Positions 1-63,846 are shown, counted from the whole stretch's first letter. The stretch: DNA of 63,846 nucleotides, filler included, from Licmophora abbreviata (GCA_900291995.1; 17 parts of 17 records of this genome joined end to end with filler, not necessarily neighbours in it), one strand, 5' to 3'. Numbers and translations: made by a program. Notes: generated by a model from the sequence alone, not told the origin.

Positions 1-55
1 CTTCTCAAAATGCAATGATTGTTCTGTTGTTTATGAACTCTTTTTCCTGTGCCAG

Positions 56-638
56 TGGACTTCACTATGCTTGACTCTACAAGGTGGATCTAGAACGCTC
101 TACTCAGAGAGACTTGGTACAATGGGATACGCTCTCAACGCGGGTATCGCCGCAATTCTGGCGAAACCTGGCCCTGCCGGAGCGGTGGTTCTTGCCGGCG
201 ACGGGGGGTTCCAAATGACGCTCAACGTAAGCTATTGTTGTGCTATTGAATTTCATTTGTTTAACTTCGTTCGCTTTCCATTTCTTATCTCATCGCTCGC
301 CCGCTTCACCGCAGGAACTATCCACGTTTCAACAAATGAAAAGACCCGGTGACAAGCTTCTGTGCATTGTCTTTGACAACCAAGTATTAGGCCGAGTCGT
401 CTTCGGCTTCAACGACGCGCAAGGCTGTGAGATGATAGGCCCTGATTATGTGGCACTAGCGAAAAGCTATGGAGGCGACGGTGTACGACTTGAAAAGTCA
501 AGCGATGCCGAAATGGTCATCCGAAAGGCGATGGCGACGGAAGGCTTGTTCCTTGTGCACGTGATAGTCGATCCTGCCGTTAAAGCTGATATGGCCACAT
601 TCCACGATAGTTCCATCAAGGTCATGAATTCAGGTTAG
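56..638 (+). CDS. Thiamine-diphosphate-dependent enzyme (acetolactate synthase/pyruvate oxidase-like), 3' part only
   Basis: Exons 56-226 and 315-638 are joined by a GT-AG intron (227-314). They read GTMGYALNAGIAA...GDGGFQMTLN|ELSTF...IVFDNQVLG, the TPP-binding GDG-x(n)-N motif. The 5' exons lie outside the window. Confidence 0.8.
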
Positions 639-873
639 AGAAAAAGGGAAGATTGTTAACATATTATAGCAGAGCTCAGTGAAACTTTGTTCTTGGCGGC
701 AAATCGTGTTCAAACTTTCCGTCGATCTCATCACGAATCCGTAAAAGTTGGTACAAATCGTACGCACGACCGTCTCTTATCTATCGTAGGTAGATCGCTA
801 CTCGGGATTCCAAGTAGTGAACTCCAATTCAAATGTCGTGCACGCGCGCGCCTGTCCTGCCATATGCGCGAGG

Positions 874-3800
874 ATGATGGCGTTTGCCGCCGTGTTGCAC
901 TCCATGTTGTCGCGATGTGCATTGGAGACGATTTGCGTCCTTGAGGAGGTCGAGGAAGGACCAAATTGCAGACACATTCATTTCTTAGGAGCCATGGTGA
1001 CGGCCAAGGAACGATCCGAGGCAGTCCGGCCCACGGAAGCGCAGCTCCGATGGGCTCAATTTCACCACAAGAATCGTGCTCTCGCCGTACAGGAACAAGT
1101 GGAGCGCTTGTATCAAACACCGGCTTTGGTCTCGGATGTTCCAGACGCGCACTCGGATGATGGCTTGACGACAGACGAAGGAAGTTCCGTGGGAAGTTCG
1201 CCGTCGCCCCTTTATCAAGCAAAGAATGAGAGAAGAAGAAGTACTGTGAAACGACGTGAAAGCACCAAGCCCAAGATTTCGAGGGGTCGTCGAGCCTTTT
1301 TGCGAGTATCGAAGCGAGCTTATGAGAAACGACGCGCCGAGATTGTTCAGCGTGGATTTCAGTGCCGCGATGAAGAAGTAGGAGAAGAAGACGACATTGT
1401 GAATGTCTTGTTGGAGGAGGAACCTACCATTTCTACCACTGATACGACCGCCGCAACTTCGACTCAACGAAAAAGACATCGCAAGCGACGGCACACTCTT
1501 CGTCGACCACAGCAAGTCATGGATGATGATGATCGTGTACTTAGGTTTGAAGCTGCTTATCATGCAATGATGATGAATTTGGCTCCGCGGCAGCAACCTG
1601 AAATTATCATGGCGCCTTCCAAACGATGGACTCGTTCTGCTGATACGCCCGTGGCCGTTAGCATCGACGGACGACAGTATGATGACTTGAAGTGGGGATT
1701 TACGAAAAAGCTGGCGCCTGTACATTCTGCGGGGTATGCGGATCCGGCAACTCCGGTGGACCGTCGAGCGTCGTGGCTTGTTCATCTTCCGGAACGACAG
1801 TNNNNNNNNNNNNNNNNNNNNNNNNNNNNNNNNNNNNNNNNNNNNTTAATTAATTAANNNNNNNNNNNNNNNNNNNNNNNNNNNNNNNNNNNNNNNNNNN
1901 NCCCTCTCGACGAGCAGATTCGCTTTTGCCCCGACAGCCGTGGATGCCAATGGACAACCGATTGAGCCGGTCCACGCTCTGTCCTCCGAAGCCCGAATGA
2001 TGATATTGTCTCCTGGAGAAATCAAATTTGATGAACTGGTGGCGACCTTACAGCAGCGAGAGATTGAGCATCAGAGACGGCTCGAGGCTGAAGGAAATGT
2101 TCTGCACAAGCGAAAGACGAGCTCGGCAACCAAGTTTCGCCAGCGGTATACGCGAAAGTACGGCTCGTTGGGCGATCGAGAAGAGACTGTGGAGCGACTT
2201 GAATCACATGCTTCGAAGAAGTCTCCAAGGGTGGGTGCTGGCGAAGAGAATCCGCTTCGAACTAGCCTCGAGTCTCCTTCGTCGGATGCAGAGTCGGAAT
2301 TTTGGAAGTCGGCTCGAAATATGCACGACACCACCACTGCCCCAGAAAGAGACGGTGACTCTCCACGAACCATGAAGCTGCGTACGCCTGCAATCAATTC
2401 GAGGAAGCAGCTCAATCCGCCGTCTGTTGGAAATGCTGCCAGCCTGCACTCTCCCACGACCGAGTCGGACGTCGATTCGGAGTTTTGGACATCAGCGAGA
2501 AATATGCGCGACACTACACCGAATGTGACAGGCACGCCAGAGGCCCTTGGAAGTGCTGATTCTTATCGCCGAGCCGATGATTCACAGACGGAGCGCCGTG
2601 TTGTGACATCCAAGGACGGTCCATCTATCGAATCTCCTGTTGCGGAGTCGCCTGTACAATCTGAACTCTTGCATTCGGAAACAAACGGGCACGATAAGAC
2701 TCCCTCGGTCGACATAGACTCTATTCCAGGCTTTAGTAGCTATTCTGACGAGAAGCCGAAGAGTGGGGGGCAGGAGAAACATCAGCGTCTTTCCTTGAAG
2801 TCGACTGGAAATGGAACTGACGAGCAATCTCGCGGAGATGCAACCCACGATGCTGATTCCGACTTCTGGCAAAACACACGCGATATGGGTAACTCGTTAT
2901 CGCCTCCCTCCCAGATGTCTTCTTCTGACCGATGTAGGAATCCCCACCACGACAAGTTCTTCGAGAAGGGACTTAAGGCAGCGCCTGGTGCACCCGGAGA
3001 ATCTCCAATGACTCAGTCTGTCGCGAGCCCCTCGTCTTACGGTTCGGACCAGTCGGTTGATGGCCCTGATTGCAGTCTATCCTCAACACCAAGGGAGGGT
3101 CAAAGTTACGTCGAAACAAGCAGAAACCGTCACCACAGCAAGTTCGCTCTGAAAGGCTACGCCGGGCCAGGTGCCATTGGGGAAGCACCAACATCTCCAT
3201 CGGAGACGAGCACCACAGTCCCACTAGAATCTTCCTATTCTAGTGTTGTCCCTAATGAAACTCGTCTTTCAACGCCCAAGGATGGAGTCTCGTCCCCCGA
3301 ACTGGACAGAAATCGATATCATGACAAGTTTCTCGAGAACGGTCGCTCAGCACCCAATTGGTTTGGGATGTCCACCCTGGACCAATCTGGAAGGAGCGAT
3401 GAGTTCTCCTCTACCCAGGAGCGAGACCAAGTCGCATCGGAAGAGCCGGTGGCTGCTCCTGTTGCTAGCATCGAAACATCTGGCTTACGCAAAGTAGGTG
3501 CCCGGGTGGGAGGACTGTTCAACAGCGTGTTTGCTGGATCGAAAGCGGACGAGGAGGAAGACCTTCGCGCTGTTGCTGCGTTCAAGAAAATGCATAACGA
3601 TCGGAGAGTGCCAAACGATGATGCCACTTCTGCATCATCGTATAAAATCCTTCCCGAAGGAATTCGACGTGTTGTACAGAATTTTTCTGTGTCCAAAGGC
3701 AAGGACCCTCCCGCAATACACGAGGTGCTCGGCGAGAAAGATACCTTTGCAGGAGTTGACACGGGGAAGACGGCCGATCACGCCGCAGTGTCTCCAGTCC

Positions 3801-6490
3801 GTGCCGGTTCCAGCCGTTCTGATGATGGAGAGTACTCGCCTGAGCATGGCAAAGCGTTTCATCAACGCATTCTGGAGCATTCGGCTTTGATTGGCGACGC
3901 GGACGCTGACCAGACCATTATTGACACGGACGGAGCTAGCCTAGCAAGTGATGACCCGAAGATGGACCCACATCTTGCAGCCAGCTTGTTCCTTTCTCCA
4001 ACAATTCTAACGAAACGGCATCAACAGGCGATTCGAGCCATAGAGCGCCAAAAGTGGGAACAGGTTTCATATCTTGTCAGTGCGAATCCATGGCTAGCCG
4101 AGATGACGGATGTCACGACAGCGCAATATTTGCTTCACAAGCTTGCTCTGTATGGTGGCGGTGTTCCCCTCGTCGATCCTCAAACAGGCGAAGTTTCATA
4201 CACGGAACCTGCCCCAGAGAAGCTCAACCTAGATCTCATTCGCATGTTCCCTTCATCCGTACACAAGTTCGACCAAGATGGCAATCTGCCGCTTCACATG
4301 GCTGCTGTCTCCGGAAACAAACGGATGGTGGAGCTTCTAGGAGAGCGGTTTCCTAGCGGTGCATCGGTCCGCAACAACGAGGGCCTGCTCCCCCTTCATC
4401 TAGCGATTCAAGCTTGTCCATCAGTCGCTGCGGATGGCGACGTTTCAAGCGCCTCAGGCGTCATCAAGGCGATTCTTCGACACTTTCCAGGAGCCGTCGC
4501 TGTCGCTGAGAATGGCGGGAATCTGCCCTTTCATTGCGCCGCATCATCCTTGCATGGGGAGGTGGGAGTAGACGTCGTCTACATGCTGCTTGACGAAGCT
4601 GAGCGGCAAGTCCAGAACGGAACTATCTTTCGTACATCCGACAACAAATTGAAGCGGCCGCTTGGACTCGACGACGATGAGTTTCTCTCAGAAGCTACTG
4701 ATGCAACGGCAACCGTCACCGAATCATCGGCTATGGCCGACGAAGGCGTCTACTGCAGCCTTGTTCGCAACAAGGACGGTCACAATCCTCTTGCGTCAGC
4801 AATACGTGCCCGAGCAGGTTGGGAAATGGTCGAGGCGATAGCCGGTGGCCCTGGCGGGAAACATGCTGCTCTTCAGAGTGACCCCAATATGAACAGCGCG
4901 CTGCATTTATTAGTAAGCAAAGAGTTCGCGGATCCAGCAGCCCTACTATCGGTACTGCGGGTCGCGCCCGCTGCCGCAGCAGGCCGGAATGTTGAAGGGG
5001 TATTGCCCATTGAAGTAAGTGTGTGCGATGCTGATACCACGAGTGCGCTCGACGACTTTCGGTCCTTATCCCGCATTGCCCTATGTGATTAGCTTGCATC
5101 GATGCTCAGGATGCCTCGCGAGATCATCCTGTCGCTGGCACTTGTCGATCTACCGATTGACCTGGAGGAGAAGGAGGGCGTCAAGATCCGCGAGAATTTT
5201 GGAGGGAGTTGGTGGTTCCTGACATGTGAATGTGACGACCATCATCTTGACATTGTTCTCGAAGTGATTGCTTTGTGCTCCTACGAACAAACCCGAGAGT
5301 TGTGCTTCATGAAGGGCACTCCCGCACAGGGCAATGGAACCGTCATATCGAGAGCGACGCCTCGCTGCCGTGATGAACTTCGTAAGGCGCTTCGCTTCCT
5401 TGGGCGCTTCGAGTTTGTGGGCGGCGCTGCAACTGAGTATGATGCCGTGCCGGGTCTCAAGGTCTTTGAAGCGCTTGATTTCGGAGACGAGGAAGACGAC
5501 TACGAGGGTGGCCGGAGGGTTATTCTTCGATGCTACGCTCTGGAGAGCTCATTTATGGGCGAGGTACGTCTTCGTAAATCTGCCAACAGTTCGCTTGTTT
5601 CTAAATCTATCTCACATTTCCTGATCCCCAAAACGCTCTTCTCTGCGTAGACTCTCATGTTGCGAAAATTTGATTTGGACACGAACTTCGTAGAGGAAGC
5701 TTTCGATTTCGCAATATCCGAGTTTGACGACCAATCTCAGGAGTCTGCTCCACAACAGTTCTGCGTTGTTGTGGAACAACCCACCCTCACTCTCGATCAA
5801 GTTGTCGCCGGAATGTTAAAGAATGGCGATTATCGCACCAAGCCTGACATGAGAAACCGCTACTTGAGCAAGGTCAGCATGGTTCTTCGACTCATCGCGA
5901 AGGCTCTGCGTTATCTCCACCAGGAGGGCGTGGTTCACGGCAATGTCCGCCTTGAGACTATCGGAAAATACGAGGATACCTGGAAGCTCGCTGATATGCT
6001 CCGCATGCAGCCGATTGGGGGCAACTTTCACGGCTCGCGCATGGGCGAAGCATCCCCGCCCGAAGCACTGAGCATGAGGCGAGATGTTGTGGAAGGGGCT
6101 TCGTCGTCACGCCAAGTTGCTTTTGTCGGCGACTTAACGACAAGTGCTGCATTTGATATCTGGGGCTTTGGTAAACTTGCGTACGAAGTTTTCACCGGTA
6201 TTCCATTGGTTTCGTTCAATTCTGACGATCCTACCCGTCTGGAAAGGAAGGCTCTTCGTATTATTTTCCAGTGGGGCGAAGACAACCTGCGCGACGTGGT
6301 GGAAAACCTGCGGCAAGCAGGAGTTCCGACGCTTGGCGCGGATCTCATTTCACATTGCCTGTTATCTGACCCCCAACAGCGCCCAGTCGACATGGATGAA
6401 GTTCTCGAACATCCCTTTTGGAGAGATATGCGTCGCCGTAGCGCTCCAAGTCAGTCGCGTGCCGAGCGTCGTCATCCAAATGAGATCTAA
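874..6490 (+). CDS. Large protein: disordered N-terminus, ankyrin repeats and C-terminal degenerate protein-kinase-like domain
   Basis: ORF 874-1801 runs into the gap and an open frame resumes at 1904. Introns at 5015-5092 and 5564-5650. Ankyrin motifs GNLPLHMAA, GLLPLHLAI, GNLPFHCAA. Kinase-like motifs HGNVRLETIG, WKLADM, SPPE, DIWGFG, EHPFW. Joining across the 1802-1901 gap is inferred because there is no overlap. Confidence 0.75.
1802..1901. other. Artificial scaffold spacer N44-TTAATTAATTAA-N44 (first of 16)
   Basis: The same 100-nt linker with six-frame stops starts at 1802, 13486, 16155, 20035, 25312, 26415, 29332, 39026, 40402, 45286, 48189, 51565, 54066, 59932, 61178 and 62490. Confidence 0.98.
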
Positions 6491-6789
6491 AATTCGAGAG
6501 AGTGAGAACATGTGAAAACTGGTTGTCTTTAACGTCCAGAAATATTCTTTACGTACCATAAGATTCGTAATACGCCAAGAAGGCGTTAGCATAGCCCGAT
6601 GTCGAGCATCGCCCGCTACCTAGGGTTTTCAGTTTTCAGTTTTGGATCCCTCGTTCGTGGCTTATAACGTTCAAAACGTGACTCATGACGTCCTGCCCCA
6701 GTCACGTGTGACGTACTCGCCGTCGTCGCGACTCACTCCTCTCTTTTCGAAACAATACATTCCAATTTGTCTCCAAGACAGCCGCCACC

Positions 6790-7755
6790 ATGATCATGTT
6801 CTCCATCTCCATGCTGCCCACGGCCTTTCTGCTGGTCCCATCCAGTGCTTTTATCCCACAGCATACTGTCATGTCGCGACCGGGACTCTCAGTGTTCAGG
6901 TGAGTAGAAATAAAATGTCCATGTTGCAGCAAGAGTCGACTCTTTCTCACAATAATGCTTTCCCCCTGCCGCTCGCTTCTATCATACTGCTGTACCATTA
7001 GCTCATCGTCGACCGCCGTGAGAGCCACATTAGAGGCCATTCTGTTTGACTGTGACGGCGTTCTGGCCGATACAGAGCGCGATGGGCATCGACCGGCCTT
7101 CAACCAAGCCTTCCAGGAAAACGATCTTGATGAAGTGTGGGAAGTGGACCGATACGGCGTCTTGCTGGAAACAGGAGGCGGCAAGGAACGCATGACTGCA
7201 CACTGGAATGAAGTCGGCTGGCCTGATGTAATCCCAGAGGAAAAGCGTAGCGAAAAAGTGAAGGAATTGCACTTGCGCAAGACGGATATTTTCATGGATT
7301 TGATTGATTCGGGAGCGATTCCACTTCGACCCGGTGTATTGAGGCTGGTGGACGAAGCAATGGATGCGGGAGTCAAGCTGGCCGTGTGCTCGACGAGTAA
7401 TGAAAAGGCAGTGTCAAATCTTGTGAAAACATTGATGGGTCCAGAACGCGCCGCCAAGTTTCAAGTGTTTGCAGGAGACATGGTCGAAAAGAAGAAACCC
7501 GCACCGGATGTCTATGACATGGCAGTCGACAAAATGGGACTTGACAAGTCACGGTGTGTGATTGTGGAAGACAGCCACATTGGGCTGGGAGCTGCCATGG
7601 CCTCGGGTGTTAGTTGCATTGTCACGAAAAGTTCTTATACGGCAAACGAAGACTTTACGGGGGCCGGCATGATTGTGGATGAGCTCGGAGACGATCCAGC
7701 GACAGGCGTGACGCTGGAGACGCTGAGCTCACTACTCAAGGTAGAAGCATCATAG
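6790..7755 (+). CDS. cbbY: Plastid-targeted CbbY-like HAD sugar phosphatase
   Basis: Exon 1 (6790-6899) reads MIMFSISMLPTAFLLVPSSA-FIP, a signal peptide plus ASAFAP-like motif. Intron 6900-7001. Exon 2 has FDCDGVLADTERDGHRPAFN, TGGGKERM, KKKPAPDVY and VEDSHIG, typical of CbbY. Confidence 0.9.
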
Positions 7756-8588
7756 GAGCATGTTATTGTGTATTTTCAAACGATCCACTCGTTCGAACTG
7801 TGCGAAAGACTGAGAAGAGGCACAAGTAGCTACTACGAATTCGTAGTAACCGACTCCGCTTAGGATGGAACGCCTAACCCTTCCGATTGAATGAGCCGAC
7901 CAGTTGTGGAATAAACTCACTATTCCTACATGAGGACGGGCCGAATATCAGCCCCGCCCAACGGAGAGCGGGCACTCCTCGGTACTTACACACGTTGACA
8001 TCATTGGCCGACAGGCTGTTCTTCCGTTGATGCGGTCGTAACCGGCGATGCATCTCTAGCGTCCACGTTTGACGAGGTCATCTACGAGCTATTTATATTA
8101 CACTCTTTGGTATGAATCAAAGGTCGAGGCAGTGGACACATAACTCCAGCGCTAGGGATTTCATACTTTCAAGATTCAAACCTAAATTCGTTTATTCAGC
8201 GGCCAATACTACGAATGGTCTCAAGTTTCTGTTATGTTTTTCACGTAGAGTTCTACGTGTGACGGTATCCAAAGCGTTCAAGCCGCGCGCCAGGTTCACT
8301 CCGGAGACGACCGCAACGCAAGGCAGGCAGGCACCCCACGGCCTCGAACACAACTAGAAAGCCAACGATCACATCGTGGGGCTCCTGTTGCCACAAAAAT
8401 CAACGAGAAGCCTCCTTCCGCTGGCATTCGTCGCATCGTAGCAACTCTCGAGTCCAAGTGAAGTACTCTTGTGACTCAGCGAAACGGAAATTGCGAAAGA
8501 ATTGACGAAACGGGAGTCAGAATCGCCTCGTCTTCACCGGCTCGAGCGTGATTGCGCATAGACAAACTCCTGTCGAGACGATCTTACC

Positions 8589-11500
8589 ATGGAGCTCGGG
8601 GCGCACGTTTGGTTGCGTCGCGAGACGTCCCACTGGGGATGGGTGCCCGCTCTCATTACTAAGAAGGATACCGTCGAAGTGCAGAGCATCAAAATGATCA
8701 ATTTGACCCTCAACGACGATCCTCACTTGGAAGCCACCATGGAGAACGAGAGTCACCAGATGAACTATTATGCCGACCAAGAACTCTTCGAAGTCGTCAT
8801 AACGGTCGATCCAGAGCAGCTCAAGACCGCTGATCATCCTGATATCAAGCTACGGAATCTGTCTACGTCCTACCAGCTGTCGGGAGAGGATCCGGAAGCC
8901 GGTGTCGTGACGAGTCCGTCGACACGAGTGGACAGCTCTGTGGTGGGAGGCGTGGACGATCTCATTGGACTGACGCATCTTCACGAGCCTGCCATTCTGC
9001 ATGCATTGCGCCTGCGATACGACGCCGATATCATCTACACTGCGACAGGACCCATTCTGATCGCCGTGAACCCCTTCAAGCCGATGGGACTCTACTCGGA
9101 CGACATGATGGAGCGATACCGTCTTCAAGGTGAACAGGGCGTTGGCGCAAGCAAGGGATCGAACTCGACCTTCATGACACCCTTCAAGCGTCGACAACAG
9201 CTTCAGCCACGTGACTCGTCTCGATTGTCGCCGCATGTCTACCAGACGGCCGACGATGCCTACCGTGCAATGCTACGTGGACTCGAGAACAAGGCTCTCA
9301 TGGCCAAGCCGCGCCGCGAGCTCCATCGCGGCGAGAGTCAAATTGAAGCCTTGTCATTTGGCTCTCCCACGAACCAGTCCATTCTCGTGTCAGGAGAGAG
9401 TGGTGCCGGCAAGACCGTCACGACCAAGATCGTCTTGAACTACTTTGCCATGCTCTCCAAGAAGCGCGCGGAGGAAGACAGTCGCAACACGCCCAGTCGA
9501 TTGTCGCCGGGCAAGCAGACGAAGAAATCGTCTCGTCGATCGATGGCGGAAGAGGATATCAGCATTGAGCAGCAGGTCTTGCAGAGCAACCCTATCCTTG
9601 AATCTTTTGGAAATGCTCGTACTATTCGCAATGACAACTCGTCTCGATTCGGTAAATACATTGACATTGCTTTTACGCCCTCTGGCAAGCTATCTGGTGC
9701 ATCGATCGAAACATATCTGTTGGAGAAGGTCCGACTGATTCATCCATCTCTGGGAGAGCGAAATTATCACGTCTTTTATCAGTTCTTGGCAAGTGCGACG
9801 AGCAAGGAACGTCGCGAGTTTTATCTGGACCAAATGAGCTTCGACGACTTCAGACTCTTGTCGAGTGGCACCTACGACCGACGTGATGGCGTGAGCGACG
9901 AAGACAATCATCAGGAAATGTTGGATGCCATGGTACGTTCTGGTGCAGTTCGGTTGTAGCGGCGATCTCACGTTGATTTGGTGCTGACTCATTTCTTCTT
10001 CTCTCTCGCTCAATCTTCAGATTACAATTGGGTTCACTCCGGAGACGATTCAGTCATTGATGCAGCTCGTGGTGGGCGTCTTGTTCGCTGGCAACATGAC
10101 GTTCACGCCATCACCGGATGGAGAAGCATGTACTCTTGATGAGACCGACGCTGCCTACAAGGCTGCCGCCCTACTCGGCGTTTCCTTCGAGGGTTTGGCC
10201 GCATCCCTTACGGAACGCGTCATTCTCGCTGGCAGTGAGATTCTGCACAAGCCCCTTCACATCAACGAGTCCACCAAGGCGTGCGAAGCCCTCGTCAAGG
10301 CTGTCTATGGTGCCGCCTTCGACTTCATCGTCGAGAAGGTGAACGATAGCATCGTGGAGGACACTGCTCAGAACGGCAAGTCGGTTGCGTCCATTGGAGT
10401 TCTTGACATTTTCGGCTTTGAAACGTTCGAGATGAACAATTTTGAACAGATATGTATCAACTATACCAACGAGGCGTTGCAGCAACAGTTCAACAAATAC
10501 GTCTTCAAGCTGGAACAGAAAGAGTACGAGAAGGAAGGCATCCTCTGGAAGTTCATTTCGTTCCCTGACAACCAGAATGTGCTTGATCTAATCGACGAGA
10601 AGCACACTGGTATCATGTCTCTCCTGGATGAGCAGTGTATCCTCCCCAAGAGCAATGATGAGAAGTTCACGCGCTACCTGTACGCGCGGTGCGACAAGCA
10701 CCCCCGATTCCACGCCACGTCCTCCCAGCGCGTTGACTACAAGTTCAGTATCGAGCACTACGCTGGATACGTCGAGTACACCACTGACGGGTGGCTGGAA
10801 AAGAACAAAGATCAACTTCCTGCCGCATCTGCTGAACTGTTGTCGTCGTCCAACTTTGCCCTCATCCCTGAAATCCAGCGCTTCGTGCGAACGGAGGACC
10901 GCGCGGGTCGAGGTACCGTCGCCACCAAGTCAGTCGGTGCCCAGTTCTCGACTCAACTGCGGACCCTTCGTGCCCGGATCGACACGACTGTACCTCACTA
11001 TATTCGTTGCTTGAAGCCGAACGATGATTTGGTGCCGGACTATTTCGAACCGAAGAACATTGTGGAGCAACTACGTTGCGGTGGTGTTTTGGAGGCCGTT
11101 CGTGTGAGCCGTGCCGGATATCCGACGCGTTACCCACACGACGTGTTTATGGCTCGGTACTACATCTTGGGCGATTACAAGGACACCTCGCCGCAGTCGC
11201 CTATTTTCACGCCGGAAAAGTTCACTGAGCGTGATTCTAGCCTGAAGCGCCTAGTGGCCAAGATTGCTTACGACTTGTGGTTAGCTGATCACCAGATTAT
11301 GATGGCGCACATGGAAATGGAGAAGCTGAGACAGCAGAACGCGTACTTGTCGCCAAAGCATCAGAACGTAAGTTGAGCTGATACCATTCTGCCCAATGTT
11401 TGACTCTCTCTCATTTTTCACGGGTTTCTCCTTTCTATTCATCAGGGTAACAACGTTCTGTATGCAGGCAGAACCAACATGAAGCCGCTTTACAACAAGG

Positions 11501-14500
11501 CCACCAAGGGAGGCCCTCAGATGAACGGCCGTTCGTTCAACCTCGTTGTCGAGAGCTCCGTTATGACTCCTGAAGAAAAGCAGCGCCGAAAGAACCGCAA
11601 GTCTGGTGCAGCTCGTGACAGAGATGACGGGCACAACGTGGCTCGACCGGAAAGTGAAGCCGAGTTCCTCTCTCTGGACTTTTCTTCTCGCTGCGCCGTA
11701 GCCGGCTTGCAATTGGGACGCACCAAGGTCTTTCTTCGTCGCGAGGCCTTCGATCGCATCGAAGCACTCCGCTCGGAACGATTCTTCAATGCTGCAGCTG
11801 CTATTCAGAGGATCGTGCGAGGCCGTCAATCTCGCTACTATTATCTCGTTATGCGCGGTGCTGCGATCATGATTCAAAGCGTTTTCCGGATGAAGCTGGC
11901 ATCTCGTGAAATGGATTTCATGAAGCTGGAACACGCTGCGACGACAATCCAAAGCTCATGGCGTATGTATGATGCCAAGCTGTCCGTATGGCAGATAGTC
12001 GTGGCAAGGAAGGCTGCAGCGATCTTGATCCAGCGTGTATACAAAAGACGCATGCGGCTGGCGATGCAGTCGTCCGTGTCGGATGAAGATATTATCAAAG
12101 CCATAACTCAAGTTCAGGCCATGCACCGTGGTAGCGTAGCTCGTGGAGCCGTGATTGAGCTCATGGAGCAGCGATACCGAGAAGAGCAGGAGAGAGTTGA
12201 ACGAGAGAAGGCTAGAGCGGCTGTGACGGCTTTCGCTCAGCAGTCCCCGTCTCCCGTCAAGGAACGGCAGCTATCCCCAATGCCTGTTGTCGTGCAGGAA
12301 ACGAGTGCGCTGGCTGTTGGGACTGATATCCAAACAGAACTGTTCCGTCAGATCCAGGAGGAAAACTGGGCTTCCGTGGAACACATATTGGATAAGAATC
12401 CAGATCTTGCCGAGAGTCCCGACTCCAAGAGCGGAGAATTGCCTTTGCATATGATTGTCCGCCATACCGGCGCATGGACGCTGCTTATCGACATGGTACT
12501 TGTCTTGCATCCCAAAGCTCTCATCCACCGGGACAAGATGGGCGCTCTGCCAATTCATCACGCCTCAGCACACGATAATCTGGCTGCTCTCGAAATCATC
12601 TACAGTGCGTATAAAGAAGGCATCAACGACACGGACAGAAAGGGACGATTGCCGATTCATGTTGCTGCTGAGTTTGACGCTGTTGATGCTGTGAAGTTCT
12701 TGCTGGCGAAGTCGCCCGAGGGAGCGTACACAATGGTATATCGGCCTCCGAACAATTCCGGTGGCGGTCTACCCCTTCATATTGCCACGCGCAATTATGC
12801 TTCCATCGGCGTCATCACGGCGCTTCTAGCAGAGAACTTTGCCTCTGCGAAGCGTGCAGACGAAAACGGAGACCTCCCCTTGCACCTTCTGTTGCGCTGT
12901 GGCGAAGTCGTTGACCAGGTTGTTGTAAAGACTCTCTTGACCTGTTTCTCTTCTGCCGTGTCTCGTACTGACATGAACGGCGATCTTCCACTGGCTATCG
13001 CGATTAAACACCAGTGCCGATCTGCAGTAATTAACTCTATCCTTATGCAATTTCCGGAGGGTGCCGGAGTTCTGAATGGAGACGGACACAGTCCTCTATA
13101 TTTGGCTTTCAAGCACAGTGCTGATGACCGGACGATAATGGGTCTGCTGAACCACGCACCTGAGGTAAGTCCAGTTGGATGAATTTAATCGAAGTCCACT
13201 CTCATCGAAAACTCACTTGCCTGAGTTTTTTTTCTGTAGCTTGCAACCGCTATTGATAGAAAGACCGGCATGCTTCCTATTCAGGTGGCGACAGAGAACG
13301 AACACTCGCACTTCATCGTCCACAATCTTCTGAAGCGCGACATGCCGATCGATTTGAAGGAGAAGGTGCGGGCGCAGCTCATTCCCCACCACTACTCTTG
13401 GAATCATATCGTGTCGAACACGGAAGACATGTACCATCAAGTGGTCACCAAGATCCTTCAGTCCTGCACACAGCCACAGGTGCTCNNNNNNNNNNNNNNN
13501 NNNNNNNNNNNNNNNNNNNNNNNNNNNNNTTAATTAATTAANNNNNNNNNNNNNNNNNNNNNNNNNNNNNNNNNNNNNNNNNNNNCCTTCAGTCCTGCAC
13601 ACAGCCACAGGTGCTCGCTCTCGCCCACGTGGAAGGTCCCGACAGCAAGATCGCACTCGCTGCTGCGACACCGGTTTGCAAGCACGAGCTCCGTGTCATG
13701 CTCAGGCTTTTCAACACCTTGGAAGTCGTGAACCAGAAACCTGCGTACACAAACCCCGTTAGTGATACACAGATCTTCTACGCTCTTCGATACGATCCAC
13801 CCAAAGAACAGAGTAACCAATTCACCATCCTGCACGAGGACAAGAACGACGGCGGCGAGAACGACTATCTCGAGGACTGGGACGATTCTTCTCAGACGTC
13901 TGCAGCTTCGAGAAGTAGCGTTCGTTCGACGCTCAGTAGCCGGTCGCAACAGACTATCGAAGACAAGCTTCGTTACATTCGCAAGGAGAAGGGTCAGCAG
14001 GTGATTGCTAAACTTACGTCCAGGTCTGACGTCGTTGAGCGCGAGCTCAAAGTGCGCAAGGAGCATCATCTGTCTCGTCACTACGTTCCTGCAATCATCA
14101 GCGTTCATCACACGGTCCAGCACGCGGCATACTCCGAAGCGATGGCGGAGCCGGGATACTGCATAACCATGGAGGGAGCAGACACCACAGCAGAGAACCT
14201 CATGTTGGATATGCGCAAGTCCGGAAAACCTTTCCCCGTGAAGGCGCTGAAGCGCATCGGCATATCGCTTCTGCACATGCACGAGCATGGATTGATTCAT
14301 TGTGACTTTGGGACTCACAACATAGGCAAGTTTGGTAGTCGATGGAAGTTGCTAGGCGTCGGCGGAAGCGTTCCGATCGGCGAACCGACGGATCCGAACC
14401 GTGGCTTTTATCATCCACCTGAATCGATCGTCGTTGAGAACAAGCGCGTCCCGCTTGGTAAGAAGAACGTGTCTGCTTGCGTCGTATCAGTTCCCGCCCA

Positions 14501-15191
14501 GACGAACTACGACATCTGGGCTTTCGGTTGTGTGGTGTATGAAGCGATCGCGGGGGTGCCGCTTTCGGCGTACGCTTGTCGAGGCAAGCGAGCGATGTCA
14601 TCGGTTGAAGTTGGAAAGATCGGACTGTGGGACGAACAGAACGTCAAAAAGTCGATGAAGCACGTACCAGACGACGAAGTCGCGCGCGATCTTCTTCGTC
14701 GTATTCTTGATCACGAGCCGGAGCAGAGGTTTCGCTCGATGCGTGCCGTGCTTGAGCATCCTTTCTTCAGTGGCGGCAAGGTTGACGATCGCAACGCCGC
14801 GCGACCAAGCGCCTCGGTTCCGCTCAAGGGCGGACAGCGCTCAAAAGCGAACCCTCCATCTCGTCAAGGTTCGCGACCGAGACAGTCTGGAAGCTCACTT
14901 GGAAATGCCTCAGGCCGCGTACACTCTCGAGAGACTCAGGGGAGAACTCGTAAGATTGCTGAATACGAAACGGATCCCGTGGGAAATGTATCCGGCAATG
15001 TCGGCGGGTCCAGCAGCCCCGGCCAGGAGAATCGCTTGAATAGAGCCCCATCGAATTCTCGCTCCAAGCAACTGGAACCCACCGGGGCGAGCTACCCTGT
15101 CTCGCCCGACAGCTCTGACAGTCCAAAATCCTCTCGTAGCTTTGGAGGTCTACGGAACAAGTTTCGTTCACGCCGAAAGGAGAAAGCGTAA
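8589..15191 (+). CDS. Unconventional myosin with IQ motifs, ankyrin repeats and C-terminal kinase-like domain (about 2076 aa)
   Basis: P-loop GESGAGKT, switch I NDNSSRFGK, switch II DIFGFE, HYIRCLKPN, QLRCGGVLE. About 5 IQ-like motifs and multiple G-LPLH ankyrin repeats. Introns 9933-10020, 11368-11445, 13165-13239. The 13486 gap has a 31-nt duplicated flank that closes in frame (LQSCTQPQVL|ALAHVEG). Confidence 0.92.
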
Positions 15192-15612
15192 ACGATGGAG
15201 GAAGGGACACCATGGATTGAAGAAAACACAGAAATGTGAAGTAGAGACTATACGTTATTATACTCAGTCGTCTACTTAGCAGCAGTGCAAGTTATTCGCT
15301 TATGATACCACAGGTTGAAGGTACCTGGTAGGGGTAGTGTGGATGTGGGTGCAACACGCGGAGCCTTTCTGGCGCGAACAACCATTCAAATCATCTGCGA
15401 GGTCCGCGCTCCGTAAATCTCTGAAACGATTTTAAAATGTAGTTCGCGGCGGAAGAGTTTGGACAGGGTGACGATGGGCGAGAGTTGCGCCAAACATAGT
15501 TGCCACGATCACGGTGCCAACACCGCCTTAGCCATACCGCTAGAGATCGTGACACGGCTCATACTCTTTCATTCAAGGCTTTTGTCCTTGCTGGGTGTCG
15601 CGGAACTGAAAC

Positions 15613-16154
15613 ATGACTGTGAAGCCCACAACAGCGACGAAAGAAGGTGAGTGTTTCGTCGCCAAGGTTGTTGCATCATGGTGCTGTTTGGACAGATCTT
15701 TAATGTGCAAACGAGGGACTGATCAGTTTCTTCCTTTTTGTCCGTATCCAGGGGTTTCCTCCGGCTGTCTTGAGGTAAGACTCTCTGTTTCGCTACCGCT
15801 CGTCGTTTACGCCTGGCGTTTCCTGATGTGGACGTTCCTACTCTTTGTCAATTCTTCCAGAGGCGAGTGAATGACCCTCACACCGCTCTCAAGTTTGCAA
15901 TCCGTGAGTCTCACAGGGTCACGAGTCAGATGAGGCGCATGGTGGGCAGTGGGGATGGCGATGTATGGGTCGAACGACACTACAACAATAGCCAGAACAA
16001 GAAAACGTATATTTACTTTCGTTCTGTCAAGACGGACGCTTGCTTTTGGCACGAACCGCCCAGTGGAGCTAGTCACGTGGTATTGTTGAGTGAGCTCAGC
16101 AAGTTTCCTTTTCTGTATGACTTTGCGACAGGACCTCTCGGCAAATCATTGCCG
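15613..16154 (+). CDS. Small protein with WW-like motif, 3' truncated by gap
   Basis: Exons 15613-15646, 15752-15774 and 15861-16154 splice in frame via GT-AG introns. Contains WVERHYNNSQNKKTYIYFRSVKTDACFWHEPP. Confidence 0.6.
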
Positions 16155-16254
16155 NNNNNNNNNNNNNNNNNNNNNNNNNNNNNNNNNNNNNNNNNNNNTT
16201 AATTAATTAANNNNNNNNNNNNNNNNNNNNNNNNNNNNNNNNNNNNNNNNNNNN

Positions 16255-17301
16255 GACGCTTGCGTATCCACACTACTACTCCGCGCAAGCGCAATCGCCG
16301 CCCGCGAATCCCGTTCCAGCTTGATCTTGTCCTGCGCCAAGGCACGATGCTTGGCCTTGAGGGAGCGGAGTTCGTCTTGGAGGAGCTCGACGTGACGCAC
16401 CGCGGCCGCCGCCTTGGCGTGTGCCTCGTTCCGACCCGTACGCATGTGCGTCACGTCGGCACGAAGCTTCGCTTCCACCTCGACGGCACGGGAGGCGTCG
16501 CGGGTTTCGGATTTGGATGTTTCGACGGCCCGAAGGAGGTTCTATAAGAAATGATAGAGAGAGTGGCAGGAGTAGTGGAGAGTGAGAGTTGGTGTTCATT
16601 CACGCACATACAGAGAGACACTAACACTACTTCTCAGATCATACCGTAATGGTGATACGACTCTGCTCTTCTGAAGCACGAAGACGTTGCAGTTCTCGAT
16701 CCTTACTGTCGACTTGTTCACGCAGCTGAGTAAGCTCACGCGTCTTTTCGTCGCATGCATAGAAGGCTTCCAGACCAGCGCGAAGGAGGGAATCTAGACT
16801 GCTGTGCAGCAATGCGACAGTACGAGTCTTACACGAAGTAGTAGAGAGCTCTTCCTCCGTGGGCGACCAGATTGCCTTGAGCTGGTCCATAACGGTCGTC
16901 GTCATGGCGTCGTCATCCTTGTTGCTCTTCATGCAGGAAGAAGGACGAGTCGCTTCGGTACTATCGTCGTCACCGTCACTTTCGACACTACTAGTAGCAG
17001 AAGTAGCACTTCTAGTAGTAGACCGACGAAGGAGCTTACGCGAGGCGTCGTCGTAATGCTGCGTTGTATCGTCTTCCGTAGTGTCATTGCTGTCACTACG
17101 ACCGCGCTTGTTGCTGGCTGCCGTCGCAAGAACCGCTTGGGCCAGGACGGCTTCGGCCATGGCATGAGGCGAATGAGGAAGCCCCTTCAACGAAGAGGAC
17201 TCGGACGGTTCTGTGTTGTTGGGAGGACTAGTCATGGTGTCGGAAGAAGAAGAAGAAGCTGCTGCTGTCATTGTCATGTCGTCAAGTAATGATGTTTGCA
17301 T
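16255..17301 (-). CDS. Ser/Thr-rich coiled-coil hypothetical protein, 3' truncated by gap
   Basis: Exon 17301-16645, GT-AG intron, then exon from 16541 (NLLRAVETSK...) in frame. Heptad-like C-terminal half. Confidence 0.7.
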
Positions 17302-17885
17302 GTGTTTTGGCGCGCTCTTTTGACTTCCGGGTCTCGGAATTTGGAGTGCGCTTTCGTGTCACGCGCGCGCGTGAACCTGTTGTGACTATTATTCTCACAT
17401 CGAAGGCCTTTCGCGTATCGTCTTGAATGCATCATTCGCGAGGCCGTTCGTTGGACATCCTCCTTTTGTCGGCACCCTCTGCACTTCAAAAAAGGGAAAA
17501 GTGACTTGGTACGTTGTGGACGATGACATAACATGACTTGTGAGGAGGCAACTTCTTTTCTTTGAGTGATGTTGTGGTTTTGAGTTTGGAACAAGAACGG
17601 CTTGCAATACGAAATGCGAGAATTCGGATCGATCCATTACGTACTGGAAGGTATCTGTAATATGAAATTACCAATCCGGTTTTCCTATTCGTAAGGCGCC
17701 AGTCACTCGAACACGCGCGCATCACGGGAAAACACAAAGAGACATCGAACCTTATCTCACCCAAAGAGACTCTCTCTCACCATTCTTCGCCTCGCTTTCC
17801 CTCTCCTCCCGCATTTTAAAGGACACATTGCCACCTGAGACACTCCAGAACAGTTTTCTTTGTTTCATTCGTTTGCATCATCATC

Positions 17886-19709
17886 ATGTGGGCCGCAATT
17901 CGTTCCGACTTGGAAGAATTCGTCACGACCGTCAAGGACGACAGTGCCGAAGTGACGAAAAAGGTGTCAACTCCTTTGAGCAGCAATCTTGACGGTGCCA
18001 TTGGAGCAAGACCTCCAGAGGACAACGATGATGCAACTTCCACGAGGATGTCTATGATGGTCATGGAGGATGGAGACGTCATGTACGACAATGACGATGA
18101 GGATGCCATTGTTGCCGCCGAAGAAGCGGAACGTCTCATGGGAGAAGCGGAAACCTTTGTGGAACCTCTTGATGAGAATGAAGACCACGTCCAAGAGTTC
18201 CTCAAGGCATTCGACATTGACGCCAAGACGGAAGAGATTTCAAAGCTACTGGAAGCCTACCCTGACACGCTCAAGGTTCAGTTTGAAGCCTTGGTACCGA
18301 CGCAGGTGCAGTACAAGGAATTCTGGGAGCGATACTACTTTCGGTGTGATGAGGACCGCATTCTGCGTGAATTCAAGCGGCAGCGGGAAGCAGCACGTAC
18401 CGCCCGTGCCGAGGCGATTGCCAAGGGCGTCAAGAGTGTCAAGAACTTGTTCGGTGGCGCTGTCAAGGCAGTGTCGAGTACACTGGAGCAGTACGATCAA
18501 GAGAACCAGCAGCATGAAACGACATTGTCGTACGCGAGTAGTGAGGGTGTCGCTGGTTCGGCCACTGGAGGCATGGCCTTGTTTGGTGGACATCGGCCGC
18601 CGTTTGTCATGAATACAGCCGTCCGGGAAGAAGACGATGAAGAGGAAGAGGAGGAGGAGGAGCTCGGCTGGGACGACGACGACGACGAGGACTACGTGGA
18701 CGACGACGAAGGTGATGAAGAAGAAGACGAAGATGAGATGGTTGAATTCACTGACGGAATGGAGGAGGAGCTCAAAACAATCAAGCAGCAGCTGGCACAG
18801 GCACTGGAGGAGCGTGAGCAGCTCCACCAGACTGTTGAAATGCAAACCGAAGAGATTGCGTCACTCCGTGTCAGTGGTGACGCGGAAGAAAAGCTTGTTG
18901 CCTCTGCGGAAAGCAGCGGTGAAGAAATTGAAAAGCTGAAAATGCAGCTTTTTGAAAAGGACTCGGAATTGGCGGCGTTGCGAGCGAGCCTTGAGGACAC
19001 GCAGGATGCGGATCGCAGAGCTGCGACCAAGAAAGACTTGGCGAAATTGGCTTCGCTCGAGAGGAATGTGGAGCGACTTGAGGAGATCGTGTCCACCAAA
19101 GACCAGGAAAAACAGCAACTGCAGGAAGAAGTGCAGCAGGCCAAAGACGAAGCGATGCAGCTTCGTGCTGAGATTGAAGCCGGCAACGGTTCCTTGGTGG
19201 AAGCCAAGGATGGTCGATTAGAGATGGAACGACAGATTGCTTCTATCAAGGAAATGCTCGCTCAGTCGCAGGAGGAGACCGAGTCGGTTCGTATCGCGTT
19301 TGAATCGCACAAGCGGGATACTGCCGAGCAGACGTTGAAAGCGCGAGACGAAGCAAGCCTGGTTTCTGTCGAACTCGAGGCAGCGAAAGCCGAGCTGGAA
19401 GAAACGAAAGGCAGTCTTGAATTCACAGCTCGACGAGCCGATCTTCTGGAGCAGCAAGTCGCTAGCCTCACGAAGGAAATGCAAGACAAGGAGAGAGAGG
19501 TCGAAGCAAGACTTGTAGAAGAGATTGCAAAAATTCGTGCTGAGCACGACCGTTGCTCCGACGAGAGCAAGGGCTCCATGTCAACGGGAGTGAACGTCTC
19601 TGATGATCCTCCCCCGGAAACGCCTCAAGTGACTCACATCGCTGCCACTGATGGCGACGACGATGACGACGACGACTGGGGTGATGATTGGGGCGACGAG
19701 GACGATTGA
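17886..19709 (+). CDS. BSD-domain protein with acidic tract and long coiled coil
   Basis: Intronless 607-aa ORF. FDIDAKTEEISKLL...LVPTQVQYKEFWERYYFR matches the BSD signature. E/K/Q-rich coiled coil and C-terminal DDWGDDW. Confidence 0.85.
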   Translation: MWAAIRSDLEEFVTTVKDDSAEVTKKVSTPLSSNLDGAIGARPPEDNDDATSTRMSMMVMEDGDVMYDNDDEDAIVAAEEAERLMGEAETFVEPLDENEDHVQEFLKAFDIDAKTEEISKLLEAYPDTLKVQFEALVPTQVQYKEFWERYYFRCDEDRILREFKRQREAARTARAEAIAKGVKSVKNLFGGAVKAVSSTLEQYDQENQQHETTLSYASSEGVAGSATGGMALFGGHRPPFVMNTAVREEDDEEEEEEEELGWDDDDDEDYVDDDEGDEEEDEDEMVEFTDGMEEELKTIKQQLAQALEEREQLHQTVEMQTEEIASLRVSGDAEEKLVASAESSGEEIEKLKMQLFEKDSELAALRASLEDTQDADRRAATKKDLAKLASLERNVERLEEIVSTKDQEKQQLQEEVQQAKDEAMQLRAEIEAGNGSLVEAKDGRLEMERQIASIKEMLAQSQEETESVRIAFESHKRDTAEQTLKARDEASLVSVELEAAKAELEETKGSLEFTARRADLLEQQVASLTKEMQDKEREVEARLVEEIAKIRAEHDRCSDESKGSMSTGVNVSDDPPPETPQVTHIAATDGDDDDDDDWGDDWGDEDD

Positions 19710-19795
19710 AGCGATGGTCCAATACCTTAGTTAACTTTCCACTCTATATAAAAGACAAGCATTTATGCTACTCATGCGTAAAATTGTAAGTCTCA

Positions 19796-20034
19796 TCACG
19801 CGGCCATCTTTTGCATCTGCGCCAAGGCTCCCGGAAGCCACTCGGGTCCCATATCACCCGCCGGATAGACAAGATAGGACTCTCCATCTTCCTCGAATAG
19901 TTGGAACCCCACCGATAACATGACGTCCAGCGCACCATGAACATCAGCAATGGCTGCTTTGATCTTCGCATTCGACAGTCGAACGCGTCTAAACTTTGCC
20001 GCGGCCTCATCGTCCTCGGTAGACTGTCCCTTAG
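19796..20034 (-). CDS. C-terminal PUB (PUG) domain protein fragment, 5' lost in gap
   Basis: Not in the ORF track. Manual translation gives KGQSTEDDEAAAKFRRVRLSNAKIKAAIADVHGALDVMLSVGFQLFEEDGESYLVYP...QKMAA*, matching the PUB pattern KFRxIxxxN...GAxxxLxxxGF. Confidence 0.8.
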
Positions 20035-20134
20035 NNNNNNNNNNNNNNNNNNNNNNNNNNNNNNNNNNNNNNNNNNNNTTAATTAATTAANNNNNNNNNN
20101 NNNNNNNNNNNNNNNNNNNNNNNNNNNNNNNNNN

Positions 20135-21220
20135 AGTGACTCGAGTCTTACACCCTTGGATCCGGAAACGGCACCCGTGGTCTTTCCTGGTGAGGTAGCG
20201 TACCCACAGTACGGAAGCTCGTCAGATGGCACTTGGGTCGGAAGCTCAATGATGCGAAGCGGAGATCTAGATCTCGAATATGCTCCCGATGCGACAGTGC
20301 TCACACAGGCTGCTGCAGTGCTGGGTGGACTGTCGGAAGGTACCTCACCTTCTTCACAGCTTCCCACGCGTTACAATTCGTACGATCCGTCGAGTCCGAT
20401 GCCCGTGGTTTCCTCTATGCCTCCTCCTCCCCAAGGTGAACCGGACGTGGAGCATCGACGCAGTCTCAAGGTATCTGATTTAATGCAACATTTTAATCAG
20501 ATGAAGACGGAGGGAGGAAATCAATTTAACGAGTCAGGTGATATGTCGATGGGAACCTTTGGCGCCTCAACAGACACACTGGACGCCGGCGGGCCAACCG
20601 ACGCGATGGAACCGTATCCGTTAGACGGGAGGAATAGCAACTCGTTATCAAGCTCAGCGGCTGCCTTCTTCAAGACAGCTTTGGAAGACAGCTCTTCTGA
20701 TCTGAGTATGCTTCGTCGTGAAACTTCCACGGGGTCTTCGGCTGGCTACGGCAGTGGAACTCAGTTTTCTCCGTCGCCCAACGCAAGTCAGGACAGTCGC
20801 CGTGGCTTGTTGACATCTCGACCGAAACCCATTACGGCACGACTGGGCTCGTCGGACGCTTCTTTGACAATCGATCACATTGCAGCCATGTGGAGCTCTA
20901 ACCGCAACCAAGTTTCACAGGTACTGGAGGGAAACGAGGAAGACGCGTCTTCCAGAGAGCTGAGTCCCCGTAAAGTGAACGCGATGGCGGACGACCCGGA
21001 CAACATGAGCTCACTAGGACATGATTCCATGGATATTGTGAAGGCAATGGGGATGGGTAGCTCAGGCTCTGTCGCCCTGGACAACAACTCGGGGTCGGCG
21101 GCATCAGGGTCAGGCGCTTCGAACATGGACTTTTCAGCCATGAAATCTGGAGGCATGGGAAGCTCGAGTGGGACAGACTCCGGCATCGTGAGCGGAGGGT
21201 CGGGCCAGATGCAATTGTGA
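20135..21220 (+). CDS. Ser/Gly/Met-rich low-complexity protein, C-terminal fragment
   Basis: Open frame of more than 350 codons from the gap to TGA 21218-21220. No recognisable domain. Confidence 0.65.
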   Translation, partial: SDSSLTPLDPETAPVVFPGEVAYPQYGSSSDGTWVGSSMMRSGDLDLEYAPDATVLTQAAAVLGGLSEGTSPSSQLPTRYNSYDPSSPMPVVSSMPPPPQGEPDVEHRRSLKVSDLMQHFNQMKTEGGNQFNESGDMSMGTFGASTDTLDAGGPTDAMEPYPLDGRNSNSLSSSAAAFFKTALEDSSSDLSMLRRETSTGSSAGYGSGTQFSPSPNASQDSRRGLLTSRPKPITARLGSSDASLTIDHIAAMWSSNRNQVSQVLEGNEEDASSRELSPRKVNAMADDPDNMSSLGHDSMDIVKAMGMGSSGSVALDNNSGSAASGSGASNMDFSAMKSGGMGSSSGTDSGIVSGGSGQMQL

Positions 21221-21387
21221 TACAAGTTAATCAGGTCCTAACAAGTGCATGTTATTAATTTCAACCAGTTGGGAGCATTTCACGGTATCATTACGCTTGA
21301 ATGTTATTTTATCCTCTAGGATTGCCTGTTCGCCAGTTACTCGTAGTTCGTTCGTACACACCAGCGATAGTTGTCTATCAAATTTCA

Positions 21388-22704
21388 TCAGTTGGGCTTC
21401 TTGAAATGTCTGTGCCTGTCCAGCCGCTTCTCTACATTTTTCCGCTTGTTGCGACGCTGCAACCGACGTCCAGCCTTGGTCACATCGCGGACACGCATCT
21501 TTTTGAGATAGGATTGCCGTTCGTCTGCCGTCAAGTGCGCAAATGGGTCCTCGTCGCCTTCCCATGCATCCTGTTCGTTCTTCCAGTCACCCAAGGCCAC
21601 CACCCGTACTTGCGCGTCGGGGCGTGACCCTGGGATTTCCAGTACCCCCGGAGAGTCGACTGAAACTTGTGGAGACCGTCCGGACGACGAGAAAAATGTC
21701 GCCACGCGCTGGAAGACATGTACAAGAGAGTGCAAATACACATGAAATAGTCTCAGTGAAGACAGAAGTCGACGATGGATACGATGAGCTTGTCTGAGAA
21801 AGGCTTCGTTTCGGGTATACACCTGGAAGGCACTCTTGGTTAAATCGTTTGACGACGTGACAATACACAAGTCGCTATCCACGTAAAGCACGCGCACTGC
21901 CCTTGGGAATGTCTTCTTCATTTCAGTAGAGGCTGTCGGCCCCCAGCGACGATTGTCCCCTAGAAATGTCCACCGCTTTTGTGCCAAGGCCAGGTCCAGT
22001 GTCGTCCGAGTGAGTCGCTCTATATGGTAACGACATGTCCTTTGGACGAGACCGCCAAGATACTTCGTGCGGTCCAGTACATACGAGTCCTCGTCGTCCT
22101 CTACATTTTCCAAGTGAATGTCGCGCGAGGAGGAACGAAACAGTCCGTCTTCGGCGGTCCCGTCTGTATCGGAGGCCTTCAGAGACGTTTTCGGAAAGTG
22201 CTGGAGATCAATGTCGAATCGTCGACTGTCGAGTAGCGACGACGCGCTCTTTCGAGATCCAAAGACATATTTCCAATGCCCATCGAGAAGGTTCGAGTCT
22301 GTCGTCGTAATGACAGGACTCGTCTGAACCAGCGCCGCCAGCTTGTCTTCCAATAAGACGTCGTCTCGGATCGGATCACCCAAGAGGTTCCAAATTTCCT
22401 CCTTGAATTTGCCCACTGTTTCTTGGACAATGTTTCGTTTTAACAAGTTAACGTCATAGACGACGCCATCCAGCCCCCCAATGCCTGTCGTGGCGTTCAC
22501 AGGGTTCAATGGGGAGTCGCTTTCGTTTATGGGAGCCTGAAAGAGCCGCCACCGAGGAGATTGCGAATCTCTGTGGGTGACAGCTTGTCGAGCAGCAGAT
22601 GCTCTGGCGACATATAGAGCTCTGCGGCCCGTTCTTAGAGAAAAACAGAGTGCAGCGGGGACACCCGCACAGAGGAGAAGAGCCGTGAGGCCGATGAATC
22701 TCAT
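21388..22704 (-). CDS. Plastid lipid-associated protein (PAP/fibrillin-like)
   Basis: Signal peptide followed by F (AALC-FSL) and an R/A/S-rich transit region. LLDGHWKYVF and VLYVDSDLCIV resemble the fibrillin LxGxWxLxY and tYLDxdLRI motifs. Confidence 0.65.
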   Translation of the reverse strand: MRFIGLTALLLCAGVPAALCFSLRTGRRALYVARASAARQAVTHRDSQSPRWRLFQAPINESDSPLNPVNATTGIGGLDGVVYDVNLLKRNIVQETVGKFKEEIWNLLGDPIRDDVLLEDKLAALVQTSPVITTTDSNLLDGHWKYVFGSRKSASSLLDSRRFDIDLQHFPKTSLKASDTDGTAEDGLFRSSSRDIHLENVEDDEDSYVLDRTKYLGGLVQRTCRYHIERLTRTTLDLALAQKRWTFLGDNRRWGPTASTEMKKTFPRAVRVLYVDSDLCIVTSSNDLTKSAFQVYTRNEAFLRQAHRIHRRLLSSLRLFHVYLHSLVHVFQRVATFFSSSGRSPQVSVDSPGVLEIPGSRPDAQVRVVALGDWKNEQDAWEGDEDPFAHLTADERQSYLKKMRVRDVTKAGRRLQRRNKRKNVEKRLDRHRHFKKPN

Positions 22705-23067
22705 TGTCTTGGTGCAGCTGGAATTATAATAACGATATATGGTGCTCTACCATGGTGGAGTGGGCCTGAACCGGCATGGCGCGCGAAACTTCCGTTGACG
22801 GATTTACTTATGGCCATACCGCTGTCGCGACACTTCTTCGCTCACAAGATTTTTCAAATCAAGATTCGAAACGCGTTGATGTGTCATCGTGGGACGTCGA
22901 ACTGAAGACACAGCAGTGACAGTGTCATGCTAAGGCCAAAGAAGTATGGATCATTATATGCTGCCATACTACTTGTTGGTTCACCGATTGCGACCTGCAC
23001 TGGCGGCGCCTTACTTCACATGTTCCGAAGAGGCAGCGAAGCAACGGGCGTTTCATCTTCTTCATCA

Positions 23068-23655
23068 TTATGGTTCTTGGTCGACGCCTATTCGTCTTTT
23101 TGTCCTAAGCTGTTCGCGGAAGAGCTCTACTGCTTGTTCAGCATCCTTTCGCGTCAGTCCCACGGCACTGTCAGTCTTGACGACATGCCCTACAAAGTGC
23201 GATCGATGTTTCGCGTTATTTCCACCCCCCTCCAGCAGTTCTTCATCGTCCAGTGCCACCCAAGCACAAGTCGTCCGTGTACAGAGCAGCCACTCGAAAA
23301 TCTCCCATTGCCGTTCAGTGTGGTTCGTGACACTGGTCGTGTCGTAGAATTGTTCATATCGTCGTGAGGTCCCAAGCGGCCCGCCATGACGCCGACCGTA
23401 GTCTTGAAATTGCTGGAGAATATCATTGCAAAAGTCAGATCGAACACGCCATGTGGAGGATAGAACCAAGACGGCAGTTGAAACTTTCTCCAAAATGAAC
23501 GAGAGTGCATCGAGAGTTTCTTTGGGAAAGCGTGATGAAGATGAGGACTTGCTGTGGTCGTCGTTGCCTCCGCCAAACGGAAGTAGAACCCCGTCGATAT
23601 CCAGAAAAATCACGTCCACCTCAGTATCAGCGTCAGCATCATTCAGTGGTGACAT
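23068..23655 (-). CDS. HAD-superfamily protein, Swiss-army-knife RNA-repair-like (HAD_SAK_2) type
   Basis: VIFLDIDGVL, LVLSSTWR, RQWEIFEWL, WVALDDE, T..AVGLT. First ATG at 23655. Confidence 0.8.
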   Translation of the reverse strand: MSPLNDADADTEVDVIFLDIDGVLLPFGGGNDDHSKSSSSSRFPKETLDALSFILEKVSTAVLVLSSTWRVRSDFCNDILQQFQDYGRRHGGPLGTSRRYEQFYDTTSVTNHTERQWEIFEWLLCTRTTCAWVALDDEELLEGGGNNAKHRSHFVGHVVKTDSAVGLTRKDAEQAVELFREQLRTKRRIGVDQEP

Positions 23656-24132
23656 GAAAGTTTGAGAGAGTCCACAAGAACGATTGAAAACATTCAAAGA
23701 ACTGCCAGTACAGCCACCGCAACGAGAGGTCGCCGCCGCCCATCATGCTGTGTTGCAAGAGGAATGCGCGCGCGCCGGTCGAGCGAATCACACCAGGGCT
23801 CATCAGCCCGTCGTATCATAGGCTACACCGCGATTTCTCAACATCTCGGATCGTTGCTGTGCATGAGACGATGGAGTCAGTCTAGGGACTCCGCTAGGTA
23901 GCCTCAGACGTTCTTATCGATCGATCCTCCTCTCTACACTGCATGTAATGACAACGAACGCAAACCCGAGAATCAAGACGGCGTCTGTCGCCATACCGGG
24001 GTACAGACCGAATTCGAAACGCGCGCGCGAGAAAGATCTCAGATACATGTCCACACTTCAGATTCACGATACCACACCCTCATTGATATCATATTGCTGT
24101 TGCATCTCACAACTACAAATCCATCCAGAGTG

Positions 24133-27100
24133 ATGGTCGAATACGACCGAATCGCCCAGGATGACGAAAACGACAGCCTGCACTTCGATGAGCAATCGCC
24201 AGTCCAAACAGCTTCACTGGAACCACTCGAACTCGAACAAGACGGGCTCCATCAATGCCCGCCGACGCGAAAGAGAAGGATCACAGAGCCGGTATGGCTA
24301 CTTTCAGTCGCAATTACGTTCTTCCTAGTACTCCCGGCACTGACTTCGGCAATCTACCTTGTTTTTAGCTTGATTGGTCGGATATGGCCTTCTTCGCTCT
24401 TCTCGCTTCACTTGACACTGGCACTTTGGGCAGCTCGCGATCGGATACCCACCGAGGCGGAAGATGGATCTTTGCAATACTTCAGCGTTCTAAGACGACA
24501 CATGCCACCACTGATAGATGCCGCTCTCTTTAGATTTGTCTATGTCGTCTTCTTTGACGGTCTGGTGGAAGATCATTTCACGGATATCGACGGAACGCCA
24601 GTCATCGAATGGCAAACCTACCGCCAGCGAGCACTTGGCATTCAGACCGCAGGTTCGATCATTTCAGCAGGTCGTATTGTGCAAGAAGCCACATCTTTTT
24701 GTCTGTATTGCTATCACCAACTTAGTGGTCACAATCGGGTGGACGACCGTCGACTGCTCGTACCGAGCCTCTTGTCTTCGATTTTGGTCAAACTCGGGTC
24801 TCGTGGCGATATTATCGTGTCGGAACGACGACGCATTTATCTTTGCTCGTCGATACGCCGCATGTTTGCAATACTGTCATTGATTTCGCTAGGAATATTT
24901 GTTTGGTGCATCGAATCCATGTTGGTCCACTGTGTGTCCTGGCCAGCTCCGGTACAAACGAGCGCTTTCTGTGATGCGCTGGACACAACGGAATGTTTCC
25001 TCCCGTTTCCATCCTTTCATCACATGGTACGCGACTCATCTTCCCATACTGGATGGCGGGTAAATCTACGTGGGGATGTCATGCCACCACTCAAAGGGGG
25101 ATTGGAAATGCATCCCAGCTTTCTCAATGAGCTGGATGGCTTCAGTACAATGGCTCCCCTCATGTTTTACATGGAAGGTATGAAGGAGGCGGATGCGGTT
25201 GGACGCAGTGACATACGACTGCAAGGAGCGCAGAATATTGCTCTGTCGGTAACTGATCGCTCTATTACGTTGCTGGTCGACGTAAAAGCACAGACGCTGG
25301 TACCCCACACGNNNNNNNNNNNNNNNNNNNNNNNNNNNNNNNNNNNNNNNNNNNNTTAATTAATTAANNNNNNNNNNNNNNNNNNNNNNNNNNNNNNNNN
25401 NNNNNNNNNNNTGGTACCCCACACGGCTGAGATTGATCACATTGATCCCAAGCGGCCCTTGGTGCTTGTCTTTCCGGCGCAACCCTTGAGTCACAATAGG
25501 CACTATGCTCTAGCAGTCGTACATGCAACTGATCTCCATGGAATTCGTCTACCGCCTACCAAAGGGTTGCAGTCCCTCGGACTGGTCCATGATGGGCGCA
25601 TGAAGGATGAAAATGATCGACGATCGCGCTACAAGACTGACGTTGTTCCATCGTTGTTGAAGGCTGCGCCATGGCTTGACTATGGCAACGATCCAGACTT
25701 GCTGCAGATGCTGTTTGACTTTCAGACTGTTAGCGAAGAATCACAGCTAGGGCCGATTAGATCTGTACGAGACGGGACGCTTGAGTACATAGAAAGCTCC
25801 AGGTGGGGTAAATGGGAAGACCGTGTCCGCGTTGTTCAACAGAACGACAGGGGTTGCTGGAATCGCGATCGACCACTGGCTCGAACCATCCACGGAGAAC
25901 TCGATGTCCCGTGGTTCCTTGAAGAATTTGGTGCTGGACAGAGAGGTGCCTTTCTGGACGCTTCTGCTGTCTCAAAGAAGGAACCAGTCTCAGTTGGGAA
26001 GGTGAAGTTTATTGTTCATATCCCATGTTCGGTACGTGATGCGGCAATCCAGAGTGACCATGGCATGCCCTTGAGCTGCATTCTAGAGTACGGCCACGCT
26101 CTCTTCGCCAGTAGAAGAGGGGCTGGCCGTACGAGCCTCGTACGGTGAGTCTGCATTGTCGTGAATCTAAAAACTGCAGTTCCACTGTTGCTAATTCTGT
26201 ACTCTTGATAGACTCGCCGACGAAAAGGGCTGTATTATCGTGGCGATGGACTGGAGGGGCATGTCACATTACGATCTTCTTGTTGTGGCGGAAACTCTTA
26301 TGTCCAAACCAAGAAATTTTCAGTTCGTTCGCGACAATCTCATCCAAGGCTACGCCAGCAAATTGGCACTTCATCATTTTGCCCGGAACGGTATGCTCGA
26401 TTTACCGTGGTGCANNNNNNNNNNNNNNNNNNNNNNNNNNNNNNNNNNNNNNNNNNNNTTAATTAATTAANNNNNNNNNNNNNNNNNNNNNNNNNNNNNN
26501 NNNNNNNNNNNNNNAGCCATCGCATTCGTTCTACGGTGTTTCGCAAGGCGGCATACTCGGCGCTGGGTACACTGCCTTGTCGGGTGCCACTGGATTGATA
26601 GATCGAGCGGCCCTTGGGTCGCCCGGTACTCCATTCGCGCTTATCTTGACAAGATCCGTAGCGTTTCGCTCCTACGATTCTATCTTGCTTCTTAACTTCT
26701 ACAACAATAGACATGTTCGGGTCGTACTCGCTCTCGTCCAGATGGCATGGGACTCGACCGAAGGCTCCGGCTTACTGGCGACTCCTATTACGGAGCCGGT
26801 CCCACCGACGCTCATACAGGCGGGACTAGGTGATGCCACAGTACCTACTATTGCAGCCGAAGCCTTAGCACGAGCATTCGGTGCATCTGTCTTGGAACAT
26901 AACCCTCGAACGAACATCTATGGCATCCCCGTCGGCAACGGCGCCAATGTCACATACGATGGCCCGAGGGCCGCTCTGACGGAGCTGCTGTACAAACATG
27001 AATATCAAAATCTTCCTATCGGCGATGAACTGCCACCGGGAAATAATGCACACAGCTGCGTCAGACAGGATCCTCATCTCATTCAGCAGCTTGCAGAGTT

Positions 27101-27182
27101 TATTTCAACTGGCCGGGTCATTGACCCATGCTTAGTCGACGGATGTGTTCGCCAACGTGTTCACTGCGGACAGGCCTATTGA
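24133..27182 (+). CDS. Multi-pass membrane protein fused to a bacterial-like alpha/beta-hydrolase
   Basis: N-terminal hydrophobic helices, then CDALDTTECFLPFPS...LNELDGFST, EYGHALF, AMDWRGM and nucleophile elbow FYGVSQGG (about 26531-26554). Intron 26145-26211. The 25312 gap closes in frame through a 14-nt overlap; the 26415 gap is unclosed. Confidence 0.75.
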
Positions 27183-27550
27183 TTTCTCTCGAGGGGCTCT
27201 CTTTCTTTATATTGATGATTAAAATTGAGCGTCTCTCTAGTAACTTTAAAGTATTAGTTAACAGTTGTAGGGTGGCCTCGTTGGTCTCTTTAGGTGGAAG
27301 AACGGAAGAACATATCGAGCTCGCCCTAATCATTGCAATGATGTTTCCCTGGGCAAATGGATGATAAAAGGATAGAGTTCAGGGTTTCTCTCATTTATGA
27401 GTTGCGTATAGTCAGTACTGAAATGTATGTATGTACATCTCTCATAGAAACCCTACCTGACCGAGTCAGGAATCTTTGAATCAGGGAATTTTAGTGTCCA
27501 GCTTGTCTAATGACTTTTTGACGGAGGCATCACAAACAAACTGAGATACA

Positions 27551-28140
27551 ATGGTGAGCATGGCGCGGCGTCTGTTTCGGGCAGAATTGCTTCATCACTG
27601 AAGAAGAAGTTTGCCAGGAGCAGAACTTGGATGGCTTGGAGTGCTTCATAGGAAAACCTCGCGACATGGGGGCAGGAAAGAGTCAGAAATGGGCGCCATC
27701 GACCACCGGTCGCGGGTGGTCTCTGCTGGCATTGCCGAGGCCCATAACCTGATTTGTTGGCTCTAGTGCTGCTTTTTTCAGATGACACGCGGACGTTCCA
27801 GGAGAAATAGGTTGCATTCACGCTCCCAAATTGTTGTCTCCGACGCACACATGGGTGGACATGTATCCCCTGCAGGCTGTGGCCCTCACTCACAGGTTAT
27901 GTCTTTGACTCTTTTCTCTCTCTGACTTTTTAGGCTACTAGTAGACGCGCAGCTTCACGAAGCGCCGCCTCGAGCGGTGGCACAGGAGGACGTCCCGCAG
28001 GAGGCGGTTCCAATATCTTGCAGTTTTACACGGACGATAGCCCTGGATTGCAGGTAGGACCCACGACTGTGTTGGTGGCATCGTTGAGCTTTGTAGGTGT
28101 CGTGGTGCTACTTCACATTTGGGGAAAGTTCCGCATGTAA
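27551..28140 (+). CDS. SEC61B: Protein translocon subunit Sec61 beta
   Basis: Not in the ORF track. Exon 27934-28140 reads [10 protein letters not shown]...[42 protein letters not shown]. Probable first exon is ATG 27551-27553 followed by donor GTGAGC. Confidence 0.93.
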
Positions 28141-28568
28141 AGGAAAGACGTACGGAGTGGTTAGAGAGCGTTTGCCTACCAACATAATGTTATGGTTACT
28201 GGTACTGCGTACTGCCTCAATAGGTTACGTAGTTGTGGGAAACCTGGACGGTTGGAGCGCCTAAAGTTATCTTCCTTGCGGGCTATGGTTGATCGACGAG
28301 AAATAAGGTAGAGGAAGCTCCTCGACCTCTCTGGCGTGTCAAAGGCACAAGACTATGAGATAGGACCAACGTCAATGTTAGAACACATCCCGACGTAGAA
28401 GACGGAGTTTGGAGCCTGGGTTCTAATTCTAGCTCAGACCCCCCAGAGCATCAAGAAGCACACACGCCGTCGCGCGAGCAAGTGATAAACGCGCGACGCT
28501 CGTCGTCGTCGCTCCGTTGAACGACCACCGCACAAATTTCGAATTCGAAGGATCCTCCATCCATCACC

Positions 28569-29860
28569 ATGAGCAACAATAACGCCCCACCGCCGCCGTT
28601 TCGTCCGAGTAAATCGGACACCGTTCATTTCGACCCCACCTCTATCTCTCTTCCTCCCAAGTGGTCGCTTACTGATTGGTCAGAACTCAAGGGATGAGCC
28701 TGCAAAGTCCCCCAAGAAGATCTTCAATTGATGCTTCAAGATCTAAATTTGGGGGACGGCGGGAATCTTGGAACGGCAGGTGGCAAGATTGCTCTGGACT
28801 GCAGTGTTCGAAAGACTAGGCAAGGACACTATGTCATCAGCACCACCGATTTCTTTTTTCCGCTTGTGGACTCGCCGTATCTGCAAGGCTGGATTGGTGC
28901 GGCCAATGTACTGTCGGACCTATACGCCGAAGGCGTAGAATACTGCGACTTCGTCTTGATGTTGTTAGCATCTTGCCGGGATATGCCGGATGACGAGCGG
29001 CGCATATCGACGCAAGAAATGGTACGAGGCTTTCACGATGCCTGTCGACACGCAGAAGCGCCCGTCACGGGTGGGCAGACAGTACTCAATCCATGGCCCA
29101 TTATTGGCGGCGTCGCGACATCTATTGTGGCAAAGGGGGAGTACGTGCCTTCCGATGGAGCGCAAGTGAACGACGTTGTGGTCCTGACAAAGCCACTCGG
29201 GACACAGGTTGCCGTCAATGTGCATCAGTGGAGGCAGCAGCAGAATCGTCTTTGGAAAAAGTGTCTTGAGGAGACCACCGTATCGGATGAAATCGCGGAG
29301 GACATGATGCATGAGGCTGTATGTTCCATGGNNNNNNNNNNNNNNNNNNNNNNNNNNNNNNNNNNNNNNNNNNNNTTAATTAATTAANNNNNNNNNNNNN
29401 NNNNNNNNNNNNNNNNNNNNNNNNNNNNNNNGAAATCGCGGAGGACATGATGCATGAGGCTGTATGTTCCATGGCACGTCTCAACCGGAACGCGGGTCGA
29501 CTCATGGTGAAACATGGCGCGCATGCTGGGACGGATGTGACAGGATTTGGAATTCTTGGACACGCGCAGAATTTGGCGGACAATCAATTGGTCGAGGTGG
29601 GAATCGATCTTCATACTCTGCCCTGTTTGAAGGGAAGCATGGAGGTCGATGCCATGGTTCACAACTTTCGATTGAAGGCAGGGTATTCAGCAGAGACGTC
29701 TGGCGGTCTTATGATTTGTATGCCTAAGGAAAACGCAGAAGCATATTGCAACGAGCTTTATGCCTTGGATGGCAGCCCGGCTTGGATAATTGGTCGCGTC
29801 GTTTCATGTCAAGAGCGGAAGGCAAGAATATTGGATGAGGTCGTGATTCTAGAGATATGA
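28569..29860 (+). CDS. SEPHS2: Selenophosphate synthetase 2, a selenoprotein with Sec at codon 43
   Basis: ATG 28569 reads ...LTDWSELKG-TGA(28695-28697)-ACKVPQ..., in frame with TTDFFFPLVD, ANVLSDLYA, GGQTVLNPW, LTKPLGT, TDVTGFGILGH and AETSGGL. The 29332 gap closes through a 43-nt overlap, giving 382 aa. Confidence 0.96.
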
Positions 29861-29894
29861 CGAACTTCAGAGAATACTAATTCTACGGCAGTGG

Positions 29895-29975
29895 GACCAG
29901 GAGCTGCGGAATGACGGGGTGCTTGCAAAACCCACTGGTGGAACCTACAGTACCCTTGACATGCAGCGTCTGGTT
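29895..29975 (+). promoter_or_regulatory. Eukaryotic SECIS element in the SPS2 3'UTR
   Basis: Helix I GCTGCG/TGCAGC (extended by GACCAG/CTGGTT). Core ATGAC 29911-29915 opposite TGAC 29957-29960. Helix II GGGGTGCT/AGTACCCT. Unpaired AAAA 29927-29930 and a small apical stem CCA/TGG (type II-like). Confidence 0.92.
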
Positions 29976-30191
29976 GGACATCAAGGATCGGAGTTCCCGC
30001 ACGGGATTGCATCATTCCACTTGAAGTCCTCACCGCTACGTATTTGCCTGTTAACCGACGTCCACACCCTCGGCACTACATACTCCAATGAACGGGACAT
30101 ACTGCAGTTGCCTTGGCCGACTAGAATTTCATTTACTTGTTACATATACTACCCTTTCCCCCTTTTCGCAGCACGGCGGCATACGACGCCG

Positions 30192-33100
30192 TCATGTCTT
30201 CAGTTTCTTTGCTAGAGAAGCCTCCTCTACAGCACCTTCAACTAGTCCTGATCGTTTTCCCGGAGAGAGAACCTGCGCCTCTTCATCGTCAACGGTCGGC
30301 TCCATGCCATCCTCGTCCAGGACGATCACCGTCGCCTCCTTCTGTTTGGTCGCACGTTTGAAGAATGAGTCGATACCTGGTTGTGCAGCTGGCACATGTG
30401 CGGGTTTCGTCGGGGCTGAGGCCGTCGTGTCCATGCCTTCACCCGAGCGGTCTGCAACGCTTGATGGTCCGTGAGAGCGGACCCTTTCTTCTAGTAGGCG
30501 AATCGCATCCGTAGAGTCATCAATTCCTTGGAGCTCGCGAGTAAGTTGGTTGGCGCGCTCTTGCGCTCCTGCCTTCGTAAGATTTGTGGACGACACAGGC
30601 GTGTTGCTTTCCGAATTTTCCTGCGGAAGAAATAAGGATGCACAAGAGGGTAAGCGAAGAAGCTACCACAACGTCGCAACAACAAAATGTCCGTACTCCT
30701 ACCACAGAAGAGTCGACAGAGGGCTGCATCGTGGCAAACACCTCGTCGAGTCCACTATATCCCCCCTCTATCAAGCTCACGAGCAACTGATAATCATTAC
30801 TGGCTCCCGTTTGCCACCAGCATGGTTGCCGGGTCCACATTTCACCGGTTGAGCGGCAGGTTTTTACGGCCTTCTGGACAGCAGCTCTTGCGCCTTCCTC
30901 GTCATGTTTCACAAAAATTGATCGCAGTCTGGTCTGTTGGGCGGTCTGAGCGAAAACAGCCCGGCAAGCCTTTTTGTCAAGGAGACCGCCCACACCAATT
31001 TTGTTGTCGTTCGTGTATTGCGGGCTGTCGTGCACAAACGTCGAGGTGGTGTATGGATGAGGTCGCCCAGTGTGGTCTGTGATCTCGAATGACCGCGCCC
31101 AGCGACTGAGCTCCTTTCCGAGCCACGACAGCACGATTGGACCAAGTCCATTCTCAGATTTGTTCATACTCTGCAACTTCTTCAAACTAGCCCCTCGCTT
31201 AGATTCAACAGACCCCATGCGGCGCCGTAGAGTCTCCATGAGCATGATCACTTTCTTGGCAAACGCAAGCGGATTCGTCGCGCACTCTTCGGCTAGTCCT
31301 AACGTATGACACTTGAACCTCTCGTCAATCTCGGCGAGTGCAATCTGCTCTAAAGCCTTCTGCTGGCTAGAAGAATCCTCCCGCTCCGTGTCTTGACCAA
31401 ATTTCTTGTCGTATTCACTACAAGTGTCCTCTAGCTTCTTTAGCGCAACCTGGTGCCAGAGTTGCGAGGCAGACGTGAAGACCATAGCTAGACCATACCA
31501 TGTTAAAGCATGGGAATGGCCAGGCCCTTGCAGTTCGGCATCGGCACTTTCGCTCTCGGCAATTAGGTCACCCCAGTGTTCCGTCCAGACCGGAATCCCC
31601 TGAGAGCAGATGACGCTGAGCAACAGCACCTCCGTAGAATCCAGCTCAAGGTCAGATGTAGCACCGGCCGAGAACTTTCGATCCGTTTTCCTTTCGGTAA
31701 TAACCTTTGCCGACGCACGTGATATCGCTTTCTCGGCGAAAGCGCCCGTTTCTCTTCTCTTCTTTTGTTGGGCGCTGGTGCTCTGACTGGACACGGTTGG
31801 GCCGTTGGTACGGACAAGCTCGAGCTCAGTCGTTCCTGCAGGTGGGAAGAGCCCCTCGTTTGTCTTGGAGGCAATCGGTGGCAATCCAAGTAGAACTCGA
31901 AGGACATTTTTTGACGTCCTCGGGCTCGACTTCATGCTCCTTGCAACAAGCTTGAGGTGATCGGCGATCTTGGTCATATCAGCTCCTGCTGAACCATCTA
32001 GACCTGTCGACACTTGAGATAGAATAGCGTCCCGCCTGTGCTCAGCTTCCCTCACCGCGTCGGCGCAAAGCTTTGCGCCGAGATTTCTGGCCTTAGCACT
32101 CTTCGTGAAAGAAGATTTCGACAGAGTCCTAATCATCTCTGAAAGAAAAATGTTGCAGGGATCAGTCTGGTCGAGCACGACGAACCCGTAGTCCACAGTA
32201 GGTTCAGCGTCCAGTGCCGCCTTCGCTTTAACGACGTCAGGGCAGCGGCACAACACACTCTTCGCTCGCTTGAGCAGATCCTTCTTGGAGGGCAAATCCG
32301 CCATCTCATTCTGGCATTGATCGGACTTCTCCTTGGAACTGGATTGATCGCCGTTGGGAACCTGACTCAGAATAGTCTCATCGACCATCCATTCCGATTC
32401 ATTGGAAATCTTTCGCAGCCCATACCCATTGACGAGAAGATTCTGGTTTAATGCTTTCAACTCCTCCAGCAAGTCAGATTCAACGTTTAAGAACTCGGCG
32501 ACTCGATCGGCAGTTTCCCGTAAGCGTCCAGTGTTCACCTTTGGTTTGTTTGTCGGGCCCGATTCGTCGAACGGAACTCCCCATCGAATGGAAGGGTCAT
32601 CCATTATGGCATGGCAGACCCTATCCTGTTCGATCCAGCCATGCTCGGTGATGGCCTGGACGAGAACCGCATCATGCAAGGGAGTCCAGGATGGATGTGG
32701 CAAGGCCATGCGCTTGTCAGGCGACAAAAGCTTCGCGAGACGGATTGTCTGGCTAGATCTTCCCTCGCTAGTTGTCGAGTTTCGAACAGCAGTATGAGCA
32801 TTCTTCAAAAAGCTACAGATTGAGAGCGTCCTTCGAGCCAGCACGATGCTTCTAGGCTGAGCTCGGTCGACCAAGAGCTGCAGTGGGGCAAACATGTCAA
32901 GGAAAAGGCCCAGAGATTCGGCTGATACAGAGCTCATCTTCAACACACCCACCGCCTTTGCCGCTTCTGCGAGCTTCTCGGATTCGTCAGTCTCGGCACT
33001 CTTTATATTCTCAACAATACTTTTGAGCTCAGGATGTATGTCAGGTACAGCGTGTAAAACGGCCTGTGGCGATCGATACTAAGGAAGCAATGTAGCGCAT

Positions 33101-36100
33101 CGACGTGAAAAATAGTCCAACAAAATGTACAATCAATGACACGGCATATTTGATCGTAACGAACCTCTTTCCCGTTGTGGCAGTAGTGTATCGTTCCACT
33201 GTACGAGCCTTCAGTCACCTGCTCGGTCGTCCATCCTCGACTCTTGAGCGAAGGCCAAAGCGTCTCGCCGAAAAGGCTCAGCATTCCGCGTTTCGAAGTG
33301 AGAGCCTGCTTCCCCGCATATTCATGGAGAGCACGCTCCAGCTTCCCTCTGGGTCTAGGAGCAAGATTCTGAGCATCAAACGAGGCGTCAACGAGGACTT
33401 GGTTTGCCCAGGAGGAGTTTGACGACAACAACTTCGCGAACGCCAACTGCACATCATCTTTCAGGTTGGGCCGATTCGGCTCGAGAGCTTGAGGATTTCC
33501 CAGCACTCCACCTTCCGTCGCTTTGCTCTCAGACGACGATCCTTCTGACTCACGCTTCTTGTCCGCGGCGCGTTCAGCTCTTTTCTTCGCATTCTGGGCT
33601 TCTTCCTGTGCAGTCTCACGGAAGATGACAAGAAGCGTCGCCCAACACATGCGCCTCACCTGGTTCGTTAAGAGGACGACATAGTGCGTAAGCAATTTGG
33701 ACAAACCATGCGAAAAGTTCACAAGAAGTGTACGTACCGCATTGATGCTGTATTTTGAGGCATCAAGACCCGTTTTCTCACGGAAACTTTTCCATGGGAG
33801 GTTTCCGTATCCGAAACACTGAAGAGACTTCACCAACGCATTCATATCTGCTTTCCCCCATTCGTCGTTTCTATTTCCACCCCAGCGAGCCTTTTCTTTT
33901 CGCTTCTTTCTCCTCTTCGCAGATGGCATATCAGGATTGGTCTGTCCTGGCACGGGTGTAGACTTTGGAGACAGCGAGGCGTCATCCGTGTCACTCTCGT
34001 ACTCAGCCGAAGAGGATTCGTCATTGTCACTGTCACTCATCACAATGACACCCTCAATCTTGCGGTCAAAGTCGAGCTCAGAGTAGTTTGTTTTGTTCCT
34101 TTTTCGCTTCCTGCCGGTCAAGTCGTCCCCAGCGGTCGACTTCATATGCTCTTCGCCGACCATTTTCGACCAGAATTCGGGGTCATCAATGTCGATTTCT
34201 TCAGTTTCACCACTTGCAAGCGCAGCACTGGGAGATTTCTGTGCTTTGAAGCTCGCCTTAGAAAAGGTGCCACCTGCAGCGCCGCTGCCGCTTCCAGTGT
34301 TGTCATGTACAACGGTTTTGCTTCGACGAGCCAGAATGGAGTCGATATCCTGTTGCACGAACTCGTTTGATTCTAATTCAGCCGTACCAGCCTTCTCTTC
34401 GTTGAAAATATCGTACGCACCATGTCGAAGCAACCGCTCTACTTCCTCTTTCGTCATGGTACCCTATGACGAACCAGCGCGAAGGCTGCGTATAAGGGGC
34501 TTGAAGCACTCAGAATGACACAATGACAGCGACACAAAAGAGCTTACCTCGCCCGAACTAGAGCCGCTTTCGAATCCCTGGAGTACAGCTTGGTCGAGTC
34601 CCATCTTCATCGAGGCTAGGTGAAACATTTGCATCTCATAGGTCTTGCGAGTCAAGAGGCGATAGACTTTTACACTCTTTGTCTGCCCAATACGATGACA
34701 ACGCGCTTGGGCCTGGAGGTCGTTTTGTGGGTTCCAATCTGAGTCAAAAATAATGCATGTGTCTGCCGCTGTCAAATTGATGCCAACACCCCCTGCACGA
34801 GTAGAAAGCAGCATGATGAACGGCGCTTCCGACCCATCAGAAGGAGCATTCTGGAACCTATCAATGGCCATCTGCCGTTTGTGACCAGTAATGGAGCCAT
34901 CGATACGCTCTGATTTCACCTCTCGAGCGATGAGATAATCCTCCAGGAGATCGAGCATGATCCGAAACTGGGAAAACAAAAGAACCTTGTGTCCATTCTC
35001 CTTGAGTCGCGGAAGTAGCTTGTCTAGAAGAACCAGCTTTCCCGAGGCTTTTGCAAGAAAATCACCGTCAGGTAAATCGTCGGCTTCCCGTGAGCGCACC
35101 TCCTCTTCGACGCCATTCAGTAAGAATGGGTGGTTGCAACACTTGCGGAGCTGCATGGCAAGATTGCTCAGACTAGGACCATCGAGCGCCTTTCGTTTGT
35201 TCTTGTGAAGGAACTGGACGTTCTTTTCGTAGAGCGCCCGGTAGTACTGCTTCTGCAGAATGGTCAGCTCGACTTCAATTAGAGTTTCCTCCTTGGGAGG
35301 AACGGACTTCTCTACATCTTCTTTCAGGCGCCGTAGAATGTACGGGCGAATCGATTCATGGAGCTCGTCGATTCTTTCTTTGCTTTTGATATCACCGAAG
35401 CGCTCCAGGAACGTCTCAAGGTCTTCATATTTATCCCGATTGATGAAGTTCAAGAGTGTCCACAGCTCTCGCATGTCATTTTGGATTGGTGTTCCTGTAA
35501 GGAGAAGGGTATGACCGAAGGAAAACTTCTTATTTCGAAGATTGGAGGCAAGCTTGGAGTTATGGTTCTTCAGGCGGTGTGCCTACGACAACATAAATAG
35601 CGAGAATACGATACAGCGTGTGATTGAGCGACGTCGACAATATAGGAAGCAACCGACCGTGATTCCTCAACCGGGCTACACACACCTCATCCACGACAAT
35701 CGTTTCCCAATCGACAGCAGCGAGCTCTATATAGTCGTCCGTGACAAGCATCTCCGGTGTCGTAATAATGACTTCAGCCATCCAGATCCGCTCCGCCTTG
35801 GATCGCGCTTTTGCCATGCACTTCTCGAGATATTTCTGATTGAACGCGACGCCGTTCTTCGGACGATCGCATTGAAAGGGGAACTCGAACTCACGGATGC
35901 ACTCTCGGTCGACAGCAGATCCGCGATAGATAATTGTGTTGAGCTCAGTCCACCCGGTAAATTCTCTGTACCAATGAGGAATGGTAGACAACGGTGCGAC
36001 AATGAGGAATGGTCCACGGCGTTTCATTCGAGACGCTATCAGATGGATAAACGCCGCGGTTTGAATCGTCTTGCCAAGACCCATTTCATCAGCTAGAATG

Positions 36101-37535
36101 GACGAACGACCGTTGACGTAGTTGGCAGTCAGCCATGCCACTCCCTCGGCTTGGTAGTCACGAAGCTGCCCCCCATTCTTGAAAACATTTTCCTCAAGCT
36201 CCTTTCGATAGGCTTTTACTGTTGCTTCTCGGTCCTCCTCACGAATGTTACTCTTGTCCCCAAATATCTTGTAGCTGCGCCGCTTCTCCGCTTCGGCAGA
36301 ATTGAGAACGCTTCTAAGATCGCTCTTCGACGGCTGATGCACAAGACAAAAGGGAATTAAATGATTTGGTGTGAGAGTAGACCGCAAAGATAGTTCATTC
36401 ATGTGATATGAGGATTTGATCGTACCTTTTTGTTCCGCGTCTCGAAAGCCTTGAGCTTCTCCACATAATCAATGTCACGCAGGATCAGATCACGTTCAAA
36501 CTCAAAAGTCGCATCAGAATACGCTGTATTCCCCCACTTCACCAAGAGCTGGCGACCCGTCCCTAGCTCGAAGTTTTCGTCTTTTTTGTCCATTACAAGT
36601 CCATACTTGGCAATAACCGGGTCGTCACTCTTGACCTCTGGAACGTCATCTGGGTGACACACGTCGAGGATTCGGTCAATCTGTACATAGGCAGGATCAA
36701 AATAGTCCCCGTCACACCGTTCGTCAGCATCAAACAAGTATCCATTCTCGCTCTTTCGGAAGAAAGTCGTCAGGTATGTTTTTCCTCCTTCCGCCTGGTC
36801 GACAAGATCCTCTTGTGTCTCCCAGGAGCAGTGCAAATAGCTCAAGTCTGACCATTTCACGAGAAACCGCTCTTCGAACGCATCGAGATCTTCCTCGTCA
36901 TCCTCAGACTCCTCTCCTTCCTGAAACCATCGACTTCCATAGTCGATTTCGGACGTGTTGATGCCCTTGCAGATGTCACGCCAATTCCGACGCGACTCTG
37001 ACCGCGAAGCTACAATCCGTTGAATCTTGAGCAACTCTTCCTCCTCCTCTTCGTCTTCCGATTCCCCACTCCCTTCTTCCTCTTCCTCGGAAGAAAAGTC
37101 TTCCTCGTCCACTGGCACTTCAATGCGCATAGTACGACGACGCGAAGAATGTCGCACGGCCGGCGACTTTGGGTGGCGGGAACTAACGGCCTTGCGGGGC
37201 GTATGGCGCGGAGTTTCGGGTCCGTCCTCACTGTCGCGACCAGAAACAGCATTCGTTCCCCCCAACAGGTCGGAAATTTGATCCGTGGGTTCCTTCATAC
37301 TCTTTCGGAACATGTTCGTACGAGATGAGGCGCGTTTTAGAGGGTCCTTGCTGTTCTTGGATCCAGGTGGCGACCGCGGCGGTGTGCCTGAGATGTCGTC
37401 CTCTTCTTCCTCATCGTCTGGGGAGGACGACGGGGTAGTTTGGGAGGGATCGTCCTCGCTGTCCTCGGCACCACTGTCATTGATCTTGGGGCCTTGTGCA
37501 GCGTTGCGACGTGGGTTCCGGCGCGATCCAATCAT
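30192..37535 (-). CDS. CHD-family chromatin remodeller (tandem chromodomains plus SNF2 helicase)
   Basis: Chromodomains [16 protein letters not shown] and [67 protein letters not shown]. Seven exons approx. 37535-36426, 36333-35686, 35582-34548, 34463-33738, 33659-33165, 33078-30697, 30621-30192. Confidence 0.92.
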
Positions 37536-38504
37536 GTCGACGAGGATCTTTGATTCGCTGTACGGTCTCGTGGAGGTAGTAGAACGGGAAACCGCGACAC
37601 GGTATCAATGTCGAGTCGATCGAGAAGAATTCTTCAAATGAAAGATAATTCGTCTCTGAATTTTCCTGAAGGCCAAGAGAGGCAATGAGCGAGGGCGTGT
37701 GAGGTCAATGCTCTTTCACAACAAAGCTGGCGTGTTCGGCTTGTCTCTCCATTGCACCCACAGCGTTGCCGCACCACAATGCTGGCACAATGTTTCCCGC
37801 CCAAATTTGATTTGGCGCGCTTTTTTAAATCCCAATGCTGTTGGCGGTCCTTCTCCATGTTTCAACACGATTACATACCGTTTCAAGACTAGAGGAGGCC
37901 AGGAATGTGGGTTGTGACCAAAAAACTCCCTGCTGCAATGTCGGTGATTCCAAACAGGCAACTTTGGACGAAGCCTTTGTGTCCGAAAGGGTGCGCCAAA
38001 GTTGGTTTTGATTTTTGGTGCTAAAGCTACGTCGATATCTACGTACTTTGTCTGTTGATGAACTCAGGCTGTCAGATTCGAAACGTACTTCCCGTGTGAA
38101 GCGAACTATGATATGACTCTGCTCGAGTGTCTGAGTTCTTGAGTGCATTTCTTCTCAGTACATATTGAATGTACATACGTGTTTCAGTGTACTCATTCCA
38201 CGAAGATTCTGCGAGCGCGCCGATCCTCCCCCCACCTCCGTAGAAGCTACGTAACTTTTCTACTGCAGCAATATCATACGGTTCGGCAAATCGCCCTTTT
38301 TTCAACGCCGGTCCCACACGCACAACAACGCACAACCACACACAAGAAAGAGCGAGAACTCGCCGAACTTCAAACTCCACAATCACAATCTCACACATTC
38401 ATTGCATCGAGAGAGACCTCGCGAAGAGATCAAAGACTCGAGCTCCCTTTCATCGATCTCTCCTCGTTGGAAGCTCATCCTCATCCCTCCGCATTGCCAA
38501 AATC

Positions 38505-39541
38505 ATGGGACGCTCCACTCGTCAAGCACCAGAAGCTGAAGCGGACACGGACACGGACAAGGCCGTGCAGGACGTCGTTGATTCGGTCGTGGCAGCTGCG
38601 GCTGCCGATGCGCCTATTGGCACGCCCGTCAAGAAGAAGCGTCTCTGCCGTCATCCGGGATGCTCCAAGGTGATCAAGTCCCAAGGCCACTGCCAGCGGC
38701 ATGGGGCCAAGGCCAAGCGCTGTAAGGTCGAGGGATGCGAGAAGCAAGCCCAGGGGACCCACGAAGGCATGTGCAAGCGTCACTGGAAGGCTGTGCACTT
38801 CCCTCCTCCGCCAACCAAGGCCGAGGACCAGCCCCCTCCTGCCGAAGGACAGAGCGTGTACGATAACATTCTCCCCGCCAGCATCTCGTACCGCCCTCCC
38901 AACGTCCCCAAGGATGCCGCCTCCGACGAGGCCGCTGCCGCTTCCGCCCTGGCCAGTGGAATGGAAGCGAGTCCCCCGGAAGGCGTCACGCTCATGCCCC
39001 TCGTCGCGTTCCTTCGCGAAGGCTCNNNNNNNNNNNNNNNNNNNNNNNNNNNNNNNNNNNNNNNNNNNNTTAATTAATTAANNNNNNNNNNNNNNNNNNN
39101 NNNNNNNNNNNNNNNNNNNNNNNNNCCCTCGTCGCGTTCCTTCGCGAAGGCTCGACCAACGAAGCGGGCTGGCACCGCAATGCGGAACGCCGTGCGCGTG
39201 GCTTGTTCGCCGTCACGTCCCTCTCGAGTCAGCTCGAACCGTGGGAACGTCAGCTGGCCCTGGTGGAGATCCTCCTCCTCTCAGGAGGCACGCCGTATTC
39301 GAACTTCAAGGACTTGGCGCATGGGTGGGGACGCGAGAAGGGCTTCCACAACTTGCTGGCGACGTCGGTGTGTGAGCGACGTGGTGAAGTGGAACGCAAG
39401 AAACGGAGCGACTATGGTCAGCCTGGAGGTAGTCGCAAAAAGAAGGCCAAGAAAGACGGGGACCCTGAGGAACTCAAAGTGGCGTCTGTGGACGATCTAG
39501 TGGAAGAAGACAAGAAGGAAGCTGCTGTTGAAGAAGTTTAA
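38505..39541 (+). CDS. Protein with two C-x4-C-x10-C-x2-H zinc-finger repeats (WRKY19-like), 302 aa
   Basis: CRHPGCSKVIKSQGHCQRHG and CKVEGCEKQAQGTHEGMCKRH. The 39026 gap closes in frame through a 28-nt overlap. Basic NLS-like RKKKAKK. Confidence 0.8.
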
Positions 39542-39717
39542 GGGGGACCAGCAGCCTAGGGACAACGTGTTAGGGAATCGTCCATATGTGTTGCGACAGA
39601 TATAGTGATAATTACATGTACGAACTCAAAGAAGCGCAATCTCAAATATCCATGATTCTATGTACTACTGTATGACAGAGCGCGTCTCTACGCCATGAAG
39701 ATAGCCTCGCGGATGGA

Positions 39718-40312
39718 TCATAATTCATGAAGTCGGATAAGCATGATAACATGATCGCTTGCTCCAGAGATCTGGGTAATATAGCGAGACGTGCAAGGGG
39801 CGAGAGTGAGCGAAACAGAGCATGATGGTTTATACATGACGATGATGATGGGCCCGACACGTTGTTCTGGTCGCACGTACATTGGACCACGTCCACAAAA
39901 AGACAGAAACAGAAAAACCGTGCGACGCCAACTTTCGGTTTGCAGCGGGCGCCCATTCCCTCTGGAGTCGTGGCACCGCGTCCTTCACAGTCGCAACATC
40001 GTCTCGGATGAGCCCACAGCATGCGGTCGTATAGGGAATGCCTTCACAGGCCGCGACCAAAGTTTCGTAGAGATTCTCCTCGTTCCAAGCTTTCTGGGCC
40101 TTCCGAAACGATTCTTCCGTTGCCCCCTGTCCTTCCATTGGCTCCAGCGGTCGATGAATGTCAAAGTCGGGTTCGGACTGCACTTCGAACGCGCCCACGA
40201 CGCCGGGAGCTCTCTGCCACTTGTACATGCTGTTGTCGCGCGTCGATGGCATGTACTTTTTGTTCTGGGGGACCTCCTCTTGGTCGCCGATCACGTCTGT
40301 AGGTAGTGTCAT
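39718..40312 (-). CDS. Hypothetical protein (two exons)
   Basis: Exon 40312-39881, intron 39880-39772 (GTACGT...CAG), exon 39771-39718 reading ISGASDHVIMLIRLHEL*. Confidence 0.65.
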
Positions 40313-40750
40313 GGTATAGAAGGCTGCAGTGACGGGGAAAGATTCATTCTACCGATACAGAAGACAAGACAGGCAACATCAGTTGCGCTGTGGATGTGTG
40401 TNNNNNNNNNNNNNNNNNNNNNNNNNNNNNNNNNNNNNNNNNNNNTTAATTAATTAANNNNNNNNNNNNNNNNNNNNNNNNNNNNNNNNNNNNNNNNNNN
40501 NGAAAGATTCATTCTATCGATACAGAAGACAAGACAGGCAACATCAGTTGCGCTGTGGATGTGTGTTCGTGTCATGCCGTCATGTTTTGTGTTGAGTGAT
40601 GCCACCGGCCGCGTCTGTACTGTGCACGCCAATGCGATCTAACACGCGTGAAATTTTTTCTGGCTCACTTTTTGGTGCAACGACGACGACGATCCACGCG
40701 ACCATGATGGCGCCGCTGTGAGGAAATCAATACCTTTCCACCGCAGAGTC

Positions 40751-41673
40751 ATGTCTTCCAAAGCCTATTATAAAAGTTCCGTCGCGCCGAAACTATTGCA
40801 TCGCTGGTTTCATCCAAACTCCTCCTCGCCTCCAAAGGCCATCGTCGAGATCTGGACCACCACGTGTATTGTGACCAACTTTGGCAAGAAGGCGAACTGC
40901 AGTATCTTGATCAATCCCAGCAATCCGCAGCTTTCGGGTGTTCGAAACTTTCCTTACTTTCCTCGGTAATTCAACGTCGGTGGAGTACATAGCGGTGGTC
41001 TTCCACGCCGCTTCCTGACTTTTGCTCCGGTGTACTCACAGTAGGTCACTCCTCTTGTTTTTGTAGCGGCGGCCCCGTCCCGAAAGAACGGCCCATGTCT
41101 ATGCACAAGGACTGGCAGCCACTCGGATATGTATCGCAATGGGGTGGTATGGAGGTTGGGAATGGCATGCTCTACCCTGTCTCAGTTGTGGACGGACTTG
41201 TCCACCAAATGGGTGGGTGGCAGTTGGAGGCGGCGTGCCGATGGAAGCAAACGATGGCTTCCGTCGTGAGAAACACGGACGCCTGTCCTGTGGGACAGGC
41301 CGTCATGACGCCGTCTGGGGGGACACTTGGACAGCATTACGATCATATAATTCACACGACGCCGCCTTTTTATGATTGCAAGGAGGAGGAGGAGGGAGAT
41401 TCTGTTCGGGACGCACTGTATGAGTGCTATCGGAATGCCTTGATTCTGGCGCTTGCCCGCAACAGCCGTGTCGCGACTCCACTGCTGGGGGCGGGGGCGC
41501 GAGGCTTCCCGGAATCGGTGGCGATCGACGTGGCCGCGCAGGCATGCAGCGACTGGTGTTGTGAGGGAGCAATGGGTCAAGAGGAAAAGGTCGTTGCGTT
41601 TGGTTTGCTCGAGGAATCACTCGCAGATGACTTGATCGCTGCCCTGGAGCAGCACGCACCAACTAGACAATAA
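40751..41673 (+). CDS. Macro domain (ADP-ribose binding/hydrolase) protein
   Basis: ILINPSNPQL, VDGLVHQMGG, CPVGQAVMT, IIHTTPPFY, LYECYRNAL, ATPLLGAGARGFP. Intron 40966-41066 restores the frame. Confidence 0.85.
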
Positions 41674-41744
41674 CAGTGGCTTTCTCGAGCTAAAAAAGAG
41701 GCACTATCCAGAACGTGTTGACTTTTCTATTATCCTGGTGTTAG

Positions 41745-44700
41745 TCATGGCATGCTCACATTCAGCATGGGGGCAATCTTCTTCGACAGAATTCTTTGAA
41801 CCAAAGAACGAATCTCTTCGCTTTGAACACGGACCAAAGAACACAACACGGGGAAAAACGCTTGCGTGTGTCTTGCAAACTGTTCCGGCTCGATCGCAAG
41901 CATCACGTTCAGAATGCCAACGACGACGCCTGCAAAGGACGTGCAGTATATGGCCATCTTGCCGCCGCTTTCACTCGCATTTCTCCAAACGTTCGGATCA
42001 ATGAGGTGAGCTTCCCGTTGCTCCGATGCCTGAAACTTCTCCAGGACATCCATCATGCGTTCCAGCAGTAGTGGCTCGGCAAAACTCTCACGATCCCAGT
42101 CATCCAGCCCCTTGCTTTGAAACAAAATCGACAGCATGATGACAATATTATTCGATGCGCTCGCTTCCTGAGTCAAGAAGAACATGGCGCTTCCGCGGCG
42201 CTGGGACAGGCGACCCGAATTTAGGGCTTCCTCGACTTCTTCCACGCCGTCCCCCCAGTTGCTAAACATTTCTTCCTGGAAAATGTGGGACAAGTCTTCG
42301 TTGCGGCTGGCCTTATGTGCCATGGCGCGAGATTGATTCAGCGCATTCAGTAGCGACGTGGTGACAGACTCAGGCGCTAGAGGCACAAATGTGTCAAGCA
42401 CTTCAAAGAGAGACTGTTGTAGACAGTATGCCGTAATACAACGCGTCTTGAGAGCCGGCACCAACTTTTCCCAGTACGTTTCTTTGGAAGGGGCGATACG
42501 ATTCTTTGAAAGAGAGGCAATACGAGACAATGGTTAGCGTCGAGGGTATTGGTTGGCGCGTAGCGCACCCCTTAGCCTTACCTCTTCGCATGGGCCGGCG
42601 TGGCGACGATCGAGACTCCGGCTCCTGACACGACAATGTTCCAGGTGCCGGTCGGTAGAGAGTCGCGCCGAAGTCGAGAGCGATGCCATTCATCGTCAGT
42701 CCAACAGTTCTACCATTTGAGTCGGCATTCGAGTATGTATCCTTCCTGCGTCGCACCAGGCGTCCCTTTCCGTAAGGTGTGTACATGATTACCTCAACGT
42801 CGACTTCATCTTCTTCGTGAGTCACAGTGGTTCGGAGAGGCGCACGCGAGGAAGTGCCATTGGTAGTAGCCGCTTCAACGTCATGATCGTCTTGGTGATG
42901 AGCCTCCTCTACTGCAACCTTCGAATCTTCCGTGATACCGTAAGCCTTCAGTTTAAGACGAACCAGCTCATCCGCCACGCCATCCTCCACAGTGACAACG
43001 GTCGCCAGCGTGTCAGCAATACTATCGAACACGGAAGCAGCCCAAGCCGCGCCCTCATTCTCATCCAAATCAGAAATGATTTCCACGAGTCGCCTTGGAA
43101 ATCGATTGAACTCCCGACAAGATGCCCGAATTAAGGCTTCGCAGGGTTGCCACGACACACCCTTGTTATCGTGAATAAAGTCATCTCTAGTGATCGGGCG
43201 GGATCCACCCTCGAACGACTCCGGACGACCAATCGCCCACACTTGCAGCTGCTCCAAAACGATTGGCCACAGGACTTCCCGGCCTTCCACCCCTCGACGA
43301 ACGAATATTTCGCTCGAGATGTCAGTTAGCAGTCCAAGTGCGATCGGAGCAGTCGTTGCGACCCAACTGTCAGGGAATGGTTGTTCGCTGAATCCTTCGT
43401 CCTTTCCCTGCGCACATTCAAGCGACTGGTGAGCTTCATGTCATCGGAAACACTATCTGAATGGGCAAGAAAAATGCTTACCTTCTTCAAAAGCTCGTAC
43501 GCGCGGCTCAGATTCCCATCCCCTCCATGTCTCATATCGGCAAAGCTTGCCTCGACCAACAGCTCTGCCGTTCCCAGCGGGCGCTTAGGAGCACTGGAGC
43601 CAAAAATCGCGGAGGGGTGAGAAACCCCGACGACAAATAAATGAAGGTGACAATATATACTGTCTTACCTTTCCTCGGTGTGCGTGCGCTCGGCAAACTT
43701 CCGAAGCCCCTCATCGTCGTGCGGAGGTGGAAGTCTCTGAGACTCAGCCAAGAAATCCAGGCTTGAAACAGAAGGAGTTTCTGACGTGATGCGGATCACA
43801 GGCGACACATCGGCCTCCGCGGCCACCTGAATTGACGGGAGCAGCGATTGCTTGAGAATGGCCGACCACTGGTCTGCGGAGAACATGTGGCCGTGTCTCA
43901 GCAAGATTGCACGTAGCGCCAAAACGCTACCTCGCTGTACCAAGCAACCCACACCACCAGAGATACTGGGAAACGTAGATCTCAAGCCTTGAGTAAGTCC
44001 ATCAAGCAAGGGTCGCCACAGTACCATTTCTAAGGCTTCCTCGTCCGAAAGTTCTGAGTAAGTAAATCCAGCTGCATGCGGGTCACTCGACTATACATCA
44101 AAATGAAAACGTCAATGGCTTAGCGGCACGTAATTGCGAGGATAGGAAATGACGACAGATCGATAGCTTACCTGGGCACCTGAGACAGGCGGAAGAACGC
44201 GATGATCGGCGAGAAGATCCGCGTAGCAGGCAGTGTGACAAAGAGCTCGCATCGATAATCCAATCGGAATAGGTGACGTAGTCTGGTTCGTCTGTACGAA
44301 CGAAAGAGATGCACGACACAGCCCAATGAAATCTTCGACGTTTGCATTTCGATTGCGCTCTTCCAACGCACTCATAGCCTCGTCGCGGCCCACGCCGTCC
44401 ACATCCTCATCGTCTCCGTCCGTGAGGCGACAAAGCTGGTGCAGATGTTCATCAAGGAGTCGTTGCAGAATGGCGAGTCCGAGCGTATTGATTCGCTCAC
44501 TCTGGTCTCCAGCGGAGAGGGTCAGGATAGAAAAGAAAATCTTCCAGCCACTTCGCAAGTTGTGTGACATCGTACGTATCATATTGTCGATACAGCGCAG
44601 AATGAGTTCCCGGATGTCCTCTCTTGTTCCTTTGTTCCCCATAATCTGCAAGAAGGGTCGGAGAAAAATCCTTTGAAAATTGAATTCAGAAAGTTCCGGC

Positions 44701-47700
44701 TTTTCCAAGAACTTAAAACTCAATTGCTTCAATGAATCAACTGCGAAGGTGGTAACCATAGAGTTTTCATGACAACCGATTTTAGCGAAATGGTCGGCCA
44801 TGATACCCCAAACCTGTGCCCATGCGATTCTTGGACGCACATCCATGTTGTAACCAGCAACCTCCACAAGCCGCTGTAGCGAGAATATCCGTGGACCGTC
44901 GTCCCCATGTTTAGATGCTCGAATGTTCGTAGACTTCGAGCCATTCTCAATCTTCCTTGTCGACTGGCCAACACCAGTAATACCACGCTTGGAACCACCT
45001 GATATCTCCATGGCGGAAACCGCCACTAGCTGTTCGATGAAGTGGGCAATACTCTGAGAGGAGAGTGTGACAGTCGACGAGAACACTCGGTCGATAAGCA
45101 CCTCGTTGATCGCAGCCAGAACGGAGCGGCCGTTGCTTTCGTCCAATTCACGTTTGACGTCTGCCTGCGTTTGCTGCCGGAAGAAGCCACCGCCATGAAC
45201 AAGATCTTCTTCGATTTTCTTCTTAGTTTCTTCCTTCTCTTCTTCTGTGAGAAAATTCTCGTCTGCATCCAGTCCAGACGACAGCNNNNNNNNNNNNNNN
45301 NNNNNNNNNNNNNNNNNNNNNNNNNNNNNTTAATTAATTAANNNNNNNNNNNNNNNNNNNNNNNNNNNNNNNNNNNNNNNNNNNNCTCTTCTTCTGTGAG
45401 AAAATTACTCGTCTGCATCCAGTCCAGACGACAGCAGACGAAGTCTTGCAAGCTGTGATATACATTGTAGGACCGGCCCCCAGCTCTCACCAAGATATTC
45501 CCCGTCAATCACTGCGATACTCAATAGAGTCCGAATGCTTTCGATATTCTTGTGTTTCATTTCCTTCACTGACCCAAGGAAGGTGAATTTGGCCAAGGAG
45601 TTGACGAAAGTATCTCGAGCCAGAGACATATTGCTGTGAGCCGCGATGCGCACGGCGTACACAAAACCGTTGAGGCAAACCGCGATACTTCGCTCGTCAT
45701 TGGAGCACTCCAGCACCTGCGAAAGCGTCCCTATCAATGGTCCCCACGTCACGTCGAACATAGGCTTGACAACGTCTGCAGGCGATACGGAGTCCGTAAT
45801 CAGGGCAGATGCCGCCTGCGACTCCCGGTCCGCTTTAGTCCGCCCCGGGCGTTTCTTGAAAAGATGCTCAGTGGCGGTCATCATCTCCACCCTCTCTTTT
45901 CTAAACTTCTCGCGCTTCCGCTCATCAGCACTTGTGCCGAAAAAGGATGCCCCATCGAACAGAAGTGACGAATCCAGACCTTCCTGCTTACCGCCAGCCT
46001 GCCGCTCGCGTGCATCGTCGTCTTCTTTCAACGAAAAGGGGTTGACTTTAATTCGATTGTAAATTCCAGTCAAAAAATCTTCAGGGAGATCGCCACCGTC
46101 GACCGATATACCACGATTATTTCGTATGAAAGAATCGACTGTCATTCGCTTTTCCGGCTTGATACTGGGGTTATGTAGGTCTGTGTTCAGCATGATAACA
46201 GAGAAGGCAAGAATGAAGGCAGTATCGGCTGAGGGGAACACGTCCAAATTCTGACGTGTAAACCGCTCAGCAAACTTTTCCATGATGCGATCGATCTTCT
46301 GCGCTTCGCCAGGAAGTCGAAATCCGGAGAGAAATAACCGAATCGCATCGTCGAATGCTAGATCAGTGAAATCCAGGGCGTCTACGTAGTGGTGCAGCAC
46401 CCTTACGTAGAATCCTGGACCACCCTTCTCGGGATCTTCTTCGGCCTTGACAAAACTTGAATCAGGTTCCCTTCCCAAGACTTCCCCCATCTGAGTTTTG
46501 TCCAGCTTATCTTTGTTTGCAATGAAGAACTGAGCCACCTTGCTGGCTTCAAGTTCAACGAACTTGTTCGCCACAAAGTACTGCAATCCAGTTTTCAGAG
46601 AAAGCGTGAACTTGACAGTACCCAGCTCGAAATTCTGTTCGGCGGTGCGTTTCATTTCAAATGACTCGACAATCTTACCGGCAGCCTCCGAGCTTGCCGA
46701 GCCATTCTCAAGATTTGAAACTGATGACATCTTGCTTTCCTTCGATGCGACGGAACTGTCATCCGTGGAAACTGAACGCTGAGGATCCCGGCCATTCTTC
46801 TTGGCAGGTGTCACAACCGCCAGTCCTACATCGAGTTGGAGCATACTTTGTAATCTCGCAGATGCGCTCTGGTTGCCACCTGTGTCTTCTCCTCCTGGTA
46901 GACCCAGAGCACGAAGAAACGCCTTCAAGATCGTGACCAGCACTTCCGTTCCACCCAAGCTCAGCTCAAAATCTTGCTCCGCTTCCTTCTTGGTTTGAGA
47001 GGACGGTGCGCTAGCTGTCGACTTTCCACTCAGCTTTGTCAGATGGTTCACAATGTCTTTGTACAAATTTACGGCGTCGAAATCGCAATCGTAATTCAAG
47101 AATATTTGCGTGAGCAACGCCGGATCGGAACACAGGGATCGCAAAGACTCGACCACCACCGCTTTTTGATCAAAGGATGAGTTCGGAGATTCCAGCACAC
47201 GTAGAAAAATATTCGACAAAAAGACCTCGATCTCCGATTTCAAGTGGCTCTTGAACTTGTTAACCTAAAACGAGAAAATAGCGAACAATCGTGAGACCTC
47301 AAAATTGTTCCAGCAAAGACAAATCGGTGATTCATGTACGTACCAGCAACAAAAAGATCTTTTGCGAAAGGAATGCTACTTGCGTCCAAGTCGACATACA
47401 GTTCTTCAGCAGCGACACGCAGAGGTAGTGCTGCACAGCGTAGATGAACTTTTCGTCATTACAAAACGCCTTGCCGCTGTACTCCATCACCGCTAGAAGG
47501 AGCTGGAGCGATAGCACTTTCGAGTTTAATGCAAGCGGATCGGCCGATGGTGATGAGCCAAAGGCGCTACTCAACATGCCGGTTGCAGACGTGCTCTTGG
47601 CACCGGTGCCATCCTCGCCGGGCAACGTTTTCGAGCTCAGCTTGCAGAGAGCTCTAAACAAGAGATAGCTGTCGGTATGATACTGGGATGCAAACGCAGG

Positions 47701-48994
47701 CAAATTCACCTTGTCCGGAGAATAATCAGGAGTAGCTTCTACAGGAGAAGACTGATCGCTCCCGTTGACATCGCCTCCCGAATTTCGAGCCATGTTGTAA
47801 GCTTCCATCCGGTTAAACACTGCTCGCAACATGTCAAGCAACGCCGATCTCGCTGCCTCTTTGCAAGTAGCCGACTTGGTAACCAGATACACATGAAAGG
47901 TCGACCGAACGCACATTAGCATACTCGCTTCATGAACACCGCACTTGGGGGATGTCATGGTGGCCAACATGAATCTAACGACTTCAGTCTGAATTCCGTC
48001 TCCACTGCCTTCTTCGGACGACTTGTTGACGGCCTCCAACATTTGATGCAAAAGCGACGCCGGCGGCAACTTCAACTCTTCCCCTTCTTTCTTTGCCTGC
48101 AGGGCAGCCACTGCGTCCGACCCCGACCCCGACCGATCGTCCTTGCCCCCCGCTCGTCCCGACACATATCGATGCGCCACAAGCGCAGNNNNNNNNNNNN
48201 NNNNNNNNNNNNNNNNNNNNNNNNNNNNNNNNTTAATTAATTAANNNNNNNNNNNNNNNNNNNNNNNNNNNNNNNNNNNNNNNNNNNNCCACAAGCGCAG
48301 ACGTGCACGCCAATGCCAACTCGCACGCCTTGCTGGTTTTCCCTGGATGCACAATGACATTTCGATAAGTTTCCAGAGCCTTTTCGACAGTCTTGGGCAT
48401 GCGTTCGCGAGTCAACGGATCATCGTCCAACGAAAGCTGCGTCTCTGATGGCGGTGAAGCCTGCGTCGACAAGGTGCTAGTGTCCTGCGACATCTCTTCT
48501 GTTGCCGCGTCCGTGTTGTCACTGCTCGTTTCGAGTTTCTCCGCATTTTTGACAATTTCCATGGCACCCTCCAAGACTTCTTCTTTGTGGTGCTCTTCAG
48601 CTTCGTCATTGACCATCCAATCGGGAGGACTCAAGTCGATCATTTTGGGCGGCCATTGATGACCCTGAAACTCCTTCAGCAAGTCCGCCGTCTCTTGCAA
48701 CGATGCTAGAATGACCTGTGCACGCACGTAAAGTATCCACATTATGAGTGAGAAAGGCTTCGCTTTAAAATTTGGGTTCCCCCGACGTTTTGTTTCAGTT
48801 GTCTACTACGGTGTACGCACCTTATTGCGTCTTCCTCGCATTTCTCGCTGAATCTTGAGTGTCCTCTCGTGAATGGCGCCAATACGCGCTCGATGCCTCG
48901 CCAACGCCGCTTCTTCTTGGTTGCCATCCTCTTCAACAGGCACTTCCTCTGCAGCGAAACCTTCCAGGGCGTCAGACATGAGTGCCGATGCCAT
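41745..48994 (-). CDS. BIG/Sec7-family large ARF guanine-nucleotide exchange factor
   Basis: Sec7 motifs FRLPGEAQKIDRIMEKFA and IMLNTDLHNP. HUS box FLNYDCD. HDS motifs SWGPVLQCISQL, FAVDSLKQL, LRSGWK. Multi-exon; the 45286 and 48189 gaps have overlapping flanks. Confidence 0.92.
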
Positions 48995-49302
48995 GGTAAA
49001 GCTGTCCAAAGAGAGTATTTACTTGGTTGGAAGCATTGTGAATGCATGGGATCGGTCTGTCGTCGCTGAGTCTTGGCGTTGGCATTGAATTCTGTCGTAG
49101 AATCCTACGTCTGGTTGGTACCGAAATGACCCCATCTTCAGATTCAGACAACTGACCAAATTGAGAAACTGAACATTCTCAGTCGGGAGCTATACCATCA
49201 CACTGCCAGTAGAGCGCACAAAGATTCCCGATGAGCCTCCACGTGTCGTGCACAAGCTGATCTGATAAAACACACACGCAGCACATCATCACATCATCGA
49301 CC

Positions 49303-50532
49303 ATGACGACGGCCATCACCGCTGTCTCTCGATTGTTCACGACCATGCCGTCCTTCCAAATCTCCCTGTGGCGCCTTTTTCTTCTTGTTACACTCGTATC
49401 CCATGCTTCTAGTCAAAGCCTGGCTTCCTCTCTCTGGAAACGAGCCCGTCGTTTCGCGGATCTCTCCCACACCCTCGGTTCGCCCCGCCGCACCGCCAAG
49501 ACACCCTACGATCGTGTCATGGGACACCCCGTCTTTCAAGTCACCACTTCTTGGGGCGCTCCGTACATGAACTTCGAAAAGGTCGATCGGGGGAGCGAGG
49601 AGTCGTCTGCGACGGGTGGCAGCGGAGCCGACGTCATGGGCGCCGATTCGGAATCGAGGCCCGTCACGCTCTTTTACATGGACCCGCAGGATGCCATTCA
49701 GATGCACCAAGAAATGAGACAGATGGCCAACATGGGCAAAGCGGATATTCGATTGACATCCACGACTCTTGCAAAGGCACTCCGACAGGCCTCCAACTTT
49801 GGAAATGGACTTGTCACGGGGTCGCCCGTGGAGCCGCTCAATGGCAAACTCCCCAGTTCCAGTGAAGGTGGCTCCTTGCGGTACAAAATTGTGCCCCCGA
49901 AGCGGCAGTTATTCTATGCCGCGCGTTGCGTAGGAAAAGAGCGTGTCGGGTTGTTTGGAAGAGATGCTGCGGAAGATGCTGAGACCTTTGTCGAAGGCTC
50001 CAATTACATCCATCAAGTCAATCTCGATCGACGAAGCGATCGAAAGGAACGTAGGACCAATCGGGGACGGACCGCATCGCAGATTGCCAACGCGCACATG
50101 GAGGGCTACTCGGGGATTCCTGTATTTTATGCCCCTGAACTGAAACGCGTCTTCCCGAAAGTCAAGCAACTCGTCTGTGGAACCAAAGAGGAGAACCCGT
50201 TCTTTTTCTCGTACGAGGACTTGATGGACGCGTGGAGTACCATGAGACGTCGCAGGAGGCAAACTACTCCCGAGAGCCCAACATCAGTGGAAGTTTACAA
50301 CTTGATGGATGTGCTGACATCGATGGAACGAGAAGAATGGGTCAGGCGTCGAGGAGGTGGATTCCAGACATTTCTTAAGGACCCGGTTGGGACAATTCAG
50401 AAGAAGCTGAAACGACAAGGCGAACCAGATCTCGATACCATTACCTTTGTTCCTCCCAGCAACTGCGTCTCATATAAGGAATCCATTTCGAAACGGGGGA
50501 ATGGCAAGGCACGACTTCGTCCGATGCGGTAG
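49303..50532 (+). CDS. Tic22-family plastid import chaperone-like protein
   Basis: N-terminal hydrophobic signal. PVFQVTTSWGAPY, LFYMDPQDA, YKIVPPKRQL, GIPVFY, PFFFSYEDL, VEVYNLMDVL and ITFVPP follow the Tic22 motif order. Confidence 0.75.
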   Translation: MTTAITAVSRLFTTMPSFQISLWRLFLLVTLVSHASSQSLASSLWKRARRFADLSHTLGSPRRTAKTPYDRVMGHPVFQVTTSWGAPYMNFEKVDRGSEESSATGGSGADVMGADSESRPVTLFYMDPQDAIQMHQEMRQMANMGKADIRLTSTTLAKALRQASNFGNGLVTGSPVEPLNGKLPSSSEGGSLRYKIVPPKRQLFYAARCVGKERVGLFGRDAAEDAETFVEGSNYIHQVNLDRRSDRKERRTNRGRTASQIANAHMEGYSGIPVFYAPELKRVFPKVKQLVCGTKEENPFFFSYEDLMDAWSTMRRRRRQTTPESPTSVEVYNLMDVLTSMEREEWVRRRGGGFQTFLKDPVGTIQKKLKRQGEPDLDTITFVPPSNCVSYKESISKRGNGKARLRPMR

Positions 50533-50580
50533 TGTTTCACAGTCAGTCAATCTAAGTATTAGCTATGGTACATTGGTGTG

Positions 50581-51564
50581 TTATGATGGAATATTGTCGT
50601 TCTTGGACATTTCTTGTTGTATTCGGTCAGTAAAGATTAGGTCGGCACCACGACTGGCGACTGCACAGACTGTGCTATGCGTGTTACCATTCGGTGCAAC
50701 AGGAATGACACCGGCGTCGACAATTCGCAAACGATCGACACCTCGTACCCGCAGTCGCTCATCGACGACTGACATTGGGTCGTTGTGGTTTCCCATCTTT
50801 GTGCTGCCCACCCAATGACTGTTGGGAAGATGAAACGCCTTGACGTAGTCTCTTAGTTTTAGACCTGATACATCAGGGCCAGGATACACCTCCTCTGCCG
50901 TCATGTTCCAAAGGGGTGGAAAGGATCGTATCCGCCGTACTTCTTCCATGGCCCAGGTCAAGCGCAGCGCATCCATCTTGGATAGATAGTCTTTTCGGTC
51001 GCTTGGAAGATCAATGACAGGAAGATTGAATTCGTGAGAATCTCCAGAGGGTGACGAGAATATGGCAAAATCGCCATCCTCATTTGGTCGAGATGAGTGC
51101 ACCTCGTATCGAGCATCGGGATTGAGCAGGGCAGCTGTCACCAGCATAGTCTTGGATGTCAAAAGCTCTTCTGGACCATTCTCTCCAGAGACTTGCTCGT
51201 TGGAGTCACGCCGTCGCACATGTGGCTCCACAATGCGAGGAAAGATGGTAAGCTGAATGTCGGGGATATCGCCCTTGGCCCAAGGAGACGTCAAAAAGGC
51301 ACCAGCGGAGAACCCCGCGGTGCCCAACGTGCCGATGCGAGACGCAACCCGTCGCCACTCCTCAGTCGATACGTTCTGTCTGTCTTCCAGAAGCTGCGAC
51401 TCTTTGACAGCTAAAAAGTAGTCTTCCAGTTCAGAAGGGAGCGTGTAGATTGATGAGGCCTCTTCAGCAAGCTCTGGTACCAGCCGAAACGCCATTGCCA
51501 CGGCTGGATGATCCTGCAAGTTCTTTCCAACTCCCGGTACGCGAGCGATCGTTCCATCCTCACC
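50581..51564 (-). CDS. GMC oxidoreductase (choline dehydrogenase-like), C-terminal fragment
   Basis: VPGVGKNLQDHP, HWVGSTKMG, VVDERLRVRGVDRLRIVDAGVIP, NGNTH. The 5' end is lost in the gap. Confidence 0.88.
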   Translation of the reverse strand, partial: GEDGTIARVPGVGKNLQDHPAVAMAFRLVPELAEEASSIYTLPSELEDYFLAVKESQLLEDRQNVSTEEWRRVASRIGTLGTAGFSAGAFLTSPWAKGDIPDIQLTIFPRIVEPHVRRRDSNEQVSGENGPEELLTSKTMLVTAALLNPDARYEVHSSRPNEDGDFAIFSSPSGDSHEFNLPVIDLPSDRKDYLSKMDALRLTWAMEEVRRIRSFPPLWNMTAEEVYPGPDVSGLKLRDYVKAFHLPNSHWVGSTKMGNHNDPMSVVDERLRVRGVDRLRIVDAGVIPVAPNGNTHSTVCAVASRGADLIFTDRIQQEMSKNDNIPS

Positions 51565-52187
51565 NNNNNNNNNNNNNNNNNNNNNNNNNNNNNNNNNNNN
51601 NNNNNNNNTTAATTAATTAANNNNNNNNNNNNNNNNNNNNNNNNNNNNNNNNNNNNNNNNNNNNGGCCACGGCCATAACTCTTCAAAAGCCAGCGCGCCG
51701 GTACTTGGTTGGAGCGTTCAAGGAGATTGTCGCCATTCGACAGTGGCTCGGTGACGGAATTTACGATTCGTTAGTTTTGGCCGAGTACAAATCCATAGAG
51801 GCGAAGTGATGTATCTAGTAGAATGAATCAGAAACGATAAACAATACTCCTCTCCTTGTTGTAGGAATTGTGCCGACGCGGAACCGACAGGCGACACCAA
51901 TGCAAACTTGCGAGGATGATCGATGTCAGACGGACGAAACTCGTACAAATTATAGTCCACTGCTCGTAGGGTCGTTACTAGCGAAGCGATTGCAGCTTCC
52001 GTGCTCTCCGTTTCGACAGGTGGGCGACGGAGATCTGACCGTGGGGTCCTCACTTAGTCTAGTAATGGTTGGTAACCACTGGTTAGCTAGTAGGCGATTT
52101 ATAATTACTGTAGTGGACGCCTATGTTTTCCTGCTGGCCTCTAATCTCTGTGAGTCTTGTCAACTAACACGAACCTTTCTCGCGGCG

Positions 52188-53952
52188 TTAGGGCACCGTC
52201 GCGATCTTCATGGTCGCCGTCCGCTGGAGGCCTTCGTAGTACTCTTCAGTCGTGACAATGACAACATCGTCTCCCGACTGCACGAATCCCATGGCCTTGG
52301 CATCCTTCACAGCCACCTCGGGTCGCTTAGCCCATGACACACCGTCCAGTCCGACAATAGGATGCACTCCTCGGTGCAACATAAGCTGTCGCCCCATTTT
52401 AGCGCTAGAGCAGAAGGCCAAAATAGGAACGTCCGGTCGATAGGCTGATAGCAGTTGAGGCAGCGATCCTTGGGTCACTAGAACGAGAATTGCGGCCGCA
52501 CCTCGTTCAGTTGAAGCCGCCACAGCTGCCTTGCAGATGGCCGCATTGGCCGTCGAAGGAGCATGGAACGGGACTGCCTTGTGCGGCGGGGCGCCAATAC
52601 CACCGCTCTGGCTGTATCCCTCCGCACTGAGAATGATCTCGTCCATCATGCGCACAGAATCCACAGGATAAGAGCCTTTTGCAGTTTCCCCACTCAACAT
52701 GACACAGTCGGCTCCGTCATACACCGCATTGGTCACATCGCTGACTTCCGCACGCGTTGGTCGAGGACTGTTTGCCATACTCTCCAGCATTTGCGTCGCT
52801 ACAATCACTGGTTTCCCGACGGCATTGCAGGCGGCAATCATCTCCTTTTGCGCATTCGTCACTTGCTGAATGGGAAGCTCGACACCCAAATCACCACGTG
52901 CCACCATGATACCATCGGAAGCTGCAAGAATGTCATCAAAGTGTGTCAATGCGGAAACTGTTTCAATCTTAGAAATCAGCAACGGCAATGGACCAGTGTA
53001 CTGTAGCTCCTTGGCGCACTCCTCTAGGTACCTTCGAATTTCAAGAACGTTCTCTGCATTCTGAATAAAGGATGCCGCCACAAAGTCAACGTCTTTCGTC
53101 ATGCCATAGAGAATGTCAGCTTTGTCCTTATCGCTCATGGCCGGCAAGTCTGTTTCGGCGCCAGGAAGATTGACGCCGGCCCGCGACCGCAGCTTTCCAG
53201 AGTTCAATATACTGCACTGGACTGTCCCATGATATTGCTTACTGGACTCGACACTTTCCACTTTCAATGCGACAGCACCATCGTCTAACAAGACCTTCAT
53301 TCCTGGACGGAGCGAGAGGTGAAGATGATCGTAGTCAATGAAGAGTTCGTCTGTCGTCGATCCCTGCTCAGCGAACTCAGGATCGGTCCGGAGTGTGATG
53401 GTCTTCCCCGCTTCCAGAGCAATGGTTTCTTTTCCTGAATGGTCATTCTGTAATTTTCCACTCCGAATTTCCGGTCCCCTCGTATCCAAAAGAGTCGCAC
53501 GTAGATTGACTTCGTCGGCAGGATTGGTGTCGTCCAGGTGCACATGGAGCCCATGGCACTTTCGGAGATTGGTCGTACGTAGCTCAACTTCTTCCTTGGT
53601 GGCATGCGAAAAGTTAAGACGCATAATGCGCATCCCACTCTGGACGACTTGCTGCATGACATCGAGCTGTTCCGAGGCAGGCCCGATGGTGGCGACAATC
53701 TTGGTGAGGGGTGGAGACCAGGTCGGGGTAGTGCCCTTGGAGGTAGTGTGGCCATTTCCAGTGGGGTCAGGAAGGTCAAACTTGGTCTGAATGGGTGGGG
53801 TAGGAGCAGGACGAGGATAGAGAACGGAACACTGCGCTCCCGTGACCAGGAAGGAGCACACTGCGGCGAGACGCTACCGAAGCGGTGAGAGCCCCAGATC
53901 GACGACGCAGCGCTGCTGCAGATGACGAGGACGCGATTCTAAGAAGTAGCAT
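52188..53952 (-). CDS. PK: Pyruvate kinase, probably mitochondrial
   Basis: TKIVATIGPAS, RLNFSH, DTRGPEIR, ISKIE, IMVARGDLGVE, ATQMLESM, PTRAEVSDV, MLSGETAKG. The Arg/Ser/Ala-rich presequence from ATG 53952 is one base out of frame with the body (intron or indel). Confidence 0.93.
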
Positions 53953-54165
53953 CCTGTAGTACTTTCAGGGGAGACTGGTGGTAGCAAGAGACTTCAGGGG
54001 GAGTCGAAACACGGCTGTCTCTCCTTGCAAGATGATAAGAATGAGAGGGCGAAGAAACTTGCAAANNNNNNNNNNNNNNNNNNNNNNNNNNNNNNNNNNN
54101 NNNNNNNNNTTAATTAATTAANNNNNNNNNNNNNNNNNNNNNNNNNNNNNNNNNNNNNNNNNNNN

Positions 54166-55404
54166 TGACATGAAAGTTGTGAAAGACTATAACGAAATGG
54201 CCGTTCGCAAAGTAAAGAATATACTGGGAGAGAATGCGGCGGTCTATGTCCCTGACTTGTTCAACTCTACGCTATGGAATGATGGCGAGTACTTGGCAAC
54301 GACCACCAACTCGTATCTGGACAGTCACTATTACCATGGTGAGTTATTCGTACACTCATGATGAGAGCGTATCGACAAACTATTCTGATAGCTAAAAGTG
54401 GTACTCATGTCGTCACTGTACCCCCGTTTCTTCCCTCTTTTTTGCCAGTCTTTGCTGAAAACACTCGTGCCTTGTCGCCCCGACAGCACATTGCATTTGC
54501 GTGTCAGCACAACGCAGAGGATACGGAATCCTGCTGCTATTCTGACCCGCCTCATAACACACAGGCCATCAGTCATGGTGTCTCTCGAATCATTGGAGAA
54601 TGGAGTGCGTCTTTTGATACTCTGGTTGCTTCAAAACTGCAGCATGTCATGTTGGGAATCGCGAGTATCGGAGAGGCACCTGAGTTGAATCGGAATATGA
54701 GCAAGGCGCGACAAGACTTCATGAAACATTTTGTCGAGGCTCAAATGGTGGTTTATGAGGCTGCCAGTAAGAGAGTATCAAGTGGGTGGTTCTATTGGAC
54801 GCTCAAGACAGAGTGAGTCGTTAGACGGGGTCGTCGTTGGCATAGTGCTGCTTGCGCTAGTTGTGTCGCTCATGGCCTGCGACTTCGCCCCCCTCACTTT
54901 CATATCTATAGAGGCGGCGCATTTGCAGAGTGGAACTTTTTGCGTGGACTCAAAGAGGGATGGATTCCACCGCTGCCGGCGACTGATGTATCCTCAGAGT
55001 CAATTTTCGGCTCTTGCTACGATATCATGTTTGATACTGTGGACGAAATGTCCATTGTCGACGAATTCCCGAATCCGACGGTAGAAGAGACCTGGACAGG
55101 ACCGGATATTGACGATGATGTGGTAGTGAGCCACGGAGAAAGTCTGCGAGCGGATGTGTCGAAAGGAAAGAGTGGCGACTCCCGGGTATCTGGCGACCAA
55201 AGCGGCGACGCTGCTCCGGCCGAGGACACAGATGACGACGAGAAAGCGAAGACGGACGGGAGACGAACCAGTTTCTTGTTGTTGCTGGCCATCGGCTTCT
55301 TTGCTTGGGCCATCAAACGAGTCTTCTTTGCGGACTACAACCCCCTGAAGCGAAGCCAGTACAGTGAACTTGGATCCTCCCAGCCTGTCACTATGGCGGT
55401 ATGA
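54166..55404 (+). CDS. GH5 exo-1,3-beta-glucanase-like protein with C-terminal membrane anchor, 5' truncated
   Basis: YLDSHYYH|VF, IIGEWSAS (nucleophile Glu), GWFYWTLKTE|GGAFAEWNF. Introns 54339-54448 and 54813-54911. TM segment FLLLLAIGFFAWAI. Confidence 0.85.
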
Positions 55405-55743
55405 TCAATGCGCCTTTCTGCCTTGAGGCCATTTGATGAGTTACGTAGACCTACCGGCACAGTGGCTGGACTACAACTGATTGCCATCACCGACCCTGTC
55501 CGGGGCTCGTACCAAAGCCTAAGTGCCCATGGCGCAAGCATCAAAGTAAATCGATTCTCACCCGCTTCTGACGGACTGTACTGAGAATAGACCATAGATC
55601 TATAAAACTGCAATGATCGTCCTATCGAGATACTTAAATCTACAAACTGCGACCAAGAGACCCTCAAAAATCAGCTCTTGCCGCAAGCGAATGACAGTTT
55701 GGAAATGCACAAGGTGTATACATCGGACGGCGACGCAAAGTTC

Positions 55744-58700
55744 TCACGTGACTCGAGGATCTCTCTCGTTCACGCCCTCGAATGCGGCCTTTCGGGCCAA
55801 GTTCACAGCTGCTTCCGTTGCCTTGAGGCTCTGCTCCGAGTTGCCCTTGATAGTGCCCTCTTTCAGTTTTTCTCTTGCAATCTCGTACGCCAGAGCAGCC
55901 TTTTCCCGTGTGTCAAATACCCCGATATACCTTGATTTACCTGCATAGTACAATTGTGCTTGCTGTGTTGAGAGAGGGGGCGATGGGCAAAGAAATTAGA
56001 GATATGAACAAAACGATCAAATTAGAATGGTGAGTTCACAAAGCGGACTGCGCGCTTACCCATTTTCCCGAAGGACGCATCGTTACACCACGCATAATGG
56101 CCGCTGCGAGATTGGCAGCTTTCTCGTTGCTTCCACCGCTCGCAGCATTCATTGCTTTTATCGCTGCCGCGACTTTCTGCCTCTCCGCAGGATCGGCGAC
56201 CGAGGAAGTTTTCCTCTTCCTTCCCGCCTTGTTGGGTGACTTGCGCGGCTTTTTCGCAGGAGTGTCTTTCGAGTCGCCCAATCGCTTTCCTGGGCCTTTC
56301 GTGCCTCTTCCTTTCTTCGGAGCCAGTGCCCCTCCTTTCCCTGCACCATGCGGCGGTCCTGGGTACATCATGTGACCTGGGTGAGGGTGAGGTGGGTAGT
56401 AGTGTGGCATACCGCTCATCGGATGAGGCGCGTACATCGGGTGGTAGTGGGGTGGACGAGTGAACTTTCCGTCGGCATAGTGCGGACGATGAGGCGAGCC
56501 CCCTGCATGCCTCGCAGGTGACCCTCCCGTATCCTTCGGCATAGGTGGAGGACCCCCGACCACAACTCGCATGCTTCCGCCAGGCGGCATACCTGGGATT
56601 GATCCAGGAATGGGGTAGTACGGAGGCATTTCTGGTCCAACCGGAGGATATCGCGGTAAAGCTCCAGGAATAGTGTAACTTGTATTTCCAACAGGGCCGT
56701 TCTCTCCGCTGGCTCTCTTGCTCGCTGCATCACCCTTTCTTGATGATCTCTTTTTATCATCTTCCCTGCTATGCGTCCTAAGTTTGTCAGCATGAGCCTT
56801 CGATCCACCTTTTCCGAAGAATATCTCCTTTGAGCCGCCAGAAGAGCTCGACCTAATAGCCAGAGGAGGAGGGGTAAAATCATTCGCCCCGCCTGCATCT
56901 CTTGCCGAGCTCTTCTGGGCGAGCTTCGTCCCTCCCTCGGACTGTCCCCCGATTACAGGTAGCTGCAATCCAGGAAGGCTCGCCGAGGCTTCCATCCCGA
57001 TCTTGCGATCGCCGCCGGAACGAAACACGTGCGATCCACTGTAGAGTGACAACGAGAATGTAAGTCGGACTGCCGCACGATCACGAGAGCGACACCCATG
57101 AGAAGCGAGACGCGCCAACTTACGCGTTCAGTGTCACGTCCCTCGCCGACCTTGGAGTTGAATGCGAAGCTAGCTGTAATAGAACACTCAGATCCTCATC
57201 TTCCATCAAGTCACGCTCCGCCATGTGCACCCCTTCCAGATTCCCGTCTCCGCTCGACCTGCTACCAGATCGACCCTTGACTTGCTTCCCAGGTGAGTCT
57301 CCCAACAAAGGAAGGCCACGCACGCGCGTCTCGCCGATGTGTCGCGGCGACGCAAACACGTCACGATAAGGGGTGCTGTTCAGGCTGTCACCGGGACGAC
57401 CCGCTCGTCCAGACGGTCCATTACCAACTCGGCGCGACGCAACTGGGGAAATGCAAATCATACTGTTTGAATATCCCGCTTGGCCCCGCTTGGCAGCAGC
57501 CTCGGCCCTTGGTGATCCAAACTCGCTGTTCCGGGGCAAACTCGCAACGTCGGAAAAGAAGAAGGAAGTGCTCACTTGTGGCGTTCGTGGAGTTCGGGGA
57601 GCCGTAGCGCCCCGCGGTGTGTTGGCAACCGACAGTAAGCCCCCTGGTGAAAAAATCCCATTTGCAGTTGGCGACTGGAGCCATGCGAGAACTGAACGAC
57701 AGATCGAAAATATGTGAGCTTTCAATCCCTAACGTGAGACCACATTGCATGGATCACCTAAAGTACGCACCATTCGAAGCATCAAACGAAGCAGTCTGAT
57801 GATGCCCCTTGCCAAAGTCAAATGTGAAATCTGTCGGTGTCGCCACCACTCGTTCGCGTTCCTGATCCCTCGCTGAGTAGTCGTTCTCTTTACCACCGTC
57901 CTTTCCTAAATCCGCGGGAAGCTTACTGTCTCCGTTCTTGCTGTCCTTGTGATCTTCAAGCTCAAACGATGGAACTGGCTTCAATTTTGAGGCGAGCGAC
58001 GGGTGTGGGGGAGACGGAGACAAGAATATACCAGCCGGTGACGCCATCTTGGATTCCGACAGCGATGGCAGCGTGTGGAACTTCCCTGCCGATGGCGACT
58101 TTGACGGTGTCTTCCTTGGCTGCATGCCAGAGAGTTGAACGCATGAAAGCAACAACGAAAAGCAATGATGAGAGAAGCTTAGTTTTGTAGATCAAATACA
58201 CTCATAGAACTTCATTGCACGACGCACCGTTTCTGCCAAACGCATCGGATCCGATGGTGGCGGTGGAGGAGAGAAGGTCACGTTTCGTTTCCTGCCTGAC
58301 CGTCCTGCTCCGCTTTGAACTTTGTAGGAGGAGCATCAGCTGGTTTCCGACTTGCCGCCGATCGATTCGCTGTTCCCTCCAAAGGCGAATTTTCCAAGTC
58401 GTGCGGGGCCAAAGGACTTGTTGTATCGATCATGGACGCGTCGAGAGAAATGGAGGAGGGCCGACCGCGTCCGTCTGATGGAGCATCCGCTGAGACCACC
58501 CGTGCCGCCGGCTTTGTATCTTCTTTGGCAACAGGAGTCGACTTGCTATTGTCCGTCTTTCCTCCTAACGGTCCACTCGAAAGACCAGATCCAGCCGAGC
58601 AAAGAGTCGGAACCGTATCACTGTCATCCTTCTTGTTACGCTGCGGACTCCGATATGTTTTGAATTCCAGAATATCCTTCGAAGGCTGACCCAACGATGG

Positions 58701-59147
58701 CATTCCTCCTCCTTGCATCATTCGTCCAGGAGATCCATACCGACCACCCCGACGTGACACTAACCCACGTTTGCTCTTTCGTTCCTTCTCTTCCTTATCA
58801 TTGTCCTTGGTAGTCATAGCGTGCCGACCGAATCGAACGTGCTTTTCACCAGCATCGTCCTTGTGCTTGGCCGTGCCTTCCTTACCATCACGAGAGTTGG
58901 ATTCGGGTGGAGTCACAGTAATATTGCTCACGGCAGTCGGTGTCGTAACGTCTTCTTGGTTCGTCGTCGTTGCGGCGGCCGCTTCAATTCTACTGCTGCT
59001 TCGAGTACTCCTCTTGTTTCTAGTGTTGTGTTTCATACTTTCCGTCTTGTCCGACTGTTGTTCGCGATCCGGAGTAGCAAAAGAGGTCTGATGCTTGGCA
59101 GCAGATGCGACTCCGGCCTTGGACCGTGATTGTTCCGTCCTTGGCAT
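55744..59147 (-). CDS. AP2/ERF-domain transcription factor with long disordered N-terminus
   Basis: RGVTMRPSGKW|QAQLYYAGKSRYIGVFDTREKAALAYE is an AP2 domain. Exons approx. 59147-58229, 58119-57771, 57691-57124, 57038-56060, 55962-55744. Apparent 1-nt frameshift near 58285. Alternative start at 59216. Confidence 0.8.
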
Positions 59148-60031
59148 ACTATCAGATGTAACGACGACGAGAGTTCCGTTTCTAACAAACAAGCGTCGTC
59201 GTCGAGGAGGAGGCATCGTAGAACAAGCGAATGTCAATCGAACAACAAGCGTAAACAAAAAAGAGAAGAGCAGCAAGAAGAGCGGGCGTGTGAGAGACAC
59301 AATCTCTTGTTCCAGGAAGAATGAAAAACGTTCGGATGTTCCAATGAACGAATAGGAGTGTCACAAGGACCGCACGTAGGGAGAGGTCGTTCGAGACGAG
59401 GCACCATGTGGATCGTGAAAAAAGTATGGAAACACACACACATGCTCGTCAGAGACAGGCAAGTCGTGGCAGGGTCGTGCGTTCAGCGGTACCCAACGGA
59501 CCAGTCTTGCTTGTGCAAAAGAGAGACCTCTCGGATGCCTCACGCGAGACCCCTCACTTCTCACACGCTCGACGTGGCCCCCGCCCCCAAAATCGAAACG
59601 GAAAAAAGTACAGCATACCGGCGTCGTTCCGGTACCCGGTACACATCAGTACTTGTACCGGCGCTGACACACGAAAGCCCATTTCTCGACCGCTCGTCCG
59701 TTTTCACCCAAACCAAAAGGCCTCCCCTTCCTTCCTACTCATTCAAAAGACCCCATTCACCTCATCCCGTCGATAACACGTCCCTACAAGCCATTCTTCC
59801 AAGACACTCACATGCGCGCGCTCTGCACAAGATTGGGAGGGCGTGCGTGACAAGTAGAATCAGTACTGACTTGTACTTGGACTCCCTCCAGCGCGCGGAA
59901 GATTCACTGCGTTCGTACCTGAAAGATCGTCNNNNNNNNNNNNNNNNNNNNNNNNNNNNNNNNNNNNNNNNNNNNTTAATTAATTAANNNNNNNNNNNNN
60001 NNNNNNNNNNNNNNNNNNNNNNNNNNNNNNN

Positions 60032-60976
60032 CGTTCTGTCGTCCTGGAAATGGATGCGCAGCGACGAGAGGCTCTGGAGGCGAGGGGCCGGCATGTGCCC
60101 AACGATGTACAAGCGGCAGAGGAACTAGCTCTGCATTTGCAAGACACGGAAAGTGCGACGCACGTCTCACCCCAACAGAGCGCACCTCCCCTGAGATTGC
60201 GCCCTCAACCTACAGGAAGCTTCGACATGGCAGATGCAACCTGCACGACATGCCGGACCTTCGAGACTCCTCGACGACAAGAGCGAGCGCTAGTCGCCAT
60301 GCCGAAATCTCCGGTGACGCCGTCCTCGTCATCATCCTGTCAACTCTGCCAGAACGATACGCTGACTACATTCTCGGGAATTTCATCGGTGGCAGCCTCG
60401 TCCCTATCCGAAAGCTTCATCTTGCATGCACCTGACGCCCCGACTCGCATCGCTTCCAGCTTTGCTCTACTTGGGTTGCAAGACGATGACTCCTCCTCGT
60501 GTGAGGAACTGGAAACGGCCTATCAACACACCGAATCCGCCTTTCGTCGAGTCCCCTTGCGTCCCCGACAAGTAGTTCACCATCACAGCAACAGCGATCC
60601 CCTCTCCCCGATTTCTGGGGCCGCTCTGTCAATCGGAACTTCCGATGGTTCAAACCTCTCTTCATTCGTCCCGCCACCTCGGCCTGTCTACGCTATGCCC
60701 TCGGTGCCAATGATACCAGATGGGCCAGCAAGGTTCCCGGGCTCGCCTCTTCATGAAGACTCGGACTCACCTCTGCAACTTTTCATCGGCGGTCGGGTTG
60801 ATGCTCTGCAGCAGCATGAAAGCGAGGGCACCCCTCCTTCTGTCATCACAGACAGGCGTCAATCTATTCCGTACCTCCCAACCACCGAATCACCTGATGT
60901 TTCAATTGGCGCTGTGTCACTTCCACCATCGCCCTCGGCTAAGCATGTTCAGAAACTGATCAGTCGATCCATCTGA
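60032..60976 (+). CDS. Ser/Pro-rich hypothetical protein (possibly 5' partial)
   Basis: Open frame of more than 300 codons after the gap with two CxxC pairs. No recognisable domain. Confidence 0.55.
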   Translation, partial: RSVVLEMDAQRREALEARGRHVPNDVQAAEELALHLQDTESATHVSPQQSAPPLRLRPQPTGSFDMADATCTTCRTFETPRRQERALVAMPKSPVTPSSSSSCQLCQNDTLTTFSGISSVAASSLSESFILHAPDAPTRIASSFALLGLQDDDSSSCEELETAYQHTESAFRRVPLRPRQVVHHHSNSDPLSPISGAALSIGTSDGSNLSSFVPPPRPVYAMPSVPMIPDGPARFPGSPLHEDSDSPLQLFIGGRVDALQQHESEGTPPSVITDRRQSIPYLPTTESPDVSIGAVSLPPSPSAKHVQKLISRSI

Positions 60977-61014
60977 GGAAAGCTCGAGAAAATGCTACCC
61001 ACTTCATACTGCTT

Positions 61015-61065
61015 CACACACACACACACACACACACACAACACACACACACACACACACACACA
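61015..61065. repeat. (CA)n microsatellite with one interruption
   Basis: About 25 CA units read directly. Confidence 0.95.
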
Positions 61066-61277
61066 AACCACAACAATCGTTTCACCGCCGCGGCCACCCA
61101 AGGCCAAGCTTGCAGCGAAGTTCATCAGTCGATAGACTTGAGGTCAGCTAGAGAATTGACCAACCAGCTATACTTCTNNNNNNNNNNNNNNNNNNNNNNN
61201 NNNNNNNNNNNNNNNNNNNNNTTAATTAATTAANNNNNNNNNNNNNNNNNNNNNNNNNNNNNNNNNNNNNNNNNNNN

Positions 61278-61976
61278 TTCAATGTCAAGGTCGCCGTTTG
61301 CATGTCCGTATGTCTGCATCGGTACATATCTCACGCCGCCTTCAAGTGCGGTAGCACAATGCGATTCTTCCTCTTTGTCCTTGGATGCTCCGCCAATCAA
61401 CGGGGGCCAATCTGGTGGGCCAGTATGCATCGCAGACATCACAAGTACTGCGATGTACCCAAGGATCCCCACTCTGCCCTGCAGGACGGCACAGAGAAGG
61501 CATTTGCATTCTTTCTGGAGCATATCTGGATTGACGAGGAGTTTGTGCCGCACCACTGTGACACCCGCCTCCTTCGGGTCTTGGATTTGTTCTCATGGGT
61601 CGTCGGAATGATCGAAATGGTGCTCTGGTACAATTTGGCAGGTCCTACAGGATTGTTCATCGCTTACACGAGCAACTGGTTGTGCCAGTCCAGTAGCTTG
61701 TGGTTCAATGTCGCCAATCATCCCGTAGAGGTCGAGAAGGACTGCAAGGCCAGTAACGAGATGGCCAGGCAGAAGAGCTGGTATCCGGCCTTTATTCTGC
61801 TCGACTTTTTGGTTTCAGTGACTGGCTTGTATATTGGCGAAAGCAACCACGACGACCATCATGCTCATATGGCTTTGGCCAAGCGTAACCCAGAAGACCT
61901 TTCTTATTGGGGTTTCGTTTGGCCGCTGGAGAAGCTCGGCTTGATCTGGAACGTCAAGCACAGCACGACGGCCTAA
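61278..61976 (+). CDS. Membrane fatty-acid desaturase, delta-9/ADS/DesC-like, 5' truncated
   Basis: Three His boxes HRYISH, HRRHH and HDDHH, plus QRGPIWWAS, DPHS and NVANH. Confidence 0.88.
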   Translation, partial: FNVKVAVCMSVCLHRYISHAAFKCGSTMRFFLFVLGCSANQRGPIWWASMHRRHHKYCDVPKDPHSALQDGTEKAFAFFLEHIWIDEEFVPHHCDTRLLRVLDLFSWVVGMIEMVLWYNLAGPTGLFIAYTSNWLCQSSSLWFNVANHPVEVEKDCKASNEMARQKSWYPAFILLDFLVSVTGLYIGESNHDDHHAHMALAKRNPEDLSYWGFVWPLEKLGLIWNVKHSTTA

Positions 61977-62072
61977 ACGTGGATTTCGAATGTACGTAGT
62001 TAGTTAGATGAAAAACACAAGCAAAATGATCGAAGCAAAAGGTGTCTTTAATTTTTCTTTTAATGATGGCAT

Positions 62073-62489
62073 CTAAGCAAACTTGGCGTGAGGGTTGTTC
62101 AGAGGCCGTGCCAGGAATGAACTCGTTCGTAGATAGGCTTTCAGTCTCGGAACCGCTTCGACTCGATCGACAAACGCCGCCAGCCGCTCGGAGCCTCCAA
62201 TCGTCGCGACGACACCTGCGCTACCCTGTTGTTCCTTCCCACACAACTCAACTTCGAGGATATGAATCTTGCGCAAGACCTCGTATAGCTTCAAATCTGC
62301 CACGGTTGGCTTGTCTCCAGTCAAGAACGTCTTGTTTTGATCGAGGAGCAGTCGTTCCCAGGGTGCCAGCAGTTGCGGCACAAGACCTTCCGTCCACTCC
62401 TGAATGTCCTGCACAGTCTCCGAACGGTACGCCAATCGCACTAGAGCCCCATCCATGTCTACCAACTGATCCAACACCATATCCACGAT
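62073..62489 (-). CDS. Glutathione S-transferase, C-terminal domain fragment
   Basis: FLTGDKPTVADLKLYE (GST N-capping/hydrophobic staple) and LAAFVDRVEAVPRLKAYL, resembling mu/sigma-class C-termini. The 5' end is in the gap. Confidence 0.82.
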   Translation of the reverse strand: MVDMVLDQLVDMDGALVRLAYRSETVQDIQEWTEGLVPQLLAPWERLLLDQNKTFLTGDKPTVADLKLYEVLRKIHILEVELCGKEQQGSAGVVATIGGSERLAAFVDRVEAVPRLKAYLRTSSFLARPLNNPHAKFA

Positions 62490-62589
62490 NNNNNNNNNNN
62501 NNNNNNNNNNNNNNNNNNNNNNNNNNNNNNNNNTTAATTAATTAANNNNNNNNNNNNNNNNNNNNNNNNNNNNNNNNNNNNNNNNNNNN

Positions 62590-62961
62590 TCCATAGCCGT
62601 AGCCACCGCCGTATCCACGACCGTATCCACGACCGTAGCCGCCCATCTCCCATCCGCCGGTAGAGAACGGAGACGAAGACCACCTGCTGCCACTGCTGTT
62701 AAAGTACGGGTCCCTACCTCCAACAGGATTGTACTGGTAGTCCCACGCTGTGTTTCCTCTGAATCCTCTGGTAGGCATGTCATAATCGTAACCATAGCGT
62801 CCGTAGTTCAGCGCCGTCGAGGATGTTTCCGTCTTGGTCAGAGAAGAGGAGGCCTTGGAGAGCGGATGAGCCTTGGGCGCTGGAACCGTGAACGCAGAGG
62901 CGCCCCAAAGGTTGAGGTGTACAACGCAGAGCGCCAGGAGGGCAGCATAGATCTTCATCAT
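62590..62961 (-). CDS. Plastid-targeted Gly/Tyr/Arg-rich low-complexity protein, 3' truncated
   Basis: Signal peptide ending WGASA-FTVP, Ser/Thr-rich transit peptide ending SSTALN, then YGRYGYDY...GGYGRGYGRGYGGGYGYG running into the gap. Confidence 0.75.
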
Positions 62962-63846
62962 TGTACTGGTACGGAAAGACGAGCTTCAATTGCTTTTTAT
63001 TCTTCAAACTTTGCCGTTCTTCCCGCCAAAGTCATGTGTGAAATCGAGGCGAACAGGTGATTTGGAATGAGAAACTTCAACCAGTAATGATCTACGTAGG
63101 TTCCACACAATTGGCTCTGACGAGGAAAACCTACGGATTCTGATTGGTGCAGAGCTGACACGTCAGCTCTCCGATTGACTCTTCGCTGACAATCGACTCA
63201 TTCGACCAAAAGCGCTGTGCTTTTCTCCCCGACTTCAACCGATCCATCAGTTTCTTCAACGCCCACAGATGATGAGTGCAATGAGCGAGAGCAGTTATTT
63301 TTGATACCTACTTGAGTCCAACTTATGGAAGGCTTCGAACTGCGTCCTCATCCAAGACTAAGCAGACAAGCGTACCGTTTGAGAATGGCGATGAAGGATG
63401 CATGCAACGATGGTCTACCTGTACATCGTAGTCTAGTTGTCTGCGGGGCGCAGAGAGCGAGGTGCTCGTAGGCACATGCATATCACCAAGCAAACAACCG
63501 TGGCGTCTGAGAATGATGTTCGAACGGTGGAAGAGGTGACTTGGAACAGGACTGTCTGTGTTTGGAGGGCGAAGATTAGCACACTGTAGGACACCTATTA
63601 CCAGTTGCCAGGTACCTGTTAGAATGGACTAGAAAGGCTAGAGTAAGAAAGAAGAAGCCAACGACGAAGAACGACATCTAGAAAAAGGACTCAATGTGTA
63701 CATAGTGTCGATACTATATATTCTTTTACGTTACTTTCGGTTAGAGCACACATCACGGCTGGTCGAATCCCTTCACAAGACCACCATGTTCTTCCTCATG
63801 TCAAGTAGATACTGCGGGAATCGACCTACCAGTATCCGCCTCCGCC

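Follow-up and report, generated by a model that had tools for sequence, protein, structure and literature searches.

Neighbouring myosin and motor-less genes of the diatom Licmophora share an ankyrin, linker and kinase-like module, probably that of an old family

On the plus strand of the genome of the diatom Licmophora abbreviata a gene without a motor domain (gene A) lies close to a myosin gene (gene B), and both encode a kinase-like domain preceded by ankyrin repeats and a helical linker. The initial annotation described them as a linked paralogue pair and hypothesised that they are a motor and its adaptor, acting through pseudokinase domains. Are the two genes kept together since their products act together, or is their adjacency simply a trace of how they arose? 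We favour the second answer, with a probability of roughly 0.6: A and B would belong to an old diatom module family with pseudokinase tails, and their adjacency would be a relic of local duplications. The window, as the term is used here, is the whole stretch of 63,846 nucleotides that was analysed; A and B are the only copies of the module in these 63.8 kb.

The window consists of 17 contig pieces chained by 16 artificial spacers of the form N44-TTAATTAATTAA-N44. One spacer (1802–1901) falls inside gene A and another (13486–13585) inside the linker of gene B, where it is directly followed by 31 nt (13586–13616) that duplicate 13455–13485. Both joins are crossed colinearly by orthologues, and the models of the two genes therefore hold. 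A single real contig (1902–13485) carries the A module, the intervening gene, and the motor, neck, ankyrin repeats and first linker part of B.

Gene A (874–6490, plus strand) was modelled from open reading frames and splice sites as an open spliced coding sequence specifying a motor-less protein of about 1783 residues. Its exons are located at 874–1801, 1902–5014, 5093–5563 and 5651–6490, and its GT..AG introns, both in frame, at 5015–5092 and 5564–5650. There are two candidate start codons, at 874 or about 994; the N-terminus and the join over the spacer are colinear with A orthologues. In the low-complexity N-terminal half (2270–3400) regular expressions matched three copies of [DE]S[DE]FW..[AT]R[ND]M and three of [HY]H[DS]KF. 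A Pfam scan of 874–4003 found no family, an Atlas search with the conserved N-terminal region gave a top score of 0.79 and no usable lead, and no motor domain was found in A by Pfam. The pre-ankyrin helix and ankyrin repeats (4025–5014; Pfam Ank_2/Ank_5 and alignment to the ankyrin region of B) are followed at 5093–5563 by a last degenerate ankyrin repeat, the helical linker (DLPIDLEEK, SWWFL, ATPRCRDELRKALRF) and the first strands of the N-lobe, including the beta3 strand VILRCY with Arg in place of Lys; 48 orthologues match this segment at 42–66% identity. The remainder of the kinase-like domain (5651–6427, Pfam Pkinase 38.3 bits with a cut-off of 31.7) possesses an HGN catalytic loop, KLADML at the DFG position, and PPE, DIWGFGK and HPFW motifs, and matches PDB kinases weakly (best E=3.7e-5); it is a fully degenerate pseudokinase.

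Gene B (8589–15191, plus strand) encodes a myosin of about 2076 residues. Its exons (8589–9932, 10021–11367, 11446–13164, 13240–13485 and 13617–15191) were set by splice sites and an open spliced coding sequence, and it is colinear with full-length orthologues such as P0214. The protein has the hallmarks of a myosin heavy chain, that is, an N-terminal SH3-like extension and motor (8589–11367; Pfam Myosin_head 276.6 and 379.4 bits) with the P-loop GESGAGKT at residue 269, and then a neck of IQ motifs and a charged helical stretch (11446–12336; Pfam IQ and translation). The pre-ankyrin helix and ankyrin repeats (12337–13164) were delimited by Pfam Ank_2 (62.3 bits), alignment to A and the AF2 model of the orthologue P0206. 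They lead into the last ankyrin repeat (LPIQVA) and the helical linker (DMPIDLKEK, SWNHI, ATPVCKHELRVMLRL), which together occupy 13240–13720 with the spacer inside. The kinase-like domain (13721–14774, Pfam Pkinase 44.1 bits, cut-off 31.7) contains a disordered N-lobe insert and displays VIAK, the alphaC Glu and HCD..N, with GVG replacing DFG. The C-terminal tail (14775–15191), Ser/Arg-rich in translation, is predicted to be disordered, its equivalent in P0206 having a pLDDT below 50.

As had been proposed, A and B are same-strand neighbours; both lie, with the HAD-IA family hydrolase gene that is the sole gene between them (6955–7755, Pfam Hydrolase/HAD_2; cbbY in the initial annotation), on the plus strand of one contig piece. 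Only HAD-SF-IA-v3 scored above its NCBIfam cut-off with this hydrolase (51.7 vs 29.4); every listed equivalog model was far below its own cut-off, and none of the 20 listed families is named CbbY. A HAD gene 72–79% identical to it adjoins A-type genes on contigs L004–L006, on the opposite strand.

The modules of A and B are true homologues, and their description as paralogues was correct. BLASTP between the spliced A protein and the tail of B produced one colinear HSP [E=2e-42, 156 bits, 190/814 identities (23%)], in which about 750 residues align through the pre-ankyrin helix, the ankyrin repeats, the helical linker and the kinase-like domain. We defined the module by these four parts, with [DE][LM]P[IV][DE], SW and ATPxC as linker motifs and a kinase-like domain that has no Gly loop and ends in HPF[FW]; its profile is matched end to end by both proteins (HMM positions 2–730). 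By Pfam both proteins contain Ank and Pkinase; B has Myosin_head and IQ besides, and the gene between them encodes HAD. The motif pairs singled out beforehand (LPIE/LPIQ, DLPIDLEEK/DMPIDLKEK, SWWFL/SWNHI and ATPRCRDELRKALRF/ATPVCKHELRVMLRL) are in register in the A vs B alignment, as are the kinase-loop segments HGNVRLETIGKYEDTWKLADM and HCDFGTHNIGKFGSRWKLLGVG. The first half of the linker aligns by itself at E=4e-6 and the kinase-like exons by themselves at E=3e-22. Since the kinase-like part of B had no match among PDB chains at E<=1e-3, the likeness between A and B far exceeds that to ordinary kinases. LPIE/LPIQ was rejected as a special linker motif; it is the last degenerate ankyrin repeat.

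Searching 1.84 billion representatives with the linker-kinase part of B returned 720 matches at E<=1e-3, 164 at <=1e-10 and 47 at <=1e-30, and judged by such searches the ankyrin-linker-kinase family is a restricted and divergent one. Pfam architectures were scanned for 55 of the 78 matches of at least 400 residues: three combine Myosin_head, Ank and Pkinase, 15 have Ank and Pkinase without motor or TIR, and nine have TIR_2, two of these together with Ank. The post-ankyrin linker had been called distinctive. A helical linker is indeed common to A and B, but its motifs are found also in catalytically intact relatives, often fused to TIR.

In diatoms the module falls into at least three old clades, namely the myosin-fused B and the motor-less A and C, the last of which is tied to diatoms through contig L015 alone. 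A quick tree (67 rows) and a careful one (38 rows) share the topology intact relatives | (B,(A,C)), with 100% support for each of A, B and C, 99/98 for ABC against the intact relatives and 99/95 for A+C; a sister grouping of A and B is formally not rejected (AU p=0.078). The notion of A and B as a dedicated pair does not agree with the existence of clade C, which the trees put nearer to A than B is. As far as these trees can tell, A and B are neither a recent nor an exclusive pair. Clades A and C are both fast-evolving and may attract one another in the tree.

The catalytic residues were counted in groups set by identity thresholds and the tree rather than by curated orthology, the B set being biased to the best-scoring matches. 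On that footing the 128 B orthologues all keep the beta3 Lys, the alphaC Glu and the HxD Asp, and 126 the catalytic Asn, while Gly replaces both the DFG Asp (GVG) and the catalytic-loop Lys in every one of the 128. The A-type rows (n=46) retain Lys in 16, alphaC Glu in 23, the catalytic Asp in 10, the catalytic Asn in 12 and the DFG Asp in 6. Neither Lys nor catalytic Asp occurs in any of the seven clade C rows, and the intact relatives (n=37) have Lys in 36, Asp in 34, Asn in 34 and DFG Asp in 35. A glycine-rich GxGxxG loop was absent from the aligned N-lobes of A, B, C and the intact relatives alike. The invariant Lys, Glu, Asp and Asn of B fit residual catalysis as well as they fit nucleotide binding.

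What had been said of B, that it keeps the beta3 Lys, HxD and Asn and has lost the DFG Asp, thus holds in its own sequence and, with Asn in 126, across the 128 orthologues. Licmophora A likewise has, as described, Arg at the beta3 Lys, Asn at the catalytic Asp (with Thr at the catalytic Asn) and Asp at the DFG position. The "different catalytic losses" of the initial annotation are real insofar as A and B differ here, but they are not complementary: A-type proteins conserve no catalytic residue, for which reason the Asp at the DFG position of A is incidental, a feature particular to this sequence. Neither A nor B has the catalytic loop HRDxKxxN, and the DFG Asp of a conventional kinase is not maintained. 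In the bioinformatic sense used in the available text of PMC4718504, namely the loss of at least one of the VAIK Lys, HRD Asp and DFG Asp, both are pseudokinases, B through the DFG Asp and Licmophora A through the Lys and the HRD Asp.

The tail of B is under strong constraint. Its kinase-like part is 66–75% identical to those of P0214, P0310 and P0052, as against 50–65% in their motor, neck and ankyrin regions, and all 120 B matches listed, pennates and centrics included, are at least 68% identical in the kinase-like part. Among B orthologues conservation peaks in the segment of the last ankyrin repeat and the linker, where pairwise identity averages 86%. In the AF2 model of the B-type module of P0206 (mean pLDDT 78.7) the linker is folded at a pLDDT of about 90, and its structure was taken from this full-module model of an orthologue; the Licmophora B exon folded alone gave a poor N-lobe (mean pLDDT 64.5). 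Structurally the kinase part of B matches ordinary Ser/Thr kinases with Z of 17–19, and a kinase-like fold (PF00069) is recognised in A (38.3 bits) and B (44.1 bits), mainly over the C-lobe. Complex prediction for the B linker-kinase exon with the two A exons, run without supplied alignments, scored 0.00, a value that counts neither for nor against an interaction.

The architecture of B (motor, IQ neck, ankyrin repeats and C-terminal Pkinase) is the same as one in diatom myosin inventories. Heintzelman & Enriquez reportedly noted, in 2010, that the myosin tails of Phaeodactylum include ankyrin repeats and a kinase domain. In the portions available of Odronitz & Kollmar 2007 (PMC2375034) ankyrin repeats and the Pkinase domain are said to occur at either end of myosins, and diatom orphan myosins are drawn in a figure. 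Within the extracts that our literature search returned there was no description of degenerate catalytic motifs in B-type myosins, of the helical linker domain, of motor-less paralogues with the same module or of the gene linkage, and the search yielded no account of the A-B paralogue pair or of diatom pseudokinases. The words "kinase" and "ankyrin" are absent from the supplementary files of PMC11420354 as far as these are available, and "ankyrin" from the accessible main text of Kollmar & Muhlhausen 2017. Class III myosins, which are metazoan-specific, consist of a motor fused to a protein kinase and class XVI of a motor fused to ankyrin repeats, according to excerpts of PMC3942036. In both the extra domain is N-terminal, the class III kinase being PF00069, whereas B carries the ankyrin repeats and a degenerate kinase at its C-terminal end; it has no kinase N-terminal to its motor and is in this respect not a class III myosin.

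The best PDB match of the whole P0206 model is RNase L (E=3.5e-15 over ~770 columns), which also has N-terminal ankyrin repeats and then an inactive kinase domain. In RNase L a structured linker between the two flanks the nucleotide pocket, and the inactive kinase domain binds nucleotide and acts as a dimerisation scaffold (PMC4718504, in part). However, the TM-score is only 0.30, with an rmsd of 27.7 A and 14–15% identity, meaning that the domains match and their arrangement does not. RNase L keeps a canonical nucleotide-binding mode, no counterpart of its C-terminal KEN/Ribonuc_2-5A nuclease domain was detected by Pfam in A, B or the 55 relatives scanned, and the resemblance is limited to the ankyrin and kinase parts; the modelled match need not mean common ancestry of the whole architecture. 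ILK and TEX14 likewise have ankyrin repeats N-terminal to a kinase domain that is inactive and provides a scaffold for protein binding. According to the same extracts of PMC4718504, ILK connects to the actin cytoskeleton and binds ATP, yet is not catalytic. The nearest language-model neighbours of the clade C member P0150 are TEX14-like and other ankyrin-kinase clusters (Atlas, which gives no alignment statistics), and no kinship of the module to ILK or TEX14 was detected at the sequence level. ILK differs in keeping the DFG Asp, and the diatom module in possessing a linker domain of its own but no Gly-rich loop. In kind the module is unsurprising, since ankyrin-pseudokinase scaffolds were already known and so were myosins that bear a kinase.

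Linkage of A and B is recurrent yet not universal. On the metagenomic diatom contigs L015 and L007 a B-type myosin lies upstream of, and head-to-head with, an A-type gene, the start codons being 537 bp (L015) and 641 bp (L007) apart, and on L015 B (minus), A (plus) and a C-type gene (minus) are found within 10 kb. The N-terminus of both myosins is B-type, and they branch neither among the raphid pennates nor among the Thalassiosirales. Epithemia clementina has its A and B orthologues on separate contigs, of 1.34 Mb and 2.68 Mb. No myosin was seen in the 4.7–6.3 kb upstream of A on L011 and L012 (the number of A-type contigs reaching 1 kb or more in that direction being four), or downstream of A on L003, L011 and L015, the three contigs with at least 6.4 kb on that side. 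The ENA proteins P0037 (A-type) and P0243 (B-type) derive from contigs that are both 50,358 bp long; there were no further equal-size contig pairs between the 48 A and 120 B-head matches listed, such equality being a weak proxy for linkage. The adjacency has survived at least one rearrangement, being tandem here and divergent on L007 and L015, and could reflect selection for co-regulation.

Might the adjacency be an assembly or scaffolding artefact, or chance, and the likeness merely the generic one of ankyrin and kinase domains? Ankyrin repeats and kinase domains are common and the window is stitched from pieces with artificial spacers, but we give this a negligible likelihood, given that the A module and the first linker part of B share one uninterrupted piece, that orthologues bridge both spacers, that the linker, which is not a repeat, and the kinase-like parts each align when taken separately, that B has no PDB kinase at the threshold used, and that the adjacency recurs on independent contigs. 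More would be made of it by a functional motor-partner pair, in which A and B are kept together since they act together and are co-expressed from shared regulatory DNA, a broader form of what the initial annotation proposed; A might use its ankyrin/pseudokinase module to bind the homologous one in the B tail or, lacking a motor, compete for the cargo receptor of B. In keeping with this, A adjoins a B-type myosin in three separate lineages and in two arrangements (tandem with the HAD gene, and head-to-head), the L015/L007 lineage is deep relative to that of the Licmophora window, the distances between start codons fit a bidirectional promoter, the P0037 and P0243 contigs are of equal size, and both families are under purifying selection. 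We nevertheless consider such a pair decidedly unlikely in view of Epithemia, of the A-type contigs without a myosin, of the want of further equal-size pairs and of the closeness of A to clade C. Furthermore, the modules are just 23% identical, so shared ligands are not implied, and adjacency alone does not show joint working. If anything less likely again is an ancient diatom cluster of the myosin and one or two motor-less paralogues with a short divergent promoter, forming a motor/decoy system in which the B pocket senses nucleotide. Were that so, the motor-less proteins would be adaptors or competitive regulators of the myosin cargo site and the invariant Lys-Glu-Asp-Asn pocket of B would be a nucleotide-sensing switch.

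A further alternative concerns B by itself. It may be an active atypical kinase carried on a motor, phosphorylating cargo, light chains or itself without the Mg-binding Asp, and parallel to the class III myosins with the kinase at the opposite end of the protein. CASK is the precedent, since it lacks the DFG Asp yet is active and cation-independent (PMC4718504, in the passages available); like B it has Gly where the DFG Asp would be and retains the Lys, the HxD Asp and the Asn. These three and the alphaC Glu are invariant or nearly so in B while drifting in A and C, and the kinase-like part of B is more conserved than its motor. We think this unlikely all the same, for the family has no glycine-rich loop, Pfam Pkinase is barely over threshold, and B, in a further difference from CASK, has Gly for the catalytic-loop Lys in every row.

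Returning to the reading of A and B as products of local duplication, the module, in which a pre-ankyrin helix and about 8–9 ankyrin repeats precede a helical linker and a kinase-like domain lacking the glycine-rich loop, would have descended from catalytically intact kinases (VALK, HGDxKPxN, D[LF]D) which already had the linker and were often TIR-fused. In diatoms it would then have split into three clades. In B it became the globular tail of an IQ-necked myosin, in A it follows a long, mostly disordered N-terminal half, and C is a shorter motor-less form. The ankyrin stack of B may be a platform for cargo or partner binding. The Lys-Glu pair, HxD Asp and Asn persist in its kinase-like domain, which always lacks the Mg-binding Asp and the catalytic-loop Lys and is most likely not a conventional kinase but a pseudokinase that binds nucleotide and acts as a switch or scaffold. 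As its kinase-like domain conserves no catalytic residue, A is presumably a pure scaffold or adaptor. The adjacency would be left over from the local duplications that built the family, persisting in some lineages and possibly aided by shared regulation through the short divergent intergenic region. To regard it as a relic is to underrate possible selection for co-regulation acting on A-B adjacency.

According to a 2024 paper, in the part available, functional characterisation of diatom myosins had not gone beyond the raphid gliding class. The B-type myosin is among the most widely conserved diatom myosins that we have seen, occurring in pennates and centrics with a tail better conserved than its motor. 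Its specific and constrained pseudokinase tail, the two motor-less families with the same module and their occasional clustering offer experimental handles in transformable diatoms. Within reach of such work are the cargo of the ankyrin platform, nucleotide binding by the pocket and a possible effect of the motor-less paralogues on the motor. As a whole the family provides a natural series from active through partly degenerate to fully degenerate kinases, which would be useful in the study of pseudokinase evolution.

Gene A (874–6490, plus strand; introns 5015–5092 and 5564–5650) encodes a motor-less protein containing a module of pre-ankyrin helix, ankyrin repeats, helical linker domain and kinase-like domain; gene B (8589–15191, plus strand; introns 9933–10020, 11368–11445 and 13165–13239) encodes a myosin which carries the same module as its tail. 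BLASTP of the spliced A product against the tail of B gave a single colinear alignment [814 columns, 156 bits, E=2e-42, 23% identity], which extends from the helix ahead of the ankyrin repeats as far as HPFW/HPFF, where the kinase-like domain ends. The motif pairs quoted for the two proteins in the initial annotation all lie in register within it. Alignments were also obtained with the first half of the linker alone [4e-6] and with the kinase-like exons alone [3e-22]. No solved kinase in the PDB matched the kinase-like part of B at E≤1e-3, and the A C-lobe matched solved kinases only at E ~4e-5 or weaker. The separate linker and kinase alignments, together with the weak or absent matches to solved kinases, argue that the two modules are specifically related, well beyond the resemblance common to ankyrin or kinase domains in general.

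The window, eukaryotic nuclear DNA whose introns are short and of the GT..AG type, is presented as a pseudo-scaffold in which 17 contig pieces are joined through 16 artificial spacers, each N44-TTAATTAATTAA-N44 (1802–1901, 13486–13585 and 14 further sites). An identical 31-mer at 13455–13485 and 13586–13616 indicates that the adjoining pieces overlap, with 31 bases duplicated in gene B; because of this duplication and the spacers, ORF and frame readings across a spacer need correcting. The piece of gene A lying 5' of the spacer at 1802–1901 resembles the N-termini of A orthologues, which run on colinearly into the next piece, and the join is therefore sound. Full-length B orthologues likewise align uninterrupted through the join at 13486–13585. 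Since the unbroken piece 1902–13485 holds the A module, a HAD-IA hydrolase gene (6955–7755, plus strand), and the B motor, neck, ankyrin repeats and first part of the linker, the adjacency of A and B in the window is real. Ordinary nuclear genes elsewhere specify a BSD-domain protein and a GMC oxidoreductase (both within 17820–59360) and, on the minus strand, a Chromo-SNF2-helicase remodeller (34467–37604), a BIG/Sec7-type ArfGEF (44115–47264) and pyruvate kinase (52191–53873); several ORFs in 17820–59360 had no Pfam match.

The post-ankyrin linker, originally regarded as distinctive of A and B, is not private to them: its motifs recur in clade C, a third motor-less ankyrin-kinase group of ~900–1300 aa proteins, and in many of the relatives which keep their catalytic residues (intact relatives). 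These motifs comprise an acidic residue followed by LP[IV][DE], an aromatic-W pair, D.Y, D..GR.A (which is ankyrin-like and degenerate) and, running up to the first kinase strand, F..RYE. AlphaFold modelling of a whole B-type module (P0206; mean pLDDT 78.7, ~90 in the structured parts) shows the linker folded into a helical domain that runs from the ankyrin stack to the kinase N-lobe, with LPIQVA forming the last ankyrin repeat.

The B linker-kinase exon gave only 720 matches at E≤1e-3 among 1.84 billion representative proteins; its kinase lineage is small and divergent. A Pfam scan covered 55 of the 78 matches of at least 400 aa. Myosin_head, Ank and Pkinase occurred together in three of the 55, Ank and Pkinase without a motor or TIR in 15, and TIR beside a better-scoring kinase domain in nine, two of which also had Ank; LRR, GGDEF or 7TM domains were present in a few. 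Among relatives with intact catalytic residues, those nearest to the module are TIR-fused kinases (P0099, P0113, P0117, P0139, P0144, P0147, P0157, P0161 and P0164), which have the helical linker domain together with the motifs HGDxKPxN and D[LF]D and are without a Gly-rich loop. Some carry ankyrin repeats and one a 7TM/ANF receptor part, and rows related to them have LRR or GGDEF domains.

Two trees built on linker and kinase columns, a quick one of 67 rows and a careful one of 38, gave the same topology, in which the catalytically intact relatives are separated from (B, (A, C)). Support was 100% for each of A, B and C, 99/98 for the three against the rest, and 99/95 for A+C. Forcing A and B together cost 6.1 log-likelihood units (AU p=0.078); such a sister grouping is disfavoured, not rejected. 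Five ankyrin/kinase-like fragments (P0102, P0104, P0082, P0088 and P0091), 31–35% identical to the B module and nearer B than A, could be B-type genes of a distant lineage or a fourth clade; all are too short to reveal an attached motor.

Catalytic residues were counted over rows grouped by the tree and by identity to the A or B of the window. The 37 intact relatives keep the beta3 Lys in 36, the alphaC Glu in 36, the HxD Asp in 34, the catalytic Asn in 34 and the DFG Asp in 35; their DFG site is usually D[LF]D, and the Gly-rich loop is absent. Among 128 B rows the Lys, Glu and HxD Asp are invariant and the Asn is present in 126, while the DFG Asp is found in none, its position being Gly throughout (GVG, 128/128) as is that of the catalytic-loop Lys (128/128). 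The corresponding counts, in the same order, are 16, 23, 10, 12 and 6 for 46 A rows, and 0, 7, 0, 3 and 3 for seven C rows. The initial annotation had described the differing residues of the window's own A and B correctly, but a picture of two complementary losses fails across orthologues. The counts show instead one fixed, strongly conserved partial loss in B and drift at every catalytic position in A and C; the DFG Asp of the window's A is incidental.

B-type proteins occur in raphid pennates (Epithemia, Cylindrotheca, Amphora) and in centrics (Thalassiosira, Stephanocyclus). Their linker-kinase part is at least 68% identical to that of B in all 120 matches listed, and 63 of these 120 have Myosin_head by a hand count of the table. 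Compared with three full-length orthologues, the kinase-like part of B is 66–75% identical and the motor, neck and ankyrin parts 50–65%; the linker is the most conserved segment among B rows. The B N-lobe (13721–14100) has an acidic, Ser-rich insert of ~45–75 residues, predicted to be disordered, which separates the first strands from the helix ahead of the VIAK strand, and the orthologues have it too. A-type proteins are named in Nitzschia, Pseudo-nitzschia, Cylindrotheca, Mayamaea and Epithemia, with linker exons 42–66% identical; a motor was found in none of 48.

Scanning JGI metagenome contigs with the A-type alignment yielded 15 loci, four of which are informative upstream, having at least 1 kb of DNA 5' of the A start. 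In two of the four, L015 and L007, the start of a myosin encoded on the other strand lies 537 bp and 641 bp, respectively, upstream of the A start codon. Both myosins bear the B-type N-terminal signature, show 51–58% identity to B and to B orthologues beginning at residue 1, and group together in a head tree, where they fall outside both the raphid pennates and the Thalassiosirales. L015 has all three clades within ~10 kb (1–10100): the B-type myosin (start 1423, minus strand), the A-type gene (from 1961, plus strand) and, 0.3–2.8 kb beyond A, a C-type gene (~10092–7610, minus strand). No myosin was present upstream of A on L011 (6.3 kb) or L012 (4.7 kb), both of a deep A subclade, nor downstream at any of the three loci with at least 6.4 kb there (L003, L011, L015). 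On L004–L006, of which L004 and L005 are near-identical, A is directly followed by a HAD gene on the other strand, after which the contigs end; the HAD gene beside A thus makes a second, minor case of conserved microsynteny. This hydrolase is 72–79% identical to that at 6955–7755, and its strand relative to A differs from that in the window. The A and B orthologues of Epithemia clementina are on separate contigs (1,344,529 bp and 2,675,487 bp) and so unlinked there. One A-type and one B-type ENA protein derive from contigs of equal size (50,358 bp), with no further such pair among the matches listed. Linkage in other diatoms is borne out head-to-head on L015 and L007 and absent from Epithemia clementina, L011 and L012. 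The metagenome loci and protein tables therefore show linkage to be old and recurrent though not universal, with an arrangement that varies by lineage.

The ankyrin stack of B is likely to be the binding platform of the tail. With a Lys-Glu-Asp-Asn pocket fixed and the Mg-binding Asp, catalytic-loop Lys and Gly-rich loop absent, the kinase-like domain most likely serves as a switch or scaffold that binds a nucleotide or a partner. Such behaviour is described for RNase L, ILK and STRAD (PMC4718504). Over the whole model, the B-type module finds its best structural match in RNase L [3.5e-15], yet the TM-score is only 0.30 and the module is without its nuclease domain; the B kinase part alone resembles ordinary Ser/Thr kinases (Z 17–19), no family standing out. 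Residual Mg-independent kinase activity, as in CASK, would be a live alternative to the switch or scaffold role.

In A the kinase-like domain is fully degenerate and the N-terminal half is long and of low complexity. Its Ser/Pro-rich stretch at 2270–3400, over which no Pfam family was found, has three copies each of [DE]S[DE]FW..[AT]R[ND]M and R..[HY]H[DS]KF. These repeats look like linear binding motifs, and A itself looks like an adaptor. A may also act in a functional partnership with B, as initially suggested, a reading to which the divergent-promoter arrangement on L015 and L007 lends some support.

The tail domains in the Phaeodactylum myosin inventory of Heintzelman and Enriquez (2010) reportedly include a kinase domain as well as ankyrin repeats. 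Myosins with kinase domains or ankyrin repeats at the N- or the C-terminus are also on record (PMC2375034), and the B architecture is therefore not new. The literature searched contained no description of a pseudokinase with the fixed GVG signature, of the linker domain which the module shares with TIR-fused intact kinases, of two paralogue clades lacking a motor, or of the partial clustering of A, B and C. Kinase-bearing myosins and ankyrin-pseudokinase scaffolds are both known kinds of protein. The simplest reading of their origin is that an ankyrin-linker-kinase gene duplicated locally to give B, A and C, that one copy of the module became fused behind a myosin motor, and that the cluster would then have decayed to differing degrees in different lineages.
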